In this document: piece after piece, positions 1-64,000 of the stretch | Position numbering within the stretch: the stretch's first letter is position 1 | How the letters are laid out: the number at the start of each line of letters is the position of its first letter | Source of the DNA: Armatimonadota bacterium | Lineage (GTDB): Bacteria > Armatimonadota > HRBIN16 | Assembly (NCBI GenBank): GCA_026003195.1 | Contig: BPGU01000004.1 | Location: 70,317 to 134,316, forward strand | DNA: 64,000 bases | Direction: 5' to 3' | Notes under the pieces: model-generated | The model's input: only the letters and a program-made list of their open reading frames with translations | Databases searched by the model: none | Told to the model about the DNA's origin: nothing | Program-made: the position numbers and the translations under genes

Positions 1-28
1 CGCGCCGTAAGGGGTGGTCTTCGCGTGG

Positions 29-1762
29 CTACGCCGCTTCCAGCACGTCAATAGGGGGTGTGTTCGAAGAGATAAACGCTTTGGCGGTCACCTCTTCCAG
101 CGTGGTGATGCCCTGTATCGCCTTCTTGATGCCGTCTTCTGACATTGGTATCATACCCTTGCGCAGGGCGGCGTCGAGAATCTGTTTGCTGGGGGCGTGC
201 TGGATAATCAAAGTGCGGATTTCATCATCCACCACCAGGATTTCATGCACGCTGACACGACCGAAGTAGCCGCGTCCTCCACACATGGAGCACCCTACCC
301 CGCGGTACAGCCTTTCTACGGGGCGACCGATCACTCGAGCCTCTGCGAGGGAGGGTTCGTATGCCTGTTTGCAGTGGGGGCAGATCACTCGCACCAGTCG
401 CTGCGCCACTACCCCCACCAGCGATGAGGAGATAAGAAACGGCTCCACTCCCATGTCCATCAGGCGAGGGATGGCGCTGGCTGCGTCGTTGGTGTGCAGA
501 GTGGAAAGCACGAGGTGCCCGGTCATCGCAGCACGGCAAGCGATTTCTGCCGTCTCCTGGTCGCGGATTTCGCCCACCAGCACCACATCGGGATCCTGAC
601 GCAGGATGGCGCGTAGCTGGGCGGCAAAGGTCAGCCCTGCTTTTTCGTTCACGTTGGACTGGTTGATACCTTCCAGCTCGTATTCTATTGGGTCCTCGCA
701 GGTGATAATATTCCGACTGACAGACCGAACCTCTCGCAGAGCCGCGTACAGGGTGGTGGTCTTGCCCGAACCGGTGGGACCGGTCACCAGGATAATGCCG
801 TTCGGTCGCTGTAGGAGCCAGCGGAAAGTTATCAGGTTGTGTGGCGAAAAGCCCAGCTCATCCAGCCTGCGCAGGCTTCTGTCGCGGTCCAGAATACGCA
901 TCACCACGCGCTCCCCGTGCTGGATGGGCAATGTGGAAACGCGCAGGTCTACCTGTCTGTCTTCCACGCGGATAGTGATGCGTCCATCCTGGGGGATGCG
1001 CCTCTCGGCAATGTCCATGTCCGCCATCACTTTGATGCGCGAGATGCACGCTGCCATCAGATTGCGGGGGATATTGCGCACGTGTTGCAGTTCACCATCG
1101 ATACGATAGCGCACTTCCATGTGCGTGCGACGCGGTTCCAGGTGGATGTCGCTGGCGCGCCCGTTGATGGCTTCCATCAGCAACATGTTCACGATGCGCA
1201 CCACCGGTGCATCTTCTACCGCCTTGCGGAGGTCTTCCAGGTTTTCATCGTCCTCCTCAGGCGTCGCGCTCACCTCGGAGATGGCGTCGTCCAGTGATTC
1301 GGTGCCGAGAGCTTTCTCGCTGTAATGAAAGTCAATCGCCTGAAACAGATTCTCGGGGCTCGTGTAAACAACCTTCACATACATACCGGTATGGCGCTGG
1401 AGCACGTCGATAGCATCCACGTCCAGAGGGTTCTCCATCGCCACGACCAGCTTGCCGTCCTCCACGCGCAGGGGCAACACTCTCAAACTTTTCGCCATCG
1501 CGGCAGACACCTTCGCGATGGCATCGGGCTGTACGCTGTCGGGAGTGACCTTCTCGTAGTCCACATCGTATTGCTCCGCCTGCGCTTCCGCCAGCTGGTC
1601 GGCGTCGATGTAGCCCAAGCGAATCAGAATCTGCCCCAGCATTCCGCCTTCGTGCTGCTGCAGCTGCAGGGCTTCCTCCAGCTGCGAGTAGTCTATATAG
1701 CCCAGATCTACCAGTATCTCTCCCAGCTTACGCCGACCATACATGGATTCTCGTCCTTGCAC
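29..1762 (-). CDS. pilB: Type IV pilus assembly / type II secretion ATPase (PilB/GspE family)
   Basis: 577 aa. N-terminal duplicated GspII_E_N-like helical domains. Walker A motif GPTGSGKTTT. C-terminal CxxC...CxxC tetracysteine zinc motif typical of GspE/PilB. Confidence 0.85.
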   Translation of the reverse strand: MQGRESMYGRRKLGEILVDLGYIDYSQLEEALQLQQHEGGMLGQILIRLGYIDADQLAEAQAEQYDVDYEKVTPDSVQPDAIAKVSAAMAKSLRVLPLRVEDGKLVVAMENPLDVDAIDVLQRHTGMYVKVVYTSPENLFQAIDFHYSEKALGTESLDDAISEVSATPEEDDENLEDLRKAVEDAPVVRIVNMLLMEAINGRASDIHLEPRRTHMEVRYRIDGELQHVRNIPRNLMAACISRIKVMADMDIAERRIPQDGRITIRVEDRQVDLRVSTLPIQHGERVVMRILDRDRSLRRLDELGFSPHNLITFRWLLQRPNGIILVTGPTGSGKTTTLYAALREVRSVSRNIITCEDPIEYELEGINQSNVNEKAGLTFAAQLRAILRQDPDVVLVGEIRDQETAEIACRAAMTGHLVLSTLHTNDAASAIPRLMDMGVEPFLISSSLVGVVAQRLVRVICPHCKQAYEPSLAEARVIGRPVERLYRGVGCSMCGGRGYFGRVSVHEILVVDDEIRTLIIQHAPSKQILDAALRKGMIPMSEDGIKKAIQGITTLEEVTAKAFISSNTPPIDVLEAA

Positions 1763-1943
1763 AAAGTCGTTTCCAGCGTTTTCAGCCCTCCAGCGAATAC
1801 AGGAAGATCAGCCAGGCACTCTGTCCCTTCGCCAAAGCTTCACACCACAGGCAAGCACAGAATGGTTGAGCGTTCTCGTGGCTAGAGCCCCCATAGGATA
1901 TTGTCGGCATCCGGGGGAAACAGGCTCAGTGCGGCAGAGCAGG

Positions 1944-2543
1944 TTACAATTCCCTGCGCCATTCGAGGGCAGAAATCAGCGTTGCCTGATCGGCGTAGTC
2001 CAGGTCGCCTCCTACAGGCATACCGTGCGCCAGCTGGGTGACACGGATGCCCAGCGGTTTGATCAGTCGGGAGAGGTACATCGCGGTAGCGTCCCCCTCG
2101 ATGGTGGGGTTCATCGCGATGATGACCTCCCGAACAGGTTCCGACTGAAGCCTCTGCAGCAGTTCACGGATGCGCAGCTGCTCCGTGCCCACGCCGTCCA
2201 TCGGGGAAATCACCCCTTGCAACACGTGGTACAGCCCGCGGTACTCCTGGGTGCGCTCGATAGCCATCAGGTCACGCACATCTGCCACCACACACAGTAC
2301 GGAAGTGTCACGCGAGGGATTGCGGCAGATAGGGCATAACTCTTCATCGGTGAAGTTGAAGCACCGCTTACAGGTGACGATGCGTTCCTTCACCTCGATA
2401 ATGGCTTCCGCCAGCGTACGCGCTTCCTCGTCGGGCATCCGCAGGATATGGAACGCCATTCGCTGGGCGGACTTGGGTCCCACGCCGGGCATCTTCTCCA
2501 GTTCGCGGATCAGTTTTGCCAGTGGCTTGGCGTATTCCACCAT
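1944..2543 (-). CDS. recR: Recombination protein RecR
   Basis: 199 aa. Helix-hairpin-helix N-terminus (PGVGPKSAQRMAFHIL), C4 zinc finger (CxxC...CxxC) and Toprim domain. Lies immediately downstream of ybaB and dnaX. Confidence 0.9.
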   Translation of the reverse strand: MVEYAKPLAKLIRELEKMPGVGPKSAQRMAFHILRMPDEEARTLAEAIIEVKERIVTCKRCFNFTDEELCPICRNPSRDTSVLCVVADVRDLMAIERTQEYRGLYHVLQGVISPMDGVGTEQLRIRELLQRLQSEPVREVIIAMNPTIEGDATAMYLSRLIKPLGIRVTQLAHGMPVGGDLDYADQATLISALEWRREL

Positions 2544-2882
2544 TTAGAACAGATTCCCCAGGTCGATGTTTGGCATCCCCGGAAGCGATGTCATTCGCCG
2601 TGTCGCTTCGGCAACCGCCTGCTCGCGTGCTTCATTCACAGCGGAAACAATCAGGTCCTGCAACATCTCCACATCGTTCGGGTCTACCACCACCGGATTG
2701 ATTTCAATGGAGATGAGCTCGCCGGTACCATCCACAACTGCCTTCACCACACCGCCACCCACCGACGATTCTACCCGAAGGTTTTTCAGCTCTTCCTGCG
2801 CCTTTTGCATCTGCTGCATCGTCTGCTCCAGCATCTTTTGCAGGTCGCGCGGGTTCGCTCCGAAAGGATTTCGCATTCTCAT
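2544..2882 (-). CDS. ybaB: Nucleoid-associated protein YbaB/EbfC
   Basis: 112 aa. Matches the YbaB family: MLEQTMQQMQKAQEELKNL...SSVGGGVVKAVVDGTGELISIEI. Conserved dnaX-ybaB-recR gene order. Confidence 0.85.
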   Translation of the reverse strand: MRMRNPFGANPRDLQKMLEQTMQQMQKAQEELKNLRVESSVGGGVVKAVVDGTGELISIEINPVVVDPNDVEMLQDLIVSAVNEAREQAVAEATRRMTSLPGMPNIDLGNLF

Positions 2883-4585
2883 CCTCCCTCCAGTTCAATA
2901 TAGCCGTTGAAAGTCTGCGCTACCTCTTGCGCGTATTGTTCAACATCTATCTCCTCATCATCCTGTCTTTGCTGTGTTGTCTGGCTCGCCGAACGAGAAC
3001 CGATGCTCGTTTGCTGCAGTTCACACCGGATGGTCATCGCCCTGCCACCCAGAAAGCGCGAGATGGTCTGCTCCACAAACTGGCGCCGCTTGTCGGACTG
3101 CATCTGGGCGTATGCGAACTCCGTGCGGAACTGCAGAACCACTGTATTCTTCCCTTCTAAGCGCACCGGCTTGGCGTCACGAAGCACCTCTGCACCGCCG
3201 CGACTGCGCTCCGCTACTCTGGCGATAATTTGTTCCCACCTGCCCTGAACCAGCTTCAGCAGTTCGAGTGCGTCGGCTTCTGGCTGCGAGGTCGTCACCG
3301 GCTCGGACGGGGCACTGGCAGCTGCAGGAGCCGACGCAGGAGCTGAAGCGGTGGGTGCGGATGCCTGTCTGGTTTCCTCAGGGCGAGAAGGGAAGGGCGG
3401 GGGAATATTCTCCTTCGCCCTGGCTTCGGTAACTGGCGGTGTCGTCGCGGCGGGTTTTACTGCCGTTTGCCCGCTGTTCAAGGGGGCAGCCGGTTCCGTT
3501 TCCTGTTTCATGCGGGCTATCTGTACCATCGCCATATCCAGAAGCACGCGCTGTTGGGGCACGTTACGCAATTGCGCCTGAGCACGCACGAGGATATCCA
3601 GCATCCCGCTCAGCGTGTCGGGGGTGAAATGCTGTGCCAGTGCTTTGAGCGCGCTCCGTTGTGCCACAGGAAGGCTTTCATCCAGTGCGCCTACCCGGGC
3701 GTACAGCAGATCGCGGACGCGCTGGGCAACTGCCTCCAGCACAGTGCGCACGCTACTCCCACGTCGCAGCATCTCGTCCGCCGCCATTAACGCCTTTGCC
3801 ACATCGCCGCGTGCAGCGGCGTTTATCACTGCACCGACCGCCTCTTCATCCACAATGCCCAGCACCGAGCGCACGGTCTCGTCATCTACATGTCCGCCTG
3901 CATATGCCAGAACCTGCTCCAGCAAGCTCAGGGCGTCCCGGAAGGAACCATCTGCCGCTCGCGCGATGGCTTGCACTGCTTCTGGCTCGGCGGTCAGACC
4001 TTCGCGCTCCAGAACGGTGTGGATGCGGAGAACCAGGTCTTCCAGAGAGGCGCGGCGGAAATCAAAGCGGATACAGCGCGAACGGATCGTGATGGGCACA
4101 CGCTGTACCTCCGTGGTCGCCAGCACAAACACCACATGCGGAGGCGGTTCTTCCAGCGTTTTGAGCAGGGCATCAAAAGCTTTGGCGGAGAGGTCGTGCA
4201 CTTCGTCGATGATGTATACCTTGTACCGCGCCTGCTGGGGCATATACTGCGCGTTCTCGATGATGGTCTCGCGCACGTCGTCGATGCCCGTTTCCGAGGC
4301 GGCGTCCATCTCTATCACGTCCACCGCCCTGCCCTCGCGAATGGCGATGCACATCGCACACCGGTCACATGGGGTAGGAGTAGGGCCCTGCTCGCAGTTC
4401 AATGCCTTTGCCAGCAGGCGCGCTGTGGTAGTCTTGCCCGTGCCGCGCGGTCCGCAGAACAGATAGGCGTGAGCCACTTTGCCTAAGCGGATGGCGTTCT
4501 GCAGCGTCTGGGTCACGTGCTGCTGCCCGATGACGTCTTCGAACGTCTGCGAGCGGTATTTCCTGTAGAGTGCGATGTGTGCCAT
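2879..4585 (-). CDS. dnaX: DNA polymerase III subunit gamma/tau
   Basis: 568 aa. AAA+ clamp-loader N-terminus (YRSQTFEDVIGQ, GPRGTGKTTTARLLAKALNCE, zinc-module cysteines). Pro/Ala-rich linker and C-terminal tau region. Confidence 0.9.
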   Translation of the reverse strand: MAHIALYRKYRSQTFEDVIGQQHVTQTLQNAIRLGKVAHAYLFCGPRGTGKTTTARLLAKALNCEQGPTPTPCDRCAMCIAIREGRAVDVIEMDAASETGIDDVRETIIENAQYMPQQARYKVYIIDEVHDLSAKAFDALLKTLEEPPPHVVFVLATTEVQRVPITIRSRCIRFDFRRASLEDLVLRIHTVLEREGLTAEPEAVQAIARAADGSFRDALSLLEQVLAYAGGHVDDETVRSVLGIVDEEAVGAVINAAARGDVAKALMAADEMLRRGSSVRTVLEAVAQRVRDLLYARVGALDESLPVAQRSALKALAQHFTPDTLSGMLDILVRAQAQLRNVPQQRVLLDMAMVQIARMKQETEPAAPLNSGQTAVKPAATTPPVTEARAKENIPPPFPSRPEETRQASAPTASAPASAPAAASAPSEPVTTSQPEADALELLKLVQGRWEQIIARVAERSRGGAEVLRDAKPVRLEGKNTVVLQFRTEFAYAQMQSDKRRQFVEQTISRFLGGRAMTIRCELQQTSIGSRSASQTTQQRQDDEEIDVEQYAQEVAQTFNGYIELEGG

Positions 4586-4588
4586 GGT

Positions 4589-5608
4589 TCACAGGTTGGC
4601 GGAAAGCCATTCCTTGAGTATGCTCACCAGCGCGGGCGCAAGAGGTCGCTGTGGGTTTGTCAACACGTCCTGCGTATCGCCCGTCGCAGCATCCTTGAAA
4701 GCATGAGCTGTCCCTCCGATGACTTTCAACTCCACCTGGCTATTTCCTGCGCTGCGTGCATGTTGCAACAGCAGCTCCCCATCCTGTTTGGGCGATACCC
4801 TCTTGTCCATCTCGCCGTACACCAGCAACACAGGAACCTTCACCAGTTTCAAACGCGCCACCGGGTTTTCAAAGTAGAACTCCTGCAAGTAAGGGCGGTC
4901 GGGCAGCATGAAGTAAGGAGCCACGTCCTCGTGCAGAGGAGGCATCGGCAGGCGATAGTAAAGGGCGGCAATGGCGGTGTCAAAATCCCCCAGTCTGCGC
5001 TGGATTTTATCTGCCGACAAGCCCTCGTTTCGCCATCGTTGCTGGAGGTTTTCGCGCAGGATGACAGCGGGCGTGCGCCCCGGCGGAGCCAGACACACCA
5101 GCACTTTGGGCGGGTCAGGCAGTTCTCCCGCCAGCGCCATCCCTATCAGCGCGCCGTCTTCATAACCCAGCACTCCCACGCGCCTGGGGTCCACCTCCGG
5201 CTGCTGACGCAGGAATTGCAAAGCGGCGGCTGCATCGCGGGCGACCTGGCTCAGGGTGGTTTTGCCCTCTTCTTTCTGGGGTATTTTGCTTGCGCCGACA
5301 CCGCGTTTGTCATAGCGCAGGGTCACATATCCCATCTGCGCCAGCTGCTGTGCCAGCTGGCGATAGAGGTCGGTGTTCAGTCCATCGCCGTTACCGTTGC
5401 GGTCTACCGCGCCGCTGCCGGGGATCATCAGCAGGGCAGGCAACTGGGAGGTACGCTGGGGCACGCTCAGCGTCCCCACCAGCACCACCCCATCGCTCTG
5501 AAAACGCACTTCGCGTTCATCCGCCAGAAGAGCCGTTGCCAGTATCAACGTGATCCCGATACCGACCAGCGCGGAACGCATCCTGTTCATCCACTTCATC
5601 ACAGACAT
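4589..5608 (-). CDS. Secreted alpha/beta-hydrolase fold protein (dienelactone-hydrolase-like)
   Basis: The ORF runs to 5824, but a signal peptide (MKWMNRMRSALVGIGITLILATALLA) begins at an internal Met near 5599–5608, so the upstream extension is probably not translated. Alpha/beta hydrolase signature is present, but the usual GxSxG elbow reads GYEDG, which is noncanonical. Confidence 0.55.
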   Translation of the reverse strand: MSVMKWMNRMRSALVGIGITLILATALLADEREVRFQSDGVVLVGTLSVPQRTSQLPALLMIPGSGAVDRNGNGDGLNTDLYRQLAQQLAQMGYVTLRYDKRGVGASKIPQKEEGKTTLSQVARDAAAALQFLRQQPEVDPRRVGVLGYEDGALIGMALAGELPDPPKVLVCLAPPGRTPAVILRENLQQRWRNEGLSADKIQRRLGDFDTAIAALYYRLPMPPLHEDVAPYFMLPDRPYLQEFYFENPVARLKLVKVPVLLVYGEMDKRVSPKQDGELLLQHARSAGNSQVELKVIGGTAHAFKDAATGDTQDVLTNPQRPLAPALVSILKEWLSANL

Positions 5609-5618
5609 CCAAAAACAC

Positions 5619-5909
5619 AGTGATAGAGTAGCCGTGCACCTGCCGTTGATGCGCGCCTTCCGGGTGTCGACCTGCGCAGTTGACTCCGGCTGGGTAGGTC
5701 TGCGGCACACGGCGAGCGTGTGGACCGTTGCTTCCTTCCGGACCTGGCGGGGTTGGCACGTCAACCGTTGCGCAGCGCCCAACCATCGACGCCACTTACG
5801 CAGGCACTGCCCACAAGACGCCACCGCGGGCAGGAGTTCACCCCCGCTATAGCGGATTGCGGGTACAGGGCACCGCTAGCTCCCCGGCTAGCACGGCTAC
5901 TCTATCACT
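5619..5909. repeat. ~291-bp intergenic element bounded by perfect 19-bp terminal inverted repeats (MITE-like)
   Basis: AGTGATAGAGTAGCCGTGC at 5619–5637 and its exact reverse complement at 5891–5909. The element exactly fills the gap between two minus-strand genes. Confidence 0.4.
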
Positions 5910-5930
5910 ATTGTAACACATCGGGTGAGG

Positions 5931-7286
5931 CTATTCCAGACCCGTGTACTCTACCGCCTCCCCTTTGCCGCTCAGCAACTGCTCGCGCGTGAGCATCAGA
6001 TGCTTGCGCACGCGGCGCACGTCCACCGTATACGTCTTACCGTCCTTGTCCACGGTGGTGACCTTGTCCAGGCGCAGATAGCGTTTATCGGTAATGCCTT
6101 CGCCTCGCCAGCCGATGCGGTCCTGCGTCTGGGGCGGTGCATACAGCGGGTTGAACCGCACCGTGATCACGTAGCGCGGAGCCTTAAAGTTATACATCAT
6201 CGGGTCCTTGCTCATGTCAATCTTGCGCTTGAACTTGCCCTTGATGATGGCTATCTGCTCCTGCATAATGGTCACGTCTGGCACCTCGAAGGTAAACACC
6301 TTCTGCCTCCAGACCTCGCCTGCCTCTTTCTCATCGGTCGGCAGGATGGAGGACTTGTAGCCTTCGTCGCGCAGCACCACGTCCACGCGCCCGGGGCGAT
6401 AATCCATCTTCTGCATCTGTTCGTCAAAGTACTGCCCCAGGTCTACCGTGCCGGAGACCTCGATAATCTTGGGCTCTACCACGCGTACCTTGACGTCAAA
6501 CTTGACATCGAGGGGTGGCTGTGTGTCCGGTGGTTGTTTCAGGTAGCGTCGGTACTGGCGCAGATCCGTCAGGGTGTAGTTGTGCTTCGCAACGTCTATC
6601 TGCACGCGCGCCATGTACTCTTTCTTGTGCTGCTCGTAATAGCGTTCATGTCTTTGCAGGATATCCTGCCAGGCGAGCAGGCACTGGTCAATCAGCCCCG
6701 CTTTCTCCCAAGCGTGCGCCAGCATGTGCCTTCGCGCAGGCGGAATGCCCGGTGAGTACTCGTCCGGGCGGTCCGGGAAATCATACGCCTTCTGGAACCA
6801 CTGGACGGAGTTGTGTGCTTGCTTAATCTTGTCGTACCACATCCAGCCCATCTCGAAGTACAAGTCGTACACATCGGGATTGTTCTCCACGCCCTCTTCC
6901 AGCAGTTTCAGCGCGGCGGAGAGGTAGCGTCGGTCCGAACGCTGTTCAGTGTCGGTGAAGTTGTAGCCGATGTGCCACGCGCCGGTGCTGTACACGTCCA
7001 GATTGTGCGGGTCCAGCCAGGTGACCAGCCGGATGATGGGCAGGATGGCATCGTAGTTGCCCTCGTGGAAGAAGGCGTCGGCACGCACCCACAATGCGCC
7101 TGCCACCACTTCGCGAAAGCCCAGCATGGTGCCGAAGATGTACTCGGTGGGCAGACCGGTCATCTTGCCGAACAGCCCCTGTACCTTCGGCTCAAACTGC
7201 TTGCGATGGGGGTCAATCGCGGTCTGCAGGGCTGCGCTCAGCGCCCATAGCACGAGCATAGCCAGTATGAGCTGCGTTCGTCGCAT
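5931..7286 (-). CDS. Secreted hypothetical protein with TPR-like helical N-terminal half and beta-rich C-terminal half
   Basis: 451 aa with an N-terminal signal peptide (MRRTQLILAMLVLWALSAALQTA). Last gene of an ABC-ATPase / ABC-2 permease / this-gene operon, with small gaps or overlaps. No confident family assignment. Confidence 0.5.
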   Translation of the reverse strand: MRRTQLILAMLVLWALSAALQTAIDPHRKQFEPKVQGLFGKMTGLPTEYIFGTMLGFREVVAGALWVRADAFFHEGNYDAILPIIRLVTWLDPHNLDVYSTGAWHIGYNFTDTEQRSDRRYLSAALKLLEEGVENNPDVYDLYFEMGWMWYDKIKQAHNSVQWFQKAYDFPDRPDEYSPGIPPARRHMLAHAWEKAGLIDQCLLAWQDILQRHERYYEQHKKEYMARVQIDVAKHNYTLTDLRQYRRYLKQPPDTQPPLDVKFDVKVRVVEPKIIEVSGTVDLGQYFDEQMQKMDYRPGRVDVVLRDEGYKSSILPTDEKEAGEVWRQKVFTFEVPDVTIMQEQIAIIKGKFKRKIDMSKDPMMYNFKAPRYVITVRFNPLYAPPQTQDRIGWRGEGITDKRYLRLDKVTTVDKDGKTYTVDVRRVRKHLMLTREQLLSGKGEAVEYTGLE

Positions 7287-7288
7287 GG

Positions 7289-8068
7289 TTACACCTCGCG
7301 CCGGTCAAAGATGATGACCGCGATGATCAGCAGCACCGCGATATACAGAACGGCGTAGCCGATGTTCTGGACGTAGTACACCCCTTCATTGATGATGCGT
7401 GTCTCGGGGTGGATAATCTTGTTCTGGACGTTGAAGTTGCCGAACTGGGGCAACAGATAGTGCAACACCGCGCCGATACCCTTCTGGATGATGGTGCGGT
7501 TCTCGCCCTTCATCAGTGACTCGGTCACGCTGGAGAGCGTTCCGACGATGTACACCCCGAGCGACATGAAGAAGTTGACGAAGGGGGTGAGGAACACCGA
7601 GAAGAAAATCGCCAGCGACACCAGAATGCTCATCTGGAAGAAAATCATCATGAAGCCCTTCCAGAGTTCCAGTGCCTGTTTGGGGGTACCTCGCCATGCC
7701 ACAACCGCGAAGAAAACGATGCCCATGAACAGGATGTTGAACAGCATGGTGAGGATTCCGCCCAAAAACTTGCCCAGTACGAACTCGTACCGCTGCACCG
7801 GTTTGGAGAGCACGGTATAAATGGTGCGACGTTCTATCTCGGTGGGTATCAGCGAGATGCCCATCACGATGCAGATGAACATGGAAGCGAGCTGGATCAC
7901 GCCCAGCCCGAGGCTTTTGAGCAGGGTCAGCTCCTCACGCGGAGAGAGGAAGCTGAACAGGGGCGACAAGACAATCAACACCAGTGCCCCGAACAGAAAC
8001 AGCAACACCACACGTCGGCTCAGAGCCTCGCGCACGGTGTTGTAAGCGATCGCCATAACCGCCGTCAT
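7289..8068 (-). CDS. ABC-2 family transporter permease
   Basis: 259 aa, about six predicted TM helices. Start codon overlaps the stop of the upstream ATPase (ATGA). Confidence 0.75.
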   Translation of the reverse strand: MTAVMAIAYNTVREALSRRVVLLFLFGALVLIVLSPLFSFLSPREELTLLKSLGLGVIQLASMFICIVMGISLIPTEIERRTIYTVLSKPVQRYEFVLGKFLGGILTMLFNILFMGIVFFAVVAWRGTPKQALELWKGFMMIFFQMSILVSLAIFFSVFLTPFVNFFMSLGVYIVGTLSSVTESLMKGENRTIIQKGIGAVLHYLLPQFGNFNVQNKIIHPETRIINEGVYYVQNIGYAVLYIAVLLIIAVIIFDRREV

Positions 8069-9009
8069 CTCTTTTCAACCTCCTCAATGGTGGAAACGAA
8101 GAGTTCTTCGAGGGTGCGTCGCTGTGGGGTCAGCGAGCGGATAACTCCATTCGCGCTGCGGATGATGTCTACCACCCTGTTCACCGAGGCGTCGTCCGGT
8201 TGCTGCACCACAATGCGTCCGTCTTGTCGCTGCACCACGCCCCCTGCGTCGCGAATCCTGGCGATGACGCCGTCATCCGAAATGTTCTCGGCAACGATTT
8301 CCACGCGCCCGCTGGGCAACAGCTCGTCCAGTTTGCCCGCCTTCAGCAGCTTGCCGCGGTTGAGGATAGACACGCGGTCGCAGATGAGTTCCACTTCCAG
8401 GAGCTGGTGCGAGCTCAGAAAAACGGTCTTGCCCTGCTGCTTCAGGCGGATGATCAGGTCGCGGATTTCGATGCGCGCCATCGGGTCCAGACCGGATGTC
8501 GGCTCGTCCAAGAACAACAGTTCGGGGTCATTGAGAAGCGCCTGGGCGATGCCAATACGCTGCAGCATTCCTTTGGAATAGTTGCGCAGGGTCTTGTCAC
8601 CGTCGCGCGACAGCCCCACCATATCGAGCAACGCATCCACTTTCTTCTTGCGCTCGCTGGCGGGAATGCCAAACAGTCGGGCGTAGAAATCCAGCACCTG
8701 ACGCCCGGTGAGATACTCGTAAAAGTATGGGCTTTCGGGCAGGTAGGCAATCTGCCTCTTGACGCTCACGTCACCGATAGGCTTGCCGAATATCCAGGCG
8801 TCGCCCTTCGTCGGGAAGATGAGCCCGAGCAGCATCTTGATGGTTGTGGTTTTGCCCGCGCCGTTCGGTCCTAAGAAGCCGAAGATTTCTCCCCTGTATA
8901 CTTCTAGATGCAGATCGTCCACCGCGCGGACCATTTTGCCGGTTGTTTTGTTCAGATACTCTTTGGTGAGACCTTCGATCTTGATGGCTGACTCCATCGT
9001 ACGTGCCAT
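8065..9009 (-). CDS. ABC transporter ATP-binding protein (ABC-2 exporter type with DUF4162-like C-terminal extension)
   Basis: Walker A GPNGAGKTTT, ABC signature YSKGMLQRIGIAQAL, Walker B LLFLDEPTSGLD. Start trimmed to MARTMESAIKIEGL, which has a strong SD (AAAAGGAGG) 6–8 nt upstream; the annotated ORF extends to 9096. Confidence 0.85.
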   Translation of the reverse strand: MARTMESAIKIEGLTKEYLNKTTGKMVRAVDDLHLEVYRGEIFGFLGPNGAGKTTTIKMLLGLIFPTKGDAWIFGKPIGDVSVKRQIAYLPESPYFYEYLTGRQVLDFYARLFGIPASERKKKVDALLDMVGLSRDGDKTLRNYSKGMLQRIGIAQALLNDPELLFLDEPTSGLDPMARIEIRDLIIRLKQQGKTVFLSSHQLLEVELICDRVSILNRGKLLKAGKLDELLPSGRVEIVAENISDDGVIARIRDAGGVVQRQDGRIVVQQPDDASVNRVVDIIRSANGVIRSLTPQRRTLEELFVSTIEEVEKR

Positions 9010-9418
9010 GCCTCCTTTTGGTTGGCGCCCTGAGATATGGGGTTTGTCGCAAAAACCACCGTCGGATAGTATACCGAAAGCCCTGCTCGGTGTCAAACAC
9101 CATCCGCTCTGCAGCAGGGCTCATACAGTATATACGGAAAGCGAGGCGAAAAGGTGCCTCTCATCCCCGAAGGATTCGCGGTTTCGAGCAAAAAACCCGT
9201 GCCTTTGCGAGAGGGAGATGTCCGATTGACGGCTCTGGAGCGGTACGCTAAACTATTTGCGTGGATAATGGACATCAGATTCCTTCTGGTGCGATGGGCG
9301 CGCTCCTTCCTGCCAGAATCTGTAGGGCAATTTTCTCAGCAGGCAGGGAGGAGAAGGTTCGGCAGGAGCCTCGCCCTCCGGGAGGATGATATCGATATCG
9401 GAAAGGAGCGGATATCAG

Positions 9419-10753
9419 ATGCGCTTTCGAACGATGCTTGTGTCCTGCTTGCTGGTATTTTTGTGCGCTCTTGCCAGCGCACAGCGCAAGTACGATTTCG
9501 TGATGTTACCTGCGGATAGTGACCTCAACGCGAACGTTTCCCTGCAGGCGTTTACCAGTGGCACTTTAATCGGCAATTACGACCCCAATACCAACCCCAC
9601 GGGCACGCGCACTAAACCCGGGTTGTTCGGCAATTTTGGAGCTACAGAAAACGTGCCTGTGCCGGTGGAGGTGAACCCTTTGGTGGAAGGCAACGTGGCT
9701 TCCAAACCGGCAGGCACGTTCAGTATGGTGCTGCACCCTGAAGCGGGGCAGGTTGTGCTGCTCGATTTCTTTTCCGACCTGCTGCACTCCGGCGCGGTCA
9801 GCTTGCCTGCCAGCGCGGAGTTCGCCACCGATGGCTTTCGCACGCGCAATCCCACCTCCACTTACCCCGCCGGGCGGTTCACCGTACCGGTAGGAGAAAT
9901 TCTGGTGACTCAGCTGACCGCCACTCAGGTAGGCGAACCGGCGGTGGGCACGCTCAGCCCGCTGGGCGGTAATCGCTACGCATTCGCCGTTGCGCCGACG
10001 GTGGTGCTGACCGTGCGGGCGGAGCTACAGGGTAGCGTGCTGGAGAGCACCTCTAACCCGAATCCCCTTGCACTGGTCGGCGAGGTGGAGATACAGGGCG
10101 ATGCCGCCACCATCCTCTCGGTGAATGCCATCGACTGGTCGGATGTGGATACGCCGAACCAACCCATCCCGCAGTTCGCGATGGACCTGCCTACCGTTTT
10201 CCCGCCCGGCGACGTCGCACACCTGCTGTTTGACCTTACGCTGAACGAGGTGCGCACGCGCGTAAACGGAACCTACACCATCGCCGCCAGCGGTGTGGCG
10301 AGCTACCGCATGGTGAGCGGTACTGTCATGCTGGGCGACTATACCGCACCGACGGGCGGGTTGAACATCCCGATAGAGATACGCACTCCGGGCGAGACGA
10401 CACCTCTGGAGACGCACGTGGTTGCGCTCAACGATGCGGGCGAATATCAGTTCCAGACCGCGCTGTGGGGCACGTTTGACCTCTCTGCGAAAGGCGTGCA
10501 CTGGCTGAGGCACACAGTTTCAGGCATCTCGCTGGAGAAAAATGCGCAGGTGGACTTCACCTTGACAAACGGCGACATCGACGGCGATAATGAGGTGACG
10601 TTGTTCGATTTCGGTGCGCTGGTTGCCGCCTTCGGCAGCATGCCCGGCGATGCTCACTGGAACTCTGAGGCTGACCTGGACGGCGATGAGGAGGTGACGC
10701 TGTTCGATTTCGGTATCCTGGTGAGAAACTTCGGGGCGATAGGAGACGAGTAG
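9419..10753 (+). CDS. Secreted protein with C-terminal dockerin-like (type I) repeat pair
   Basis: Start at MRFRTMLVSCLLVFLCALASAQ (signal peptide), RBS GGAAAGGAG upstream. C-terminus carries two dockerin-type calcium-binding repeats: DIDGDNEVTLFDFGALVAAFG ... DLDGDEEVTLFDFGILVRNFG. Confidence 0.7.
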   Translation: MRFRTMLVSCLLVFLCALASAQRKYDFVMLPADSDLNANVSLQAFTSGTLIGNYDPNTNPTGTRTKPGLFGNFGATENVPVPVEVNPLVEGNVASKPAGTFSMVLHPEAGQVVLLDFFSDLLHSGAVSLPASAEFATDGFRTRNPTSTYPAGRFTVPVGEILVTQLTATQVGEPAVGTLSPLGGNRYAFAVAPTVVLTVRAELQGSVLESTSNPNPLALVGEVEIQGDAATILSVNAIDWSDVDTPNQPIPQFAMDLPTVFPPGDVAHLLFDLTLNEVRTRVNGTYTIAASGVASYRMVSGTVMLGDYTAPTGGLNIPIEIRTPGETTPLETHVVALNDAGEYQFQTALWGTFDLSAKGVHWLRHTVSGISLEKNAQVDFTLTNGDIDGDNEVTLFDFGALVAAFGSMPGDAHWNSEADLDGDEEVTLFDFGILVRNFGAIGDE

Positions 10754-11053
10754 ATGAGCCAACCCTTGATGACCAGACGTCAGTTCCATCTCGCACTGAT
10801 GACATCTGTAGTAGCTCTGGCTGCGCCCGGCGGAGCGCAGGAACCCTCTACACACTCAGTCGACACCTTGCCGGCAGATGTCGTTAACTCCTGGCTTCCC
10901 GCACCGATGCCTCCTGAGCAGGCGCAGAAGGTGGCGGAAGCGGTAAAATCCATGCAGCAAACGTTAGCAAACCTGCGCGCTTACCCTCTACCCGAAGGCT
11001 CCGAGCCTGCTTTCGTATTCCAACCCCGCCCCCTCAGAAAGGAGAAGCGATGA
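10754..11053 (+). CDS. Small twin-arginine (Tat) signal protein, translationally coupled to amidase
   Basis: 99 aa. Tat motif TRRQFHLAL followed by a hydrophobic h-region and AxA-like site. Its stop overlaps the amidase start (ATGA). Confidence 0.5.
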   Translation: MSQPLMTRRQFHLALMTSVVALAAPGGAQEPSTHSVDTLPADVVNSWLPAPMPPEQAQKVAEAVKSMQQTLANLRAYPLPEGSEPAFVFQPRPLRKEKR

Positions 11054-12450
11054 GCGACGACCTGCTGTTCCTCACCGTCACCGAACAGGCGAAGCTACTC
11101 CAGTCACGCAAAATCTCTTCGGTAGAGCTCACAGAAGCTTACCTGCAGGCTTTGCGCACGCGCGGTACCATCCTGCACGCCGTCGCCGAAATCGCCGAAG
11201 AGGTTGCCATGCAGCAGGCACGACAGGCAGACAGAGAAATCGCTTCAGGTAAGTATCGCGGGGTACTGCATGGTATCCCCTACGGCGCCAAAGACCTCTT
11301 CGCCACGAAAGGCATCCCGACACGCTGGGGGTCGCCCGCTCACCGTGACCAGGTTTTGGACTATGACGCCACCGTCATCGAGCGTCTGCAAAAAGCGGGC
11401 GCAGTACTGGTTGCCAAGCTGGCGATGATCGAGCTGGCGGGCGCAGGGGGTTACGAATTTGCTCATGCCTCGGTGACGGGAGCCTGCCGGAACCCCTGGG
11501 ACACAACACGCTGGGCAGGTGGTTCCTCCAGCGGTTCGGGCGCGGCGGTCGCGGCGGGGGCGGTGAGCTTTGCACTGGGTACAGAAACATGGGGTTCCAT
11601 CACCGTGCCTGCCGCTTTCTGCGGGGTAACCGGACTGCGCCCAACCTACGGACGGGTGAGCCGCTATGGAGCGATGGCGTTATCCTGGACAATGGATAAG
11701 ATAGGCCCGATGGCTCGCAGTGCGGAAGACTGCGCCCACATCTTGCAGGCGATTGCTGGGCACGACCCGCGTGACCCATCGAGCGTGGACATGCCTTTCC
11801 GCTATCGCTTCTCCACGTGGCGCAACCACCGTTTCCGCATCGGCTTGCTGCCGGTGGACTTCGCGAAGAACAACGCACCTGATGCCGAACGGTGCTTTAT
11901 GGCGGCTCTGGAGGTGTTCAGGAAGCGTCGAGCGGAGTTTGTGGAAGTGAACCTGCCCGACCTGCCCTATAACGAGGCGGCGGAGGTTATTATCGTGGCG
12001 GAAGGCTCCTCTGCATTTGAGAACCTCATCCGCAGTGGTAAGGTGAACGAGCTGGCAGACCAGTCGCAGGTAACAGGCTTGCTCTCGGGGCTGGCACTCT
12101 CGGCGGTGGACTACCTGCGGGCGATGCGTGTTCGCGCCGAAGCCTCTCGTGCGGTAGCGGAGGTGTTTGAACAGTGTGACGTGCTGATGGCGCCAACCCT
12201 GCTGCAGAGTGCGCCGCCGGTCGATCGCAGTCTGAACGAGACATGGGTGAACATGGGTGGCAACGGCGGTTTCGCTAACCTGACAGGCTTGCCGTCGGTC
12301 TCCGTGCCGATGGGTTTCACTGCCAGCGGGTTGCCTCTGGGGCTGGAGATGATCGGCGCACCGTACGAGGAAGCGAAAATGCTGGCTCTGGCGCAGGTTT
12401 TCCAGCAGGAGACGGACTGGCATCGGAGGCGTCCACGTGCTCTGGGCTAA
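11050..12450 (+). CDS. Amidase (amidase-signature family)
   Basis: 466 aa. Amidase-signature Gly/Ser-rich motif GGSSSGSGAAVAAGAVSFALGTETWGSI with the catalytic Ser-cisSer-Lys context. No signal peptide of its own. Confidence 0.85.
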   Translation: MSDDLLFLTVTEQAKLLQSRKISSVELTEAYLQALRTRGTILHAVAEIAEEVAMQQARQADREIASGKYRGVLHGIPYGAKDLFATKGIPTRWGSPAHRDQVLDYDATVIERLQKAGAVLVAKLAMIELAGAGGYEFAHASVTGACRNPWDTTRWAGGSSSGSGAAVAAGAVSFALGTETWGSITVPAAFCGVTGLRPTYGRVSRYGAMALSWTMDKIGPMARSAEDCAHILQAIAGHDPRDPSSVDMPFRYRFSTWRNHRFRIGLLPVDFAKNNAPDAERCFMAALEVFRKRRAEFVEVNLPDLPYNEAAEVIIVAEGSSAFENLIRSGKVNELADQSQVTGLLSGLALSAVDYLRAMRVRAEASRAVAEVFEQCDVLMAPTLLQSAPPVDRSLNETWVNMGGNGGFANLTGLPSVSVPMGFTASGLPLGLEMIGAPYEEAKMLALAQVFQQETDWHRRRPRALG

Positions 12451-12503
12451 AAGCAGGCATTGTATCTCGCCTCGCTATGGGTTTCTTTCCTTTAGAGTAT
12501 ACT

Positions 12504-13499
12504 CTACACCGTCACCGTCAGTCCTTCTTCGGGTATCCACTGACGCAGGTAGTCGGCGTTGCGCTTCAGATCGTCCAGAATAACATCCTCGCGCTTGGTG
12601 GAGCCGGGGATGATTTCACAGATCAGATAGATGTTCTGTGGCAGGGGTAGCCACTCTGCCCACGGCTGCTCATCGCGCCAACGCAGGCTCTCGGCGATGG
12701 CATCCAGCACCTTCGGTATCTCGATATGCCCCTTCGCGTTGTATTCAGGGGTGAAGGGCCAGTGTGCGCTGGCGTCGGGCGTGGTCTGCTGCAGGTGTAT
12801 CACCTCCGCCGCCGTGCCGAAGCGGCGCAGCCATTCGGTGTAGTCCAGGTCGGCACCGCTCAAGCCGTAGTGCATCCCGGCGCAGTGCCCCACGTCCAGC
12901 GTCAGATAAACGGGTATGCCCTTGCGCTCACGGTTCACTTCCACCAGAAAGCGTTCCGCTTCGGCTAAGGTCCAGGGCGATTCGCTGGGGATGTACATCT
13001 GCTCCTGATACAGCGCGCGGATACCCTTCTGCGCCAGCGCTTCGGAGAGTTCGCGGAAGATGGCGTACTGTCGGTGCAATGCCTCTTCGTGGCGCGCGGG
13101 GTCGGAGAGTACCTCCACCGAGAAAGCGTCCCAGTGACCGCCGATAGCATCCACCCCCATCGCGCTGGCGATGTCGGCGCACTCGATAATCCACTCTTTC
13201 ATACGCTGGCGCACGCGCGGGTCGGAATGACTCAAACCGTGAAATCGGTGCGTGGCAACGCCGGTGTAGATGTCGTTGATGAACACACCGTACTTCTGCG
13301 CCGCTTCGCGGGTCGCGTGGGCTGTCTCTATTTGATACTCTTTGTCGCCGGAGAAGAAGGGGTCCAACACATCTGCACAAAACGAATGCACCCGATAACC
13401 GCATTCGCGGGTCAGGCGCATCCAGTTTTCGGGTTCCTCCCATCGGCGCGTGAGAAATGCGCCATTGATGCCCAACCATAGCTTGACGCTCTTGCTCAT
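12504..13499 (-). CDS. Sugar phosphate isomerase/epimerase (xylose-isomerase-like TIM barrel)
   Basis: 331 aa. Family-level similarity pattern (LGINGAFL..., metal-binding His/Asp/Glu pattern of AP-endonuclease-2 / xylose-isomerase-like TIM barrels). Confidence 0.65.
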   Translation of the reverse strand: MSKSVKLWLGINGAFLTRRWEEPENWMRLTRECGYRVHSFCADVLDPFFSGDKEYQIETAHATREAAQKYGVFINDIYTGVATHRFHGLSHSDPRVRQRMKEWIIECADIASAMGVDAIGGHWDAFSVEVLSDPARHEEALHRQYAIFRELSEALAQKGIRALYQEQMYIPSESPWTLAEAERFLVEVNRERKGIPVYLTLDVGHCAGMHYGLSGADLDYTEWLRRFGTAAEVIHLQQTTPDASAHWPFTPEYNAKGHIEIPKVLDAIAESLRWRDEQPWAEWLPLPQNIYLICEIIPGSTKREDVILDDLKRNADYLRQWIPEEGLTVTV

Positions 13500-13834
13500 G
13501 CTTCCTCCTCAAACGGTTGCCAGCGACAGGATGTCATATCTACCCGTCCGTCCTCGTGGAACCGTACACCCTCTTGCTGCAGCAGGTGACGTTGCAGAGC
13601 CGCCATGCGCGGGTCGCGTTTGGCAATCAGCAGGTCGCCCTCTTTGCCGACCACGCGCCACCAGGGAACACTGTCAGGAGCGTGGTACATCACCCTCCCC
13701 ACGATGCGTGCAGAGAGAGGTGGTACCATCCAGTCGCCCACCTGCCCGTACGACATCACCCTGCCAGCAGGAATCTGCCGCACCAGGTCATATACCTCTT
13801 GCATCAGGTTTGCGCCGATTCGCTGGCGTAACAT
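13496..13834 (-). CDS. MGMT-family DNA-binding protein (alkyltransferase-like, Atl-type)
   Basis: Ogt/MGMT C-terminal DNA-binding-domain pattern (VYDLVRQIPAGRVMSYGQVG...). The active-site PCHRV is replaced by PWWRVV, as in Atl proteins. The ORF is GTG-extended to 13975; I placed the start at an internal Met, which is uncertain. Confidence 0.45.
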   Translation of the reverse strand: MLRQRIGANLMQEVYDLVRQIPAGRVMSYGQVGDWMVPPLSARIVGRVMYHAPDSVPWWRVVGKEGDLLIAKRDPRMAALQRHLLQQEGVRFHEDGRVDMTSCRWQPFEEEA

Positions 13835-14067
13835 TTTCTGGGTTACTGCAGTCTGTATGATGGACGGACGGCAGCACATTTCGCTGTAGAAACAGCGTAT
13901 TCCTGCCATGATGAGTACAGGGCAGGAAGGAGGGAGGTCTTTTCGTGGTGGACAGGCTGTTTCGGGGCAAAACACAAGCGACGCTTTGGCGCGAAGCTCT
14001 CTCTACGACTCTGTTCTTGTGGAAGACAAGCACCGATTTCGCGCGCTCTGCAGGAAAGGGAGGCAGA

Positions 14068-14994
14068 ATGTCGGCTCTTCTGCGCATAATGCTCTGGACG
14101 GCGATGGTGTTGCTGGTGCATGTGGCGGCTGTGGCTCAGCAGGCACCGGTTCAGACGACGCCGCAGCTGTTCCGCTACCGTTTTGAGCCGGGCACTCCAG
14201 CAAAGTATCGGGTGAGCGCACAGATGTCGGGCACTTTGCCGTTGTTCGGTGGCTTGCCGGTAGAAAAGGTGCTGCTGGATATGACGGTAGTGTTGAAGGC
14301 GCGTCAGGTGCGTCCCGACGGCAACGTGGAACTGGGTATTGATGTGGAGACGTTCAAAGCGGAGATGGACGGGCAAGCGTTGCCGTTGCCGGTAGACCGT
14401 CTGCGTGCCAGTGTGCGCGACCTGGTGTTTGTGGTCACTCCACAGGGCGAGATCGTGGAGCGGAAAGGGGGAGGCGCAATGCCTTTCAGTATACCCATTC
14501 CGGGCATAGAAGCGAGCCAGCTGCCCTTGCTGGTGCTTCAACTGGTGTTTCCTCGCGAACCCCTCTCCAGAGAGCAGGAATGGAGCTATACTCGCGCCAT
14601 GACCACCCTCCCTAACGACACTCCTGCCCAGTTCACGGCACGATGGCTCAAAGAGGAGGCGGTGCACCATCTGGACGCCTCGCTGTTTCATCAGAAGATG
14701 CACTGGAGCCGCTCGTTCAAAGCGGACGTCTTTGACCTGCCTACCACCGACGAGAGCCTGATGGTCAAACAGATAGAACAGACCGTCAACGGCGAGGCGC
14801 AGATATGGTTCAGCCGCGCCGACGGCAGGCTGGTCAAAGCGGTGCTGGATGCACAATATGAGCAGCGGGCTCGCCTGCTGAATCCCGGCGAAACCGCCTC
14901 ACAACCCGCTCCGGCACGATTAACAGCCAGAGTGCAAATCACCCGCGAGGAACTGCTTTCTCGCGAGCAGCAAAACGGACAAACCGAAAGATAG
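14068..14994 (+). CDS. Secreted hypothetical protein, paralog of the next gene
   Basis: Start at MSALLRIMLWTAMVLLVHVAAVAQQ (signal peptide) with RBS AGGAAAGGGAGG; the longer ORF from 13945 is rejected. Shares sequence pattern with the 15010 product (Y+hRF/+hF..G..Y+h...G; ...DG.hEL.h.h.TF+.EM.GQ). Confidence 0.6.
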   Translation: MSALLRIMLWTAMVLLVHVAAVAQQAPVQTTPQLFRYRFEPGTPAKYRVSAQMSGTLPLFGGLPVEKVLLDMTVVLKARQVRPDGNVELGIDVETFKAEMDGQALPLPVDRLRASVRDLVFVVTPQGEIVERKGGGAMPFSIPIPGIEASQLPLLVLQLVFPREPLSREQEWSYTRAMTTLPNDTPAQFTARWLKEEAVHHLDASLFHQKMHWSRSFKADVFDLPTTDESLMVKQIEQTVNGEAQIWFSRADGRLVKAVLDAQYEQRARLLNPGETASQPAPARLTARVQITREELLSREQQNGQTER

Positions 14995-15009
14995 AAAGGG
15001 GTACGACAC

Positions 15010-15885
15010 ATGAGGTTCATGACACGATTTTTGACAGCGATGGCAGTTGTCACTTTGCTTACGGTAACAGTATTGCCTGCACTGGCGCAAGAGGGCTACA
15101 AACTGCGCCACGTCTTCAAGGTCAACGACATCCGCCGTTACAAGATGGTCATGGATATGAACGGCGAGATGCAGATGGGCGAGAACTCCATGCCCCAGAA
15201 CATGCAGATGGTGATGACCTATCGCGAAAAGGTAGCGGGCATCAAGGACGGCAAGGCGACCGTCCACACTACCTTCGAAGGAACGAAGATGTACATGAAC
15301 GGTCAGGAGTTCGTCTCGCCGATGGCTCCCGACATGAACAACATGGTCATCACCACAGTGATCGACGACCGCAACAAAGTGTATGAAATCAAGGGGCTGG
15401 AAAAGGTATCTATGGGCGCGCCCGGTATGGGCATCCTGAACATCGTCACGGTGTTCAATCCGCGTGCTGAGTTTCCCGAAGGAGAGATTAAAGTAGGCGA
15501 CTCGTGGGAGACCAAGGTGTACATTCCCAACGCGGGCGACCTGAAGATCACGGCCAAACAAACCTTTGTGAGCGTGGAGAAGGTCGGAGAGGTGGAAGCT
15601 GCCCGCATCAAGACCGAGTTCGAAATACCTTCTGAGAAGCTGATGGCAGCAATGGCAGGGCAATCTCCTGCGGGCGTCCCTCCCATGACGGGGACCTCCA
15701 AGATGGTGTCATACACCTACTTCGATCTTGCCACCGGCAACATTCTGAAGATGGATGGCGACATGGTCATGAGCATGCAGATGCTGGGCGGTGCGAACCG
15801 GCAGATGCCGCAGAACATGCAAATGAACATGACCGCCAAGATATCGCTGATGCAGGTGAAAGAGGAGAAGCCAGCGGGGAAATAA
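15010..15885 (+). CDS. Secreted Met/Gln-rich hypothetical protein
   Basis: 291 aa with signal peptide MRFMTRFLTAMAVVTLLTVTVLPALAQ. Multiple MxM/MQM motifs (MQMGENSMPQNMQMVM; MSMQMLGGANRQMPQNMQMNM). Confidence 0.6.
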   Translation: MRFMTRFLTAMAVVTLLTVTVLPALAQEGYKLRHVFKVNDIRRYKMVMDMNGEMQMGENSMPQNMQMVMTYREKVAGIKDGKATVHTTFEGTKMYMNGQEFVSPMAPDMNNMVITTVIDDRNKVYEIKGLEKVSMGAPGMGILNIVTVFNPRAEFPEGEIKVGDSWETKVYIPNAGDLKITAKQTFVSVEKVGEVEAARIKTEFEIPSEKLMAAMAGQSPAGVPPMTGTSKMVSYTYFDLATGNILKMDGDMVMSMQMLGGANRQMPQNMQMNMTAKISLMQVKEEKPAGK

Positions 15886-15996
15886 GCCACATCTTCATCA
15901 GGGGGATTGCTTCGGCACCTCCTGCCATGCAACGTCATGGCAAGGCAGCGTAGCAACCGAAGCAATCTCCCAGTGCATCTTTATGCTGGATAAAAA

Positions 15997-16914
15997 ATGC
16001 CTCACCTTATCACACTCCGCACCGTCGCGATGGGCTGCGACTTCGAAGTATTCGCCTTCGGAGAAGAGAGAGGGCTATTGCGCTCCGCTGCAGAGGCGGC
16101 TGTCGAGGAGATAGAGCGCATCGAGCAGCTGCTCAGCCACTATCTCCCCGAGAGTGAAATCAGCTACCTCAATGCCCACGCCGCCATCGAGCCAGTGCGT
16201 GTACATCCCGAAGTGTTCGCTCTGATAGAGCGCGCGCTACGCCTTTCCGAAGAGACACAGGGAGCGTTCGACATTACCGTGATGCCGTTGATACAGTGCT
16301 GGGGGTTCTTCGCGGGTGTTGGGCAGATACCGGATGCTCAAACTGTGGCGCAGGCTGTGGAACGGGTGGGGTCTTCGCGTCTCCTTTTGAATACGGAGAA
16401 TCTGACTGTTGCCTTTGACCGCGAGGGCGTACAGGTGCATCTGGGCGCTATCGGCAAGGGATATGCGGTGGACAAGGCGATAGAAGTGTTGCGTGACGCC
16501 GGTGTGGAAGCGGCGATGGTGCACGGTGGACATAGCAGTGTGCGGGCGTACGGAACCCCTCCCGATACGGGAGGCTGGCAGATAAACCTCCCCCATCCCC
16601 TGTATCCTGAACGTAGCCTTGCCCACTTACTGCTGCGCAATCGGGCAATATCCACCTCATCAGCAACCGAGCAGTACTTCGAGCGCGGCGGGCGGCGGTA
16701 TGGGCATATTCTGGACCCCCGCACGGGCTTGCCAGTGGAAAACAACCTGCTCTGTGTGAGCGTGCTCGCGGATGAGGCAGCGGTGACCGATGCGCTCTCG
16801 ACCGCCTTCTTCGTGCTGGGTGAAAGAGGGGTTCGGGAATACGTTGCCTCGCATGCGGGGGTGCAGGTAGCTCTACTGCGACAGGATGGCGAGCAGATCG
16901 AGTGGATAGGCTGA
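15997..16914 (+). CDS. apbE: FAD:protein FMN transferase (ApbE family)
   Basis: 305 aa. ApbE signature GAIGKGYAVD and Mg/FAD-binding C-terminal region. Confidence 0.85.
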   Translation: MPHLITLRTVAMGCDFEVFAFGEERGLLRSAAEAAVEEIERIEQLLSHYLPESEISYLNAHAAIEPVRVHPEVFALIERALRLSEETQGAFDITVMPLIQCWGFFAGVGQIPDAQTVAQAVERVGSSRLLLNTENLTVAFDREGVQVHLGAIGKGYAVDKAIEVLRDAGVEAAMVHGGHSSVRAYGTPPDTGGWQINLPHPLYPERSLAHLLLRNRAISTSSATEQYFERGGRRYGHILDPRTGLPVENNLLCVSVLADEAAVTDALSTAFFVLGERGVREYVASHAGVQVALLRQDGEQIEWIG

Positions 16915-17028
16915 GGTGCTTTGGGCAGGAGAACATCCCCAGATTTGTGAAGTATAATGTGTACGGCGAAGATATTCGCCGACAACATTGGCTGCGGTTC
17001 TGAAGCGGTTTGAGGAGGTTGAGGTTTC

Positions 17029-18387
17029 ATGTTCAAAGACAAGCATATTCAGGTATCCCGGCGCGAGTTTTTGCGCGACTCGGCATGGGCTGCTGCCGCT
17101 GCCGCCTTCGCAGCAGCATTTCAGGAGAGACTGGAGGCGCAACAGAAAAAGGGCCAGCCTGCCAGGACACAACCAGCAAAGCCAGCGACGCAACAAGCAA
17201 AACCCACGCCACAACCCGCCCGCAACCTGCCCCCGGTGAACATCGGTTTTATCGGCACGGGCACACAGGGGCAAACGCTGCTGCAACGCCTTGTGCGTAT
17301 CCCCGGTGTGCGCGTGCTGGCGGTGTGCGACATCTATCCACCGCATCTGTCGCGAGGGTTGCGTATGGCGGGTGCGCAGGCAAAAGGCTACGAGGACTAT
17401 CGGCAGGTTCTGGACAGAAAAGACATTGATGCGGTCATTATCGCAACGCCCCTATACCTGCACGCCCCCATGAGCATCGACGCCCTGCAGGCAGGCAAAC
17501 ATGTGTTCTGTGAAAAGACGATGGCTTATTCCGTGGAGGATGCGCGACGCATGGTGCAGGTCTCCCGTGAGACGGGCAAGCATCTGCAAATCGGACACCA
17601 GCGCCACTACAGCCCCATCTACGCGCACGCTCGCGAGATGATGGTGGAGCAAGAGGTTATCGGCAAGCTGGTACATGTGCGCGCATGGTGGCATCGCAAT
17701 AACTCGTGGCGGCGCCCCGTGCCCGATAAAAAGTACGAGGAGCTGCTGAACTGGAGGCTCTACCGCAAGTACTCACAGGGGCTGATGGCGGAGCTCGCCA
17801 GCCACCAGATAGACGTGGTCAACTGGTTTACCGGTGCAACGCCCATTTCGGTGATGGGCATGGGTGGAATCGACTACTGGAAGGACGAGCGTGAGGTATG
17901 GGATAACGTGGAGGTTATCTACGAATATCCCGACGGCGTGAAGGTCGTTTACACCTCTATCCTGTCTAACCAGTACGATGGCTATGCCGAGCAGTTCATG
18001 GGCGACAAAGGCACGTTGCTGCTCACGAACGAGAAGGACGGCTTCCTGTTCAAAGAGCCCACCGCGGAAGAACTCGGCTGGGAAGCACACGCCAAGAAAG
18101 CCGCAGGCAAGGGAGGCACCACCGGTCTGGTGCTGGATGTCACTGCCACCAAGAAGAGAGGCACTGGGGCGGTTATCGGTGGGCAGAAGATGGCGGCGGG
18201 CTATGAGCTGAAGGATGCCTACACTCTGGAGCTGGAAAGCTTCGTCAACGACGTGGTACGCAACGGGCAAAAACCGCTGTGCGACGCGGAAGTAGGTTTC
18301 AAAACAGCGGTCGCCGTGCTGATGGCAAACAAAGCCATCGAGGAGGGCACAAAGGTGACCTTTACACCCGACATGTTCCAGGTGTAA
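17029..18387 (+). CDS. Tat-secreted Gfo/Idh/MocA family oxidoreductase
   Basis: Twin-arginine signal SRREFLRDSAWAAAAAAFAAA. Rossmann motif NIGFIGTGTQGQ and GFO_IDH_MocA C-terminal domain. Confidence 0.85.
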   Translation: MFKDKHIQVSRREFLRDSAWAAAAAAFAAAFQERLEAQQKKGQPARTQPAKPATQQAKPTPQPARNLPPVNIGFIGTGTQGQTLLQRLVRIPGVRVLAVCDIYPPHLSRGLRMAGAQAKGYEDYRQVLDRKDIDAVIIATPLYLHAPMSIDALQAGKHVFCEKTMAYSVEDARRMVQVSRETGKHLQIGHQRHYSPIYAHAREMMVEQEVIGKLVHVRAWWHRNNSWRRPVPDKKYEELLNWRLYRKYSQGLMAELASHQIDVVNWFTGATPISVMGMGGIDYWKDEREVWDNVEVIYEYPDGVKVVYTSILSNQYDGYAEQFMGDKGTLLLTNEKDGFLFKEPTAEELGWEAHAKKAAGKGGTTGLVLDVTATKKRGTGAVIGGQKMAAGYELKDAYTLELESFVNDVVRNGQKPLCDAEVGFKTAVAVLMANKAIEEGTKVTFTPDMFQV

Positions 18388-18392
18388 CCGCA

Positions 18393-18427
18393 GGGGCAGG
18401 GGCAGAGCTCTGCCCGCCCCTTTCTCA
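18393..18427. terminator. GC-rich palindromic hairpin between convergent genes (putative bidirectional terminator)
   Basis: GGGCAGAGCTCTGCCC perfect palindrome, followed by CCCCTTTCTC. Confidence 0.45.
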
Positions 18428-18431
18428 CTGC

Positions 18432-19523
18432 TCAGAACTGATAAGAGTAGTAGACAGCGATACCTTGCTGGCGTGCGTATTCTTCCACATCCCGCTCGGA
18501 TATCATGTGGGTTACCAGTATCGGGAATGGATTGGGATATGCGCCCTGTAGCCGCTGCAGTTTGCGACGCACAAAGGCATCGACGTCGTTCTTCGAGAGC
18601 TGCGCTTTGCTTTCACCTACGATGGTGATGATATCGCCGTTGCGACGCGCCTGCCCAAAGATATTGACCTCGATGTACTCACCGGTATTGTCCGCCACGA
18701 ACTGCCTCTTCAGGTCGCCCTCTATCTCTATGCCGAAGTCCCGTGCGAGCAGGCGTGGCAAAGCTTTGTACGCCTCGTTCTCAATCGTGTACCCCACGGT
18801 GATAGAGAGGCCGCCAACCTGCTTGCGCAGGTCATCTAACCCCTGTGTGAGGCGGCGGATGTCTTCCTGAGTTTGCTGTTGCACCTGGATCAGCTGTTGC
18901 ATCATCCTCTGCAGGTTGCCAATCTCCTGCGAGTGCTGTTGTGTCACCTGCACCAGCTCCGCCGTTTGCTGCCTTAGTTCAGCAATTTCGCGGGAGTGCT
19001 GTTCGGTGACCTGAAGCAGCCTGTTCACCGCCTCCCGCAACTCGGCGATGGCTTCGGTGTTGCGCTGGGTCGCCTCCCGCAACTCGGCGATGGCTTCGGT
19101 GTTGCGCTGGGTCGCCTCCCGCAACTCGGCGATGGCTTGGGTGTTCTCGCGCACCATCTGCCTCAGTTCGGCAATCTCGCGAGAGTGCTGCTCGGTAATC
19201 TCAAACAGCCTGTTCACCGCCTCCCGCAACTCGGCGATGGCTTGGGTGTTCTCGCGCACCATCTGCCTCAGTTCGGCAATCTCGCGAGAGTGCTGCTCGG
19301 TGACCTGAAGCAGGTTCGCGAGGACGCTTTCGATGCGGGCAAAACGCTCTTCTACCTCCCGCCGCAGCGCGGTGGTTTCCTCATACAGCGTGCGGAACCA
19401 CTTTTCGCTCATCGATTCCTGGAGCTCTGTAAACGCGCTACCCAGCACCTCCGCGATGCCTTCTGCAGCGGCGGGATCCATTTTGTCCTTTAGCTTTTCG
19501 TAGATGGTCAACGTGTCTATCAT
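18432..19523 (-). CDS. Coiled-coil repeat protein with C-terminal PD-(D/E)xK-like (restriction-endonuclease-fold) domain
   Basis: Start placed at MIDTLTIYEKLKDK, with RBS GAGGGAG. Central heptad-rich region built from 14-aa and 34-aa repeats (EAIAELREATQRNT; VTEQHSREIAELRQMVRENTQAIAELREAVNRLL). C-terminus reads GEYIEVNIFGQARRNGDIITIVGESK (D...ExK). Confidence 0.6.
   Translation of the reverse strand: MIDTLTIYEKLKDKMDPAAAEGIAEVLGSAFTELQESMSEKWFRTLYEETTALRREVEERFARIESVLANLLQVTEQHSREIAELRQMVRENTQAIAELREAVNRLFEITEQHSREIAELRQMVRENTQAIAELREATQRNTEAIAELREATQRNTEAIAELREAVNRLLQVTEQHSREIAELRQQTAELVQVTQQHSQEIGNLQRMMQQLIQVQQQTQEDIRRLTQGLDDLRKQVGGLSITVGYTIENEAYKALPRLLARDFGIEIEGDLKRQFVADNTGEYIEVNIFGQARRNGDIITIVGESKAQLSKNDVDAFVRRKLQRLQGAYPNPFPILVTHMISERDVEEYARQQGIAVYYSYQF
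18940..19320. repeat. Intragenic perfect tandem DNA repeats (2 x 42 nt, 2 x 102 nt plus diverged flanking copies)
   Basis: CGCCTCCCGCAACTCGGCGATGGCTTCGGTGTTGCGCTGGGT occurs twice in tandem. A 102-nt unit (CCTGTTCACCGCCTCCCGCAACTCGGCGATGGCTTGGGTGTTCTCGCGCACCATCTGCCTCAGTTCGGCAATCTCGCGAGAGTGCTGCTCGGT...) occurs twice with about 3 mismatches. All are in frame with the minus-strand CDS. Confidence 0.8.
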
Positions 19524-19581
19524 GGACGCTCCCTCACGTACCGTTCCACTCGAATTATACCACCACGGGGCAAAATCTGTC

Positions 19582-20649
19582 TCAACGCAGCTTTTTGCCC
19601 GTGACCACCTCGTAAGCGGCGAGCACATTGTCCACCGGCGTGTTGGGCTGGATGCAGTGCGAAGGAGCGAAGATATAGCCTCCGTCCTTCCCAATGACCT
19701 CCACACGATGCTTTGCCTCGGCGATGCAGTCCTCTATTGTGCCGAAGGGAAGTGTTCTCTGGGTGCTGATGAGCCCGCACAGGGTGAGCTTATCGCCGAC
19801 CTCGCGTTTGATCTCTTCGGGGTTCATGCCCACCGGCTCAGGCTGCATGGCGTCCAGGATGTCCAGCCCCATCTCCACGAAGCGCGGCTGCAGTTTGCGT
19901 GTGCTCCCGCAGCTGTGCATCATCACCTTGCAACCGTACTGATGCCCCAGGTCGTAGAACTTTTGCAAGCGCGGGCGGAAGAAGCGGTCAAAAACCTCTG
20001 GAGAAACCATTGGACCAAGCTGATTGCCCAGGTCCTCCCCCACACAGAGCACATCTATCAGACCGTCTGCCTCCTCCAGTCCGCGCTTCACGAACTCATA
20101 ATAGAACTCCACGCGATGGTCAATGATGGCAACCCCCACTTCGTCTTCGGTGAGGATATCTATCAGCACCTGCTCCATGCCTCTGCCCCGGCTGACGCCG
20201 TTAATGATGTCGGGAATACCTGCCCCACCAAAGCACACGACGTAATCTCCCACCGCTTTGCAGGCTTCCTTGAGATGCAAGAAGTCGTAGTCGTCCACCG
20301 AGGGCCAGGGGTAGTCCTCCACCTCTTTCAACGTGCGCATATGGGCAAACGGAAGTTCGTACGCCTCCAGGTACTCGCCGAAACCGTATGACTGCCGAAT
20401 GTAGCCGATCCCCCACTCGTCGTAGTACGCCACCGGGCTACCCGGCTCTGGTTGGCGTAGTGGTTTCTTGCGCGGCACACCCACTGTGCGAAAGTCCACC
20501 TCCAGAACCTCCAGCAGGTTCTGACCCGGAAACCGCTCCTGCAGCTTCGCCTCGAATTCAGGGGTGGTGTAAAACTGGATAGGCGGTCTATCCGGCTGCT
20601 TGTGAGCTACGCACAGAGCAAATCGCTCCTTGGGACTCATCCACGACAT
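19582..20649 (-). CDS. Uroporphyrinogen decarboxylase (URO-D) family protein
   Basis: 355 aa. URO-D / MtaA-like (beta/alpha)8 pattern. Confidence 0.7.
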   Translation of the reverse strand: MSWMSPKERFALCVAHKQPDRPPIQFYTTPEFEAKLQERFPGQNLLEVLEVDFRTVGVPRKKPLRQPEPGSPVAYYDEWGIGYIRQSYGFGEYLEAYELPFAHMRTLKEVEDYPWPSVDDYDFLHLKEACKAVGDYVVCFGGAGIPDIINGVSRGRGMEQVLIDILTEDEVGVAIIDHRVEFYYEFVKRGLEEADGLIDVLCVGEDLGNQLGPMVSPEVFDRFFRPRLQKFYDLGHQYGCKVMMHSCGSTRKLQPRFVEMGLDILDAMQPEPVGMNPEEIKREVGDKLTLCGLISTQRTLPFGTIEDCIAEAKHRVEVIGKDGGYIFAPSHCIQPNTPVDNVLAAYEVVTGKKLR

Positions 20650-20733
20650 GGTCGTATACCTCCTCGCTCAGTAGCATTCGCGTCGAGAAGGAGGGTTGCC
20701 TGCTCCGCATTCTCTGTCGGTCGGGGGGGTGCG

Positions 20734-21759
20734 CTACCCGGCTACTTTGGCGAACGCCTCAATGGCGCGAGTGATGTCCTCGTCGTCCACGTCCTTGTGG
20801 GTGACTAAACGGATGGTATCTGGAAACACGTCCAGACACAGCACGCCCAGCATCTCCAGTTGCTGTACCACACGCCTCGCCGGCTGCGCCGTCTGTACGT
20901 ATACCATGTTCGTTTGCACGGTTTCCAGATCCACCGAGAAGCCTCGCAGGTGGGCTATCGCCTCCGCGAGCCTGCGGGCACGGGCGTGGTCTTGTGCAAG
21001 GCGGTCTATCATCGTGTCCAGTGCCACCAGCCCTGCTGCGGCGAGGATACCTGCCTGGCGCATCGCTCCACCCAGTATCTTGCGCACTCGCCGTGCCTCT
21101 TCGATAAAAGCACGAGAACCACACAACACCGACCCCACCGGGCACGCGAGTCCCTTCGACAGGCAGAACATCACCGAATCGGCGCACGCTGCCAGTTCTC
21201 TCGCGGGAACGCCCAGCGCGATGGAGGCGTTGAAGAGACGCGCCCCGTCCAGATGCACTGCTATCCCGTGTTGCTGAGCAAGTCCCCATATTTCGCGCAT
21301 ATACTGCAGGGGGAGTACCACGCCACCTGCCGCGTTGTGGGTGTTCTCCAGACAAATCAGGCGGGTAGGCGGCACGTGGTCATCGCCGGGGTGGATGCGT
21401 CTGGAATATTCCTCCACCGGCACAATACCTCGCTGATTGGGCAGGGTATGCAGTTGCACATTGCTGATGAACGCCGCTGCCCCCAGCTCCCACTTGACGA
21501 TGTGACAATCCTCGTCAATAAGCACTTCATCGCCGGGGCGCGTGTGCACCTTGATGGCGATCTCGTTGCCCATCGTGCCAGACGGTACGAACAGCGCCGC
21601 TTCCTTGCCTAGCAGCTCTGCTGCCCGTTCCTGCAAGCGATTGATGGTGGGGTCTTCTCCATATACGTCATCACCAACCTCGGCGTTCGCCATGGCGCGA
21701 CGCATCTCGGGCGTGGGCACCGTGACGGTATCGCTCCGCAGGTCTACCAGACGATGCAT
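20734..21759 (-). CDS. ltaE: Low-specificity L-threonine aldolase
   Basis: Beta-eliminating-lyase family: [37 protein letters not shown]-lysine region. Start trimmed to [12 protein letters not shown] with a GGAGG RBS. Confidence 0.85.
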
Positions 21760-21839
21760 GAGAACCTCCAGCACGCAGAGAATATCCATCTACAGCATAC
21801 ACGCCACGGTGCTGAAAATCAACCCTGAGGAGGGAACTC

Positions 21840-22874
21840 GTGCATAATCTGGATACATTCCTTGAACCCATCCGTGCCGAGGCGAAAGTGCCTGCGCTGG
21901 CGGCAGCGGTGATACAAAAGAACAAACTGGTCGCGCTAGGTGCGGTGGGTAAACGCCGGGCAGACAGAGATGACCCCATACGGCACGATGACCGTTTTCA
22001 TATTGGCTCCTGTACCAAATCCATGACCGCTACGATGATTGCCCGACTGGTAGAGATGGGCAAATTGGATTGGGGAAGCATGGTCGCAGAAGTACTGCCT
22101 GCCCTTCGCAAAAGGGTCCGTCGCGAATACTGGAGGGTCACTCTAGAGCAACTGCTTACGCACCGTTCCGGTCTACCCGAAGACCGCACTCCTCACCCCC
22201 AGGTATTCCCCAAGCTGTGGAGCCTCTCCCCGAAACAACGTTCGCAGGCGGCGGAGATTATCCTGCAGCAAGAACCTGTAGCCAGGCCGGGTGAGAGAAC
22301 CATCTACTCCAACGGCGGCTACGTGGTGGCAGGCGCCATGGCGGAGGCGGTGACAGGCAAGACGTGGGAGGAATTGATGGACGAGCATCTGTTTCGCCCG
22401 CTGGGGATAAAAAGCGCCGGGTTCGGCGCGCCTGCCACCGGAGCATGGGGACATCGCTCTGGTGTAGATGGATACCTTCCTGTGCCGCCCTCGCCCTTTG
22501 CAGATAACCCGCCTGTGCTCGGTCCCGCAGGGACTGTGCACCTGTCACTATCGGACTGGGCGCGCTACGCCATCATCCATTTGCGGGGATCGGTCGGAGA
22601 GCACCCTCCCCTCCTTCGTAAAGACACCTTTGCCACACTACACACTCCTCCCCACAACAGCACGTACGCCATGGGCTGGGGCATCGTACAACCAACCTGG
22701 GCACGCGGACGGGTACTGCAGCACGCGGGAAGCAACACCATGTGGTTTGCCCTTATCCTGCTGGTGCCGGATGCGCAAGCGGGCTTGCTGATAGCGACCA
22801 ACGCCGCCGATGAAAAGGCAATGGATGCGGCGCGCCGTGCAGCGGATACCCTCCGCGCGCAGTATATCCGGTAG
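21840..22874 (+). CDS. Serine hydrolase, beta-lactamase/transpeptidase-like family
   Basis: SxxK active-site motif ([12 protein letters not shown]), YSN-like and HxG-like downstream motifs. 344 aa. Confidence 0.8.
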
Positions 22875-22932
22875 GGAAAACCGGGTGGCGTAGCGAAACC
22901 AATGGTTAAGCAACCTGCAGGAGGTTAAGCAG

Positions 22933-23685
22933 ATGGGCAAGTTCGGGATCGCTTTACAGACCTATACGGTGCGCGACGATATGGCGCGCGATTTCCAGGG
23001 GACGCTGCAAAAGGTTGCCGAGATGGGCTACCCGGCGGTACAGCTTTCCGGCACGGGCGGAATGAGTGTGCAGGAAGCAAGGCAGTTTCTGGATAGCCTC
23101 GGCTTGAAAGTGTTCGGCGGACACTTCGGCATTGAACAGCTGGAAAAGGACCTGGATAGTGTGCTGGAGCTGGCACGAGGACTGGGCATGGAGTATATCG
23201 TGGTGCCCTGGATGCCCGAGGAGCTGCGCAGGGATGCAGAAGGCTGGAAGAACGTCGCCAAACGCATGAACGCTATCGGGGAGAAGGTCGTTGCGGCGGG
23301 GTTTACCTTCTGCTACCACAACCACTCGTTCGAGTTCCAGAAGTTCGACGGCAAATACGGTCTGGACATCTTCTACGAGAACACTGACCCCAAACTGGTG
23401 CAGGCGGAGCTGGATACTTACTGGGTCAAACACGGTGGCGAGGACCCCGCGGAGTACATCCGCAAGTATGCGGGACGGGTACCCTTGCTGCACCTGAAGG
23501 ATATGGCAGAAGACGGCAGCTTCGCCGAGGTGGGACACGGCATTCTGGACTGGGACGCCATCTTCCAGGCGGCGGAAGAAAGCGGCGTGAAGTGGATGGC
23601 GGTAGAGCAAGACGTATGCAAGCGTCCGCCGCTGGAGAGCGCGAAGCTCAGTCTGGAGTTCCTGAAGTCTAAGGGCTTGCTGTAA
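22933..23685 (+). CDS. Sugar phosphate isomerase/epimerase (xylose-isomerase-like TIM barrel)
   Basis: 250 aa. AP_endonuc_2-type TIM-barrel pattern. Confidence 0.75.
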   Translation: MGKFGIALQTYTVRDDMARDFQGTLQKVAEMGYPAVQLSGTGGMSVQEARQFLDSLGLKVFGGHFGIEQLEKDLDSVLELARGLGMEYIVVPWMPEELRRDAEGWKNVAKRMNAIGEKVVAAGFTFCYHNHSFEFQKFDGKYGLDIFYENTDPKLVQAELDTYWVKHGGEDPAEYIRKYAGRVPLLHLKDMAEDGSFAEVGHGILDWDAIFQAAEESGVKWMAVEQDVCKRPPLESAKLSLEFLKSKGLL

Positions 23686-23701
23686 CGTTGCAGGGGAATC
23701 C

Positions 23702-23737
23702 GGGAGGCACGGTCCCTACCATGCCTCCCTTTCTGCC
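23702..23737 (+). terminator. Rho-independent terminator
   Basis: GGGAGGCA-cggtccctacc-ATGCCTCCC: 8-bp GC-rich stem followed by TTTCTG. Confidence 0.55.
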
Positions 23738-23912
23738 ATTGCGAGGGGGATTTATCCCTGAAGCAGTTCCTTTCGAGGAAGTGGAGGATGTCTTCGCGGC
23801 TCGCGACGATACGTGAGCCAAGGTTCCCCCGAGGCTATAGCCCTGGTTTCCCGGTGTGGTTTCAGAGCTGTGACTGTAACTTGCAAACCAAATCCATGAT
23901 GGGTACACGTGC

Positions 23913-25898
23913 ATGGCAACAACTATCTGGCAAAGAATACGTGCAGAAGCAGAAACGCAGGAACAAGCGGTTGCCGTACAGCGTGGCGTGACTCTCCGTG
24001 CTGTAGTGGTCGGTGTCATTCTTGCACCGCTGATTGCGTGGTTCAACATCTCTATCGAAGCCATTCGCTATGCGGGGCAGCCGACCACTATCTCGTTGTT
24101 TCCTCACATCCTGTTCGTGCTTTTGTGCTTGATTGCGGTGAACGCGGTAGTCGGGCGCATCGTACCCCGGTGGCGTTTCTCCCCCGCAGAGTTGATGACC
24201 ATCTACTTCTTTACTCTGATGACGGCGGTGATGGCGTCGCATGACCTGATTGAGGTCATCACGCCTATTCTGACCTATCCCTTCAAGTACGCCAACCCTG
24301 CCAACCGCTGGGACAGCGATGTCATACCCTATCTGCCCAAATGGCTGTTTATCAGTGACCCCGATGCGGTGGACAAGTACTATATCGGCAACGCCAACTT
24401 CTGGAACGGACGTGACCTGCGCATCTGGACACCACCCCTGCTCATCTGGACGGGCTTCTTTACGGTGCTGGCGTTCGGCATGTTCTGCTTGAATGTGCTG
24501 CTACGCAAGCAGTGGACCGACCGTGAACGCCTCTCTTACCCCCTGGTGCAGCTGCCGCTGGAGCTGGTACAGCCGCGCGTGCCTGTGTTCCAGAATCGGC
24601 TGTTCTGGATTGCGTTCGCCATCGCTGCGATAAACGACATCTGGTTCGGCTTAAATCGGTTGTTTCCCACCATCCCGCAGCCCTACGTGCGCTGGCAGAC
24701 GCTGGAGCAGTATATCACCACGCCGCCGTGGAACGCGATTGGCTGGCTACCGCTGGCGTTCTTTCCCTGGATTGTGGGCATCGGGGTGCTGCTGCCTACC
24801 GACTTGCTCTTCTCGTGCTGGTTCTTCTTCTGGATGTGGAAGCTGCAACCCATCATCGCCGCCTACTACGGCTGGAACCAGATACCCGGCTTTCCCTACG
24901 TGAATGAGCAATCGTTCGGTGCGTATATGGGCATTGCACTCTTCACACTTTACACCGCAAGGAAGGCACTGGCGCAGGGGTTCTCGGCGATATGGAGAGG
25001 CTCGGATGGCAGCGACAAAGGTGAGGCATTACCCTACCGCTGGGCGGCGCTGGGCTTCTTAGCGAGCCTGGCAGCGATTTACCTTTTCTTCCTTTCTACC
25101 GGTATGAGCGGCTGGGTGATCGCGCTGTCTCTACTGATCTATCTGGCGATCTCTTTAGCGGTGACCCGTATGCGCGCGGAACTGGGCCCTCCCGCCCATG
25201 ACCTGCACGACTCGGGTCCGCAGAGGCTCATCCCCCTGCTGTTTGGCGTGGAGAACCTGAAGCGGCAGGACCTGGTGATGTTCGCACCGATTCAGGGCTT
25301 CAACCGCGCTTACCGTGCCCATCCCATGCCCACGCACATCGAAGGGTTGCGTGCAGCGGAGCGAACACGTTCCTCGATGCGGGCGATGTTCTGGGTGCTG
25401 GTGTTCGCAGTGTTCTGGGGAACGCTCACCGGCTTCTTTGTGAACGTGCACCTGCACTATCAGTGGGGCGCGGCATCGAAGGCGGACACCCCCTACGTCA
25501 GTACCATCTTCGGCAGGGAGCCGTACGACCGGATTACCTCCTTGCTGTCGGGATCGGTTTCCTCCCTACAGAAGCGTAACGTGATATGGGCGATGATGGT
25601 GGGCTTCGGCGTCACTGCGGTGCTGAGCATCTTCCGTATGAACATTGCCAACTTCCCCTTGCATCCGGTGGGCTACGCTATTTCCAGCAGCTGGAGCCTC
25701 AGCGTGTTATGGTTTTCCCTGCTGGTGGCGTGGGTGTGCAAGGTGACCATCATGAAGATAGGTGGGTTGCGCAGCTACCAGCGGGCGTTGCCGTTCTTCC
25801 TGGGGCTGGTGCTGGGCGAGTGCACGATAGGTAGCCTGTGGATGCTGGTGAGCATCTTCACCGGCACGAAAACATTTATTGTCTGGCCCTACGGATAA
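23913..25898 (+). CDS. Large polytopic integral membrane protein, function unknown
   Basis: 661 aa with at least 12 predicted TM helices. Immediately upstream of a Gfo/Idh/MocA oxidoreductase, with an 11–14 nt gap. Confidence 0.55.
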   Translation: MATTIWQRIRAEAETQEQAVAVQRGVTLRAVVVGVILAPLIAWFNISIEAIRYAGQPTTISLFPHILFVLLCLIAVNAVVGRIVPRWRFSPAELMTIYFFTLMTAVMASHDLIEVITPILTYPFKYANPANRWDSDVIPYLPKWLFISDPDAVDKYYIGNANFWNGRDLRIWTPPLLIWTGFFTVLAFGMFCLNVLLRKQWTDRERLSYPLVQLPLELVQPRVPVFQNRLFWIAFAIAAINDIWFGLNRLFPTIPQPYVRWQTLEQYITTPPWNAIGWLPLAFFPWIVGIGVLLPTDLLFSCWFFFWMWKLQPIIAAYYGWNQIPGFPYVNEQSFGAYMGIALFTLYTARKALAQGFSAIWRGSDGSDKGEALPYRWAALGFLASLAAIYLFFLSTGMSGWVIALSLLIYLAISLAVTRMRAELGPPAHDLHDSGPQRLIPLLFGVENLKRQDLVMFAPIQGFNRAYRAHPMPTHIEGLRAAERTRSSMRAMFWVLVFAVFWGTLTGFFVNVHLHYQWGAASKADTPYVSTIFGREPYDRITSLLSGSVSSLQKRNVIWAMMVGFGVTAVLSIFRMNIANFPLHPVGYAISSSWSLSVLWFSLLVAWVCKVTIMKIGGLRSYQRALPFFLGLVLGECTIGSLWMLVSIFTGTKTFIVWPYG

Positions 25899-25912
25899 GG
25901 AGGGTGTACGCT

Positions 25913-27160
25913 ATGTCTCGCGTGAGCGCAAACGACAAGATTCTCATCGGTTTCATCGGCACGGGCGGGCGAGGACAACATCTGATGCGCATTGCGCTGG
26001 GCAACCCCGATGTGCAAATCGCCGCCGTGTGCGACGTAATGGAACAGCGCCTGGCGCAGGCGGTACAAATCACGGGCGGCAAAGCCACGCCGTACAAGGA
26101 CTTCCGTCGTCTGCTGGAGCGTAAGGACCTGGACGCGGTGTTCGTTACCACGCCCGACCACTGGCATTGTATCATGACCATTGCGGCGTGTGAGGCGGGC
26201 AAAGATGTCTACGTGGAGAAGCCGCTGAGTCATAACGTTGCGGAGGGGCGTGCGGCGGTCAATGCCGCCAAACGGTTCCGACGCATTGTACAGCATGGCA
26301 CCCAACAACGGAGCGGGCAGCATTACGCCGAGGCGAGGGAACTGATACGCTCCGGTACGCTGGGCAAGATCACGCACGTGCGCATCTGGAATGTGTGGAA
26401 CGAGTCGCCTGAAGGTATCGGCAATCCTCCCGATACCGAGGCTCCTCCCGATATCGACTACGACCTGTGGCTGGGTCCCGCGCCCAAACGCCCGTTCAAC
26501 CCCAACCGGTGTTATGCACCCGGCTACTGGTTCCAGTGGGACTACTCTGGCGGGCACATGCTGGCGTGGGCGATACACCACATCGACACGGTGCACTGGG
26601 TGCTGGGCGTCACCGCGCCACGACTGGCGGTATCCGCAGGTGGAAAGTACGCGCTGAAGGATAACCGCACCACTCCTGATACACAGGATGCCCTGCTGGA
26701 CTACGGCGACTTCATCGTGCAGGCATCCATCTACCACGCCAGTGCCCGCCCTGTGGAGGGAAGCTGGTACGGCATCGCTTTCTACGGAACGAACGGCACC
26801 ATGCGTCTGCTGCGTGAGGGGTTTGAGATTTATCCCGAAGGCGACCGCACCCGCCCTGTGCAGCGCGGTGGTACCCCACAGGAAGAACCGCACGTGCGTA
26901 ACTTTCTGGACTGTGTGAAGAGCCGAAAGGAACCGGTGGCGCCCGTCGAATGGGGGCACTGGTCCACCAACGCCATGCATCTAGCAAATATTGCCCTTCG
27001 CACAAGACGGGCGGTACACTGGGATGCCAGGCAGGAAAAGGTCATCGGTGACGAGGAGGCAAACCGCTACCTGTGCCGCACCTATCGCAAGCCGTGGGGG
27101 CAATACGTGCTGCGCTATCTATCGCCAGCGCATCAGAAGTACTACAGGGAGACGACGTAG
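25913..27160 (+). CDS. Gfo/Idh/MocA family oxidoreductase
   Basis: Start at MSRVSANDKILIGFIGTGGRGQ with RBS TAAGGAGGG. Rossmann N-terminal domain plus GFO_IDH_MocA C-terminal domain. Confidence 0.85.
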   Translation: MSRVSANDKILIGFIGTGGRGQHLMRIALGNPDVQIAAVCDVMEQRLAQAVQITGGKATPYKDFRRLLERKDLDAVFVTTPDHWHCIMTIAACEAGKDVYVEKPLSHNVAEGRAAVNAAKRFRRIVQHGTQQRSGQHYAEARELIRSGTLGKITHVRIWNVWNESPEGIGNPPDTEAPPDIDYDLWLGPAPKRPFNPNRCYAPGYWFQWDYSGGHMLAWAIHHIDTVHWVLGVTAPRLAVSAGGKYALKDNRTTPDTQDALLDYGDFIVQASIYHASARPVEGSWYGIAFYGTNGTMRLLREGFEIYPEGDRTRPVQRGGTPQEEPHVRNFLDCVKSRKEPVAPVEWGHWSTNAMHLANIALRTRRAVHWDARQEKVIGDEEANRYLCRTYRKPWGQYVLRYLSPAHQKYYRETT

Positions 27161-27954
27161 AAACCCGCCGCCGCTCCCGCCAGCGTGCAAAGCAGGTTCA
27201 CCATGTCGTTGCTCATCCATCGCCAGCCGGCGACCTGTGTAGCGGCGAGATCGCAATGTTCCCTTCTCTCTACAACCTCGCCGCATCGTTCGCAACGATA
27301 CCTTGCCTGCAGGGTGGCGCCCAGCACGCTGTCCAGCAAATTGCCGACCATCCCACCCAGCGCAACGGCAAACATCTGCCAGAGAGGCACAGGATGTACC
27401 AGCCATGCCGTTGCCGCTACAACCACGCTACCTACACACCCCGCCAGCGTACCCCACAGAGTCACCCCACCCGAATCGCCTGCTCGCAGGGTACGACCTG
27501 TGAGGATATGACGCGGCGGGGCAGGAGAGAGTGCGCCGATTTCACTGCTCCACGTATCCGCATTGGCGGCAGCGTAAGCTCCGGCAAAAGCCAGCCACCA
27601 GTGTGCCTCACCAGTCAGAGCATACAGCGCCATGCACAGCGAGGCGACTCCACCGTTGGCAAGCACCTGTGCGGCATCGCGCCGCGCTCCCCGCGCGGTC
27701 AGGCTCTCCATACGACGCTTGCGCTCCGCACGCCAGCGGCTTAGCACACTGGAGGTGAGGAAAAAGGTAAGCAGCACGCTTGCCCCCTGCCAGCCACCAG
27801 CCGCCAGAGTCACCCATCCCACCGCCAGAGCGGCAATGGCTCCGGTGACGGATAGCCAGCGCAGACGGATAGCGGAGAGCACCACCGGCAAAACGAGCAC
27901 TGCAGAGAGAAAAGGGTCCACTACCCACACCGCTTCTCTACCGACGGATGCCAA
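27142..27954 (-). CDS. DUF92 (TMEM19-like) family membrane protein
   Basis: 270 aa, multi-TM, with a C-terminal CxxC-containing segment (CERCGEVVERREHC). Confidence 0.65.
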   Translation of the reverse strand: MASVGREAVWVVDPFLSAVLVLPVVLSAIRLRWLSVTGAIAALAVGWVTLAAGGWQGASVLLTFFLTSSVLSRWRAERKRRMESLTARGARRDAAQVLANGGVASLCMALYALTGEAHWWLAFAGAYAAANADTWSSEIGALSPAPPRHILTGRTLRAGDSGGVTLWGTLAGCVGSVVVAATAWLVHPVPLWQMFAVALGGMVGNLLDSVLGATLQARYRCERCGEVVERREHCDLAATQVAGWRWMSNDMVNLLCTLAGAAAGFYVVSL

Positions 27955-28723
27955 CGAGCGTCTTCAGGTATTTGGGGTCAGTGATGCGGTCTATTGCCAC
28001 GCGACCACGGCTGCTAGCAGCGTGGATAAAGTAGCCGTTGCCGATGTAGATTCCTGTGTGCGCAATGGGCTGTTTGCTGGAGCGGAAATACAGCCTGTCG
28101 CCCGGCTGCAGCATCGACAGGTCGGGGATCGGTGTGCCAACCTGTGCTTGATGTCTGCCCAGACGCGGTAACCGGATACCGTTGAGCGCGAACACCTTTT
28201 GCACGAAGCCCGAGCAGTCCAGCCCGTTGTAGGAGGTACCTCCCCAGCGGTAAGGGATGCCCAGAAAGCGCAGGGCGGTTTGCACGATGCGCTCACCCAG
28301 TACACCCGTTGCTGTGGGGTTAGCAGGTAGTACTTCGTAGTCCAGAAGACGCACATGCTGGCGCGGAATCCAGCCCACGCTGCCGTCCGCCATCAACACG
28401 CCGTACCACGCCCCGGCTTCATGGGTCACCGCGAGATACGTCAGGGTTTCACAGCGAGCATACAACCTGCTGCGTGTGCTCCGCATCGCGTAGATGGGAG
28501 CAGGGCTGACGGTCACGCCTAACCGCCCAATGGCTTGAGGGCGTTTGGATTCTGTTCTGCCGGGCGGAGGGCTACTGCGCGATGGTGTGGAGCGGGGTGG
28601 CTCCGGCGGGCGGATGGGCAGTTCGATGGAAAGGGTGGTATCGGCGCGAGCGCCCCCTGCTACCCATAGAACGAGCGTCGCCCCCAGAAAGGCAAGGTAC
28701 AACCAGCCTCTTCCCCACCCCAT
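27938..28723 (-). CDS. NlpC/P60 family (C40) cell-wall peptidase, secreted
   Basis: Catalytic Cys (LDCSGFVQKVF) and His (HTGIYIGNGYFIHA) motifs. N-terminal signal sequence, with the start trimmed to MGWGRGWLYLAFL. SH3-like region before the catalytic domain. Confidence 0.8.
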   Translation of the reverse strand: MGWGRGWLYLAFLGATLVLWVAGGARADTTLSIELPIRPPEPPRSTPSRSSPPPGRTESKRPQAIGRLGVTVSPAPIYAMRSTRSRLYARCETLTYLAVTHEAGAWYGVLMADGSVGWIPRQHVRLLDYEVLPANPTATGVLGERIVQTALRFLGIPYRWGGTSYNGLDCSGFVQKVFALNGIRLPRLGRHQAQVGTPIPDLSMLQPGDRLYFRSSKQPIAHTGIYIGNGYFIHAASSRGRVAIDRITDPKYLKTLVGIRR

Positions 28724-28813
28724 TTCCCTCAGGGAGGGGTTCGGAAGACAGGTATGATTCTTGAACCACACGACGGAGCGTGCCCCCCTCCGGAGATTGC
28801 ACCTGAAAGACTG

Positions 28814-29476
28814 TTACTGCACCAGTCTCAGCCAGTCGCTAAAGATAAAGTACATCCGGTCAAACAGCAGCGCCATACGTGCCATAATGGTTGTTCCAAA
28901 AATCGCGCCGAACGCCACCATCATCACCCAGCGTCCGAACTGCGCCGAGTTACGGATCGCTTTGCTCTTCTGCTCAAAGGAGAAGAAGAAGTAGCTCATG
29001 ACGGTGACGAGCACTACCATGAAGATAAGATTGTTCAAGCTCTTCGCAAAATCGAACGAACCGTTCTCCGTCACAACATACAGCGGTCGGAACGAATTCG
29101 ACAGCTGTGGCAGGTAAGTGTTGGAAAAAATCTGGAAAATCTGCCCTGCCGAGAAGCCCATCAGGAAGCCGATGGGCAGACGGCTGAGCCAGTTGTATTT
29201 TCGGCTGTGGATGAAATAGAACAGTAGTCCGAACATAAACACGAACGTCCAGTACCACTCGCCGTTCTTGAACACCGGCTGGTACAGGAACGGGTCGAGA
29301 ATATTTTTGACCAGCGCCACGATAGAAAAACCTGCAGCCAAGCCGATGAAGATGTGCTCAAAAAAGCGATAGACCACATTTTCACGGTAGATCAGGGTCA
29401 TCAGTCCGATGGTACAAAGGGCGCCGATGTACACACCCGGGCGCGCAACAAAGTCCTGCCACACCTGTTCGATCAT
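28814..29476 (-). CDS. Hypothetical polytopic membrane protein (operon gene 6 of 6)
   Basis: 220 aa with about six TM helices. 4-nt overlap with the upstream gene. Confidence 0.55.
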   Translation of the reverse strand: MIEQVWQDFVARPGVYIGALCTIGLMTLIYRENVVYRFFEHIFIGLAAGFSIVALVKNILDPFLYQPVFKNGEWYWTFVFMFGLLFYFIHSRKYNWLSRLPIGFLMGFSAGQIFQIFSNTYLPQLSNSFRPLYVVTENGSFDFAKSLNNLIFMVVLVTVMSYFFFSFEQKSKAIRNSAQFGRWVMMVAFGAIFGTTIMARMALLFDRMYFIFSDWLRLVQ

Positions 29477-30315
29477 CGCGACCTCCGTGCTCGCGTTGCG
29501 AAATAGCCGATGTTACCTATCACAATCAGCAACATGATCAACACGTGCGCCAGCGAGATGCTGCCCATGCCCACCGTCGCTAACCCCGGTTTTTTGAGCA
29601 ATCTCTCGTACTCTGCGGCGCCTCGCATTCCCTCCATCGTTCCCACAATCTGACCGGAAGCCAGATAGGGATATGTCTCCGGTACCATGACGGACGTAGG
29701 ACAAAACCCGAACTTCAGTTTGGGATTGGCACCCACAACCAGCCCAATCCAATCCGCATAGATACCAGAGGCAGCAATCTCCACAATCGCATCCACGTTC
29801 TGGATGTTCTTAATTCCCTGCATCATCGGCATATCCTTGGTTGGCTTGCCCTGGTAGTCTTTGTCAAAAGTGCCCGGGATGTCGCGCACCATCGATTTCA
29901 TCACCACGCCTACCTGCGGGCGAAAGCCCCAGTGAACCCAGTTCTTGCCGTACTCGTAACCGTATTCAGCGGCAAGTCGCTTAGCGATGTCCAGCGATAG
30001 CTGGCTACCCTGCACATCGAAGGAGAACACTGCCACCCGCAGTCCTCGCTGCATGGCATGGCGCAAGATGGCGACGGTCTGCGGCATATTTTCCGCGCGC
30101 GTGCCTCCACTCCATGTGGCGCTGACGATCACAAAACCGCCGGGCGGTATGGACTCGATAGCGTCGTATAACCTCTGTGTCGAGGGCATAGTGACCGTCG
30201 GCAGGCTTATAGGCAGAAACAGCGGCGCAATCACCACTATCAGCAACAGCAGATACAGTATCCGACGGTCAATCGCTTGCAGCTTGTCCCAAAAGTTCGC
30301 CGATGCCCCTGTCAT
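29473..30315 (-). CDS. Hypothetical bitopic membrane protein with large extramembrane domain (operon gene 5 of 6)
   Basis: 280 aa. N-terminal and C-terminal TM helices flank a soluble domain of about 200 aa. Confidence 0.55.
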   Translation of the reverse strand: MTGASANFWDKLQAIDRRILYLLLLIVVIAPLFLPISLPTVTMPSTQRLYDAIESIPPGGFVIVSATWSGGTRAENMPQTVAILRHAMQRGLRVAVFSFDVQGSQLSLDIAKRLAAEYGYEYGKNWVHWGFRPQVGVVMKSMVRDIPGTFDKDYQGKPTKDMPMMQGIKNIQNVDAIVEIAASGIYADWIGLVVGANPKLKFGFCPTSVMVPETYPYLASGQIVGTMEGMRGAAEYERLLKKPGLATVGMGSISLAHVLIMLLIVIGNIGYFATRARRSR

Positions 30316-30318
30316 CGT

Positions 30319-31128
30319 CTAAATCTCCTTCTCGAAGTAAGCCCCTCGTTCCAGGCTAAGCCAGATACGTAGTGAAATGGCAAGTCCGCCTACACCCAAT
30401 CCGAAAGCAATGGCACGCAGCGCCGCCGCATTCAGCACCGTTAACAGCCACTCCTTCATCACTTCCAGACGCAGCGAAGCCAGCATACTGTCACGGGGGA
30501 TCCAGGCGGTCAGAGCCAATCCCACCGGCACCTGCGCAAGCATTACCAGAAACGCCGTTGCCATCAGGATGGTGGCTTCCACCGAGCGGATACGAAAGGC
30601 GCGGTATGCCGCTGAGACAATGTAGAAAGCGATAAGCGAGAACATGGTAGCGTCCATGTTAATCAACATGCCCTCAAACAGCACACTGAACACCTGCTTG
30701 GCGGTTGGGTTGTTGCCGTATCGCTCCATCAAACCAAACACCACCATCGCCGTCATGGCTGCCAGCAAGGCGAGGCTGTTGTACCACCCGCTACGCAAGC
30801 GCGTGATATTACGACCATGCACTCGCAAAAGGCTCAGGATGCCCAGGGTCAACGTCATCCCTGCCAGCAAGCTGCCCAGCTTGCTGGCGGGCACAAGATA
30901 GTCGGTCAGGAAGTTCTTACCCTCTTTGTCTATCGGCAGGAAGAACTCTGTAGCGTAAAAGAGCCCTGCGAGAAAAGTGACTGTAGCGATAAGCGGCTTG
31001 CGTGCGCGCGAGGGCAGGTTCATCAGCAAGATGATGATCAGGATGCTCAACACAACCGCCCCTGCCACATAATACGGCAGCACCTCTGGCGGCTTGGGAC
31101 CGAAAAAGCGAACTATCGGCTCTAGCAC
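30319..31128 (-). CDS. Hypothetical polytopic membrane protein (operon gene 4 of 6)
   Basis: 269 aa with at least 7 TM helices. Confidence 0.55.
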   Translation of the reverse strand: MLEPIVRFFGPKPPEVLPYYVAGAVVLSILIIILLMNLPSRARKPLIATVTFLAGLFYATEFFLPIDKEGKNFLTDYLVPASKLGSLLAGMTLTLGILSLLRVHGRNITRLRSGWYNSLALLAAMTAMVVFGLMERYGNNPTAKQVFSVLFEGMLINMDATMFSLIAFYIVSAAYRAFRIRSVEATILMATAFLVMLAQVPVGLALTAWIPRDSMLASLRLEVMKEWLLTVLNAAALRAIAFGLGVGGLAISLRIWLSLERGAYFEKEI

Positions 31129-31145
31129 CGTCCGTTACCCCCCTG

Positions 31146-31949
31146 TTAACGAATGCGAAACAGGTCCACGAACCATTGGCCCGCATCCGCCAGCATCGGC
31201 ACTTTCAGTGCGGCAAGCGTTGCAGCCATCGAACCCACCACGCACAGCGCGGTAATCAGCAGCTTGCCAAAATCCTGACCGACCAGGCTACCCAGCATCG
31301 TCGGATTGCGCGAGATATATGCGCTGGCGGCGTAGTACTCATCGCCGATGATGGTGTAGTCACACGCGGCGATGAAGAAGGGAATCTGGGTCGTCTGCGT
31401 CGTACCGGCAACCTGTATCGCACCGGTCATATTGCCTGTCTCGGCGAAGATAAGCGACTCCGCGAAGAACTCCCCGAACATAAAGGAGCTGGCTACTTTC
31501 TCGCGCTGTATCAGTCCTGCCACGCCGGATGCGAACGCGAACTGGCGGTCGGAAAGGAAGCGAATAGAATCGGGGTCAAACCGTTCGGGATGTCCCTCTG
31601 CCTGATAGGCGTCACGGATGACCTCTTCCGCCACGGTATACACCGTGGGGTCTGCTACAGGCATCAGGATGCGGTTGCCGAACCTGGCGGTGGAACGGGC
31701 GATATAGCTGAAGATACTCAATGCCTGCAGGGCGATGATGCCAAACCCGCCGATACCAGGTACCATGAGCACAGGACGTCCCATTTCGGTAGCGCGTCCT
31801 ATCGCTTCATCGATGGCGTTCAAACCGGGAATACGTCGGATGAACATCTCCTTGCCCCGCTGAGCCGATAGAATGCGCCAGATAATTATCGTCGCCGTCA
31901 ACACTTCCATAATCAGCACGGGCCAGATTTTCTCAAAGGCGTGTTGCAT
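31146..31949 (-). CDS. Hypothetical membrane protein (operon gene 3 of 6)
   Basis: 267 aa with 4–5 hydrophobic segments. Overlaps its upstream neighbour. Confidence 0.5.
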   Translation of the reverse strand: MQHAFEKIWPVLIMEVLTATIIIWRILSAQRGKEMFIRRIPGLNAIDEAIGRATEMGRPVLMVPGIGGFGIIALQALSIFSYIARSTARFGNRILMPVADPTVYTVAEEVIRDAYQAEGHPERFDPDSIRFLSDRQFAFASGVAGLIQREKVASSFMFGEFFAESLIFAETGNMTGAIQVAGTTQTTQIPFFIAACDYTIIGDEYYAASAYISRNPTMLGSLVGQDFGKLLITALCVVGSMAATLAALKVPMLADAGQWFVDLFRIR

Positions 31950-32262
31950 GATCAGATGGCTCCTGCTCCTTTTCGTGTTCTAACTGTTCGATGCGCTCGA
32001 TCAGCCTCTCTACGTTCTCCCGCTTCTCCAGCAATCGGCTGTAGCGATGCACGTTGTCTATTCCCACAAAAGGCGCGAGAAACGGCGTCAGCACAATCAG
32101 CGACTGGCTGGCGACGAAAGAAAGGGGCTTGTTCAGCTCCAGAAACAGCACTGCCGGAGCTGCCATCCCGCGACGCACAATCCCCTGTGCGATACGCTCC
32201 AGAATAGCGTCGCGCTCTTCGTCGCTCAGTTCGTCTTCTTGCCAGCGGTCGATTCTCTCCAA
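31933..32262 (-). CDS. Small membrane protein with acidic coiled-coil termini (operon gene 2 of 6)
   Basis: 109 aa. Central hydrophobic hairpin (AAPAVLFLE...SLIVLTPFLAPFV) flanked by charged helical segments. True start uncertain, since it overlaps the upstream gene by 37 nt. Confidence 0.4.
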   Translation of the reverse strand: MERIDRWQEDELSDEERDAILERIAQGIVRRGMAAPAVLFLELNKPLSFVASQSLIVLTPFLAPFVGIDNVHRYSRLLEKRENVERLIERIEQLEHEKEQEPSDHATRL

Positions 32263-32693
32263 AAGGCAATCGCCTCCAGCACCTGGTCACGGTTGCCCGC
32301 GAAGCGCAGGTACACCCCGCGAAAGGGTTCCAGACGCGAACGGGGCGGCAAAGGGCTGAGCTTCACCCCGTCAGGAGTAACGGTCACATATTTCACGCGC
32401 TCCCACGCGATGTCAAACCCTGCCCCCAGATAGCGCACCCTCGCCCCTTGTTCGTCCACCGCATAGTGTACTGGCAGCCAGTAATCGCGTGTGGCCAGCC
32501 ACAGCAACAGCAGTGCCAGCAACCCCATTCCCGCACTGCGAAAAGCCACCCCTACCAGAGCAGACGCCAGCAGCATGATGGCTCCCGCCAACCATGCCTT
32601 CTGCGGCTGTTCACGTAACAGATGCACTCTCCATCGCAGGGTGTACTGGTTCGCCTGTTCCTCGTCGCTCATGCGCGGAGCACCGCTGTGCAT
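32226..32693 (-). CDS. Membrane-anchored protein with PH-like (YdbS/bPH_2-like) soluble domain (operon gene 1 of 6)
   Basis: 155 aa. Two adjacent TM helices followed by a beta-rich domain of about 75 aa. Confidence 0.45.
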   Translation of the reverse strand: MHSGAPRMSDEEQANQYTLRWRVHLLREQPQKAWLAGAIMLLASALVGVAFRSAGMGLLALLLLWLATRDYWLPVHYAVDEQGARVRYLGAGFDIAWERVKYVTVTPDGVKLSPLPPRSRLEPFRGVYLRFAGNRDQVLEAIAFWRESTAGKKTN

Positions 32694-32771
32694 AGCCCTG
32701 CGTCATTATAAGGAGAAACACCCCCCATGTCAAGGGTAACTATTCGGCATATCTGGTGGGTATCCCTTCCC

Positions 32772-32806
32772 AAACAAAAAGAGGGTCACGCTCTGCGTGA
32801 CCCTCT
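32772..32806 (-). terminator. Rho-independent terminator downstream of PEP-CTERM gene
   Basis: On the minus strand: AGAGGGTCACG-cagag-CGTGACCCTCT (11-bp stem) followed by TTTTTGTTT. Confidence 0.65.
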
Positions 32807-32824
32807 CGCCAAAGACATCTGGAA

Positions 32825-33481
32825 CTACGCACGTCGTCGGCGCAGAGCCAGCAGTCCCACCACTCCGCTACCCAGCACCAGCAGGCTGGCGGGTTCGGGT
32901 ACGGGAACCGTCTCCAGATAGAAGTTGGCTACTGGATTGCCGCCAAACCAGTAAGGTCCGCCGTTGTTGATGGTGAACAGGTCGTGGCTGGTACCCACTG
33001 TCGGCGGGTTGTAGATAAGCAGCCCAGCATCCGCCGCACTGAACGAGAAGCCAATCCACAGGTCCGCCGGTGCGGTGAGAGGAGCCGGTAACGTGATGGT
33101 GTAAATCCACCCGCCGGAGCCGTTCAGCGTGCCCAGCGGATACGAAGCGATGAGCGAAGCCGGCAAGTTAAAGTCGCCGTTGTTTTGATAGATGTAGAGG
33201 GTGACATCAGGTGCGCTGGTCGGCGCGTAATAGGCGAACGACACCTGCCCAATCGGCAGGCTGGTGGTGCGATGCACATCGTCCGCCACGATAGCCCCTG
33301 CTCCACCGGGATAATAAAAGCCGGTGGAGTTGGTGGTGTTGCTGTAGTCGGGAGCCATCTGGGGGGTTAAGCTGCCACGGAACAGGTCGGCTGGCACAGG
33401 CGTTGCCGTAACCCGAATCTGCGCGTTAGCTACTGCGACGGCACCCAGCAATAAAGCGGTGACCAGCAAAGTGCGAAACAT
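32825..33481 (-). CDS. PEP-CTERM sorting-domain secreted protein
   Basis: Signal peptide MFRTLLVTALLLGAVAVANAQ. C-terminal VPEPASLLVLGSGVVGLLALRRRRA (PEP motif, TM helix, Arg cluster) is the exosortase recognition tag. Confidence 0.8.
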   Translation of the reverse strand: MFRTLLVTALLLGAVAVANAQIRVTATPVPADLFRGSLTPQMAPDYSNTTNSTGFYYPGGAGAIVADDVHRTTSLPIGQVSFAYYAPTSAPDVTLYIYQNNGDFNLPASLIASYPLGTLNGSGGWIYTITLPAPLTAPADLWIGFSFSAADAGLLIYNPPTVGTSHDLFTINNGGPYWFGGNPVANFYLETVPVPEPASLLVLGSGVVGLLALRRRRA

Positions 33482-33524
33482 GCGAACCTCCCTTCCTTTC
33501 CTGAAAAAATGATTGTTGCTCTCA

Positions 33525-33552
33525 TTGTAAACAAATGGGTTCCTTCCGTCAA
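33525..33552 (-). promoter_or_regulatory. Sigma70-type promoter for PEP-CTERM gene
   Basis: On the minus strand: TTGACG, 16–17 nt spacer, TACAAT. RBS GGAAAGGAAGGGAGG lies before the ATG. Confidence 0.5.
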
Positions 33553-33610
33553 TGGGAAGACAACCATTGTGAAAAAAACCCGTACTTTTGCTGGTGTGAA
33601 AGATGCCGGT

Positions 33611-34750
33611 TTACGGGGCGCGCCAGGAATACATACCTTCCCTGGGTGGGAAAGCCAGCCTGTCGAAAGCGCGAGCAGGCGGTTTGTTCAACAGCTGCCA
33701 GTCGGCGAAATCCAGCAGAGCCTGCCAGTCCGCCAGCGAATGCTCGTGTCCACCTTCGCGGAACCAGATACCGATGCGCTGTTCCACCCCCAGGAAGCGG
33801 TACACCTCTTTCGCAGCGAGGTAGGTCACCTGTGTGCCTTCAGGGTTTGCCCACAGGTCCGCCAGCGCTTCGGTGCTGAGCTGCGCCCGCGGAGCCACCA
33901 GCGCCTTCACGATATGCTGGTCAAACGGCAACCTCTCCACCTTGCCGATGAACTGAGCAAAGCGCGGATGGAACCAGTAAGGAATGTTGCGCAGGATGTC
34001 GGCAATGGTTTCGCTGCCCTGTGCCTGGTAACGGTAGCACCCTGCACCGCCACAGCCTGAGTTGTTCGGGGCGGTGAGGGCGATGCGTTCATCGGTGGCA
34101 CCTGCCAGCAGGGCAGTCTTGCCACCCCGAGAGTGTCCGGTAACCACAATGCGCTTCGCATGGATAAAGGGTTGAGTCAGCAAAAAGTCTATCACGCGGT
34201 GATAGCCCCATGCCCATGCTGCCAGCCTGCCACCTTCGTCATGGGGGTATGCCTCATAAACACCCTTGCGCTCTGCGCTGTCGGGAGCGATTTGCGTGCG
34301 GTCAAAGAAGGCAAGCACGTAATGGCGCTGGAGCACTTCCCGGACGATTTCCCCCGTTGGCTCGCCCCACCCGAGGTCGCCGTCCACGATAACGGGCATC
34401 TTCCCTCGCCAGCGTGGACGAAAGAGGAGCAGGCGCGTGCTCAGGGGGACAGGAGATTCGATGTGCAGGCGGTATTCGGTGCGCACCGCCTTCAGGTCAG
34501 ACAGATCTGTCTCTGCCACAGTCTCTGCACGCACCCCACGCGGTGGGGGAGGCAGCTCGCCGTATTCGTAGTGCAGCACCAGCTTGAGCCAGTGTTCACG
34601 CAGCGATTTCCACTCCCGTGGCGAGGTCACACGCTTCCCATCAGGGCGCAAAAACGGATCGGGAAGTTCCCTCACCGGTGGCAAATCCTCCGCAGCGGGA
34701 AAATCAGCATCGGTCGTGAGATGCTCAAACTGATCGTGTCGGACATTCAT
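33611..34750 (-). CDS. Alpha/beta hydrolase, glucuronoyl-esterase-like (CE15-like)
   Basis: 379 aa. Nucleophile motif GHSRGGK resembles the CE15 GCSRxG. No obvious signal peptide. Confidence 0.5.
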   Translation of the reverse strand: MNVRHDQFEHLTTDADFPAAEDLPPVRELPDPFLRPDGKRVTSPREWKSLREHWLKLVLHYEYGELPPPPRGVRAETVAETDLSDLKAVRTEYRLHIESPVPLSTRLLLFRPRWRGKMPVIVDGDLGWGEPTGEIVREVLQRHYVLAFFDRTQIAPDSAERKGVYEAYPHDEGGRLAAWAWGYHRVIDFLLTQPFIHAKRIVVTGHSRGGKTALLAGATDERIALTAPNNSGCGGAGCYRYQAQGSETIADILRNIPYWFHPRFAQFIGKVERLPFDQHIVKALVAPRAQLSTEALADLWANPEGTQVTYLAAKEVYRFLGVEQRIGIWFREGGHEHSLADWQALLDFADWQLLNKPPARAFDRLAFPPREGMYSWRAP

Positions 34751-34941
34751 CTTTCTGTCTCCTTACAGTTGCTCATAGTTTCTTTGCGGATTGAACCGAC
34801 GCGCCAGATCGTTCCGTCCGAAGTGATGTCCACAAGTACCTCATCGCTCAAACGGATGGTCTCTACCTGTTCATCGGCTGTTCGAAAACGAATGTAGGCA
34901 ACTTTATACTTGGGACCGTACGTGATTTCCCATACCACCAC
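34747..34941 (-). CDS. DUF2283-like small protein
   Basis: Pattern YGPKYKVAYIRF...ETIRLSDEVLVDITSDGTIWRV resembles DUF2283. There is no in-frame ATG; the start is probably GTG after AGGGAGG, and the annotated ORF runs to 35061. Stop overlaps the esterase start. Confidence 0.3.
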   Translation of the reverse strand: MVVWEITYGPKYKVAYIRFRTADEQVETIRLSDEVLVDITSDGTIWRVGSIRKETMSNCKETER

Positions 34942-35002
34942 CTCCCTCAAAAATAAAGGATTCGAACGGTCTTTCCTGCAGCAGCACTCTCTTCCACTCT
35001 GA

Positions 35003-36010
35003 CTATACCTCCCCCTGATACAGCTCGGGACAGGGGTTGCCATGCTCGTCGTACCAGCCATAGCGTTCGCGCATCTCCAGCATCAGCAGATAACGTTCCA
35101 GCGGAAGCCCTTTGAACGCCACGTTGGTTGTTGCGTACACATATCCGCCGCCGGGCATTCCATGTTTCAGCACGTATTTGCAGTTCTGGATAATCTGCTC
35201 CTCCGTACCGGTCTGCAGCAGGCTACACTGCACCCCACCCAGCAGGCAGAGTTTCTCCCCTGCCAGCGCTTTTATCTTCGCGATGTCCATATCCTTCGCC
35301 TGACTGTCGATGGAGTGCAGTCCGTGTGGCTCCGCTTCCACAATCTGGTCCAGAATGGGCATGATGTTGCCATCGGTATGTTTGATGACGTACAGCCCCA
35401 TCGCGCGGTATCCCGCCACCAGTTCCTTCAGATAGGGGGTGACAAATTGCCGGAACATCCGCGGCGAGAGGAAAGGACCGTCATTAAAGGCGTAATCGGC
35501 ACACAGGGCGAAGCCGTCAATGCCGTACTCTTCGCGCAGGCGCTTGCCCCGTTGCAACGCCCATTGCACGTTGCGCTTTGCCGTGTCGTGCATCTCATCG
35601 GGGCGCTCGAAGAAGGCGGTTGCCACCTCCACCATATCGCTGCCTGTGGGGATGGCGAAGGTGGCGTCGCCGTGTGCAATCAGCAGGTACTTATCGCCCA
35701 CGAGGTCGCGGATGTAGCGAATGGTGTGTCCTAACCCATCATCATCGGGGGCATGGACAATCATGAGGATACTGTAGTCTAACCTCTCGGCAACCTCGAT
35801 ATACAGTTCTGCGTTCTCGCGCAATAGGCGGTCACATTGCGCAGCGGTCGCGTTCTGGAACTCATGCCAGTGGTGGTACTCTTTGCCCAGCAACTCTTGC
35901 GTCAACTGGAACTCCAGTTCGAAGGTGGGCACTTTGCTGTGGGGGCGTGGGGGCTTGCGCTCCAGCGCCCAGATAGCCTGTTGCTTGGGAGTGAGAGCAT
36001 CTGTTGCCAT
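35003..36010 (-). CDS. Uroporphyrinogen decarboxylase (URO-D) family protein
   Basis: 335 aa. URO-D / MtaA-like pattern; paralog of the 19582–20649 product. Confidence 0.7.
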   Translation of the reverse strand: MATDALTPKQQAIWALERKPPRPHSKVPTFELEFQLTQELLGKEYHHWHEFQNATAAQCDRLLRENAELYIEVAERLDYSILMIVHAPDDDGLGHTIRYIRDLVGDKYLLIAHGDATFAIPTGSDMVEVATAFFERPDEMHDTAKRNVQWALQRGKRLREEYGIDGFALCADYAFNDGPFLSPRMFRQFVTPYLKELVAGYRAMGLYVIKHTDGNIMPILDQIVEAEPHGLHSIDSQAKDMDIAKIKALAGEKLCLLGGVQCSLLQTGTEEQIIQNCKYVLKHGMPGGGYVYATTNVAFKGLPLERYLLMLEMRERYGWYDEHGNPCPELYQGEV

Positions 36011-36215
36011 GTAAGATGGAACCTCCTGTTGGCTTCCTCGAACGAATACACCGGAGGAGGGCGATTATCCTGTTGCCGAAGGAGCCCTGAAAGGAGACTT
36101 TGTGTTTGCGTGCGAGAGATGTGGCGAGGAGAAGGCACACCAAGACGCAAAGAGCACCCAGAGAGAACTCATCTTCTTCTCAGCGTCCTTGCGCCTCGGT
36201 GTGCGACCAGAACTC

Positions 36216-36926
36216 TTACGCAGCGGTCTCGGCGAGCTTCTGCGCCTCCTGCATGTCCACGCGGATGCCTGGTCCCATCGTAGAGGAGACGGTGATTCCG
36301 CGCAGATAGCGTCCCTTCGCGGCTGCAGGGCGCGCCTTCAGCAGGGCGTTGAGGGCAGCGCTGAAGTTCTCCACCAGCTGGTCCACCTCAAAAGACGCCT
36401 TGCCGATAGGCATGTGCACGATACCTGCTTTCTCCACACGGAACGCCACGCGCTTGCTCTGTTTCAGGTCGCGCACTACCCGATCGATATCATTGGTGAC
36501 CGTGCCCGACTTGGCGTTGGGCATCCGAGGACCGAGCAAGCGTCCCAGGCGGCTCACCTGCGGAACCATGTCCGGAGTAGCCACCAGCACGTCGAAGTCG
36601 CGCCAGCCCTGCTGAATCTGCTGGATCAGGTCTTCCGCACCAACCACGTCTGCGCCGGCGTTCAGTGCCTCTTCCGCTTTATCGCCTTTGGCGAATACCG
36701 CCACCTTCACCTTCTTACCGGTTCCATGCGGCAGGGTGGTGGTACCTCGTACCATCTGGTCGCCGTGTCGGGGGTCTACACCCAGATTGACAGCGATATC
36801 GATGGTCTCGTCGAAACCAGCTTTTGCCAGCGACTTCGCCAGCTCCAGTGCTTCACGCACTCCGTAGAGTCGGTTGCGGTCTATTTTCTGTTTCGCTTCC
36901 AGATAGCGTTTGCCATGCTGTGGCAT
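36216..36926 (-). CDS. rplA: 50S ribosomal protein L1
   Basis: [21 protein letters not shown]...[29 protein letters not shown]: canonical L1. Confidence 0.95.
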
Positions 36927-37150
36927 GGTTCTGTCCCTCCTGTGGTATGTGTTCTTTCTCGGGGGTTACCCCCTCCCACAGATTGTCCTGCTGAGAACAG
37001 CATCGCGGAGATTCTTCGCTTCAGAATGACACTTTGTTGCTCATCCTATCATGTTGGGCGTCAGTGAAGCATCTCAGAGTGTCTCTACGAGTGAGATTCT
37101 TCACTTGCGCTCAGAATGACATTTTTCCGAACGACGACGGGTGTTCCTCT

Positions 37151-37579
37151 CTAGGAGGGCACGATTTCGATGCCCATCGATCGAGCGGTTCCCGCCACAA
37201 TCTTCATCGCTGCCTCTTCGTCGTTCGCATTGAGGTCAGGCATCTTCGTGCGCGCGATTTCGCGCAGCTGCTCTATGGTAATTTTGCCCACCTTCTGACG
37301 GTTCGGAGTCGAGGAGCCTTTGTCGGCGCCCGCCGCTTTGCGCAGCAGCTCCGAAGCGGGCGGTGTCTTCGTGACAAAAGTGAACGAGCGGTCCTCGTAG
37401 ATGGTGATTTCTACGGGAACAATAGAACCCATCTGCGAGGCAGTACGCTCGTTGTACTGCTTGATGAACTCCATCATGTTAATACCGTAGGGTCCGAGCG
37501 AGGAGCCTACGGGTGGGGCAGGGGTCGCTTTGCCTGCCGGTATTTGCAACTTGACCACAGCCAGAATCTTTTTCGCCAA
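37151..37579 (-). CDS. rplK: 50S ribosomal protein L11
   Basis: [43 protein letters not shown]: canonical L11. Confidence 0.95.
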
Positions 37580-37604
37580 CGTGAACCCTCCGTTTTCGTG
37601 CGCG

Positions 37605-38132
37605 CTACGTGATTTTCTCTATCTGCTCGAAATCGAACTCCACGGGCGTGTCCCTCCCGAAGAGCGAAATGAGAACGCGCACTTTCTCTTTATCTGGTAG
37701 CACCTCCTGGATGGTGCCGTGAAAATCGGTAAACGGACCGGACACTACGCGCACCTGTTCACCCGGCTGCCATGCGATACGCGGCTTCTTTTGTGTGCCC
37801 TCCACTGTTTCCAGGATGGCTTCCACCTCTTTCTCCTGAAGAGGCACCGGCTTATCGCCCGAGGTGACAAAGCCGGTCACGCCCGCCGTGCTCTTCACCA
37901 GGTACCAGGTCTGGTCATCCAGGATCATCTCAATGAGAATATAGCCCGGAAAGATTTTGCGGCTGACGGTGACCTTCTTGCCCTGGCGGGTGCGCATCTC
38001 CTGTTCGGTGGGCACGAGAATACGAAAAATACGGTCGCGCAGTCCCATAGCTTCTGCACGCCGCTCGATAGCGGTCTTGACCTTATTCTCGTGACCGGCG
38101 TAAGTATGTACGGCATACCACTGTTTTTGCAT
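37605..38132 (-). CDS. nusG: Transcription termination/antitermination factor NusG
   Basis: NGN domain ([15 protein letters not shown]) plus KOW motif ([21 protein letters not shown]). Confidence 0.95.
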
Positions 38133-38141
38133 GGCACACCC

Positions 38142-38420
38142 TCAGAACAGCCTGAGCGCTCGTGTGACCCACGAGAGCAGAGCGTCCAGTACTCCAATAT
38201 ACACACTCATCAGCGCGATAAATCCCAGCACAATCAAGGTAGAGCGAACAATCTGTTCGCGCGTGGGCCACTCACAACGTTTCAGTTCTATCCATACGTC
38301 ATTCAGAAAGCGACGGATGCGCTCGAAGCTGGGTGTTTTCCGAATCGGAGGCTTGCCCGCTCCCGAACTGGCGGGCTTTGCCCGTTCCGCTTCTTTGGTT
38401 TTCGTTTTCGCTATGCCCAT
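38142..38420 (-). CDS. secE: Preprotein translocase subunit SecE
   Basis: Single C-terminal TM helix (IVLGFIALMSVYIGVLD) and conserved KVxWP-like motif (ELKRCEWPTREQIVRST). Positioned between tRNA-Trp and nusG. Start placed at MGIAKTK; the ORF has an upstream TTG extension. Confidence 0.8.
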   Translation of the reverse strand: MGIAKTKTKEAERAKPASSGAGKPPIRKTPSFERIRRFLNDVWIELKRCEWPTREQIVRSTLIVLGFIALMSVYIGVLDALLSWVTRALRLF

Positions 38421-38459
38421 CACGGTGTTCTCTCTCAACGTTCCGATTTGACAGACAAA

Positions 38460-38536
38460 TGGCAGGGGTGGAGGGATTCGAACCCCCGACCGCCGGTTTT
38501 GGAGACCGGTGCTCTACCAGGCTGAGCTACACCCCT
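38460..38536 (-). tRNA. tRNA-Trp (anticodon CCA)
   Basis: AGGGGTGTAGCTCAGCCTGGTAGAGCACCGGTCTCCAAAACCGGCGGTCGGGGGTTCGAATCCCTCCACCCCTGCCA folds as a cloverleaf with anticodon loop CUCCAAA and an encoded CCA. Confidence 0.9.
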
Positions 38537-38570
38537 GCACAGGTAGCGCAGGTTGCCCTGCGCTGATCCA

Positions 38571-38741
38571 TTACTTCACCTCACGGTGCACCACATGGTG
38601 GCGGCAGCGTGGGCAGTACTTGCGCAACTCCAGCCGGTCCGGATCGTTAATCCGGTTCTTGGTGGTGGTGTAGTTGCGCGAGCGACACTCTGTGCAAGCC
38701 AGCGTGATGATTATCCGGTTTTCTTTGTTCTTGCTCGCCAT
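38571..38741 (-). CDS. rpmG: 50S ribosomal protein L33
   Basis: 56 aa, [56 protein letters not shown], with a C4 zinc ribbon. Absent from the ORF track because it is under 60 aa. Confidence 0.9.
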
Positions 38742-38756
38742 CGCTATTCCCTGCTC

Positions 38757-39959
38757 TTACTCGATAATCTTGGTGACCACGCCTGCGCCCACCGTGTGAC
38801 CACCTTCACGCACCGCAAAGCGCAAGCCCTCCTCCATCGCTATCGGGGCGATCAACTCCACCTCTATCCGCACGTTGTCCCCGGGCATCACCATCTCCAC
38901 ACCCTCCGGCAACTTCATCGTGCCCGTCACGTCCGTCGTGCGGAAGTAAAACTGCGGACGATAACCGCTGAAAAACGGCGTGTGGCGACCGCCCTCCTCC
39001 TTCGTCAACACGTATATCTCCGCCGCAAACTTCGTGTGAGGTGTGATGCTGCCCGGCTTCGCCAACACCATCCCACGCTCCACTTCCTTGCGGTCTACCC
39101 CACGCAGCAACACCCCTGCGTTGTCCCCTGCCTGTATCTGATCCAACGTCTTGCGGAACATCTCCAACGAGGTCGCTACCGTCGTGCGCGTCTCCGGGTG
39201 CAAGCCCACTATCTCCACCTGCTCCCCTACACGCAATACCCCACGCTCGACACGACCCGTCACCACCGTGCCACGACCCGTAATCGTGAACACGTCCTCT
39301 ATCGGCATCAGGAACGGCTTGTCTACGTCACGCTGAGGCGTCGGAATATACGTGTCGATCGCCTCAATCAACTGCCAAATCTTCTGAACCCAGGGATCAC
39401 TCTTGTCCACGTCCGGTGCCTCTATCACCTTCAACGCACTGCCACTAATCACCGGAACCTCGTCCCCAGGAAAACCATACTTGCTCAGTAACTCCCGAAC
39501 CTCTAACTCCACTAACTCCAGAAGCTCGGGGTCATCTACCATGTCCTCCTTGTTCAGAAAAACCACAATATACGGCACCCCAACCTGACGAGCCAGCAAA
39601 ATGTGCTCCCGCGTCTGGGGCATCGGACCATCCGCCGCCGACACCACCAAAACCGCTCCGTCCATCTGCGCCGCGCCCGTAATCATGTTCTTGATGTAGT
39701 CCGCGTGACCCGGACAGTCCACGTGCGCATAGTGGCGATTGGGCGTCTGATACTCCGCATGGTAAATGTTAATCGTTACCCCACGCTCCCGCTCCTCCGG
39801 AGCCGAGTCGATGCGCTCATACGGCTGGTATTCCGCCAAACCCTCTTTCGCCAAAACGCGCGTGATGGCAGCCGTCAACGTGGTCTTGCCGTGATCCACG
39901 TGACCAATCGTGCCGATGTTCACATGCGGCTTCGTGCGCTCAAATCGCTGCTTGCCCAT
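38757..39959 (-). CDS. tuf: Elongation factor Tu
   Basis: [32 protein letters not shown]..., G-domain motifs DCPGHADY and NKED. 400 aa. Confidence 0.97.
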
Positions 39960-40047
39960 TGAGTCCTAACCTCCCAATCGTTTTGAACAGGGGCTGTCCG
40001 CGCGTGCACGGGTGCGGCACCGGAGCAGCCGATGGTTTCGCCTTTCC

Positions 40048-40122
40048 TGGAGCCCCCGACGGGACTCGGACCCGTGACCTCGTCTTTACCAAAGACGCGC
40101 TCTCCCTCTGAGCTACGGGGGC
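40048..40122 (-). tRNA. tRNA-Thr (anticodon GGT)
   Basis: GCCCCCGTAGCTCAGAGGGAGAGCGCGTCTTTGGTAAAGACGAGGTCACGGGTCCGAGTCCCGTCGGGGGCTCCA, anticodon loop UUGGUAA. Confidence 0.88.
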
Positions 40123-40174
40123 TCACGTTACAACATACCGCTTCCTGCTATGCTTCTTTCGGATAGTTTGGGAA

Positions 40175-40261
40175 TGGTGGGGGGAGGAGGATTCGAACCC
40201 CCGAAGGCATTCCGCCGGCAGATTTACAGTCTGCTCCCTTTGGCCGCTCGGGCATCCCCCC
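40175..40261 (-). tRNA. tRNA-Tyr (anticodon GTA)
   Basis: GGGGGGATGCCCGAGCGGCCAAAGGGAGCAGACTGTAAATCTGCC...(long variable arm)...GGTTCGAATCCTCCTCCCCCCACCA. Class II tRNA with a GUA anticodon. Confidence 0.88.
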
Positions 40262-40292
40262 ACGCACATAGCAGGCGGAGTTTGCACCATGT

Positions 40293-40322
40293 AATATACA
40301 TCATGCCATTGCTATTTGTCAA
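40293..40322 (-). promoter_or_regulatory. Near-consensus sigma70 promoter driving the tRNA-Tyr/tRNA-Thr/tuf cluster
   Basis: On the minus strand: TTGACA, 18 nt spacer, TATATT, located about 30 nt upstream of the tRNA-Tyr 5' end. Confidence 0.6.
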
Positions 40323-40351
40323 GGGGAGCAACGGGTGCACGCAAACGACTC

Positions 40352-41857
40352 TCAAAAACTCTGTCCCAGCGTGACGTAGGTAAACACCTTGCGTCTGCCC
40401 GCTGCGATGTCCAGCCGAATCGCACCAAGTGGACTGAAAAAGCGCACCCCCACGCCTGCGCCGGCGTTCAGGCGAATACTATCGCCCCGTTTCCATGCGT
40501 CGCCTGCATCGAGGAAGAGCACTCCCTGGATACCCTCCAGCACGGGGAAGCGCACCTCCCCGCTGAATAGCACCATTCGGTCGCCGCGAAACTCGTCGAA
40601 CTCGTAGCCGCGCAGGTCGAAACCGCCCAGCCAGAAGCTTTCGGACAGAGGCAAATCTTTCGTGGCGAATCCAGCCACTGCACGCAGGGCGAGCGTGCCT
40701 TCCTGGAGAGCACGCCAGTAGCCACGCACGTCCAGCGTGGCGCGGTCAAAGGCAAAGTCTCCGCCCCACGAGCGCTGAGCCGATTCCCACCCACCAGAGA
40801 CGAAGATGCCTCGACGGGGATCCATCCGGTTATCGCGCGAATCGTACTCCAGCTGGACGCCGGGCGCAACCACCCGTCCGCGGTTCAGTACCTTCTGCCC
40901 GAAAGAGAGCAGGTAGGGTGGCGCATCATCGTAATCCACCTCGTCGTTGCGGAAAGTAGCCATGATCTGCAGGCGGTCACTCCACTGTTTGCCCAGCAAC
41001 AGCGTGTACCCTCGCCGTTTTTCGAAAGTGCGCAGGGTCACGTCGGTTTGGGAGAAGCTGGGACGGAATACGGATTGCAGGTTGTATGCCGCGATACCCA
41101 CTATCAGTCCCCAATCGGTCAGGTAGGGGTCTGTGTAACGGAGCAGATATGCCTGGCGCTGCTCGCCCTCTTCGGGACCGCCGTCGTAGAAAAAGGTGCC
41201 ACGCTGCCATTGCAGCTGCAGGCTCTGACCACCTCCCAGCAGGTTGGAGTCCGAGAACTGCACATAGCCCAGCCATCCCCGCCGTGAGGTATAGCCCACC
41301 GCTGCTGCCAGCTGAGCGGTGTTCAGCTCGTCTACGATGATGTTCACCAGCACCTGTCCCAGTTCGTCAGCGGGTTCGGGTGCGACCTGCACCTCCTTCA
41401 GATAAGGCAGCCTTCCCAAACGCTCACGCTCGCGCTGTAGTTTGGGCAGCGAGTAAATCTCGCCCGGGCGCAGCTGCAGGTTGCGCAAGATGGCACTGCT
41501 GCGGGTACGCCGATTGCCCGTGACGCGCACCCCGCGGATCAGTCCCTCCGCGATACGCACAACCAGTGTGCCGTCCGGCTGCCGTTCCAGCCCGACCACT
41601 CGCGCAAGCGGATAGCCCTTCTGCTCATACAGCTTCTGAATAGCCTCCGCGTCCTGACGCAACCGCTCCTCATCGAACGCACTGCCGACCCGGGTCTGCA
41701 TCACCGAGAGAATCTCCTCTGCGGGCAGCACCGTCGATCCGTCGGCGTGGGAACCGTACAAGCGGATAGCGGTCACCGTTTGTGGCTGAGCAAGAGCCGC
41801 GGTGGCGAGAACGAAAACCGCGATAAAAGCCATCCAGCACCGAAACATGCGAGGCAA
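40352..41857 (-). CDS. Omp85-family outer membrane protein (POTRA domains plus beta-barrel; BamA/TamA/TpsB-like)
   Basis: 501 aa with signal peptide MPRMFRCWMAFIAVFVLATAALAQ. POTRA-like N-terminal repeats. C-terminal surface-antigen (D15) barrel ending in an aromatic residue (…TLGQSF). Confidence 0.75.
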   Translation of the reverse strand: MPRMFRCWMAFIAVFVLATAALAQPQTVTAIRLYGSHADGSTVLPAEEILSVMQTRVGSAFDEERLRQDAEAIQKLYEQKGYPLARVVGLERQPDGTLVVRIAEGLIRGVRVTGNRRTRSSAILRNLQLRPGEIYSLPKLQRERERLGRLPYLKEVQVAPEPADELGQVLVNIIVDELNTAQLAAAVGYTSRRGWLGYVQFSDSNLLGGGQSLQLQWQRGTFFYDGGPEEGEQRQAYLLRYTDPYLTDWGLIVGIAAYNLQSVFRPSFSQTDVTLRTFEKRRGYTLLLGKQWSDRLQIMATFRNDEVDYDDAPPYLLSFGQKVLNRGRVVAPGVQLEYDSRDNRMDPRRGIFVSGGWESAQRSWGGDFAFDRATLDVRGYWRALQEGTLALRAVAGFATKDLPLSESFWLGGFDLRGYEFDEFRGDRMVLFSGEVRFPVLEGIQGVLFLDAGDAWKRGDSIRLNAGAGVGVRFFSPLGAIRLDIAAGRRKVFTYVTLGQSF

Positions 41858-41868
41858 CCTCCTTGGTT

Positions 41869-42288
41869 TCAGTATAATACCTTGCCGATGATACTGCTCA
41901 GAGGAATAGGACCGAATGTACGACTGTCCTCCGATACCTCCAGGTTATCACCGACTACGTAAATATGGTTGGCGGGCACACGGGTACCATCTGGGGCGGT
42001 TTCGTAGGGCAAAGCCACCACCCGTTTCACCAGCAGCTGCCCCTCGCGCGTAAACACCACCACATCACCTCGTTTCAAGGCACCGAACAACAGCCCCCCC
42101 TTGCCCACCAGGATCACCTGTCCATCGTGAAAAGTCGGCTCCATCGATTTGCCTCTGACCACCGACAGAGTGAAAAAGTTGTGATAGAGGAAGGCGATAA
42201 TCAAAAAGACAAATAAAGCTACGGCTTGTCTCAACCAGCGTTGTTGTTTCGCCGTCTGTTCCGGTTTCGCGGCGGGTTCGGGTTGCAT
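41869..42288 (-). CDS. lepB: Signal peptidase I (S26 family)
   Basis: Catalytic Ser region SMEPTF and Lys region; C-terminal GDNLEVSEDSR box. Start trimmed to MQPEPAAK with an AGGGAGG RBS; the ORF extends to 42471. Confidence 0.85.
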   Translation of the reverse strand: MQPEPAAKPEQTAKQQRWLRQAVALFVFLIIAFLYHNFFTLSVVRGKSMEPTFHDGQVILVGKGGLLFGALKRGDVVVFTREGQLLVKRVVALPYETAPDGTRVPANHIYVVGDNLEVSEDSRTFGPIPLSSIIGKVLY

Positions 42289-42368
42289 GGCGGAGCCTCC
42301 CTTTGTGCGAATGGTTTCGTCTTGAGTATACTCTTTGAGGACAGCGCATTCAAGAGGAGGTCGGTAGC

Positions 42369-42878
42369 ATGTCCCTGTGGCAGGGAGTGCTGGAGAGTGT
42401 CGGACAAAATGTACAGGCATGGCTGACGGCGTGCCTGCTTCTGCAACTGTTGTGGGCGCTGGTGCTGGCACTGGTGCTGGTACGGGTGCGCACGCTCAGC
42501 AGGCGTCTGCACCGGTTGACAGCAGGCGCGACAGGAGCAAGTTTGGAAAGGGTGTTGATGGACCATCTTGCCCGGGTGGAAGAGGTGGATACCCGTCAGA
42601 GACAGGTGGAACAGCGGGTTTCTGCGCTGGAGGGGCGGATACCTCTGTGCGTGCAGCATGTGGGACTGGTGCGTTACGATGCCTTTGAGGATGTCGGGGG
42701 GCAGCAGAGTTTTTCGCTGGCGATGCTGGACGCCCAGCAAAACGGTATCATCCTGACGAGCGTTTACAGTCGTTCGGATGTGCGTGTCTACGCCAAGTCC
42801 GTGCGGCAGGGGCAACCCTCTCACCCGCTAAGCGAAGAAGAACTGCAGGCATTGCGCAACGCACTCTCTTCCACATGA
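42369..42878 (+). CDS. DUF4446 family protein
   Basis: 169 aa. N-terminal TM helix. Conserved core VRYDAFEDVGGQQSFSLAMLD...VYAKSV matches the DUF4446 pattern. Confidence 0.6.
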   Translation: MSLWQGVLESVGQNVQAWLTACLLLQLLWALVLALVLVRVRTLSRRLHRLTAGATGASLERVLMDHLARVEEVDTRQRQVEQRVSALEGRIPLCVQHVGLVRYDAFEDVGGQQSFSLAMLDAQQNGIILTSVYSRSDVRVYAKSVRQGQPSHPLSEEELQALRNALSST

Positions 42879-42888
42879 GAGGTACACG

Positions 42889-43476
42889 ATGACGTCTTCC
42901 GAGGATCGCCAGCTGATTGAGCGATGCCGTAGCGGCGACCGCGAAGCCTTTGACGAGCTGGTGCGCCGCTACGAGAGGCAAGCGTACAACCTGGCTTACC
43001 GCCTGTCGGGCAACTATGACGATGCCAGCGATGTGGTGGTGGAAGCCTTCGTGCGCGTCTTTCAGGGGTTGCACACCTTTCGCGGCGAAGCCCATTTCGG
43101 CACATGGCTACATCGGGTGGTAGTCAACACCTTTCTGGATATGCGCAAGCGGTCGAAGGGACGCCAGAATGTGTCGTTAGAGGAGCAGCTGGAGCTGGAC
43201 GGCGATACCCTGACGCGCCAGATAGAGGACACTGCGCCGGGTCCCGAGGAACTGGTGGAGAAGGAGGAACGCGAAGAGGTTTTGCAGCGGGCGATTGCGC
43301 AGCTCCCCCCGGAACGTCGTATCCTCATCGTGTTGTACCACTTCGAGAACCTCTCCTACGAAGAGATTGCACAGATGTTGAACCTGCCGGTGGGCACGGT
43401 CAAAAGCCGCCTCAACCGCGCCCGGCTGGCGCTGCGTGAGATTCTGGAACCCTCGCGGGAACTTTTCGGAAGATAG
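42889..43476 (+). CDS. ECF-type RNA polymerase sigma-70 family factor
   Basis: Sigma70 region 2 (DVVVEAFVRVFQGLHTFRGEAHFGTWLHRVVVN) and region 4 HTH (LSYEEIAQMLNLPVGTVKSRLNRAR). Confidence 0.85.
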   Translation: MTSSEDRQLIERCRSGDREAFDELVRRYERQAYNLAYRLSGNYDDASDVVVEAFVRVFQGLHTFRGEAHFGTWLHRVVVNTFLDMRKRSKGRQNVSLEEQLELDGDTLTRQIEDTAPGPEELVEKEEREEVLQRAIAQLPPERRILIVLYHFENLSYEEIAQMLNLPVGTVKSRLNRARLALREILEPSRELFGR

Positions 43477-43518
43477 AGTCGTCAAACGCAACGAAGAGCC
43501 TGCCGGCGAAAGAATGGT

Positions 43519-44415
43519 GTGAGAACCATGCATTGTGAACAGTTTCGGGAATGGATATCGGCATACATCGAGCGGAGCATCACACCTCCTCTGGCGGCGA
43601 AGATGGAGGAGCACGCTGCCAGTTGTCCGTCCTGCCGCGCCGAGCTGGAAGACGTTCGGGCACTGTGGCAGATGATGGCGGAGGTACAGCGCGTGGAACC
43701 GCCAGCTTCCCTGCACTCCCGCATCATGCAGGAGGTGCATGCGAGGGTGCCAGCCGCACCCGCCCTGCGCTGGTGGGAACTGGCATGGCGCCCGCGATTC
43801 GCTTTTGCAGCGGCAGCAGTTCTGGCGGTGATAGCGCTGGTGTTCTGGTCTTACAGCGTGCAGACAGATGCTATCGCTTTGAGCGTGGTGTCCAGTGGTG
43901 GCAGCCCGGTGACGCCAGTGAAAACCAGTATCCTGCCTCTGCGCTTCGAGCCGTTCCGGGCGGAGCGGGGAGACCTGCGCTGGATGCTGAAACTGAACGC
44001 TCTCCAGCCTACATTGGTGGAGATTACAGCAGGAACACAGACCGTGTGGAGCGGACTCGTTGCCAAAGAGATGCCGGTGGTATTGCCCATGTCGCCAGAC
44101 ACCTCTGTGCTGGAGGTTCGCGTGACGTGGGACAACGGCAGTGTGCTGCGTGCGTGGCTGCCTGCGGAGCTTTTGTCACCAGACCCCAAGCCTGTGCTGG
44201 TGTTGAAAGAAAAAACGGTGGAGGAGACGCTTTCGCACATCGCCCGGGCATACAGGGTGCCTCTGGTGCTTGTGGGTGAGGCAGACCCGCTGACGCGCGT
44301 GAACTTGAGGTCTACCGGCGTGGCACTGGACGAGATGTTACGCAAAGTGGCGGCGGAACTGAAACTGGAGATTTCGCGTGCCGAGGACGGCACCACTGTC
44401 TTAACTGCCCGATAA
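43519..44415 (+). CDS. Anti-sigma factor with N-terminal zinc-finger (ZAS-type), single TM helix and extracytoplasmic domain
   Basis: HxxxCxxC motif (EEHAASCPSCRAELE). TM helix FAFAAAAVLAVIALVFWSY. Lies immediately downstream of the ECF sigma gene. Start is GTG at 43519 or ATG at 43528. Confidence 0.7.
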   Translation: MRTMHCEQFREWISAYIERSITPPLAAKMEEHAASCPSCRAELEDVRALWQMMAEVQRVEPPASLHSRIMQEVHARVPAAPALRWWELAWRPRFAFAAAAVLAVIALVFWSYSVQTDAIALSVVSSGGSPVTPVKTSILPLRFEPFRAERGDLRWMLKLNALQPTLVEITAGTQTVWSGLVAKEMPVVLPMSPDTSVLEVRVTWDNGSVLRAWLPAELLSPDPKPVLVLKEKTVEETLSHIARAYRVPLVLVGEADPLTRVNLRSTGVALDEMLRKVAAELKLEISRAEDGTTVLTAR

Positions 44416-44440
44416 CCCCATCCCGTCCGCCCTACCCGAA

Positions 44441-44480
44441 CACACCGTCCCGTCACCCCGCGGGGCGGTGTGTTTGTCTT
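44441..44480 (+). terminator. Rho-independent terminator after anti-sigma gene
   Basis: ACACACCG...CCCCGCGGGG...CGGTGTGT nested GC-rich hairpin followed by TTTGTCTT. Confidence 0.55.
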
Positions 44481-44499
44481 GCAATACTCCCAATCTCCC

Positions 44500-44527
44500 T
44501 TGACCTGCACCAAAAATGTGTTATCCT
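44500..44527 (+). promoter_or_regulatory. Candidate promoter for ppdK (extended -10 type)
   Basis: TTGACC, 16 nt spacer, TGtTATCCT. Confidence 0.35.
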
Positions 44528-44601
44528 ATATAAGGGCGATGTGGCGCATCGCTCTGTTCGCCGACAGGCGACGCAAAACTCTCTATGACGGGTGGAAGGA
44601 T

Positions 44602-47280
<2,679 letters not shown>

Positions 47281-47298
47281 GCAAGAGTGCAACTCACC

Positions 47299-47329
47299 CT
47301 CTCCCCTCTCCCACACGGAGAGGGGAGAG
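47299..47329. terminator. Perfect 13-bp-stem hairpin between convergent ppdK and dockerin-propeller genes
   Basis: CTCTCCCCTCTCC-cacac-GGAGAGGGGAGAG. Confidence 0.45.
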
Positions 47330-47404
47330 AACCTCCCTCCTACGCTGGAGTGAAGGCAATGTGAGAGTTTCCCCCCTGGATGGTGCTCTGGAAACAAGGA
47401 GAAG

Positions 47405-49738
47405 CTACTCGTCTCCCACCATACCGAAGTGGGCTACCAGCCAGCTGAAGTCCCACAGGCTGACCTCGCCGTCGCCGTCCAGGTCGGCATCGATGTCGTA
47501 GCCTTCTTCACCGGCGAATCTGCCAAACGCCGCCACCATCCTGCCGAAGTCCAACAGGGTGACCTCGTTATCGCCGTCCACGTCACCAATCAGCAGAGAC
47601 ACAGGCTTTGGTGACCACCCCCCAGAAATCTCCGAGACCAGCACAGTGTGCTTCAGAAAGGGACTGCCCCCGATGGTGAGACGGAGGCTGGCAGGGTCTC
47701 TATCGGCAGGGATGGGCAGGGTAAATGTGCCTGTCGCCAGGTCAGGCACATTGGTCACGTGCAGTGTACCCTCGTCCAGCACCTCAGCCGTCAACGCATC
47801 GCGCAGGGTGTAGCGCAGATGTTCGGGGAACAGCCCGCACCATCCGTTCAATACCACTGTGCCCGATACCCCGACCTTATCAGAGAAACCGCGCTGAATG
47901 ACCGAACCAACAACGACGTAGCGACCGCTGCGAGAGAAGGTCAGGTTGGAAGGGGCACTGCTACCGCGCCAGAGGGTAATCAACCGCGGATGAGGGTCGT
48001 CCCAACGATACAGTATGGTCTCTCGCCAGCTGGATTGACTGCCTCGTGTGGTCATAATGACCTTCGCATCAGGAGACACGCTGACCGAAGCACCTTGCGG
48101 GTCTGTCGGGTCGCGCGACAGGAGGAGGCTGGTGTAGCGCAACAAGTCGCCTGTCGGCAAATCGTACAGGGATACACGATAGATGTTATACACTGCGTCT
48201 ACCAGCACTGTTGCTAACCGTTGACCGTCCTGCACTACCCCGAACCATCGCACGCGAGGAAGTGTGTACAGGATGGCACCGTCCGCGACACGACGCACGG
48301 TCAACACGTCCTCTTGCGTGACCAGTATAGAACCGTCTGGTGTGATGTCGAAGCCGTACGCACTTTGCGCCAGCGTGGAAATGGTACCATCGGCGATACG
48401 GATACGGTGAACCTTGCCCGAGTCGTCCCACACAAAAAGGGCGGAACCGTCTTCGCTCAAACGCATCCTCAGAGGTTCATCGATATCGCTGAGCGGAAAC
48501 AGCGGTATGGTCAGCAAGGGAATGGCAGCACCACTTGCTGGTAGATGGAAAACGGCAATGCCGCCCTCATAACCGCTGTAGACAGCGTAAGTGCTTCCAT
48601 CCCCAGAGATAGCAGCCGCGAAGGGGCGACCTTCAGGCACGTCCACCTGGCGAACGAGGGAGCCGTCCGCACTGGCGTAAAAACGCACGCTCTGCTCATC
48701 CGCAACCGTGACTTGCTCCTCGCTGGAGAGGAAGCCGAGCATCATCGCTCCTTTCGAAGTACGCCACTCATCCAGCACGACGCCCGAGCAAACATCTACC
48801 ACACTTATCCGTGATGGAAAAGATACATAGAGCGTGGCGCCGTCGCCAGAGAAGGCTACTGTCCACACTTCATTTTCTGAGGACCAGGGATAGTTCTCAC
48901 CCGCTATCTGTGCGCCGTCCGTCAATCGCCACAAACGCCATGCACCTTGCTCGTAGTTCAGTCCATACCCACCTGCCAGATAGTTGCCGTCCGGGCTGAA
49001 GCGCAGCGTGGTGAACTCCCATGAGCCGACGTCCGTGAACGTGTACAGCAGCTGTGCATCCGCCACGCGGTAAACATTCACCTGCATGGGCATGGCGAAA
49101 GCGATCCGGTCTCCAGAAGGTGATGCTGCGAGCAAACCGAAGGCGTTCACGCGGAACCGCCGCACCACCTGCCCCCCCGGTAGCGCCCGCACGGTAACCT
49201 CCGTGCTATAGTTGTCCATATATCTTCCTTCAAACAGGTAGCGTCCGTTCGCAGAGAGGGTGACCGTGCTGCGGTAAAGAGGTAGTGTCAGGCTTAAACG
49301 TCGCTGTGGAGGGGTCAGTTCCCACAGCTCAGCGAACTGCTCCCACCTGGCGTATCGATAGACGAGGAGCCATCGTCCGTCCCGCGATGCCTGCAAAAGT
49401 CCGTTGGTCGGGAGGCGATAAACGGGGCGGAAAGAGGGCACATCGCGCAAGACGACTCCTTCAGCGGTATCCAGCGCGATCAGGCGGTTTCCCACGAACA
49501 CAGGTGCCCGCCCGATGAGAACACGCACCAGACGGCGTTCGGACAAACTGTATACGCCTGTTTCGGAAGACCACACGCTGCTAACAGCCATCCACCGGTT
49601 GTCGGGCGAAACCTCGACGTGCGAAGCGGCTGCAGGAGCCTCTTGCAGACGGATCATGCCGTTTTGAGCAAGCGCTGGTAACGCCAGGCACCCCAGAGCC
49701 ACCAAGCCCCACCAGAGGCGCATCAAAAGACACCTCAT
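47405..49738 (-). CDS. Secreted beta-propeller-repeat protein with C-terminal dockerin-like repeat pair
   Basis: 777 aa with signal peptide MRCLLMRLWWGLVALGCLALPALAQ. Many S(P)DG..L/WD40- or TolB-like blades (SPDNRWMAVSS, SPDGNYLAGG, SPDAKVIMTT, SRSGRYVVVG). C-terminus GDVDGDNEVTLLDFGRMVAAFG...DLDGDGEVSLWDFSWLVAHFG. Confidence 0.7.
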   Translation of the reverse strand: MRCLLMRLWWGLVALGCLALPALAQNGMIRLQEAPAAASHVEVSPDNRWMAVSSVWSSETGVYSLSERRLVRVLIGRAPVFVGNRLIALDTAEGVVLRDVPSFRPVYRLPTNGLLQASRDGRWLLVYRYARWEQFAELWELTPPQRRLSLTLPLYRSTVTLSANGRYLFEGRYMDNYSTEVTVRALPGGQVVRRFRVNAFGLLAASPSGDRIAFAMPMQVNVYRVADAQLLYTFTDVGSWEFTTLRFSPDGNYLAGGYGLNYEQGAWRLWRLTDGAQIAGENYPWSSENEVWTVAFSGDGATLYVSFPSRISVVDVCSGVVLDEWRTSKGAMMLGFLSSEEQVTVADEQSVRFYASADGSLVRQVDVPEGRPFAAAISGDGSTYAVYSGYEGGIAVFHLPASGAAIPLLTIPLFPLSDIDEPLRMRLSEDGSALFVWDDSGKVHRIRIADGTISTLAQSAYGFDITPDGSILVTQEDVLTVRRVADGAILYTLPRVRWFGVVQDGQRLATVLVDAVYNIYRVSLYDLPTGDLLRYTSLLLSRDPTDPQGASVSVSPDAKVIMTTRGSQSSWRETILYRWDDPHPRLITLWRGSSAPSNLTFSRSGRYVVVGSVIQRGFSDKVGVSGTVVLNGWCGLFPEHLRYTLRDALTAEVLDEGTLHVTNVPDLATGTFTLPIPADRDPASLRLTIGGSPFLKHTVLVSEISGGWSPKPVSLLIGDVDGDNEVTLLDFGRMVAAFGRFAGEEGYDIDADLDGDGEVSLWDFSWLVAHFGMVGDE

Positions 49739-49818
49739 CGGATTTCCCTCCTTTCCAGCAAACTATCCCAATTCTAACTCGCGTTTCCGAAAAAGTCAAA
49801 ACCCCGCAAGAATACCTG

Positions 49819-49847
49819 TTGCACTTTTTGGCACAGGCATTTATACT
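49819..49847 (+). promoter_or_regulatory. Sigma70-type promoter for second PEP-CTERM gene
   Basis: TTGCAC, 17 nt spacer, TATACT. RBS AGGAAAGGAGGG precedes the ATG. Confidence 0.5.
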
Positions 49848-49889
49848 GAAGGTGTACTTCATGCCGTGCCAGGAAAGGAGGGCAGTATC

Positions 49890-50645
49890 ATGAAGATTCG
49901 TCTGTTTCTGGCGGCAGTTGTGGTGATGGCGCTGGCGACCGTCGCGGCGCAAGCACAGCTGGCATGGTACGATTCGAAGGGCTTCGAGGCACCGACCTTC
50001 GTTCCTGGCGTCCTGAACGGACAGGACGGCTGGATCAGCGAGGGAGGCGGCACCTCCGGGGACACTGCACGAGTGGTTGTCTCCCCCGAACCAGTATTCG
50101 GTGGGCAGGCGGTACGCCTGGAAGTAGGGGACAGCCAGGGCGACTATTCGCTGATGGCGCGTGAAATCCCCGACCCGCTGGCTGCTGGCTGGAAGGTGGT
50201 CATCGTCACCTTCGATATCTACCGCATCGGACCCCAGCAAAAACAGAACCTGTGGTGGTACTGGTTCGATAACGGCGAGCCGACCTACGGCTTGCAGTGG
50301 GACCTGTCGAACGCCACCCATCCGTTTGGCTGGAACCCCGGCGCCACTTCCACTCCCACCATCTTTGACCAGTACGTTACGCTCCAGATGATGTGGGATT
50401 TCAACAAAGGAAAGGCGTACTCCTGGTACAACGGGGTGATGGTGGACAACGGTATCCCCATCAACGGGATCACCACGCTTACCGGCTGGGGCATCTTGCT
50501 GTCTCACGATGCCGCGTCGGGGTCGGGGGCGGATGTGGTTTGGATTGACAACTTCGCCATCCACGTCGTGCCCGAACCGGCGAGCGTCGCGGTGCTGGCG
50601 GGCGGAGTGCTTGCGCTGGTGGGCATCAAACGACGCCGCGCGTAG
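49890..50645 (+). CDS. PEP-CTERM sorting-domain secreted protein
   Basis: Signal peptide MKIRLFLAAVVVMALATVAAQAQ. C-terminal VVPEPASVAVLAGGVLALVGIKRRRA. Confidence 0.8.
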   Translation: MKIRLFLAAVVVMALATVAAQAQLAWYDSKGFEAPTFVPGVLNGQDGWISEGGGTSGDTARVVVSPEPVFGGQAVRLEVGDSQGDYSLMAREIPDPLAAGWKVVIVTFDIYRIGPQQKQNLWWYWFDNGEPTYGLQWDLSNATHPFGWNPGATSTPTIFDQYVTLQMMWDFNKGKAYSWYNGVMVDNGIPINGITTLTGWGILLSHDAASGSGADVVWIDNFAIHVVPEPASVAVLAGGVLALVGIKRRRA

Positions 50646-50656
50646 CTGGCGCATAG

Positions 50657-50686
50657 GGGGCAGGCAGGGCGTCCTGCCCCTTTTTC
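50657..50686 (+). terminator. Rho-independent terminator after PEP-CTERM gene
   Basis: GGGGCAGG-cagggcgt-CCTGCCCC followed by TTTTTC. Confidence 0.6.
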
Positions 50687-50807
50687 ACTCTTCCCAAGAG
50701 AGCGTTCGTTTCTATACACTTGCGAAACGTGAATTTGTTATGGTAATATGAAGATGCTACAGGATTTGTAAGACTACCGTCTCAACCTTGCGAAAGGCGG
50801 TGCAACC

Positions 50808-51188
50808 ATGAGAAGAGCCATCGGGTTGGTCAGTGTTATCGTGCTTTTGGCAGTGCTGGGAGCGGTTTTACCAGCACGGGCAGTGGTCATCGAGGACGTT
50901 TTGAAGAACCATCCTTTGGTCGCGTTGGTGAATAGCTGGAACACTCCGGCAGAAACCAACCCATCCGTTACCTTGAGCCAAGCTGGAGATACTTCCGAGG
51001 GGCTGAACGCCCTACCGGCAGCAAACAGCCCGGTCGTTTCGCCCGACGACATGACCGTAGAGATTGTTCCCATTCGCCTGCCCAAACTACCGGTGCAGGT
51101 GGTGTTTGCGCTCTACCTGATAGGCGCGCTGGTTTTCTACACTCTGCTGGTGCTGATCGCACAACCCGGTCCAGCCGAGTACTCCTGA
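50808..51188 (+). CDS. Small secreted/membrane-anchored hypothetical protein
   Basis: 126 aa. N-terminal signal peptide (MRRAIGLVSVIVLLAVLGAVLPARA) and a C-terminal hydrophobic helix after LPKLP. Candidate promoter TTGCGA-18-TAATAT at about 50720–50749. Confidence 0.5.
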   Translation: MRRAIGLVSVIVLLAVLGAVLPARAVVIEDVLKNHPLVALVNSWNTPAETNPSVTLSQAGDTSEGLNALPAANSPVVSPDDMTVEIVPIRLPKLPVQVVFALYLIGALVFYTLLVLIAQPGPAEYS

Positions 51189-51257
51189 AACACTCTCATC
51201 TTACCTGGCACCTCCGCACTCCCCGGCACCAAGCTGCCGGGGAGTGTTTGTGATGCA

Positions 51258-52925
51258 TTATCGGCTTCTCTGTACCACTGGTAACAGGATATGGCTGGGA
51301 CGTTTGGTATCCATATAGATGGTGTTGTGTGCCGGACGGGTGCGTTCGCTAGCGCGGAAAGGCTCCCCAGTGTTCGGGTTGGGGTCAAAGGCTGGGGCGT
51401 TGCTTGAAGTGATGTGCACCCGAATCCGATGCCCCTTGTTGAAGACAATGCTGGTGCTCCACAGGTCTATCTCGAAGCGATAGGATGTGCCCGGTTGCAG
51501 AAGCTTTTCGCGAGAGAACCCTTCCCGGAATCGGGCGCGTAGAATGCCCTCACAGATGTTGATGGAGCGTCCGTCCGGATATACGTCGCACAGCTTGGCC
51601 GCGAAGTCGGTGTCCGGTGCATCGCTGGAAGCCCACAGGATTACCCGAACCCTGCCTGTGACTTCTACGGGCTCCCGCAGCGGTTCGCTGGTGAACACGA
51701 GCACATCGGGACGGCTCTCTATCCGACGCTGGTCCATCGCTCCGGCGGGCAGGGTCAGACGTGGTCCGCCCACCGTTGGCACAGGGTCTTTGGGGTCGTA
51801 GGTATAGCTCAGCATGCCGCCCTCTTCGGGCTTGTGCACGGAGAGCGAGCGGTCTGGATGCAGGTAGAAGGGGGTTGGCGTGGCATTCACAGGAGGCCAC
51901 CTGTCGGCGGTGCGCCACTCGTTGCCGGGAGCATTGCGGTCGGTCACGTCGCCCATCACATAGTAGGTCACCGCAGGCTCGCGGTCTACGCCGTTGTCCA
52001 CCCCTTTCAGATAGTGGTCGAACCACTTCCAGATGTCGTGCGCGCTTCCGGGCGGATTCTTGGCGTTGGGAAAGGTCAGTTCCCCCGCTTTTTCCTGAAA
52101 CACCCCATGCGTCCAGGGTCCTATCAGCAGCTTCTGTTTGCCGCGTGCACCCTGCCCGCCCTGTGTCTGCATGCCGACGAAGGCGTCTATCGTTGCCTGC
52201 GCGAAGATGTCGTACCAGCCGCCGATGTGGATGGCGGGTGCATGGGTGTAGCGGTAGCGGGTAGTCATATCTCGCTCACGCCAGTAGGCGTCGTAGGTAG
52301 GGTGAGATGTCCAGATGCGCAGCGCGTCGGGGCTAAAAGCACTGATGCGCAGCCAGTCCTCAATCATCGCTTTGCGGAACACACCGCCCCAATACACCAC
52401 ACCATGGTACAGGCTGGGTGCCCCGACAGTGATATGTTGAGCGGTCACCTTCTTCGTGCCAGTGCCAGCCAGCAGATACTGCGTGATGCCCAGCGCAGAA
52501 CCGCCCCACGTGCCGATTTTGCCGTTGCACCAGGGCTGACGGGCTATCCACTCTACGGTGTCCTCGCCGTCACGCAGCTTGCCCCAGCCATCGGTTTCAA
52601 AAGGCAGGTTCTCCCCTTCTGAGCCAAACCGCCCGCGTGTGTTCTGAACAACCATCACATATCCCCTGCGTGCCGCGTCCTGAGCGATTCCCTCGCCCAG
52701 CTTGCGGTCGTATGGGGAGCGCAACAGGATCACGGGGAAGGGTCCCTCCCCTTCAGGGAAATAGATATCCGTTGCCAGACGCACCCCATCGCGCATCGGC
52801 ACCATGACCGTTTGCTTCTTCACCGGCGGCTGCAGTTTAGAGAGCACCGCTCGCACGAGAAAACCGACGCCGATGACACATACACTGAGGGTCAGTACCG
52901 TTCGCCACCATTTTGTCCTGCGCAT
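51258..52925 (-). CDS. CocE/NonD family hydrolase (S15 X-Pro dipeptidyl-peptidase-like), membrane-anchored/secreted
   Basis: Start trimmed to MRRTKWWRTVLTLSVCVIGVGFLV, with a GAAGGAG RBS. S15 hallmark N-terminus (VMVPMRDGVRLATDIYFPEGEGPFPVILLRSPYD) and C-terminal beta-sandwich. Confidence 0.8.
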   Translation of the reverse strand: MRRTKWWRTVLTLSVCVIGVGFLVRAVLSKLQPPVKKQTVMVPMRDGVRLATDIYFPEGEGPFPVILLRSPYDRKLGEGIAQDAARRGYVMVVQNTRGRFGSEGENLPFETDGWGKLRDGEDTVEWIARQPWCNGKIGTWGGSALGITQYLLAGTGTKKVTAQHITVGAPSLYHGVVYWGGVFRKAMIEDWLRISAFSPDALRIWTSHPTYDAYWRERDMTTRYRYTHAPAIHIGGWYDIFAQATIDAFVGMQTQGGQGARGKQKLLIGPWTHGVFQEKAGELTFPNAKNPPGSAHDIWKWFDHYLKGVDNGVDREPAVTYYVMGDVTDRNAPGNEWRTADRWPPVNATPTPFYLHPDRSLSVHKPEEGGMLSYTYDPKDPVPTVGGPRLTLPAGAMDQRRIESRPDVLVFTSEPLREPVEVTGRVRVILWASSDAPDTDFAAKLCDVYPDGRSINICEGILRARFREGFSREKLLQPGTSYRFEIDLWSTSIVFNKGHRIRVHITSSNAPAFDPNPNTGEPFRASERTRPAHNTIYMDTKRPSHILLPVVQRSR

Positions 52926-53083
52926 TGCCGTCACTCCTTCGTCCATGTTTGGCATACACTTCGCAGAGGATGCAGGAGGTTCCTGTGAATCGTACACCCG
53001 GCGAGGATGAGGCTGCCGAGGTTGACATCCCCTGCCGAGCATGGTAGCTTGTAGCTGGCATCACGACAACGGAGGAAACAGCG

Positions 53084-53512
53084 GTGGATACCTGCAAAGT
53101 GTTCCATACCACCATCCGCAAGGAAACCCGGGGCAACGGGCACACGATAGACCTGACTTCAGAACTGCAGGCAGCGGTGCGCGAAAGCGGTATCCAGGAA
53201 GGAATCGTCAGCCTGTTCGTGATAGGCTCTACCGCAGGGTTGACCACGATGGAGTTTGAGCCGGGGCTGGTGAGTGACCTGCAGAGAGCTTTTGAGGCAA
53301 TCGCTCCCACTCAAGCCTCCTACGCGCACGAGGCTCGTTGGGGCGATGATAATGGACACGCGCATGTGCGTGCGTCGTTGCTGGGTCCTTCCCTCACCAT
53401 CCCGGTTGTGCAGGGGCAGGCGACGCTGGGCACGTGGCAGCAGGTGGTGCTGATCGATTTCGACACGCGCCCTCGTCAGCGGAGCGTGATGGTGCAGGTC
53501 CTGGGGCGATAG
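53084..53512 (+). CDS. YjbQ/UPF0047 family protein (secondary thiamine-phosphate synthase-like)
   Basis: 142 aa. Conserved UPF0047 pattern (GIVSLFVIGSTAGLTTMEFEPG...HAHVRASLLGPS). Confidence 0.75.
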   Translation: MDTCKVFHTTIRKETRGNGHTIDLTSELQAAVRESGIQEGIVSLFVIGSTAGLTTMEFEPGLVSDLQRAFEAIAPTQASYAHEARWGDDNGHAHVRASLLGPSLTIPVVQGQATLGTWQQVVLIDFDTRPRQRSVMVQVLGR

Positions 53513-53524
53513 CCATCGCCCCAT

Positions 53525-54124
53525 TTACTCCTGCTGGGTTAACAGCGTCTTCAGCCTGCTGGCGAATGCACGTGGTGGTTCGTAGCCGACCAGCGTGAGC
53601 TCTTTCACCCACTCGCCACGCTTGCTGAGAAACGCGACGGTGGGCAGACCCTCTGCGCCGTACTTCCTGGCGAGTTCCGCCGTTTCGGGGGGTAACGTGC
53701 TGGAGGTCATGTCCACCCGGAAAACCGCAAACTGCTTCGCCAGGCGGGCCACCTCTCCGTCGGTCAGGGTTTCCCTCTCGAGCTGACGGCAGAACGGGCA
53801 CCAGTCCGCACTGAACAGCAGAATCACCGGCTTGCCCTCATCGACAGCCTGCTGAATAGCCGCTTTGCTCGCAGGCAGCAGGGTCACCTGTCCTTTCCCC
53901 GCCAGTACGCCGGGCTGTGCAATCCACAGTGCTGCCATGATGAGCACGAATCCCAGCATCGTATGCGCGCCGCGTCTGCGCAGCAGGAGTATTCCCGCCA
54001 CGCCCAGGCTCACTGTCATCAAGACGCGCGCCACCTCTAAGGGCATCCTCTCGCGAGCCAGCCAGAGCACGCCGGCAACCGCCAGCAGGACCACCACAGG
54101 TAACCAGAAACCGAACCGTTGCAT
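53525..54124 (-). CDS. Membrane-anchored thioredoxin-family protein
   Basis: Two N-terminal TM helices, then a thioredoxin fold with WCPFC. Immediately downstream of dsbD. Confidence 0.75.
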   Translation of the reverse strand: MQRFGFWLPVVVLLAVAGVLWLARERMPLEVARVLMTVSLGVAGILLLRRRGAHTMLGFVLIMAALWIAQPGVLAGKGQVTLLPASKAAIQQAVDEGKPVILLFSADWCPFCRQLERETLTDGEVARLAKQFAVFRVDMTSSTLPPETAELARKYGAEGLPTVAFLSKRGEWVKELTLVGYEPPRAFASRLKTLLTQQE

Positions 54125-54135
54125 CGTACCTCTCC

Positions 54136-55998
54136 CTATCGCTTCGCTGTCTGTGTCGCCAGCGAATGGAATTGTGCCATCCGCTTCAAGAAAGCGTCCG
54201 GCGGTTCGAACTGTACCAGGCGCAGCGCTTTGTGTTCCTGCCCGGAGCCGTCCAGGAAGACAATCGTGGGTACGCCGACGATCCCGAAGCGTTTTTTCAA
54301 CTCCTGCACGGCAGGGCTATCGTCGCGCGTCAGGTCAGCCTTCAGCGCCAGCACGCCCTCGAACGCCTGCGCCACGCGCGGGTCCGAGAAAGTGTTTGCC
54401 TCCAGCTCTTTGCAAGGCAAGCACCAGTCGGCGTAAAAGTCAATCACCACCGGCTTGCGCTCGGCGATGGCTTGCTGGAGCGCCGTCTCACTGTAGGGCT
54501 GCCAAGCGATGTGAGCGCTTTCCGCTTTCTGTGTGGGCAGTGCAATCATCACCGCCCACGCTACAAGCGCAACGCCCAGCAGCCGCTTGAACCAGAAGAA
54601 AGCGCGTACCGTCTTCGCCAGCTGGTCGATGGCTACCAGGTACACCCCCACACCTGCTAGGAAGGCAAACATCAGCCACTTATAAACTGCTGCAGGCAGG
54701 ATGGGGCTGAGGAAGAATATCGCTACGCCAATCAGTGCAAAGCCGAACAGATGCTCCACCGCCACCATCCACTCACCGCTGCGAGGCAGGCGTCGGATCG
54801 CTCCCGAGAACATCGCCAGCACAATATACGGAATGCCCAGGCCGATTCCTAACGTCAGAAACAGTAGAAAGCCCAGAGGCACGTTGCCTGTGCCGGACAC
54901 CACCGCTGCCAGAGCAACCACCACAGGACCCACACACGGCGCTGCCGCCACACCCACCAGCAAACCCATCAACAACGCGCCCAGCCAGCCTTCGCGCAGG
55001 CGCGCCTTGTTCCGCAGACCGGCGGGCAACTGCAACTGATACACTCCAAACATGCTCAACGCCAGTGCCACCAGTATCACTGCGAACCCACCTAACACCC
55101 AGGGGTTTTGCAACTGGAACCCGAAAGTCTTTCCCAATGCCGCTGCTGCCGTGCCCAGCGCGGCGTACATCAACGCCATCCCGAACACATAGACCAGAGC
55201 CAGTCCGAAAGTGCGCCCCGAACTGCCGGAGGTCTGCCTGCTGAAAAAGGAGATGGTGATGGGAATCAGCGGATACACACAGGGCGTCAGGTTCAAAAGA
55301 AGCCCCAGCAGCAGGATGATAGGCAGAGCGATGGCAAATCGCCCGGTGTTCAACAGGTCTTGGAGTTTCTGCAGATATGCTCCCCCCGGTGTGGAAGAGA
55401 AGCTTCCTGCCGCGGCAGGCGTGCCCGCCGAGCCATCTGCCGGAGAGGTTTCGCCCGCCTGTGCCACTGCCTGTGTTTCCTCCGTCGCCGCGCTGGCGGA
55501 AGCGGTGCCCACCTTGAGTTTCAACGTAAAGGGCACATCCCCAGGAGGATAACAGGACTTGTCATCGCACGCCTGATAGTTCACCTTGCCGCGAACGGTG
55601 ACTTCGCCCGACTTCAGACCCTGAGAGGGCGTAGCAGGAACACGCACAACCACCTTGCCCTCGTAAACGGCGATTTTCTTGCCTCCGGTGAAAGCGAACT
55701 CGCGCAGCAAGCCCTTCGGATACTGGGGAGCAGCGAAGGTGATACCCGGTACAGGGTCTATCGTCACACTGGTAGGAATCAGGAACTTCTCGCTCGCCGG
55801 GTTGGCATTCACGTGGTAGGGATGTTTGATGTTCAACGTCACCAGTATCTGAAAAGGCTTCCCTGGCACGACCTGTTTCACTGATGCCGTCGCCTGTACG
55901 CTCAGCGCGTCCTTCGGCGGCGCAAACTGCGCTACGGCGGTGATGGTCAGCAGCAATATGGTGAACAACAGAGCAATGATTCGGTGCATGGACTTCAC
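54136..55998 (-). CDS. dsbD: Thiol:disulfide interchange protein DsbD
   Basis: 620 aa. Signal peptide plus N-terminal Ig-like domain, central DsbD/CcdA TM core with the conserved Cys pair, and C-terminal thioredoxin domain with WCLPCK. Confidence 0.85.
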   Translation of the reverse strand: MKSMHRIIALLFTILLLTITAVAQFAPPKDALSVQATASVKQVVPGKPFQILVTLNIKHPYHVNANPASEKFLIPTSVTIDPVPGITFAAPQYPKGLLREFAFTGGKKIAVYEGKVVVRVPATPSQGLKSGEVTVRGKVNYQACDDKSCYPPGDVPFTLKLKVGTASASAATEETQAVAQAGETSPADGSAGTPAAAGSFSSTPGGAYLQKLQDLLNTGRFAIALPIILLLGLLLNLTPCVYPLIPITISFFSRQTSGSSGRTFGLALVYVFGMALMYAALGTAAAALGKTFGFQLQNPWVLGGFAVILVALALSMFGVYQLQLPAGLRNKARLREGWLGALLMGLLVGVAAAPCVGPVVVALAAVVSGTGNVPLGFLLFLTLGIGLGIPYIVLAMFSGAIRRLPRSGEWMVAVEHLFGFALIGVAIFFLSPILPAAVYKWLMFAFLAGVGVYLVAIDQLAKTVRAFFWFKRLLGVALVAWAVMIALPTQKAESAHIAWQPYSETALQQAIAERKPVVIDFYADWCLPCKELEANTFSDPRVAQAFEGVLALKADLTRDDSPAVQELKKRFGIVGVPTIVFLDGSGQEHKALRLVQFEPPDAFLKRMAQFHSLATQTAKR

Positions 55999-56167
55999 CT
56001 CGTACAGAATTTCTCTTCCCTATACGATAGATACCTCGAAGCGCGTTTCGGATGCATCCTTGCGACGGAAGGTGTGATGCCTCACCCTTGCACAGGCTCT
56101 TTGCGGAAAGAGGAACGCTTTGCGCCGTCGGATAAAGTATAACGCAGCATTCTTCGGAGGTAGCACC

Positions 56168-57826
56168 ATGTCGGACAACTGGAACGCACGCTGGGATGCG
56201 CTGGCGGACCGCCTGACACAGATGACCCTGCAGCGCTACCCGGAAATGGCCACCTATCTGGGCGTACATACCTACGACCATCAGGTATACGACTACTCCG
56301 AATCTGCACGGGATGCGGAGATACGCGCCCTGTACAGCTTCTTCAGGGAGATGCAGTCCATCCCGCGCGAGCAGCTGAGTCCGGAGCGCGCGCTGGACTA
56401 TGCGCTGCTGGAAGGGGAAATACGCCACCGGCTGATTGACCTCGAATCGTGGCGCAGCTGGACGCATGACCCCGACACACCCAACAGTCTGGTCGTGGGT
56501 GGGGTGTTTGTCCTGGCAAAGCGGTCCTTTGCTCCACCGGAGGAGCGGTTCAAAGCGGTGATTGCACGCCTCAAGCAGGCACCGACCACGTTCGCTCACG
56601 CCCGCCGCCAGCTCACCGAGCCCGCCCGCGAGCCGACGGAAATCGCCATTCAGCAGGTGAAGGCGACCATAGGCTTTTACGAAAGGTCGTTGCCCGCCGC
56701 TTTCCGCGAGGTGAAGGACACCTCTCTCTGGAACGAGTTCGAGGAGGTCAACCGTGAGGTGATCGACACCTATCGCGCCTATGCGGCATGGCTGGAGGAA
56801 GAGGTGCTCCCTCGCGCAGAACATCCCTTCGCCATCGGTGAACGGCACTATAGCCTGCGTCTGAAATGGGGCGAAGGGGTGGAAATGCCTCTGGAAAAGC
56901 TCATCGACATCGGCAAGCGCGAACTGCAACGGCTGCAGGAAGAGTTCGTAGCGACCGCCGCACAGATAGACCCGCACCGCTCCCCACGCGAGGTGTTCGA
57001 CGAGATAGCTCAAGACCACCCCACTGCAGAAGAGCTCATCCCCTTCACCCAGCAGATGCTGGAGGAACTGCGGCAGTTCTGCATCGACCGCGAGATAGTG
57101 ACCATCCCTTCCGACGTGCGTTGTCGGGTGGAAGAGACGCCTGAGTTCATGCGCGAGCTGACCTTCGCCAGCATGGACACGCCGGGTCCTTTCGAGGAGG
57201 TAGCGACGGAGGCGTATTATAACGTTACTCTGCCTGCGCCCGACTGGTCGCCGGAGGACGTAGAAGCACACCTGCGTGCGTTCAATCGCTACAACCTGAC
57301 TGCTATCAGCATCCACGAGGCGTACCCGGGACACTACGTACAGTTTCTGTGGCTGAAACATGCTCCCACGCGCCTGCGCAAGATGCTCGGTTCGTACTCC
57401 AACGCAGAGGGCTGGGCACACTACTGCGAGGAGCTGTTCATGGAACTGGGCTATCAAGCGGATGACCCTCGCTACCGTCTGGCGCAGCTGCACGAGGCAC
57501 TGCTACGCGCCTGTCGGTACGTGGCAGGGTTCGGTATGCATACGCAGGGGATGAGCCTGGAGGAGGCAAAACAGCTCTTTATCGAGCAGGGGCATATGGA
57601 ACCCATCAACGCCGAACGAGAGGCAAAGCGCGGTACCGTAGACCCCATGTACTGCAACTACACGCTGGGCAAACTGCTCTTACTCCAGCTGCGCGAAGAC
57701 CTGAAGCGCAAACAGGGTGACGCTTTCAGCCTGCGCCGGTTTCACGATGAGTATCTGCAAGCAGGCTTCCCGCCTATCCCGCTGCTCAGGGAGCAGATGC
57801 TGGGCGAGGTGGGAGAGGTTTTGTGA
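56168..57826 (+). CDS. DUF885 family protein (metallopeptidase-like, HExxH)
   Basis: Start at MSDNWNARWD with a GGAGG RBS. DUF885 pattern including HEAYPGHYVQF. Confidence 0.7.
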   Translation: MSDNWNARWDALADRLTQMTLQRYPEMATYLGVHTYDHQVYDYSESARDAEIRALYSFFREMQSIPREQLSPERALDYALLEGEIRHRLIDLESWRSWTHDPDTPNSLVVGGVFVLAKRSFAPPEERFKAVIARLKQAPTTFAHARRQLTEPAREPTEIAIQQVKATIGFYERSLPAAFREVKDTSLWNEFEEVNREVIDTYRAYAAWLEEEVLPRAEHPFAIGERHYSLRLKWGEGVEMPLEKLIDIGKRELQRLQEEFVATAAQIDPHRSPREVFDEIAQDHPTAEELIPFTQQMLEELRQFCIDREIVTIPSDVRCRVEETPEFMRELTFASMDTPGPFEEVATEAYYNVTLPAPDWSPEDVEAHLRAFNRYNLTAISIHEAYPGHYVQFLWLKHAPTRLRKMLGSYSNAEGWAHYCEELFMELGYQADDPRYRLAQLHEALLRACRYVAGFGMHTQGMSLEEAKQLFIEQGHMEPINAEREAKRGTVDPMYCNYTLGKLLLLQLREDLKRKQGDAFSLRRFHDEYLQAGFPPIPLLREQMLGEVGEVL

Positions 57827-57850
57827 GCCTTTGGCGGTTGCCGAGTCTTC

Positions 57851-59044
57851 TCACGAACTGAGCAGAACCGTCTCCCGCTCGAACAGGCGGGTGGCTATCT
57901 GCAGCGTCAGCACCGCCACCAGACCGGAGAGGAGCAAAGAGACCAACAGAAACGTGGGGTTCACGATACCCGTCAGCACCTGTTTGATGATGATCGCACT
58001 GTTCAGCACGGGTATCGCCGCCAACCACAGCCCGGACTCCGTGCGTACGAACATCGATGCTACAGCGGGCAGCACAATGAGCGAACTGAGCGGTATCAGG
58101 TAGGTCTGAGCTTCCTTCTGGTTGCGGGCGAAGGTGGAGAGGATAACCAGCATCGCCGAGTAGAAAACGGTGAGCGGTAGCAGGGTGACCAGCAGTGCGC
58201 CCATTGCCGGCACGGACAGACCGAACTTGCCTGCCTGCTCAGCGAAGATATTGGCGCTCGTGGGCATCGCGAAAGCCAGCATCATCCCCAGCATGGCGAA
58301 TATCGCTGCCAACATGCACACGACCACTACGGTCAGGAACTTCCCCCAGACAATCTGTCGGCGCGAGGCAGGCGTCGCCAAAAGTGTTTCCAGCGTACCA
58401 CGCTCCTTCTCCCCCGCCACGAGGTCAAAAGCGGGCGAAACTGCCCCGAAAAACGCCGATAGCACGATGACGTAGGGCAGGATGATGCTGAGAACGAGGT
58501 TGCCCACCGGACTCTCGGTCTTTATCGCCTGAGTGACCACTGCCAGCGGTTGGGCGAACTCCGAACCGATGAAACGACGGGCGAGACGCCGTTGGAGCCA
58601 TACCGCGCTGAAGCTATCGGTCAAAGCCTTCAACCGCTGCACCGCGTCGCGAGAGCTGTCGTTCAAAGGGTCAAACAACACGACTAACTTCGCAGTGCTC
58701 TCGTTGTGCAGGTGCTCCTCGAAACGCTCTTCCAGCAGAACCACCACCTTCACGCGGCGGCTGCGCAACATCGCCTCCGCCTGTTGCCGGTTCTCAACGG
58801 TTTGAACGGCGAAGCCCCCCTCTTTCAGCGCGGTGATGAACTCCTCGCCGCCTCTGGGGGCGACCACCCCTGCGGGGATGACCACCGTACGGGCGGATTC
58901 CTGACGTTGCCGCACCATCATCCCGATGCCCCACAGCAGCATCGGGGTCAGTAAGAGCGGAGAGACGATGGTGGAGAATAGCACTCGTCGGTCGCGCAGA
59001 ACCTCGCGTAGCTCCTTCCAAAAGACCACAAAGGTTCGGTTCAC
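57851..59044 (-). CDS. ABC-2 type transporter permease
   Basis: 397 aa. N-terminal TM helix, large extracytoplasmic loop and C-terminal 5-TM ABC-2 core. Its start overlaps the ATPase stop. Confidence 0.75.
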   Translation of the reverse strand: MNRTFVVFWKELREVLRDRRVLFSTIVSPLLLTPMLLWGIGMMVRQRQESARTVVIPAGVVAPRGGEEFITALKEGGFAVQTVENRQQAEAMLRSRRVKVVVLLEERFEEHLHNESTAKLVVLFDPLNDSSRDAVQRLKALTDSFSAVWLQRRLARRFIGSEFAQPLAVVTQAIKTESPVGNLVLSIILPYVIVLSAFFGAVSPAFDLVAGEKERGTLETLLATPASRRQIVWGKFLTVVVVCMLAAIFAMLGMMLAFAMPTSANIFAEQAGKFGLSVPAMGALLVTLLPLTVFYSAMLVILSTFARNQKEAQTYLIPLSSLIVLPAVASMFVRTESGLWLAAIPVLNSAIIIKQVLTGIVNPTFLLVSLLLSGLVAVLTLQIATRLFERETVLLSS

Positions 59045-59787
59045 TCTTCGCCCTCCTTTTCGCCGATAAGACTCAGGAATATCAGTTCCAGTGCTCGCTC
59101 GCCCGTGCGCGCTCGCAGTTCCTCCAGTGTGCCGGTTGCCACGATGCGTCCCCTGTGGATGACCGCGATGCGGTCGCAGAGCCGTTCGGCTTCGCTCATG
59201 ATATGCGTGGAGAACAGGATGGTATGTCCACGCTGGCGACTGTGCTGGATAAACTGCATGATGGTGCGTGAAGTCACCACGTCCAGCCCCGCCGTGGGCT
59301 CATCCAGGAACATCACAGGGGGGCGATGGATGATGCTCCGGGCGATGCTCACCCTCTGTTTCTGACCGGTGGAAAGCCTGTCGCACCGCCCGTCGATAAA
59401 CTCCTTCATCTGCAGGGTCTCTACCAGTTCCTCGATGCGCTGGTGCAGCACCTTGCGCGACAAACCATACAGGGAGCCGAAATAGGTGAGCACCTCTCGC
59501 GCCGTGAGACGACCATACAACGCGGTGGAGCCGGTCAGGTAGCCAATATGCTGGCGCACCTCTTGCGGTTGCGTGCGGATGCTGTATCCGGCAACCGTCG
59601 CCTCGCCTGCGGAGGGAGCCAGTATCGTGCCCAACACGCGCAGAAGCGTGGTCTTGCCTGCACCGTTGACACCCAGAATGCCAAGCACCTCTCCGGGGCG
59701 CGCCTCAAAGCTCACCTCGTCCAGCGCAACCACCGTGCCCCGCTTGCGGTCGGTGAAGATTTTGCTCAAACCCGATGCCGTAACCAT
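59041..59787 (-). CDS. ABC transporter ATP-binding protein
   Basis: Walker A GVNGAGKTTL, signature LSTGQKQRVSIARS, Walker B VMFLDEPTAGLD. Start trimmed to MVTASGLSKIF; the ORF extends to 59886. Confidence 0.85.
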   Translation of the reverse strand: MVTASGLSKIFTDRKRGTVVALDEVSFEARPGEVLGILGVNGAGKTTLLRVLGTILAPSAGEATVAGYSIRTQPQEVRQHIGYLTGSTALYGRLTAREVLTYFGSLYGLSRKVLHQRIEELVETLQMKEFIDGRCDRLSTGQKQRVSIARSIIHRPPVMFLDEPTAGLDVVTSRTIMQFIQHSRQRGHTILFSTHIMSEAERLCDRIAVIHRGRIVATGTLEELRARTGERALELIFLSLIGEKEGEE

Positions 59788-59940
59788 CTCGATAATCCTT
59801 TCAACAAGGAGGACACCCTTCCCGCGTACAGGTTTCGCCTGTGCGCACCGCTCGTTATTGTACAGGAAGAAAAGAGCGTTGGGCAAACAAGTACTCCGTC
59901 AAGGCTCAATGTTGTGAGAGACCACCCGGCGACTGGAAGT

Positions 59941-60017
59941 CGCGGGCAACAAATGCACAAAACCCCCTTCGGGGGTTAGTAACCTGCGTGAGCAGGTTTC
60001 GTACCTTGTTGCCCGCG
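59941..60017 (+). ncRNA. Candidate structured RNA element (three-way junction with UUCG and GNRA tetraloop hairpins)
   Basis: Outer 12-bp stem CGCGGGCAACAA / TTGTTGCCCGCG encloses two hairpins: cccc(UUCG)gggg and aaccugc(GUGA)gcagguu. Both tetraloops are canonical only on the plus strand. It sits in the divergent intergenic region between the ABC ATPase gene and the rpiR promoter. Strand and function are not established. Confidence 0.3.
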
Positions 60018-60102
60018 ATTTTCCATCGCTGGGACAACACTTCAGAAGCAGGCCTGACAAAGTACGAGGTGTTGCACAATTTTTCTTTTGTGATAAACTC
60101 GG

Positions 60103-60131
60103 TTGACAATTTTTTTCTGCTTCACTATAAT
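60103..60131 (+). promoter_or_regulatory. Consensus sigma70 promoter for rpiR-family regulator gene
   Basis: TTGACA, 17 nt spacer, TATAAT. The ATG lies about 20 nt downstream of the -10, after a GGAGG RBS. Confidence 0.6.
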
Positions 60132-60151
60132 GGGAAGTGGAGGCGAGTATC

Positions 60152-61009
60152 ATGGCGTCGGTACTGGAAAAAGTTTCTGCGCTGTACACCTCCTTGAACG
60201 AAGCGGAGCGCAAAGTCGCCGACTTTGTGCTGAACCATCCCGAGGAGGCGCGGGGCTGTAGCGTCATTCACCTCAGCGACCGCAGCGGAGTCAGCGAGAC
60301 CACGGTGGTGCGATTCTGCCGCTCTATCGGCTTCAAGGGCTACGCGGATTTCAAGCTGGCGCTGGTCGCCGACCTGGCTCCCCAGCGCGAACCTGTGCCC
60401 GATGTGCATGGCGACGTATCGCCTGAAGACGACCTTCCCCGACTGGTGCAGAAGGTGCTGAACATGGACGTGCAGGCGGTCGCCAGCACGATGGAGTTGC
60501 TGGACATAAAGCAGTTCGAGCGGGCTGTAGACGTCATCGCCAGCGCACGCCGGGTAGCGATATTCGGGGTGGGCAGCTCACTGCCCGTGTGTATGGACCT
60601 GCAGTACCGTCTGCAGCGTTGTGGCATCAACACCCTCTTCTCGGTGGATGACCATCTTCAGGCAATCAACGCCGCTCTGCTGGAGCCGGGTGATGTGGGG
60701 CTGGCGGTATCCTATTCCGGAGCGAGCCGTGAAACGATCGAATCGGTGGAACTGGCGAAAGAGGCAGGCGCACGCACCGTCTGCGTCACCAGCTTCCGAC
60801 GCTCCCCGCTGGCGAAGCTGTGCGACATCTGTCTGGTGACCTCCGCCGGACGCACGCAGTGGCTGGATGAGACCATCACCGCGAGGCTGGTACAGCTGGC
60901 TCTGTTTGACGCGCTGTGTGTGGCGCTGGCTCGCCGAAAGCACGGTGAAGCACTGCCCATTCTGAACAAAATCGCCCGAGCGGTGGAGCGAAAGAGGCAC
61001 ACGGTATGA
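60152..61009 (+). CDS. MurR/RpiR family transcriptional regulator (HTH_6 plus SIS domain)
   Basis: N-terminal HTH (SDRSGVSETTVVRFCRSIGFKGYADFK) and SIS domain (RRVAIFGVGSS). Confidence 0.85.
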   Translation: MASVLEKVSALYTSLNEAERKVADFVLNHPEEARGCSVIHLSDRSGVSETTVVRFCRSIGFKGYADFKLALVADLAPQREPVPDVHGDVSPEDDLPRLVQKVLNMDVQAVASTMELLDIKQFERAVDVIASARRVAIFGVGSSLPVCMDLQYRLQRCGINTLFSVDDHLQAINAALLEPGDVGLAVSYSGASRETIESVELAKEAGARTVCVTSFRRSPLAKLCDICLVTSAGRTQWLDETITARLVQLALFDALCVALARRKHGEALPILNKIARAVERKRHTV

Positions 61010-62679
61010 GCACCCCTCTGCAACTGTTGCTGGGCATCAAAACCGACCCGATAGAGTATCGTTACTCCTACCCCTGGCTGTTCCGACTGGCGACAGAAGA
61101 GGGCGTGGAGTACATCCAGCTGGGGAGTACTTTCGAGTTCTACCTGTTGCCCGACGACTTCTTCCACTGGCTGCGCGAACAGGCGGAAAAGGCAGGGGTG
61201 CGCCTCTATAGCCTGTTCACCGCCCATCGCGAGCTGGGTGGTTTCTTCCGCAATGAGCCGGGCTGGGAAAGCGTCGCGCGGCGCATGTTCGAGCGGTATA
61301 TCCAGATTGGCAGCATTTTGGGAGCGCAATCGGTGGGACACAACCCGGGCGCGGTACTGCGTGACGAGATGCACACCAAAGCGCAGGGAGTCGCCCGCTA
61401 CCTGAAGCACTTCAAGGAGCTCATGCACTTTGCGCACGAGCAGGGCGTGCCCTGGCTGACCATTGAGCCGATGTCGTGTCTCGCCGAACCGCCTACCTTG
61501 CCCGAGGAGATTCGACAGATGGGCGAGGAGCTGGCGGCTTACCACCGCCAGCACCCCCACACCACCGCCCGTGTGGGCTTCTGCGCCGATGTGTCGCACG
61601 GTTACGCCGATGAGGCGGGCAACGTCGTTTGGGAGAACTTGCAAACCTTCGAAGCCACTCTGCCTTATCTGTACGAGGTGCATCTGAAGAATACCGATGT
61701 CCTCTTTCACTCCACCTTCGGTTTCAGCGAAGGGGAAAGGTCTAAAGGTATAGTGCAGATAGAACGGTTTCGCGACCTGCTTCATGCAAACGCACACCTT
61801 TTGCCGGTAGACAGGGTGGTGGGTTATCTGGAAATCTCGGGACCGAAGCTGGGGCGTGACTATAGCGATATCCACCTGGAGAGGCATCTGCGCGAATCGC
61901 TGAGATACCTGCGCGAAACGTGGTGCGCACTCCCGCAGCAGCCTGCAGCGTCATTCCCCACCCTTGCCCAGCCTTCCACAGAGCCGGTGCGTTTCTCGGC
62001 ATCGCTGATGTGCGCCGACCAGCTGAATCTGGAGCCGCATCTGCGCCAGCTGGAAGCGATGGGCGTTCACTATTTGCACGTGGACCTGATGGATGCGCAC
62101 TTCACGCCGAACATGCCGGTCGGTCTGGTGGTGCTAGAACAGCTGTGTGAGCGCACCCATCTGCCTCTGGACGTGCATCTCATGGTGGAGGACAACGACC
62201 TCTTCATCCGCAAGCTGTTGCCGCTGGGGGTACAGATGATTTCGGTGCACGCCGAGTCCGCCCGACATTTAGACCGCACGCTCAGCCTGATTCGCGAGGG
62301 CGGTGCGAAAGCCGGGGTTGCGCTCAACCCTGCCACACCGCTGGACACGCTGGATTACGTGTTAGAAAAACTGGACTTCGTGCTTATCATGGCCGTGAAC
62401 CCGGGTTTCGCCGGACAAAGGCTGATACCACAGACCCTGCGCAAAATCGCCGACTGCCGTCGCTATCTGGACGGACGTGGTTTCACAGAGATGCCCATTC
62501 AGGTGGACGGCAACGTGAGCTTCGAGAACATCCCGAAAATGGTGGCGGCAGGGGCGGATATTCTGGTGCTGGGCTCCAGTAGCCTCTATCATCCGGGGGC
62601 AACGCTCTGGCAGAACGGTCGGCAGGTGATGCAAGCGGTGCAGGAGGGGCTTCGCCGGCGCGCGGGAGGTGAGGCTTAG
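61006..62679 (+). CDS. Fusion protein: xylose-isomerase-like TIM-barrel sugar isomerase/epimerase domain plus ribulose-phosphate 3-epimerase (RPE/AlsE-like) domain
   Basis: Residues 1 to about 310 carry the AP_endonuc_2/XI-like TIM-barrel pattern. Residues from about 325 to the end carry RPE-family motifs (MCADQLNL..., HYLHVDLMDAHFTPN, HLMVEDND, ISVHAES, NPGFAGQRLIP, IQVDGNV). Start overlaps the rpiR stop. Confidence 0.75.
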   Translation: MSTPLQLLLGIKTDPIEYRYSYPWLFRLATEEGVEYIQLGSTFEFYLLPDDFFHWLREQAEKAGVRLYSLFTAHRELGGFFRNEPGWESVARRMFERYIQIGSILGAQSVGHNPGAVLRDEMHTKAQGVARYLKHFKELMHFAHEQGVPWLTIEPMSCLAEPPTLPEEIRQMGEELAAYHRQHPHTTARVGFCADVSHGYADEAGNVVWENLQTFEATLPYLYEVHLKNTDVLFHSTFGFSEGERSKGIVQIERFRDLLHANAHLLPVDRVVGYLEISGPKLGRDYSDIHLERHLRESLRYLRETWCALPQQPAASFPTLAQPSTEPVRFSASLMCADQLNLEPHLRQLEAMGVHYLHVDLMDAHFTPNMPVGLVVLEQLCERTHLPLDVHLMVEDNDLFIRKLLPLGVQMISVHAESARHLDRTLSLIREGGAKAGVALNPATPLDTLDYVLEKLDFVLIMAVNPGFAGQRLIPQTLRKIADCRRYLDGRGFTEMPIQVDGNVSFENIPKMVAAGADILVLGSSSLYHPGATLWQNGRQVMQAVQEGLRRRAGGEA

Positions 62680-63744
62680 GTGAAAGCATTGGTGCTCCAT
62701 GCGATAGGCGATTTACGCTACGAGGAAGTTCCCCAGCCGGAACCCGGCGCGGGCGAGGTGCTGGTGCGTGTAGCGTACTGTGGCGTGTGCGGCTCCGACA
62801 TTCCCCGTATCTTCTCCAAAGGCACATATCGTTTCCCATTGATATGCGGTCATGAGTTTGCAGGTGTCGTGGAACGATGCGGTGAAGGTGTCACAGGCTT
62901 CGCGCCGGGCGACAGGGTGGCAGTCTTCCCCCTGATATGGTGCGGGCAGTGCGCCGCCTGTGAAAAGGGCAGGTATGTGCAGTGCGAGTCGTACGATTAC
63001 CTCGGCTCGCGGCGGGATGGAGCGTTCGCCGAGTATGTGGTGGCACCTGCTCGCAACCTGCTGCGTCTGCCAGAGGGCGTCAGCCTTCAGGAAGGGGCGA
63101 TGACCGAACCGGCAGCGGTGGCGCTCCATGCGCTGCGTCGTGCCGGGGGATGCCAACCGGGCGAAACGGTGGCGATATTTGGCGCGGGACCGATCGGGCT
63201 GATGGTGGCGCAGTGGGCGCGGACGATGGGCGCGTCGCAGGTGGTGCTTTTCGACGTGGTGGAGGAGAAGCTCACGCTGGCAAAGGAGCTGGGCTTTGCG
63301 CACACGTACCACTCCTTACACCATACGCCCGAAGAGGTCATCGTCTCCTGGACAAAGGGTCAGGGGGCGCATCTGTGTATCGAGGCGGCGGGAGTGCCCC
63401 CCGCACTCCTGCAGGCTTGTACCTGCGCCAGAAGGGGAGGACGGGTGGTGATGCTGGGCAACCCCTCGGCGGATGTCACCTTCCCTGCCGCTCTGCTCTC
63501 GCAGCTGATGCGGCGCGAGGTGAACCTGTATGGCACGTGGAACTCGGACTACGCGGTGTATAGCGAAGAGGATGACTGGCATGCCACCCTGCAGGCGATG
63601 GCGTCTGGGCAGTTAGACCTGCTGCCGCTCGTGACCCACCGCGTGCCGTTGAGCCGTGCCGCCGATACCTTGCACGCCATGCGCGATAGAAGGGGGTTCT
63701 TCTGCAAAGTGCTGATATATCCCGACGGACAGGAGGAAGAGTAA
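62680..63744 (+). CDS. Zn-dependent medium-chain dehydrogenase/reductase (sorbitol/threonine-dehydrogenase-like)
   Basis: GTG start after GGAGGTGAGG. Catalytic Zn ligands (CGVCGSD...GHEFAGVV), structural Zn Cys cluster (CGQCAACEKGRYVQC), and NAD motif GAGPIGL. Confidence 0.85.
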   Translation: MKALVLHAIGDLRYEEVPQPEPGAGEVLVRVAYCGVCGSDIPRIFSKGTYRFPLICGHEFAGVVERCGEGVTGFAPGDRVAVFPLIWCGQCAACEKGRYVQCESYDYLGSRRDGAFAEYVVAPARNLLRLPEGVSLQEGAMTEPAAVALHALRRAGGCQPGETVAIFGAGPIGLMVAQWARTMGASQVVLFDVVEEKLTLAKELGFAHTYHSLHHTPEEVIVSWTKGQGAHLCIEAAGVPPALLQACTCARRGGRVVMLGNPSADVTFPAALLSQLMRREVNLYGTWNSDYAVYSEEDDWHATLQAMASGQLDLLPLVTHRVPLSRAADTLHAMRDRRGFFCKVLIYPDGQEEE

Positions 63745-64000
63745 TGCTGGCAGCTGTTCTGGAGAAACTGGGCAAGCTGGTGCTCCGGGAGGTGCCTGAG
63801 CCGGAGATAGACGACGATTCCGCGCTGTTGCGGGTGGAGTCGGTCAGTATCTGCGGCTCGGATGTGCGCATCCTGCACCATGGCAACCCGCGTGTGAAGC
63901 CTCCAGCAATTATCGGGCACGAGGCGGCAGGCGTGGTGGTGAAGGTGGGCAAAAACGTCACGCGCGTGAAGGAAGGCGACCGCGTAGCGATTGGTGCGGA
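63744..64000 (+). CDS. Zn-dependent medium-chain dehydrogenase/reductase, second paralog (5' partial at window end)
   Basis: ATG overlaps the previous stop (TAATG). MLAAVLEKLGKLVLREVPEPEIDDDSALLRVESVSICGSDVRILHHGNPRVKPPAIIGHEAAGVV... The sequence runs off the window. Confidence 0.7.
   Translation, partial: MLAAVLEKLGKLVLREVPEPEIDDDSALLRVESVSICGSDVRILHHGNPRVKPPAIIGHEAAGVVVKVGKNVTRVKEGDRVAIGA

Follow-up and report, generated by a model that had tools for sequence, protein, structure and literature searches.

Why should two otherwise unrelated secreted proteins of a bacterium with an outer membrane end in the same paired dockerin-like repeat, and what might such a tail do? The question is raised by a stretch of 64,000 nucleotides from an Armatimonadota bacterium (hereafter the window), in which a sequence-only reading had described both tails as a canonical type I dockerin pair. 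In this study we compare the two proteins, their relatives in other genomes and their gene neighbourhoods. The host belongs to the thermophilic Armatimonadota of the HR16/KatS3mg022 lineage, which is represented by MAGs from hot springs.

Two secreted proteins with a common tail

Protein 1, the 444-aa product of 9419–10753 (+), is composed of a signal peptide, an all-beta body, an X module and a dockerin; this layout is based on the ORF, orthologues, synteny and an AF2 model (pLDDT 88.4). Its ATG at 9419 is preceded by AGGAG and its length agrees with that of annotated orthologues (444 aa, 94–65% identity), which are found in Armatimonadota MAGs. Through the 94% identical orthologue P0001 we reached GCA_026003175.1, where the synteny of the locus is conserved. 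No database record was found for the exact sequence, either in its 455-aa or in its 444-aa version. The Sec signal peptide (9419–9481, +), read from the sequence as MRFRTMLVSCLLVFLCALASA before a Q, appears in the model as a helix at residues 4–15 with low pLDDT. It is followed by the body (9482–10312, +; about 277 aa, all beta), which belongs to no Pfam or NCBIfam family. A likeness of this body to outer-membrane barrels (Foldseek TM at most 0.26, rmsd about 22 Å) was judged meaningless. The X module (10313–10567, +) is a predicted Ig-like, CarboxypepD_reg-like beta-sandwich fused directly to the dockerin. Its strands lie at residues 316–382 of the AF2 model, it aligns with its counterparts in 4wi0_B and 2b59_B, and our local HMM, profile A2 (built from 40 modules), matches residues 310–455 of the 455-aa ORF version. 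The 61-aa dockerin (10568–10750, +), delimited by Pfam, regular expression, profile and model, has two F-hand segments and ends in GDE, the C-terminus of the protein being ...NGDIDGDNEVTLFDFGALVAAFGSMPGDAHWNSEADLDGDEEVTLFDFGILVRNFGAIGDE. The putative calcium loops DIDGDNEVTLFD (10574–10609) and DLDGDEEVTLFD (10673–10708) continue into FGALVAAFG and FGILVRNFG, respectively, with modelled helices at residues 395–404 and 428–436.

Protein 2, the 777-aa product of 47405–49738 (−), carries a signal peptide, a WD40-like beta-propeller body, an X module and a dockerin, as judged from ORF, Pfam and homologues. The propeller body (residues ~25–623; 47870–49666, −) was recognised by Pfam and by its relatives: the matches to WD40-type propellers are all sub-threshold (best E 9e-11), and the 3966 relatives at E up to 0.001 are mostly WD40-repeat proteins. 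The X module (residues 624–716; 47591–47869, −) is of a divergent subtype with an EHLRYTLRD motif; it was located by an HMM match to residues 624–777, the AF2 model (pLDDT 82.7) and Foldseek. The dockerin (47408–47590, −), found by Pfam, regular expression and Foldseek, again has 61 aa and ends in GDE, and the protein terminates in ...IGDVDGDNEVTLLDFGRMVAAFGRFAGEEGYDIDADLDGDGEVSLWDFSWLVAHFGMVGDE. Its putative calcium loops are DVDGDNEVTLLD (47584–47549) and DLDGDGEVSLWD (47485–47450), and in the AF2 model loops and helices are arranged as in protein 1.

When the two proteins were compared by BLASTP only the last ~95 residues aligned (49% identity, E 6e-21), and the bodies are therefore unrelated. 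Both proteins have Sec-type signal peptides as read from the sequence, with cuts between ASA and Q and between ALA and Q. ORFs, BLASTP and signal peptides hence agree with the earlier claim of two unrelated secreted proteins sharing paired dockerin-like repeats. A loose regular expression for calcium loop and helix, applied to the six-frame translation of the window, returned exactly four segments, two in each protein, whereas 100 codon shuffles gave 0.05 on average and never more than 1. What the proteins share is a unit of about 150 aa in which an Ig-like beta-sandwich (about 85–93 aa) is joined without linker to the 61-aa dockerin.

Relation of the tail to known dockerins

With Pfam Dockerin_1 (PF00404, cut-off 22.9 bits) protein 2 scores above the threshold (25.9) and protein 1 just below it (21.9), and paralogues range from 20.5 to 27.1 bits. 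A different family came first when the PDB was searched with profile A2 (hmmsearch). The six best matches were all chains of type II X-module–dockerin dyads (XDoc), namely 4wi0_B (2.7e-11), 2b59_B (3.5e-11), 4u3s_B, 5k39_B, 3kcp_A and 5g5d_B, and the alignment spans X module and dockerin (profile positions 33–145). Type I dockerins were far weaker (2vn6_B, 3e-3), eight orders of magnitude worse. The sequence-only reading had asked for the C-termini to be modelled against dockerin structures. Using AF2 and Foldseek, the top matches of protein 1 were exclusively XDoc chains (TM 0.69–0.77, rmsd 2.7–3.6 Å, about 157 columns), as were all top 10 of protein 2 (TM 0.54–0.60), and these alignments of predicted models (about 157–170 columns) cover X module and dockerin together. 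Judged by profile and predicted fold, the tail of both proteins is an X-module–dockerin dyad homologous to type II XDoc, with a sequence identity of 16–23% between the modules and the dyads in the PDB. The description as a canonical type I pair was right in that the repeats are true dockerin homologues; the type needs to be changed, since both profile and predicted fold lie closest to type II XDoc.

The dyads compared were those of C. thermocellum CipA (2B59, 3KCP, 5G5D), A. cellulolyticus ScaA (4U3S, 4WI0) and the C. thermocellum CipB type (5K39, 5M0Y). Like these, the Armatimonadota tail has an Ig-like X module fused to a two-F-hand dockerin at the extreme C-terminus, the predicted folds superpose (TM 0.54–0.77), and the motifs GD..(x)DN.(I/V)(N/T)L.D and a helix ending in F(G/N) are common to both. 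Unlike in the clostridial dyads, both calcium loops are fully canonical, with D at positions 1, 3, 5 and 12 (90% or more of 40 modules at each ligand position), and there is near symmetry between the two dockerin segments. The host differs as well, being a diderm Armatimonadota and not a Gram-positive clostridium. Type I dockerins (PF00404) resemble the tail in their duplicated calcium-binding segment of about 22 residues, in Pfam scores near the cut-off and in the use of one dockerin type across many proteins of a genome. They differ from it in that here an X module is always present and that the cargo does not consist of glycoside hydrolases. At recognition positions 10 and 11, type I dockerins of C. 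thermocellum have S-T, whereas the Armatimonadota dockerins have hydrophobic residues (L-F).

It might also be asked whether the repeats are dockerins in function at all. As EF-hand-like or thrombospondin-type stabilisers without a partner, they could simply bind calcium and rigidify secreted proteins at high temperature. The loops do fit the 12-residue EF-hand pattern, calmodulin is among the weak PDB matches, the lineage is thermophilic, and in many genomes dockerins have no recognised function according to Peer et al. 2009, in the account given in PMC9012536. The sequence-only reading itself had named a better match to such generic repeats, together with a genome free of cohesin modules, as the outcome that would speak against it, and the comparison of matches came out the other way: XDoc reaches 3e-11 with A2, calmodulin stays at 0.009 or worse with no single stretch passing alone, and no thrombospondin entry was listed in the A2 search of the PDB. 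Furthermore, the X module is matched together with the dockerin as a single unit. In 3144 pairs drawn from different cargo families the identity is 84% for the dockerin half and 40% for the X half, and as the 84% include the helices besides the calcium loops, the conservation across unrelated cargos exceeds the needs of calcium binding alone. We therefore regard a purely stabilising function as quite unlikely.

Cargo proteins and the search for a cohesin

The module is widely multiplied. It is encoded in 271 stretches of GTDB species genomes, the best 80 of which come from 11 Armatimonadota-type MAGs, and when A2 was used to search beyond the clade only Armatimonadota-type proteins were among the 120 matches listed. 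HR16 (BEHS01) has at least 16 copies and Ch118 (JABUFA01) at least 15. In about 92 of 95 proteins no more than 2 residues separate the end of the module from the C-terminus, and a GDE or GDD end is conserved. Stand-alone dockerin ORFs of 80–100 aa were considered as a separate class and rejected; they are truncated gene calls, because their starts lie within the X module and signal peptides are lacking. Within this thermophilic lineage of Armatimonadota the XDoc dyad forms a standard C-terminal tail, which at least 15–16 Sec-secreted proteins per genome carry.

What do these proteins have in common apart from the tail? Among 20 cargo families we found Peptidase_S8 (subtilase), LVIVD, Sortilin/BNR and WD40-like propellers, DUF7901 and many unassigned domains. 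No glycoside hydrolase was detected by Pfam in any of the 20, and nearby genes for GH5, GH9, GH106 and GH116 enzymes have no XDoc tail. A cellulosome-like system is therefore not supported by the cargo, and nothing points to cellulose degradation. Known XDoc dyads are found on scaffoldins, which in clostridia they anchor, whereas those of the Armatimonadota sit on at least 15–16 varied non-CAZyme cargos per genome, enzymes and propellers included. With a subtilase, propellers and unassigned domains as carriers, the scaffoldin feature of type II dyads is missing from the carriers scanned.

Dockerins call for a cohesin partner, and the sequence-only reading had noted that no cohesin scaffold is present in the window. 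This agrees with our individual Pfam scans, in which cohesin (PF00963) was absent from 23 different window ORFs, both module proteins included. It was likewise absent from 20 proteins that represent other module-bearing families and from 20 PEP-CTERM or large secreted neighbours. In a pooled Pfam run on 87 further secreted neighbours cohesin was not among the 25 most frequent of 180 families, which excludes only a cohesin occurring in at least three proteins. A phmmer search of 1071 genes with CipA cohesin 7 (sequence verified against 1AOH) found nothing, at a low sensitivity for divergent cohesins. Precomputed Pfam annotations of three neighbourhoods of GCA_026003175.1 contained no cohesin, and neither a type II cohesin nor an SLH anchor was found in the proteins scanned. 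The receptor of XDoc is hypothetical; the individual cohesin scans covered about 60 different proteins, made up of window ORFs, module-bearing proteins and their neighbours.

These results bear on the possibility that the tails are canonical type I dockerins plugging enzymes into a multi-cohesin scaffoldin, in a cellulosome-like surface complex beside exosortase sorting. Such a complex would fit the Dockerin_1 matches, the near symmetry of the segments, a trait also of those type I dockerins that bind in a dual mode, and the sharing of one dockerin type by many paralogues, as among cellulosomal enzymes. It is very unlikely nevertheless, given the much closer type II dyads, the cargo without glycoside hydrolases, the neighbouring GH genes without a tail, and the individually scanned proteins, which contained neither a cohesin nor a multi-repeat scaffoldin. 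In addition, domains of the cohesin and dockerin types are reported to be absent from the cultured Armatimonadota F. sacchari (PMC11535203).

Dockerins outside cellulosomes are not new. They have been known since 2009, with a role that is mostly unexplained, and non-cellulosomal cohesin and dockerin modules are on record from diverse bacteria and archaea (Peer et al. 2009, as cited in PMC9012536). In ANME archaea dockerins occur on proteins unrelated to cellulose degradation and without classic scaffoldins (PMC9012536), and non-cellulosomal cohesin and dockerin modules have likewise been described in the PVC bacterium Limihaloglobus (PMC11557425). The Armatimonadota tail differs from these in being a full XDoc dyad that is highly multiplied, extremely conserved and interchangeable with PEP-CTERM. 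In the literature searched we found no paper that combines ‘dockerin’ and ‘PEP-CTERM’.

PEP-CTERM tails and the proposed role of XDoc

The PEP-CTERM background claimed for the window is borne out by two proteins, one at 49866–50645 (+; TIGR02595 18.8 bits against a cut-off of 16, PF07589 18.1 bits, no cohesin match) and one at 32825–33481 (−; PF07589 26.8 bits). An Omp85/BamA-type outer-membrane protein at 40352–41857 (−; PF01103 121 bits plus POTRA domains) supports a diderm envelope. Pfam scans of 23 different window ORFs brought up no exosortase gene. Proteins 1 and 2 themselves end in ...FGAIGDE and ...FGMVGDE and have no PEP motif, transmembrane helix or basic cluster. The divergent arrangement of the dockerin-propeller gene directly beside a PEP-CTERM gene (49866–50645), to which attention had been drawn, is true of protein 2 and does not extend to a general pattern, as PEP-CTERM genes adjoin 2 of 93 module genes and 16 of 898 others (p 0.68). 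This neighbour was also considered as a conserved partner and rejected, since the adjacency is not enriched and no homologue was present in the loci compared.

The relation between the two tails is found in the cargo. Elsewhere, homologues of the protein 1 body have either PEP-CTERM or a bare dockerin-like pair at their end, and the pairing with PEP-CTERM was seen in Phycisphaerae, Planctomycetes and Fimbriimonadales. In HR16 (BEHS01000024.1) two adjacent genes (L061:5348-6391 and L061:6461-7114) encode proteins whose cargo has 80% identity over a length of 195 aa and which diverge after MDIDNV.L.PV, the first continuing into XDoc and the second into PEP-CTERM. For protein 2 no such swap was found, its close full-length homologues all having their own XDoc subtype and none a PEP-CTERM version. 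Because either tail is found on the same cargo domains, XDoc is an alternative C-terminal module to PEP-CTERM on the same passenger domains. Both are C-terminal tails on varied secreted passengers. PEP-CTERM, however, is a motif of about 24 residues whose parts include a transmembrane helix and a cluster of basic residues, whereas XDoc is a folded, soluble module of about 150 aa without a transmembrane segment.

Could XDoc then be a sorting or secretion signal that is read, and perhaps removed, by envelope machinery, as for a T9SS CTD or PEP-CTERM with its exosortase, and not a stable docking module? Its strictly extreme C-terminal position with the conserved GDE/GDD end, the exchange with PEP-CTERM on the same cargo and the unrelatedness of the cargos would suit such a signal. 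So would the beta-sandwich in the tail, as T9SS C-terminal domains include a beta-sandwich. Prepilin-like (pseudopilin/DUF1559-type) genes moreover adjoin 8 of 93 module genes compared with 25 of 898 others (OR 3.3, p 0.009), although this enrichment comes from few orthologous contexts that are not independent. The strongest constraint, however, falls on the dockerin, a known protein–protein binding fold, and no candidate machinery was identified. P0031, a homologue of the protein 1 body, carries a dockerin pair and a PEP-CTERM-like tail together, hence XDoc and PEP-CTERM are not simple equivalents. The high conservation of the dockerin could instead reflect a role as sorting signal or stability at high temperature, but on balance we consider a sorting signal unlikely.

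We favour a docking function. In our view the XDoc dyad is probably a C-terminal docking tail by which varied non-cellulolytic secreted proteins are tethered to one shared receptor. After export the dockerin would fold around two Ca2+ ions, and its nearly invariant helical face might then bind a single envelope receptor common to these proteins, the simplest candidate being a cohesin-like module. In this way a varied set of non-cellulolytic proteins would be held at the same place through XDoc. A Sec signal in a diderm takes a protein only as far as the periplasm. Our inferences concern the binding of calcium, whether and what kind of receptor exists, and where in the cell the XDoc proteins reside; calcium-dependent docking to one shared candidate receptor is the likely function.

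A variant of this proposal would dispense with a classical cohesin. XDoc could be a folded, calcium-dependent anchor for envelope targeting that is specific to this lineage of diderm Armatimonadota and interchangeable with PEP-CTERM. As its receptor one might think of an outer-membrane protein, or of a pseudopilin-type (DUF1559-like) one, of the sort that is often encoded just upstream. We hold this to be improbable; if it were true, envelope targeting by XDoc would be a new principle of protein sorting or display made from cellulosome parts.

Among dockerins outside cellulosomes this lineage is an unusually clean case, with a near-invariant XDoc tail on more than 12 secreted proteins per genome and, as host, a thermophile that has an outer membrane. 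Some of its tandem paralogues differ only in XDoc versus PEP-CTERM, and with one conserved bait per genome the question of the receptor becomes directly testable. XDoc could also serve as a thermostable and calcium-switchable tag for protein display.

The C-terminal module of two secreted proteins

Two genes in the window, at 9419-10753 (+; protein 1, 444 aa from the ATG at 9419) and 47405-49738 (-; protein 2, 777 aa), encode proteins with ordinary Sec signal peptides at their N-termini and with D-x-D-G-D-x-E-V-(T/S)-L-x-D-F-x-x-(L/M)-V-x-x-F-G twice at each C-terminus. AGGAG precedes the ATG at 9419, and orthologues are annotated with the same start. A loose regular expression for the Ca loop and helix start found four segments in the six-frame translation of the window, all in these two proteins, compared to a mean of 0.05 matches in 100 codon shuffles. 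BLASTP aligned only their last ~95 residues (49% identity, E 6e-21); hence the two bodies are unrelated, and the common part exceeds a dockerin. The sequence-only reading had thus correctly recognized two unrelated secreted proteins with dockerin-like repeat pairs, and the beta-rich body it gave protein 1 agrees with the all-beta body of the AF2 model. Pfam Dockerin_1 scored 25.9 bits in protein 2 and 21.9 bits in protein 1 (cut-off 22.9).

The last ~146 residues of protein 1 recur C-terminally in many Armatimonadota proteins with 55-70% identity (alignment A1), behind N-terminal parts that are unrelated to one another. From 40 sequences of this module we made an alignment (A2), whose profile was then compared with every PDB sequence. 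The six best matches were type II X-module-dockerin (XDoc) dyads, an Ig-like beta-sandwich (X module) plus a dockerin: A. cellulolyticus ScaA (4wi0_B, 2.7e-11; 4u3s_B), C. thermocellum CipA (2b59_B, 3.5e-11; 3kcp_A, 5g5d_B) and the CipB-type 5k39_B. The alignment spans beta-sandwich and dockerin jointly (profile positions 33-145). Type I dockerins were far weaker (2vn6_B 3e-3, 5nrm_B 0.02), so that the earlier label 'canonical type I dockerin' was wrong. A dockerin was nevertheless the right choice over generic EF-hand or thrombospondin repeats: calmodulins reached E 0.009 or worse against 2.7e-11 for XDoc, none with a single stretch passing alone, which excludes a generic EF-hand as the better fit, and no thrombospondin entry was among the profile matches in PDB.

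The AF2 model of protein 1 (pLDDT 88.4) consists of a signal helix, the all-beta body, a beta-sandwich (316-382) and helices at 395-404 and 428-436. In Foldseek, its top ten PDB matches were exclusively the XDoc chains, with target-normalised TM of 0.69-0.77 and rmsd of 2.7-3.6 Å over ~157 columns for dyad-only chains. The C-terminal 177 residues of protein 2, modelled separately (pLDDT 82.7), gave the same ten top chains (TM 0.54-0.60, dyad-only chains). Modelling of the C-terminal tails, which had been proposed as a check, therefore led to known dockerin structures for both proteins. Profile matches and structure predictions thus agree that both window tails are XDoc dyads. Both Ca loops carry D at positions 1, 3, 5 and 12; in A2, these columns are either invariant or conserved to at least 90%.

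Orthologues of protein 1 (444 aa, 94-65% identity) occur in hot-spring MAGs named Armatimonadota (KatS3mg022), bacterium HR16, Chthonomonadetes and Candidatus Fervidibacterota, and the gene order of window 1-20000 is that of KatS3mg022 contig BPGT01000006.1. Right behind the stop codon of protein 1 begins a conserved ORF of 99 aa (10754-11053). It has a Tat-like leader, RRQFH, and shares 4 nt with the beginning of an amidase gene (11050-12450). At least eight related genomes have these three genes in the same order, which suggests one operon. As had been noted, PEP-CTERM proteins occur in the window, at 49866-50645 (+) and 32825-33481 (-); together with an Omp85/BamA gene (40352-41857, -) they are consistent with a diderm envelope.

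Some further genes of the window may be mentioned. At 28814-32693 (-), several membrane or unknown genes follow one another, among them DUF6754 (31146-31949) and three ORFs that match no Pfam family (28814-31128). They are located just upstream of the PEP-CTERM gene at 32825-33481 and of a gene (33611-34750) that is glucuronyl-esterase-like; locus L069 of a related genome groups homologues of some of these ORFs with a homologue of that PEP-CTERM protein. A DUF6785/DUF6784 membrane protein (23913-25898, +; 537 bits) has a paralogue close to another XDoc gene (L002:16888-18807). An ordinary housekeeping cluster at 38460-40261 (-) holds tRNA-Trp, EF-Tu (38757-39959), tRNA-Thr and tRNA-Tyr, and the long opposite-strand ORFs overlapping it are spurious.

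Family size and constraint on the dockerin half

In a search of one genome for each GTDB species, 271 module-encoding stretches were found, the best 80 of which fall in 11 genomes, all in this Armatimonadota group; among these 80, HR16 has at least 16 copies and MAG Ch118 at least 15. Genes were called in the 79 distinct loci from the best 80 stretches, three earlier loci and the window, and 95 of 1071 encode module-bearing proteins (local HMM from A2). The module ends at most two residues from the C-terminus in ~92 of the 95 and exactly there in ~85, the last residues being GDE or GDD.

Between cargo families (cargo being the protein minus the module), mean identity is 84% in the 61-aa dockerin half and 40% in the X half (3144 pairs). 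As a yardstick, whole-protein orthologues of protein 1 from the same genomes are 65-94% identical. The conservation covers helices as well as Ca loops, and it might be what one common binding partner would impose. That XDoc instead acts as a Ca-dependent stabiliser without a partner seems to us quite improbable.

Several unusual forms were seen. A DUF7901 family of ~325-370 aa has the X module and one dockerin segment only (L017:10514-11500, L018:10428-11540, L019:10438-11511, L020:9934-10911, L022:10544-11536), and these half-dockerin genes always lie directly downstream of a ~1450-aa subtilase-XDoc gene. The sole non-C-terminal arrangement, L005:13359-15587 (742 aa), has a reversed N-terminal order, dockerin (28-96) and X-like module (115-188), followed by ~550 residues. 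Annotated 'dockerin-only' proteins of 80-100 aa (P0211, P0229, P0216, P0163, P0203) start within the X module and have no signal peptides; they have the appearance of truncated gene calls or of decayed copies, and we rejected them as a separate class.

Cargo and exchange with PEP-CTERM tails

The module-free parts form 20 cargo families. Pfam on representatives identified a subtilase (~1450 aa) that contains Big_3_5 domains, propellers of the LVIVD, Sortilin/BNR and WD40-like kinds (protein 2 in the last group), DUF7901 and an fn3/purple-acid-phosphatase-N protein; several families, including the protein 1 body, have no Pfam match. None of the 20 representatives' families is a glycoside hydrolase, and the GH5, GH9, GH106 and GH116 genes in the locus flanks lack the XDoc tail. 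Hence the XDoc system is not a cellulosome, and both this cargo and the XDoc identity of the module make a true cellulosome-like scaffoldin system very unlikely. The cultured relative F. sacchari is reported to lack both cohesin and dockerin domains (PMC11535203).

Passenger domains of the same kind occur with either tail. Homologues of the protein 1 body (~45% identity, ~300 aa) end in PEP-CTERM in Phycisphaerae, Planctomycetes and Fimbriimonadales (with P0116, P0047 and P0064 reaching or exceeding the Pfam cut-off); two from Phycisphaerales end in a bare dockerin-like pair, and in P0031 a PEP-CTERM-like tail comes after a dockerin pair. The cleanest tail swap is a tandem pair of paralogues in HR16 (BEHS01000024.1; L061:5348-6391 and L061:6461-7114), whose cargos share 80% identity across 195 residues: they are alike up to MDIDNV.L.PV, behind which XDoc follows in one and PEPAGLAVLGAGLAWLWRRRRV (PEP-CTERM) in the other. 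This natural swap is suited to localisation experiments. In a second pair, L038:11833-12960 (PEP-CTERM) and L080:9374-10435 (XDoc), the cargo is 67% identical. The same passengers can thus carry XDoc or PEP-CTERM as alternative C-terminal modules, which argues that XDoc governs where or how a protein is held and not what it does. The swap, like the terminal position, would also suit a sorting or secretion signal that is read and perhaps removed by envelope machinery; however, the constrained part is the dockerin, and we consider such a signal unlikely. The propeller gene does lie beside a PEP-CTERM gene in the window, as the sequence-only reading had stressed, but this is no general pattern: in the fetched loci a PEP-CTERM gene adjoins 2 of 93 module genes versus 16 of 898 others (p 0.68).

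A proposed docking system and its possible partner

Our preferred reading, which we consider probable, is that XDoc proteins are exported by Sec and held by one common receptor. The dockerin would fold Ca-dependently, supported structurally by the X module in the way known from type II dyads, and its invariant face would bind this receptor in the envelope; a cohesin-like module would be the simplest candidate. Such a docking system would be non-cellulolytic and would serve a protease, propellers and unknown binding proteins.

Cohesin (PF00963) had no match in ~60 different proteins with individually readable Pfam results (23 window ORFs including proteins 1 and 2, 20 other module-family representatives, 20 PEP-CTERM or large secreted neighbours); the earlier statement that the window holds no cohesin scaffold stands for these 23 ORFs. 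None appeared in the precomputed Pfam annotation of three KatS3mg022 genome neighbourhoods. When 87 more secreted neighbours were scanned as a pool, cohesin was not among the 25 most frequent of 180 families, which is weak evidence, and phmmer with a verified CipA cohesin, of low sensitivity for divergent cohesins, gave no match in the 1071 genes. Together these tests covered ~1.15 Mb, a small share of the genomes.

Prepilin-type genes (FTLIELLVVIAIIAILAAILFPVFA..., DUF1559-like) adjoin 8 of 93 module genes versus 25 of 898 others (OR 3.3, p 0.009), a test that overstates independence, as some contexts are orthologous and the family is abundant in these genomes. Several lie immediately upstream on the same strand. 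Such prepilin-type N-terminal methylation proteins (FTLIELLVVIAIIAILAAILFPVFA..AREKAR) directly precede XDoc genes of different cargo families (L003:9277-9903, L027:8069-8884, L046:4321-5025, L061:7138-7956, L064:8047-8751, L067:2941-3894).

That cohesins and dockerins also occur outside cellulosomes has been amply documented (Peer et al. 2009, cited in PMC9012536), and a PVC bacterium has a two-cohesin scaffoldin (PMC11557425). Some of these MAG proteins are already labelled 'dockerin type I domain-containing protein' at NCBI, so the bare presence of dockerin repeats here is not new. In the literature searched we found no description of a full XDoc dyad as the unit in a diderm phylum, of its multiplication to at least 15 copies with a nearly invariant dockerin, of non-CAZyme cargo of XDoc or of direct XDoc/PEP-CTERM interchange, and 'dockerin' and 'PEP-CTERM' did not occur together in any paper. 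XDoc docking would be a new principle only if the receptor proves to be a non-cohesin. The family offers a good experimental handle on the old question of what non-cellulosomal dockerins bind.

Follow-up and report, generated by a model that had tools for sequence, protein, structure and literature searches.

The four co-directional genes at this locus are best read, tentatively and with slightly less than even confidence, as two separately conserved gene pairs: two secreted proteins, here P1 and P2, of which P2 would be a methionine-lined periplasmic carrier, and an ApbE-family FMN transferase that would be coupled to a Tat-exported Gfo/Idh/MocA oxidoreductase (Gfo). In the window (the whole 64,000-nt stretch of Armatimonadota DNA that was analysed), the first pair would be a bicistronic P1-P2 operon encoding two Sec-exported remote paralogs and ending in a hairpin. 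The second would consist of a signal-less ApbE and a sugar-type Gfo/Idh/MocA enzyme, functionally coupled to each other and standing apart from P1 and P2. An earlier note on this DNA had placed the genes correctly, with ApbE and then a Tat-signal Gfo following P1-P2 in the same orientation (Table 1). Its account of a common fold, of structured and conserved methionine motifs, and of the absence of a canonical flavinylation motif also stood, whereas the tie to copper and the grouping of all four genes into a single module did not.

Table 1. Positions of genes and sequence features within the window.
Feature	Position	Strand	Basis
P1 Shine-Dalgarno GGGAGG	14058..14063	+	Direct sequence reading; 4 nt 5' of ATG at 14068
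P1, Met-poor secreted barrel paralog (predicted), 308 aa	14068..14994	+	ORF
P2, Met-ladder secreted barrel paralog (predicted), 291 aa	15010..15885	+	ORF; start 15 nt past P1 stop
P2 N-terminal Met ladder, residues 44-96	15139..15297	+	Periodicity, strand assignment, alignment columns
Superfamily signature motif in P2, FPEGEIKVGDSW	15472..15507	+	Alignment A3
P2 C-terminal Met ladder, residues 226-281	15685..15852	+	Periodicity, strand assignment, alignment columns
Stem-loop directly 3' of P2 stop	15901..15971	+	Folding energy; hairpins at orthologous loci
ApbE-family FAD:protein FMN transferase, 305 aa	15997..16914	+	Pfam PF02424, E 2.6e-75
Tat-exported Gfo/Idh/MocA oxidoreductase, 452 aa	17029..18387	+	PF01408 + PF02894; Tat signal
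Gfo Tat signal, residues 9-30	17053-17118	+	TIGR01409
Gfo family-specific insertion, about residues 356-392	18094-18204	+	Sequence comparison

Relatedness and genomic context of P1 and P2

On profile evidence, P1 and P2 are remote paralogs. Direct comparison by BLASTP gave only E = 0.04, while profile-profile alignment of the P1 and P2 families with hhalign returned a probability of 93% (E = 2.7e-7 over 248 columns) and the P1 family aligned to the superfamily profile A3 with a probability of 99.6% (E = 1.1e-23). Together with the all-beta models of both proteins, the profile match bears out the proposal that these are two secreted proteins of common fold that have diverged. Each carries a Sec-type signal peptide (the N-terminal 25 residues of P1, ending AVAQ/Q, and a signal ending ALAQ/E in P2), and both are presumably periplasmic.

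Sequence comparison places P1 and P2 in a large, uncharacterised superfamily of proteins of about 300 aa related to Pfam DUF6263 (PF19777). The superfamily includes 1,099 representative clusters at E ≤ 1e-3 (229 at E ≤ 1e-10), with loci in Armatimonadota, Aminicenantes, Verrucomicrobiota, Planctomycetota, Bacteroidota, Terriglobia and Gemmatimonadota. DUF6263 was matched by 35 of the 60 superfamily members found with the P2 profile (best E = 2e-10), and three P2 orthologs bear a precomputed PF19777 label; P2 itself gave a weak partial match (E = 0.0037) whose score of 17.3 bits is below the Pfam gathering threshold of 26.7 bits, and P1 gave no match to this family. DUF6263 proteins resemble P1 and P2 in size and in having a signal peptide, and a literature search for the family found neither a function nor a paper. 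The 60-sequence alignment A3 yields the signature consensus [FL]PxxPVKVGD[TS]W, in which P156 and W166 are invariant. Among close relatives, all 33 close homologs of P1 are from Armatimonadota-type metagenomes, and P2 is 100% identical to KatS3mg023_3125 from an Armatimonadota MAG.

The superfamily has no conserved genomic context. Neighbours of P1/P2-family genes belonged to 154 different Pfam families across the 40 distant loci analysed, and none of the 47 distant loci recovered had ApbE close to a family gene, while one had Gfo there. P1/P2-like genes were likewise found in none of 84 ApbE loci (flanks of 4-6 kb per side where the contig allowed). Adjacency of P1-P2 to ApbE-Gfo is restricted to one narrow clade of thermophilic Armatimonadota, where a six-gene block (MGMT-like/AP_endonuc_2 followed by P1-P2-ApbE-Gfo) is kept down to about 56% identity with differing outer flanks, so some lineage-specific coupling is possible. 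The stem-loop 3' of P2 (dG -43.6 kcal/mol, z -4.5) is likely a transcription terminator or mRNA-end structure that parts P1-P2 from ApbE: a hairpin is present 3' of P2 in all four orthologous loci, differing in sequence in L001, L004 and L008 and followed by a U-tract at L004.

These patterns bear on the proposal that the four gene products make up a single periplasmic redox module, with P1 and P2 assisting an oxidoreductase that depends on flavin or NAD, for instance by carrying electrons or substrate. We consider this improbable. Co-orientation of the four genes and retention of the six-gene block argue for it, but the adjacency is confined to a single clade, ApbE is missing near distant family genes, ApbE-Gfo pairs occur elsewhere without a P1/P2-like gene, and a terminator-like hairpin stands between P2 and ApbE. 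Furthermore, P1 and P2 lack a flavinylation motif and follow the Sec route, whereas ApbE is predicted to be cytoplasmic. The periplasmic redox or metal-handling module of four genes put forward in the earlier note was thus not upheld, and the link between P1/P2 and ApbE seems accidental because the conserved partner of ApbE is Gfo.

ApbE and its Gfo/Idh/MocA partner

Across phyla, the conserved neighbour of ApbE is a Tat-exported Gfo enzyme. Four ApbE homologs (45-52% identity), selected solely for their long contigs, were all accompanied by an adjoining co-directional Gfo gene encoding about 430-460 aa, and Tat-type RR motifs were found in these Gfo partners. Gfo was also adjacent in 9 of 36 metagenome ApbE loci with both flanks (within 1.5 kb in 4 more), and among the loci whose ApbE is signal-less the count was 8 of 14. 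In the window, the Tat signal of Gfo scored 19.8 bits on TIGR01409, above the cutoff of 16.7. We infer that ApbE acts for Gfo.

ApbE matches solved FMN transferases (E = 1.7e-38) and conserves the HI(L/I)DPRTG and GAIGKGYAVD motifs. It lacks a signal peptide; the reading frame is closed by a TAA two codons 5' of its ATG, and all orthologs start likewise, without a signal. The enzyme is therefore predicted to be cytoplasmic, and as such could not modify the Sec-exported P1 and P2. Cytosolic ApbE proteins are known (review PMC12052999). The signal-less ApbE described here, with its strong family match, resembles the cytosolic ApbE of Klebsiella pneumoniae, which serves a soluble fumarate reductase, but differs from known ApbE systems in being conserved next to a Tat-exported Gfo/Idh/MocA enzyme of the NAD type. 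The strict flavinylation motif D..[ST]GA[ST] is absent from P1, P2, ApbE and Gfo, in agreement with the earlier observation that the neighbours lack one. No FMN_bind-type client or D-x-x-[ST]-G-A-[ST] sequence was found near ApbE, and a search of Gfo found no flavinylation site; the candidate 'TGAT' in Gfo was dropped, being unconserved among orthologs. No paper on ApbE-Gfo/Idh/MocA pairing was found in the searchable literature, and the pairing had not been singled out before in this DNA.

Methionine ladder and predicted fold

The methionine richness of P2 is far beyond chance. P2 contains 33 Met residues (11.3%) and has 11 MxM and 3 MxxM motifs, compared with 3.2% Met and no MxM in P1 and a mean of 2.5% Met over all ORFs in the window that reach 250 aa (48, P2 among them; the highest value besides P2 was 5.0%). 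P2 is indeed studded with MxM, as had been claimed; the accompanying label of Gln-rich is weak (7.5% Gln in P1 and 4.1% in P2). Alternate positions of predicted strands hold 22 of the 33 Met residues. The N-terminal ladder occupies three adjacent strands (M46/48/50/54/56, M61/65/67/69 and M94/96), with columns that are 22-68% Met, mostly 54-68%, in 59 homologs of about 25% identity. In the C-terminal ladder (M226, M232, M248/252/254/256/258 and M270/272/274), columns 226, 256, 258, 270, 272 and 274 are 56-73% Met and columns 232, 248, 252 and 254 are 14-29% Met. Overall, 13 columns are 54-73% Met, the remainder being I/V/L/A, in a homolog set that the Met-rich query profile biases toward Met-rich members. 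Ladder columns alternate with D/N/T/K/S columns, and the resulting hydrophobic stripes are about 16 residues long. Met-poor relatives such as P1 retain the fold with aliphatic residues at ladder positions (P1 residues aligned to P2 Met positions are V, A, M, L and L). The Met residues of P2 lie along the apolar side of strands that were predicted with confidence. The possibility that these segments are a disordered, low-complexity linker without conservation was checked and gave way to structured strands and conserved columns. No description of such a ladder was found in the searchable literature.

Both P1 and P2 are predicted to be elongated all-beta barrels, based on confident all-beta AF2 models (pLDDT 82 and 76, respectively) that also contain internal helices. 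Foldseek matched P2 to lipovitellin, MTP, ApoB, LIMP-2 and LmcA, and P1 to the barrels of LmcA, ApoB/MTP and LIMP-2. For both models, TM scores were 0.43-0.48 for lipovitellin/MTP/ApoB and 0.39-0.45 for LmcA (probability 1.00 in each case), values of 0.4-0.5 at an rmsd of 7-10 Å denoting likeness at fold level only. The top matches (the N-terminal barrel of lipovitellin/MTP/ApoB, M. smegmatis LmcA, LIMP-2/CD36 and LolA-like proteins) are soluble, lipid-binding, antiparallel elongated barrels with an apolar interior, but they share no sequence relationship with P1 and P2, and we know of none with a Met-lined interior.

Candidate roles of the Met-ladder protein

P2 represents the 'Met-ladder' subtype, with about 20 Met residues spaced at alternate positions along about six strands. 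Five of the six would make up successive hairpins, and pairing of the N- and C-terminal strands would render the whole set contiguous. With Met side chains facing inward, thioethers would line a pocket, or the core, towards one end of the barrel. P2 could then bind or carry a hydrophobic or soft ligand in the periplasm, the likeliest being a lipid, isoprenoid or acyl chain, and P1 would be a partner or sister protein that is poor in Met and differs in specificity.

Strong selection for Met over other aliphatics, however, fits a thioether-specific role, such as one involving Cu(I)/Ag(I), no less well than simple lipid binding, or even better. Met-ladder proteins, P2 included, might bind or buffer Cu(I)/Ag(I) in the periplasm, using thioether clusters in the barrel interior to coordinate several soft ions, either as a thioether counterpart of the Cys-lined copper storage proteins (Csp) or as an expanded CusF/CopC-type site; we regard this as unlikely. 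MxM motifs are Cu(I)-binding elements of CusF, CopC and Ctr1, and the number of such motifs in P2, their placement in structured, conserved segments, and the retention of Met itself, beyond mere hydrophobicity, in the 13 columns are consistent with metal binding, as is the absence of Cys, which suits an oxidising periplasm. Like CusF, CopC/PcoC, the CueO Met-rich insert and PcoE/SilE, P2 has MxM/MxxM motifs, lacks Cys and is predicted to be periplasmic, but it is not homologous to them, carries its Met residues in long strands rather than in loops or disordered inserts, and belongs to a family without a cop, cus or pco neighbourhood. Profile searches matched neither P1 nor P2 to CopC, CusF, PCuAC or HMA. 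The sequence of P2 shows no evident His, Cys or Trp co-ligand; its two His residues (H34 and H86) are not conserved across the superfamily and its invariant W166 belongs to the signature motif. Metal-resistance families (copper ATPase, multicopper oxidase, cus, cop) were absent from the neighbour families shared by two or more of the 40 distant loci. Plasmids are frequent carriers of metal-resistance genes, and no P1/P2-family homolog was found on any of 72,556 plasmids searched. That Met-poor relatives keep the fold with aliphatics also argues against a metal site, and the suggested copper or metal-handling link of the family was, given the missing profile matches, co-ligands and copper neighbours, not borne out.

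It is very improbable that P2 is a sacrificial Met sink for periplasmic oxidants (HOCl, H2O2), recycled by methionine sulfoxide reductase, like the Met-rich peptide MrpX, which is said to provide, in work by Melnyk et al. in mBio in 2015, a precedent for such a sink. While a very high Met content and a predicted periplasmic location would suit this role, Met residues along the apolar side of ordered strands would be poorly accessible and their oxidation would harm the fold, P2 is a predicted folded barrel of about 300 aa rather than a short peptide, and no Msr-type family was among the neighbour families that recur among the 40 distant loci. Scarcely credible, too, is the idea that P1 and P2 are beta-barrels integral to the outer membrane, with alternating Met residues facing lipid. 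Hydrophobic and polar residues do alternate along the strands, and many porins were among the weak Foldseek matches, but at a TM of only about 0.2, compared with 0.4-0.48 for soluble barrels; the hydrophobic stripes exceed the length of a membrane-spanning strand, both models have internal helices, and neither protein has a C-terminal aromatic beta-signal (the last residues of P2 are ...KPAGK, and P1 finishes in a predicted helix, ...GQTER). Another observation in favour of the Met-ladder carrier reading that we prefer is that tandem arrays in Chthonomonadales comprise three Met-poor paralogs and one Met-rich paralog.

The P1–P2 pair and its superfamily

The tandem genes for the secreted proteins P1 and P2 lie in a window derived from a thermophilic Armatimonadota MAG, and KatS3mg023_3125 corresponds to P2 at 100% identity. 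Both N-termini start with a basic n-region, continue with ~15 hydrophobic residues and close on an A-x-A-type sequence (AVAQ/Q in P1, ALAQ/E in P2), and are read as Sec signal peptides on the basis of their sequences. Close homologs formed ~32 clusters for each protein, those with a source name all coming from Armatimonadota/Chthonomonadetes MAGs or unclassified 'bacterium' bins, and P1 and P2 were neighbors of each other in every genome of this set. Direct comparison of P1 and P2 gave an E value of 0.04 (BLASTP), comparison of their family profiles gave 93% probability (E 2.7e-7, 248 columns), and the P1 family matched the 60-member superfamily profile (A3) at 99.6% (E 1.1e-23). The shared ancestry with divergence proposed in the earlier note is therefore real, albeit remote.

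An exhaustive search with the P2-family profile retrieved 1,099 representative clusters at E<=1e-3, of which 229 passed E<=1e-10 (clusters at 50% identity, comprising secreted proteins from several bacterial phyla). Most of the matches were full-length, to proteins of 270–340 aa. DUF6263 (PF19777) was matched by 35 of 60 sampled homologs (best E 2e-10), and three P2 orthologs (P0015, P0017 and P0030) bear a precomputed PF19777 label. With the Pfam HMM, P2 itself fell below the DUF6263 gathering threshold (17.3 vs 26.7 bits, E 0.0037, residues 155–209 only) and P1 had no DUF6263 match. Both proteins are nevertheless tied to DUF6263 through transitive homology, as relatives retrieved with the family profile match PF19777. 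The family signature is [FL]PxxPVKVGD[TS]W, with the P2 version being FPEGEIKVGDSW, and a scan of species-representative genomes with a motif-selected alignment (A4) located 47 family loci in Armatimonadota, Aminicenantes, Verrucomicrobiota, Planctomycetota, Bacteroidota, Terriglobia and Gemmatimonadota. In the literature searched, we found no mention of DUF6263 and nothing relevant on Met-rich periplasmic barrels.

Using the family alignments, AlphaFold gave confident models of both proteins (pLDDT 76 for P2, 82 for P1), each with ~12 long antiparallel strands and one to three short helices. Foldseek retrieved a common PDB set for both models, namely the lipovitellin/MTP/ApoB N-terminal barrel (TM 0.43–0.48), LmcA of M. 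smegmatis (TM 0.39–0.45) and LIMP-2/CD36, with LolA-like and DUF1329 proteins ranked lower. These soluble-barrel matches had a probability of 1.00, yet TM scores of 0.39–0.48 and an rmsd of 7–10 Å. The modeled resemblance to soluble lipid-binding barrels is taken to lie at the level of fold and not of homology, and a family profile search of the PDB returned no sequence relative (0 matches at E<=1). An integral outer-membrane beta-barrel was not supported: the C-termini (...KPAGK in P2, ...GQTER in P1) have no aromatic beta-signal, and TM scores to porins were ~0.2.

Positions of the features discussed, in the window unless a locus or protein identifier is given
Feature	Position	Strand	Details
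P1	14068-14994	+	308 aa; GGGAGG Shine-Dalgarno 4 nt upstream
P2	15010-15885	+	291 aa; starts 15 nt past P1 stop; preceded by AAGGGG
Stem-loop	15901-15971		directly past P2 stop; long, GC-rich; dG -43.6 kcal/mol, z -4.5
ApbE	15997-16914	+	305 aa; PF02424 E 2.6e-75
Gfo/Idh/MocA oxidoreductase (Gfo)	17029-18387	+	452 aa; PF01408 E 8.9e-23, PF02894 E 1.4e-19
ApbE-Gfo pairs	window 15997-18387; loci L056-L059, L061, L062, L064, L065, L072, L077, L081, L082, L095
ApbE homologs with twin-arginine-type motif	proteins P0283, P0329; loci L085, L087, L088, L113, L114, L132
Chthonomonadales tandem paralog arrays	L009 4842-8900; L021 5248-8855
MGMT-type and AP_endonuc_2 genes	12504-13837	-
Coiled-coil protein	18432-19706	-	424 aa
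455-aa and 99-aa secreted proteins, amidase	9386-11053

The methionine ladder of P2 and its possible ligands

P2 contains 33 Met (11.3%), with 11 MxM and 3 MxxM motifs, no Cys and 2 His. The mean Met content for window ORFs of at least 250 aa (n = 48, P2 included) was 2.5%, the next-highest value after P2 being 5.0%, and P1 contains 3.2%. The earlier description of the pair as Met/Gln-rich therefore held with regard to Met in P2, while the Gln enrichment was weak (7.5% in P1, 4.1% in P2). Within P2, 22 of the 33 Met fall at every second position of predicted strands, and the Met-rich segments have block pLDDT values of 79–93, one loop excepted. Met columns were almost invariant among orthologs, and in the 60-sequence alignment, whose members are ~25% identical to P2, columns 48, 50, 54, 65, 67, 94, 96, 226, 256, 258, 270, 272 and 274 retained 54%–73% Met, in a homolog set that was recruited with a Met-rich profile and is thus skewed to Met-rich members. 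Non-Met residues at these 13 columns were I/V/L/A, the columns in between were occupied by D/N/T/K/S, and P1 residues V, A, M, L and L aligned with P2 M46, M48, M50, M54 and M56. Strand placement, column conservation and the I/V/L/A substitutes together indicate that the ladder, which marks a subfamily, is structured and conserved and lies on the apolar face, so that the Met motifs highlighted in the earlier note are genuine and the alternative of a disordered, low-complexity linker was not borne out. Whether individual Met face inward or outward is inferred from periodicity and substitution patterns. A simple hairpin register pairs M54-M61, M50-M65, M48-M67, M46-M69, M67-M94 and M65-M96, and further along M258-M270, M256-M272 and M254-M274, from which the ladder would span about six strands and be concentrated toward one barrel end, as judged by modeled secondary structure.

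Met richness varied across the superfamily: among the 149 best-scoring homologs, 81 contained at least 8% Met, and 20 contained less than 5% despite the Met-rich query. Four tandem superfamily paralogs occur in Chthonomonadales, of which the last alone is Met-rich (11.6%–12.3% vs 1.2%–4.7%), an order that echoes that of P1 then P2 in the window.

Retention of Met to this extent at more than a dozen apparently buried strand positions is very unusual, and points to a ligand or property requiring thioethers; a soft metal would be one example, a highly flexible hydrophobic pocket or redox sensing others. The reading we favor, albeit tentatively, is that P1–P2 forms a bicistronic pair of periplasmic barrels of the DUF6263-related superfamily, in which P2, as the Met-ladder member, would accommodate a hydrophobic or soft ligand in a pocket lined by thioethers. 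Its main rival, that P2 binds Cu(I)/Ag(I) as suggested previously, draws on the MxM/MxxM motifs, which P2 shares with CusF, CopC/PcoC and PCuAC and which are conserved across the superfamily. However, P2 differs from those proteins in both family membership and gene context: neither P1 nor P2 had a CusF, CopC/PcoC or PCuAC match in Pfam/NCBIfam at E<=1, and no metal-related family was among those recurring in more than 1 of 40 loci. Only one weak HMA match was found among 60 homologs, and was counted as noise because no convincing CxxC domain could be traced behind it. A plasmid sequence search also found no homologs. Beyond the Met motif itself, nothing thus links the pair to copper, and we consider a Cu(I)/Ag(I)-binding role for P2 unlikely.

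A broader proposal, which we regard as more improbable still when its two parts are taken jointly, is that Met-ladder barrels constitute a widespread, undescribed periplasmic class that serves in Cu(I)/Ag(I) storage or buffering, with several ions held in a thioether-lined interior, and, separately, that the signal-less ApbE flavinylates the Tat-exported Gfo at a non-canonical site or is carried through Tat with it. Csp copper storage proteins are cysteine-lined, and Met-ladder barrels would, if this were true, be their methionine counterpart. Identifying the ligand of P2-type proteins would annotate the whole family.

Genomic neighborhood and transcription of P1–P2

A block comprising the divergent MGMT-like/AP_endonuc_2 genes and P1-P2-ApbE-Gfo was retained in orthologous loci to ~56% identity, with variable outer flanks. 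Among distant family loci, ApbE was nearby in 0 of 47 and a Gfo gene in 1 of 47. Neighbors in 40 loci fell into 154 Pfam families, and in all-against-all clustering and Pfam searches of 136 neighbors from these loci, conservation was limited to generic or lineage-synteny families (e.g., SDR, ABC, YjeF, Dfp, FHA). Hairpins of differing sequence occupy the site of the stem-loop behind P2 in three other orthologous loci, with a U-tract after one, and the stem-loop is likely a terminator or an mRNA-stabilizing 3' end, which suggests that P1–P2 is transcribed as a separate unit. With the ApbE link vanishing outside the clade and a hairpin separating P2 from ApbE, the single periplasmic module of P1, P2, ApbE and the oxidoreductase envisaged in the earlier note did not hold, and the interpretation given there is supported in part.

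Other genes around the block were also noted. The 113-aa MGMT-type protein consists of the DNA-binding domain only and looks alkyltransferase-like in sequence, since PWWRVV replaces the catalytic PCHRV. Its stop overlaps the start (13496–13499) of a 331-aa xylose-isomerase/endonuclease-IV-type TIM barrel (AP_endonuc_2); the two genes are kept together in all orthologous loci and might form a DNA-repair couple. Further upstream, genes for a 455-aa and a 99-aa secreted protein precede an amidase gene. At its C-terminus, the 455-aa protein has a pair of dockerin-type repeats that score weakly (Dockerin_1 in Pfam, E 2e-4, slightly under the family cutoff). In L004 and L005, the block is likewise preceded by three genes of these sizes.

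Pairing of ApbE with a Tat-exported oxidoreductase

ApbE matched solved FMN transferases (E 1.7e-38), and H237, D240, P241, R242 and the GAIGKGYAVD block were invariant among orthologs. An N-terminal lipoprotein or secretion signal is typical of ApbE, albeit not universal. Neither signal was found in the window ApbE, where an in-frame TAA lies two codons before the ATG and the Pfam match starts from residue 12, or in four orthologs and many homologs at 45%–53% identity. Given that no N-terminal extension is possible and that the orthologs all begin straight at the catalytic domain, ApbE is predicted to be cytoplasmic. In some ApbE homologs, the N-terminus bears a twin-arginine-type motif (e.g., TTRRDFLSGR) in place of a lipoprotein signal, which is reminiscent of NosX, an ApbE relative exported by Tat. 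Cytosolic ApbE is already known (PMC12052999), and a large flavinylation survey left out genes without a signal peptide (PMC8238504).

The neighboring Gfo combines a Rossmann N-domain with the family C-domain and has a twin-arginine signal (TIGR01409, 19.8 bits vs a 16.7 cutoff). No equivalog matched it at cutoff and no close characterized relative was found; its best solved matches were inositol dehydrogenases and GFOR, followed by glycoside 3-dehydrogenases and GH109. All four ApbE homologs inspected at 45%–52% identity, selected solely for their long contigs, adjoined a co-directional Gfo/Idh/MocA gene encoding a ~430–460 aa product with a Tat-type RR motif. Among 36 loci from a metagenome scan for which sequence was available on either side, 9 had an adjacent Gfo gene, in each case co-directional, and another 4 had one within 1.5 kb; by ApbE type, the pairing accompanied 8 of 14 signal-less and 3 of 22 Sec/TM-type proteins, and nearly all partner Gfo proteins had the RR motif. 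A frequently signal-less ApbE with a co-directional Tat-signal Gfo therefore recurs across unrelated phyla.

As the earlier note had remarked of the ApbE neighbors, P1, P2 and Gfo lack the canonical flavinylation motif (D-x-x-[ST]-G-A-[ST]). It was also missing from every other plausible gene in the window and from all 25 ApbE-linked Gfo proteins searched. The single strict D..[ST]GA[ST] match in the window (35226–35480, minus strand) lies in an 85-aa stop-to-stop frame that is probably not coding because longer ORFs overlap it. Likewise, 'TGAT' of Gfo (NWFTGATPIS) was rejected as a flavinylation site, with orthologs having MDAT and TDSV. The family-specific Gfo insertion contains LDVTATKK, which recurs as a loose [LM][DE]xx[AGS][TS] in some ApbE-linked orthologs and is missing in acidobacterial ones, and the S/T conserved across all ApbE-linked Gfo proteins compared occupied generic fold positions only. 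ApbE could modify Gfo at a non-canonical site while Gfo is still awaiting export by Tat, or the two proteins could leave together through Tat. No paper linking ApbE with Gfo/MocA was found in the literature searched, and the pairing of a signal-less ApbE with a Tat-exported Gfo constitutes a separate lead that may matter as much as the P1/P2 family, since it could lead, in a testable way, to a new ApbE client or to export of ApbE through Tat alongside its partner. Non-canonical flavinylation of Gfo, if true, would establish a new class of ApbE clients and provide periplasmic NAD-dependent sugar dehydrogenases with an electron outlet.

Downstream of Gfo, the 424-aa coiled-coil protein contains near-identical internal repeats (AIAELREA.../TEQHSREIAELRQMVRENTQ...), with underlying DNA repeats at 19044 and 19086. 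In L001 and L004, Gfo is likewise followed by orthologs of this protein, which vary in length, and faint DUF8196 labels occur in L003–L005.

Follow-up and report, generated by a model that had tools for sequence, protein, structure and literature searches.

A predicted PD-(D/E)xK nuclease on a coiled-coil stalk whose length varies by in-frame heptads in Armatimonadota

The gene described here lies on the reverse strand of the window, the 64-kb stretch of Armatimonadota DNA that was analysed, and its product is 100% identical to the MAG-derived Armatimonadota protein KatS3mg023_3128 (P0002). Its start codon is the ATG at 19523, and all homologs begin with MIDTL. Promoter-like sites (three found, against 0.5 expected in shuffles) include one within the 58-nt gap that follows the upstream URO-D-like gene, and from the sequence the coiled-coil nuclease gene appears to have its own promoter. 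At the other end, the GC-rich palindrome is probably a bidirectional terminator hairpin. No paralog of the gene was found within the 64-kb window. The coordinates of all features are collected in Table 1.

Table 1. Features of the stalked nuclease gene and its flanks (window coordinates).
Feature	Position	Strand	Basis or remark
CDS, 363 aa plus stop	18432..19523	-	stop codon included at 18432
Promoter-like GAGACA-18-(TG)TATAAT	19554..19583	-	consensus match only, 10/12 positions
Shine-Dalgarno-like site GAGGGA	19530-19535	-	6 nt upstream of ATG
N-terminal head and proximal stalk, residues 1-70	19314..19523	-	conserved sequence in orthologs
105-nt (35-aa, 5-heptad) tandem duplication	19113..19301	-	84 nt exact, 19218-19301 = 19113-19196
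42-nt (14-aa, 2-heptad) tandem array, 2.8 copies	19029..19145	-	68-nt exact repeat at offset 42
Variable heptad-cassette stalk, residues 71-217, 21 heptads	18873..19313	-	
Invariant Q235-x-G237-G238 between stalk and nuclease domain	18810..18821	-	alignment and full-length model
C-terminal domain (PD-(D/E)xK)	18435..18803	-	AF2 model and Foldseek
E248 codon, motif I, invariant Glu in core helix 1	18780..18782	-	alignments
E285 codon, start of second core strand, motif II, Glu replacing the PD aspartate	18669..18671	-	alignments and model
E304-S305-K306 codons, invariant (D/E)xK, third core strand	18606..18614	-	alignments and model
GC-rich palindrome between two convergent genes (probable terminator)	18388..18431	.	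-25 to -27 kcal/mol, either strand

The neighbours are housekeeping genes, and the synteny is kept across genomes that are ~82-93% identical. Beyond this local synteny no conserved partner gene was found at 79 loci, either by all-vs-all clustering of ORFs or in Pfam-annotated neighbourhoods. A tblastn search against plasmids and phages gave no match, and IMG/VR yielded one match in 2.9 million contigs. The C-terminal domain matched none of the PADLOC families; the full-length protein matched LmuB, JetC and ZorA, on the coiled coil only and at 14-29 bits. In single cases a paralog pair flanks an integrase-like ORF (L026) and an SMC gene is a neighbour (L081, not recurrent). An apparent upstream "paralog" at L016 and L055 was set aside, as it is an unrelated FHA-domain membrane protein.

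In the predicted full-length model the protein consists of an N-terminal head of ~45 aa, a single uninterrupted helix of ~245 residues, the QxGG junction and a C-terminal domain with a nuclease fold; it has no signal peptide and no membrane segment. The head comprises a short helix (residues 4-12) and a turn (D13-P17) after which the long helix begins, and a looser pattern, h..h...L...F....A..lA, is common to the whole family. No Pfam relatives of the head were found, and its profile matched only designed helical-repeat proteins in the PDB; with this outcome in both searches, a likeness to the heads of DUF1640/MCUR1 was dropped. The stalk is built on a 14-aa super-repeat, [L..(V/T/M)..]-[(N/H)(T/S).(A/E)IAE], with I/V/T at position a and L alternating with N/H at position d; at position d there are four heptads of the type [V/T]xxN-T and as many of the type H-S. 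Cues to the oligomeric state conflict: I/V at a with L at d would favour a dimer, whereas Asn at d followed by Thr, together with a published beta-layer motif in relatives, would favour a trimer. That motif reads VTKxEF in homologs, and the window protein has a degenerate form of it, MSEKWF. Residues 232-240, around the QxGG junction, have pLDDT values below 50, and the junction is probably a hinge.

The C-terminal domain gave an AF2 model with a pLDDT of 90.1, a pTM of 0.79 and the topology H-E-E-E-H-E-H-E. The top Foldseek matches in the PDB were all PD-(D/E)xK nucleases (E 1.7e-4 to 1e-2, probability 0.92-1.0), namely MspJI, AF1548, Can2, EndoMS/NucS, BbvCI, AspBHI, Bax1 and NucC. Fold comparison alone succeeded here: phmmer and profile searches of the domain against PDB sequences returned nothing significant, and its sequence matches to NA-iREase3, BpuJI, NucS_C and Mrr_cat were weak. 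E248, E285, E304 and K306 are invariant in alignments of 36 and 41 sequences, as is N287, which lies with E285 in the motif YIEVNIFG, and the invariant residues fall on the secondary-structure elements expected for this fold. On the model and these alignments, the last 120 aa of the protein form a PD-(D/E)xK domain with a complete predicted catalytic constellation. The sequence-only reading had already proposed such a domain, taking GDIITIVGESK as its D...ExK signature. The ExK part (E304-S-K306) stood; D297, which it took as the catalytic acid, varies among homologs, and E285 holds that position instead.

Within the gene, TRF reported a period of 42 nt in 2.8 copies at 19029-19145 (98% matches, score 227) and a period of 105 nt in 1.8 copies at 19113-19301 (100% matches, score 378). 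In our scan of the CDS for exact repeats, copies 105 nt apart agreed over 84 nt and copies 42 nt apart over 68 nt; shorter matches measured 38 nt at a spacing of 189 nt and 26 nt at spacings of 147 and 84 nt, every spacing being a multiple of 21 nt. By comparison, the longest exact repeat in 300 codon shuffles of the CDS averaged 10.1 nt and never exceeded 15. Diverged copies (families D2 and D3) flank the exact repeats, and the 14-aa unit reads LREATQR-NTEAIAE. The near-identical in-frame tandem repeats, the diverged copies beside them and the heptad-periodic coiled coil that they encode are thus as the sequence-only reading described them, and its 42-nt (14-aa) unit was correct; its second unit of 102 nt (34 aa) was not, the true one measuring 105 nt, that is, 35 aa or five heptads.

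That reading had also suggested that the stalk might vary in length, and a comparison of repeats across strain assemblies and orthologs revealed variation in heptad steps. Among syntenic orthologs, all of them read from MAGs or short-read metagenome contigs in which tandem repeats can collapse or be mis-counted in unit steps, the protein ranges from 307 to 461 aa, and all 11 distinct lengths equal 6 mod 7; same-locus orthologs therefore differ by whole heptads only. Three contigs (L087, L088 and L089) have flanks that are 99.2-99.4% identical, yet they encode 363, 370 and 384 aa, so that copy number differs between close strains, as at a contingency locus. A simple-sequence on/off switch was nevertheless rejected: each repeat unit spans a multiple of 21 nt and no allele leaves the frame, so length varies with no switching of frame. 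In a second clade the distance between anchor motifs goes from 216 to 335 residues, every value being again 6 mod 7. A metagenome scan added alleles of a sister lineage, and it found no same-species relatives of the window strain, the nearest being 79% identical. Given such mis-counting in assembly, some of the length differences could be artefacts; collapse alone is insufficient, since alleles also differ in cassette composition. For instance, LREVTQQ-NTKAIAE-LVRVTEK is present in P0008, P0011 and L091 and absent from P0009 and P0010. Cassettes are homogenised within each genome, which implies that they expanded, contracted or were converted recently or still do so; recent expansion or ongoing length variation had been supposed in the sequence-only reading. 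The stalk gains and loses seven-residue units between close strains, probably because its DNA consists of near-identical repeats. In contrast, the head and the nuclease domain are under strong purifying selection, with 22 synonymous and no non-synonymous changes relative to a 90%-identical relative.

A profile of the C-terminal domain collected 1057 protein clusters (at 50% identity), in which the domain is always C-terminal, and the source organisms are mostly of hot-spring, vent or thermophilic lineages. Cultivable carriers include Thermodesulforhabdus norvegica, Desulfovirgula thermocuniculi and Thermodesulfovibrio hydrogeniphilus, and one short natural allele, P0087, has 202 aa. Several paralogs can occur per genome, with three loci each in Ch118, binchicken_co30_132 and S1_Bin_209_1. 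Exact repeats of at least 30 nt were present in 34 of the 72 family genes sampled; 47 family genes had one of 24 nt or more, and in 39 of these the offsets were multiples of 21 nt. These counts document heptad-cassette instability as a family-wide property. [quoted passage not shown] We take the protein as a further member of a known, uncharacterised family, and its in-frame polymorphism of heptad-cassette length is well documented.

The placement of the protein among named families was indirect. Against DUF3782 (PF12644) it scored 15.8 bits (E 0.016), below the gathering threshold of 24.4; a homolog (P0114, E 5e-51 to the query) passed that threshold, with 25.2 bits over the stalk-to-nuclease junction, so the link of the window protein to DUF3782 is transitive only. 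For PDDEXK_10/DUF1626 (PF07788), the C-terminal domain had no match at E <= 10, and a distant homolog (P0265) reached 19.8 bits (E 7.8e-4), below the cut-off of 21.2; a word-index search seeded with P0265 returned no PF07788-annotated relatives, and this relationship therefore stays sub-threshold. Precomputed "weak" matches to DUF8196 (PF26618) accompany many homologs, with none listed for the identical protein P0002. Full-length scans against Pfam, NCBIfam, PADLOC and PHROGs gave only sub-threshold coiled-coil matches (SMC, Rad50, GAS, tape-measure, LmuB, JetC and ZorA), which were rejected as compositional. Database names of family members include "chordopoxvirus fusion protein", "Smc", "myosin" heavy subunit and "methyl-accepting chemotaxis protein".

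Together, these results make it likely that the product is a PD-(D/E)xK nuclease on a coiled-coil stalk, encoded by a gene that stands alone and is stable in the chromosome, and that it belongs to a large, uncharacterised family of such proteins. To the same reading, with equal confidence, belongs the view that DUF3782 and DUF8196 capture part of this family, that PDDEXK_10/DUF1626 is related to it and that databases mislabel it. In-frame heptads would continually be added and removed by unequal recombination or slippage during replication, combined with gene conversion between cassettes, altering the length of the stalk and leaving the coiled-coil register undisturbed. The protein may form a parallel homo-oligomer, dimer or trimer, in which the heads lie at one end and two or three predicted metal-dependent nuclease domains at the opposite end, and it would presumably cleave DNA. 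A stalk range of 154 aa (~23 nm) among orthologs, with terminal domains that are otherwise 88-100% identical, indicates that the exact length is not tightly constrained, and it would be tolerated rather than tuned. Our best guess is that the protein is a DNA-maintenance or anti-foreign-DNA endonuclease, acting alone without a dedicated partner gene.

Two rival readings give the protein a more definite role. A nuclease for DNA repair or control of recombination, analogous to RmuC and more frequent in thermophiles, whose DNA suffers much damage, would fit the stable chromosomal location, the putative promoter, the strong purifying selection, the thermophilic sources and the structural matches to EndoMS/NucS, Bax1 and MGME1; the polymorphism of the stalk would then be neutral. 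Even so, we regard this as a doubtful, if serious, possibility: neither RmuC nor any repair family was matched in sequence, there is no linkage to repair genes (the SMC neighbour being a single case), and a core repair enzyme would not usually have several paralogs in one genome. Somewhat unlikely, in our judgement, is a stand-alone anti-phage or anti-plasmid nuclease whose stalk diversity is kept by conflict-driven diversifying selection, in one version with a head that recognises the invader and a stalk that sets the reach of the nuclease. The nearest structural neighbours (MspJI, AspBHI, Can2, NucC and the Mrr-like AF1548), the multiple paralogs and the pair beside an integrase-like ORF all suit defence, as do the patchy, HGT-like distribution of DUF1626 (PMC3424549) and the operons of archaeal DUF1626 genes with MNT/HEPN genes (PMC3710099). 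Against it stand the lack of any PADLOC match of the C-terminal domain, the near absence from plasmid, phage and IMG/VR records, the housekeeping neighbours with kept synteny, the missing partner gene and a dN of 0 in head and nuclease domain, unlike fast-evolving specificity modules.

The remaining alternatives are less probable. That the real gene has one fixed length, and that alleles differ through collapsed or expanded tandem repeats in assembly, is improbable. All sequences are indeed from MAGs or metagenome contigs, collapse would likewise produce in-frame unit steps, and exact repeats of 68-84 nt, up to 197 nt in other alleles, approach or exceed common k-mer sizes; however, the eleven lengths come from independent samples and assemblers, alleles differ in unique cassette types and orders as well as in counts, identical alleles were found repeatedly (P0012 has 12 member sequences), and the usual final k-mers are longer than the exact repeats of the gene described here, which reach 84 nt at most. 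We give still less credit to a structural or cytoskeletal coiled-coil protein with a non-catalytic binding module at its C-terminus, a notion that draws on the many sub-threshold coiled-coil matches (EzrA among them) and on the weak match to the "inactive REase" family NA-iREase3 (E 0.057). Those matches fall far under curated cut-offs and cover repetitive helix only, and E/E/ExK is invariant across 41 diverse homologs, as would not be expected of an inactivated domain. Very improbable, finally, is a stalk that serves as a functional, evolvable spacer, in which the head binds a fixed landmark, cellular or invading, the number of heptads sets the distance of the cut, and recombination creates a standing polymorphism of reach under conflict-driven selection. 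If true, such a variable-ruler nuclease would be without characterised precedent among PD-(D/E)xK enzymes; the ruler named in the sequence-only reading found no support, and the span of ortholog lengths argues against tight constraint.

The family to which the protein is assigned counts over 1000 sequence clusters, occurs widely among thermophilic and anaerobic bacteria and in some archaea, and has been known for nearly 20 years. The locus alone opens no long-standing question; its syntenic allelic series, with head and nuclease constant, constitutes a natural experiment on stalk length. It also holds a lesson for annotation: the product is a predicted nuclease and neither cytoskeletal nor a viral fusion protein, and the database names are misleading.

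Among known systems, RmuC is a single-gene unit that likewise has a coiled-coil region, in a long helical N-terminal part, before a PD-(D/E)xK nuclease domain; it carries an N-terminal membrane anchor, its nuclease belongs to another subfamily, and no repeat-length polymorphism is known for it. No sequence similarity between RmuC and the window protein was detectable. MspJI, AspBHI, AF1548 and Can2, whose nuclease domains match the C-terminal domain best in structure, share its E...D/E...ExK layout at 15-19% identity, but instead of a stalk these enzymes have domains that read DNA modification or CARF sensor domains. For DUF1626/PDDEXK_10 (PF07788, COG5493), the published description of a coiled coil with a PD-(D/E)xK domain (PMC1913061) is matched by the models of the window protein; that family occurs in thermophilic archaea, Chloroflexi and anammox bacteria, and is habitually mis-annotated as tropomyosin- or myosin-like; the window protein retains the motif III Lys, which is Thr in many DUF1626 members. 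DUF3782 corresponds in concept to the family treated here: its proteins combine a coiled-coil stalk with PD-(D/E)xK, and the stalks of bacterial members are purely heptad (PMC4786415); that paper treats the nonad and beta-layer structure of crenarchaeal members and of nuclease-less relatives (Tcar0761), and describes no DNA-level tandem repeats or strain-level length polymorphism. For the latter, the closest likeness is to streptococcal M proteins and the stalks of trimeric autotransporter adhesins, in which in-frame DNA repeats correspond to heptads that are gained and lost by recombination between strains, and the adhesin stalks also carry Asn at position d, which forms polar layers (N@d motif, PMC4786415). 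Those proteins are secreted to the surface and are under immune or host selection, whereas the window protein ends in a nuclease domain.

In the mechanical ORF list the CDS runs out to a GTG at 19706, and comparison of homologs, all of which open with MIDTL, places the start at ATG 19523. The resulting 363-aa protein is 100% identical to KatS3mg023_3128 (P0002), from an Armatimonadota hot-spring MAG. The palindrome in the 44-nt gap between this gene and the convergent oxidoreductase gene is a probable bidirectional terminator.

Coordinates of the gene and of features discussed in the text (window positions unless a locus is named)
Feature	Position	Strand	Remark
Nuclease-family CDS	18432 (stop included) to ATG 19523	-	sequence-only reading gave the same coordinates
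GAGGGA, ribosome-binding-like site	6 nt upstream of ATG 19523	-	
Promoter-like GAGACA-18-TG-TATAAT	19583..19554	-	within the 58 nt between the URO-D-like gene upstream and this CDS
GC-rich palindrome including (GCAGGG) x 2.7	18388-18431	folds on either	-25 to -27 kcal/mol
Period 42, 2.8 copies	19029-19145		98% matches, Tandem Repeats Finder
Period 105, 1.8 copies	19113-19301		100% matches, Tandem Repeats Finder
165-aa ORF crossing the repeats	18996-19493	+ (antisense)	looks repetitive too, with LPQLGDGFGVALGR x 2; rejected as a gene, mirror artefact of the repeats
Beta-layer-like position, residues 37-46	19386-19415		degenerate SMSEKWFRTL
DUF6785 (E 4e-161) + DUF6784 (E 3e-34) protein, 661 aa	23913-25898		keeps its position in syntenic loci
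VapBC-like toxin-antitoxin pair	L001:2933-3617 (~ window 21790-21840)		PIN-domain gene and 83-aa upstream gene; absent from the window
Tyrosine-recombinase-like ORF between two family paralogs	L026:3094-6441 (ORF 3952-5157)	paralogs opposite	Thermoanaerobacterales MAG
Nuclease-domain fragment, 83 aa	L040:10468-10719		Desulfovirgula thermocuniculi

The sequence-only reading had suggested that the length of the coiled-coil stalk may vary, and comparison of orthologs bore this out. Close homologs carry nearly identical heads (the N-terminal end domains) and nuclease domains and are unequal in length. They are true orthologs: the order URO-D-like / nuclease-family gene / GFO-IDH-MocA / ApbE is shared by the window and the loci L001, L087, L088, L089 and L090. 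L087, L088 and L089, found in three different samples with flanks 99.2-99.4% identical, are one species by any usual standard and encode 363, 370 and 384 aa, although these and the other allele lengths come from short-read assembly, a caveat on the differences that only long reads can remove. Assembly collapse is insufficient as their sole cause, since the alleles differ not only in how many cassettes they have but also in the types and order of these. With further alleles of 412, 461 and 377 aa on metagenome and genome contigs, the orthologs take 11 lengths from 307 to 461 aa, all 6 mod 7, and their variable part comprises 13 to 35 heptads, a difference of ~23 nm of helix between the extremes. 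The distance from MIDTL to GExK was 1 mod 7 in 16/16 proteins of the window's clade (246 to 323 residues) and 6 mod 7 in all 20 of a second clade (216 to 335 residues).

The tandem in-frame repeats reported earlier in the CDS were confirmed by Tandem Repeats Finder and by an exact-repeat scan, which found 84 nt repeated at offset 105, 68 nt at offset 42 and shorter exact repeats at offsets 84, 147 and 189. These repeats are real and far beyond chance, since the longest exact repeat in 300 codon shuffles never exceeded 15 nt. The long unit is 105 nt, that is 35 aa or five heptads, and not the 102 nt and 34 aa first proposed. The offsets between repeats are all multiples of 21 nt; any gain or loss through slippage or unequal recombination of cassettes would therefore automatically comprise whole heptads and leave the coiled-coil register intact, and selection for register need not act on each event. 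Repeat-based cassette structure is a family-wide property. Of 72 family genes, drawn from 79 genome loci, 34 contained exact internal repeats of 30 nt or more; 47 contained one of 24 nt or more, and in 39 of these 47 the offsets were multiples of 21 nt. A minority shows offsets of 21n+12 nt (7n+4 aa), of hendecad type: paralogs in L016, L028, L034, L038, L041, L045 and L060 have exact repeats at offsets of 54, 75, 96, 117 or 138 nt (18, 25, 32, 39, 46 aa), so that their units are not purely heptad but include a stutter of hendecad type.

The window gene was compared with its counterpart at L001, the corresponding locus of a relative with flanks 88-93% identical. Outside the repeats the two genes share 97% identity; over 260 codons they are separated by 22 synonymous and 0 non-synonymous changes, so the head and the nuclease domain evolve under strong purifying selection. 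In each genome taken by itself the repeated cassettes share codons, ATQR being encoded by GCGACCCAGCGC twice in the window and by GCGACACAACGC three times in L001. Such sameness marks recent duplication or gene conversion in each lineage, i.e. concerted evolution, in line with the recent expansion or recombination of the repeats originally proposed.

Residues 71-217 comprise 21 heptad cassettes of few types (LLQVTEQ, HSREIAE, LRQMVRE, NTQAIAE, LREAVNR and LREATQR), with Leu alternating with Asn or His at position d and I/V/T at position a. In the full-length AF2 model, of mean pLDDT 84, residues 4-12 form a short helix, a turn follows, and a single unbroken helix then extends from residue 17 to 263 before a compact alpha/beta domain. 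The one stretch where pLDDT is under 50 (residues 232-240) surrounds the invariant Q235-x-G237-G238, a probable hinge. No antiparallel hairpin was predicted for the monomer, which is consistent with a stalk that is a parallel homo-oligomer. The combination of I/V at a and L at d is a dimer-like cue and Asn-Thr at d-e a trimer-like one; where head and stalk meet, many homologs add a further trimer-like cue, the beta-layer-like VTKxEF, in place of which the window protein has MSEKWF. In alignment A2, of homolog N-termini, this junction often reads NTVTKxEFNELK or VKASDFxELK, resembling the family's published beta-layer consensus [aliphatic]-A-T-K-[polar]-[D/E].

Sequence methods alone do not place the C-terminal domain: a Pfam search gave only NA-iREase3 (E 0.057), a PDB sequence search BpuJI (E 0.17), and the family profile matched no PDB sequence. 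Structure prediction does place it. The AF2 model of residues 218-363, built from a 36-sequence alignment (A1), reached pLDDT 90.1 and pTM 0.79, and its best Foldseek matches in the PDB were the nuclease domains of MspJI, AF1548, Can2, EndoMS/NucS, BbvCI, AspBHI, Bax1 and NucC (E-values from 1.7e-4 upward, probability up to 1.0). In the homolog alignments and the model, the invariant residues E248 (helix 1), E285 and N287 (beginning of strand 2) and G303-E304-x-K306 (strand 3) occupy the sites of PD-(D/E)xK motifs I-III, in agreement with the fold first suspected. D297 of GDIITIVGESK, the earlier candidate catalytic Asp, varies among homologs and is not a catalytic residue. The invariance of the catalytic residues in diverse homologs makes an active nuclease more likely than a degenerate binding module.

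We read the protein as a metal-dependent DNA endonuclease that would act on its own, as a parallel homo-oligomer; the activity is inferred. Heads and nuclease domains would sit at opposite ends of a ~35-nm stalk whose length would drift through cassette recombination, a wide range being tolerated. The idea that the stalk acts as a ruler was not supported and seems unlikely. Orthologs whose end domains hardly vary cover a 154-aa range of lengths, which points to relaxed rather than tuned constraint on length.

As to the role of such an endonuclease, genome maintenance following an RmuC-like logic and restriction of foreign DNA are both tentative candidates of similarly low probability, the former slightly ahead. 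All-versus-all ORF clustering of 79 loci revealed local synteny only and no conserved partner gene, and the annotated neighbourhoods of family genes (metabolism, chemotaxis/flagella, SMC) are mutually unrelated. The C-terminal domain matched no PADLOC or PHROG model and no plasmid or phage record; one IMG/VR contig carried it. The recombinase-like ORF flanked by family paralogs in L026 was the only hint of a mobile-element link. In L040 the fragment lies ~4 kb downstream of an intact family gene and is probably a pseudogene remnant of duplication. The VapBC-like pair of L001 lies between beta-lactamase-like and beta-eliminating-lyase genes.

An exhaustive search with the C-terminal domain profile recovered 1057 50%-identity clusters at E <= 1e-3 (715 at 1e-10), in which the domain is always C-terminal and preceded by 0-240 residues. 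The carriers, mostly hot-spring, vent and anaerobic lineages, include Armatimonadota, Thermodesulfobacteriota, Nitrospirota, Bacillota, Chloroflexota, Calditrichota, Acidobacteriota and some archaea, commonly with multiple paralogs per genome. Names given in the source records, among them 'chordopoxvirus fusion protein', 'Smc' and 'myosin heavy subunit', were rejected as artefacts of coiled-coil composition. DUF1626/COG5493 proteins, described from Sulfolobales, Chloroflexus, Roseiflexus and Kuenenia, are commonly mis-annotated as tropomyosin-like (PMC1913061). The window protein scored under the Pfam threshold of DUF3782 (15.8 bits vs 24.4), whose bacterial members have plain heptad stalks (Hartmann et al., PMC4786415), and did not match PDDEXK_10. 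Its homolog P0114 exceeds the DUF3782 threshold, P0265 falls just short of that of PDDEXK_10 (19.8 vs 21.2 bits), and DUF8196, a newer Pfam entry, weakly covers many homologs.

The window protein is a new member of a known, uncharacterised family, and its architecture is not the novelty it had seemed: Knizewski et al. 2007 (PMC1913061) defined DUF1626/COG5493 as PD-(D/E)xK proteins whose N-terminal part is a coiled coil, with the same topology as here. As far as the searchable literature shows, a strain-level, strictly heptad-stepped allelic series is undescribed for this family, and it resembles the well-known behaviour of other repeat-encoded coiled coils.
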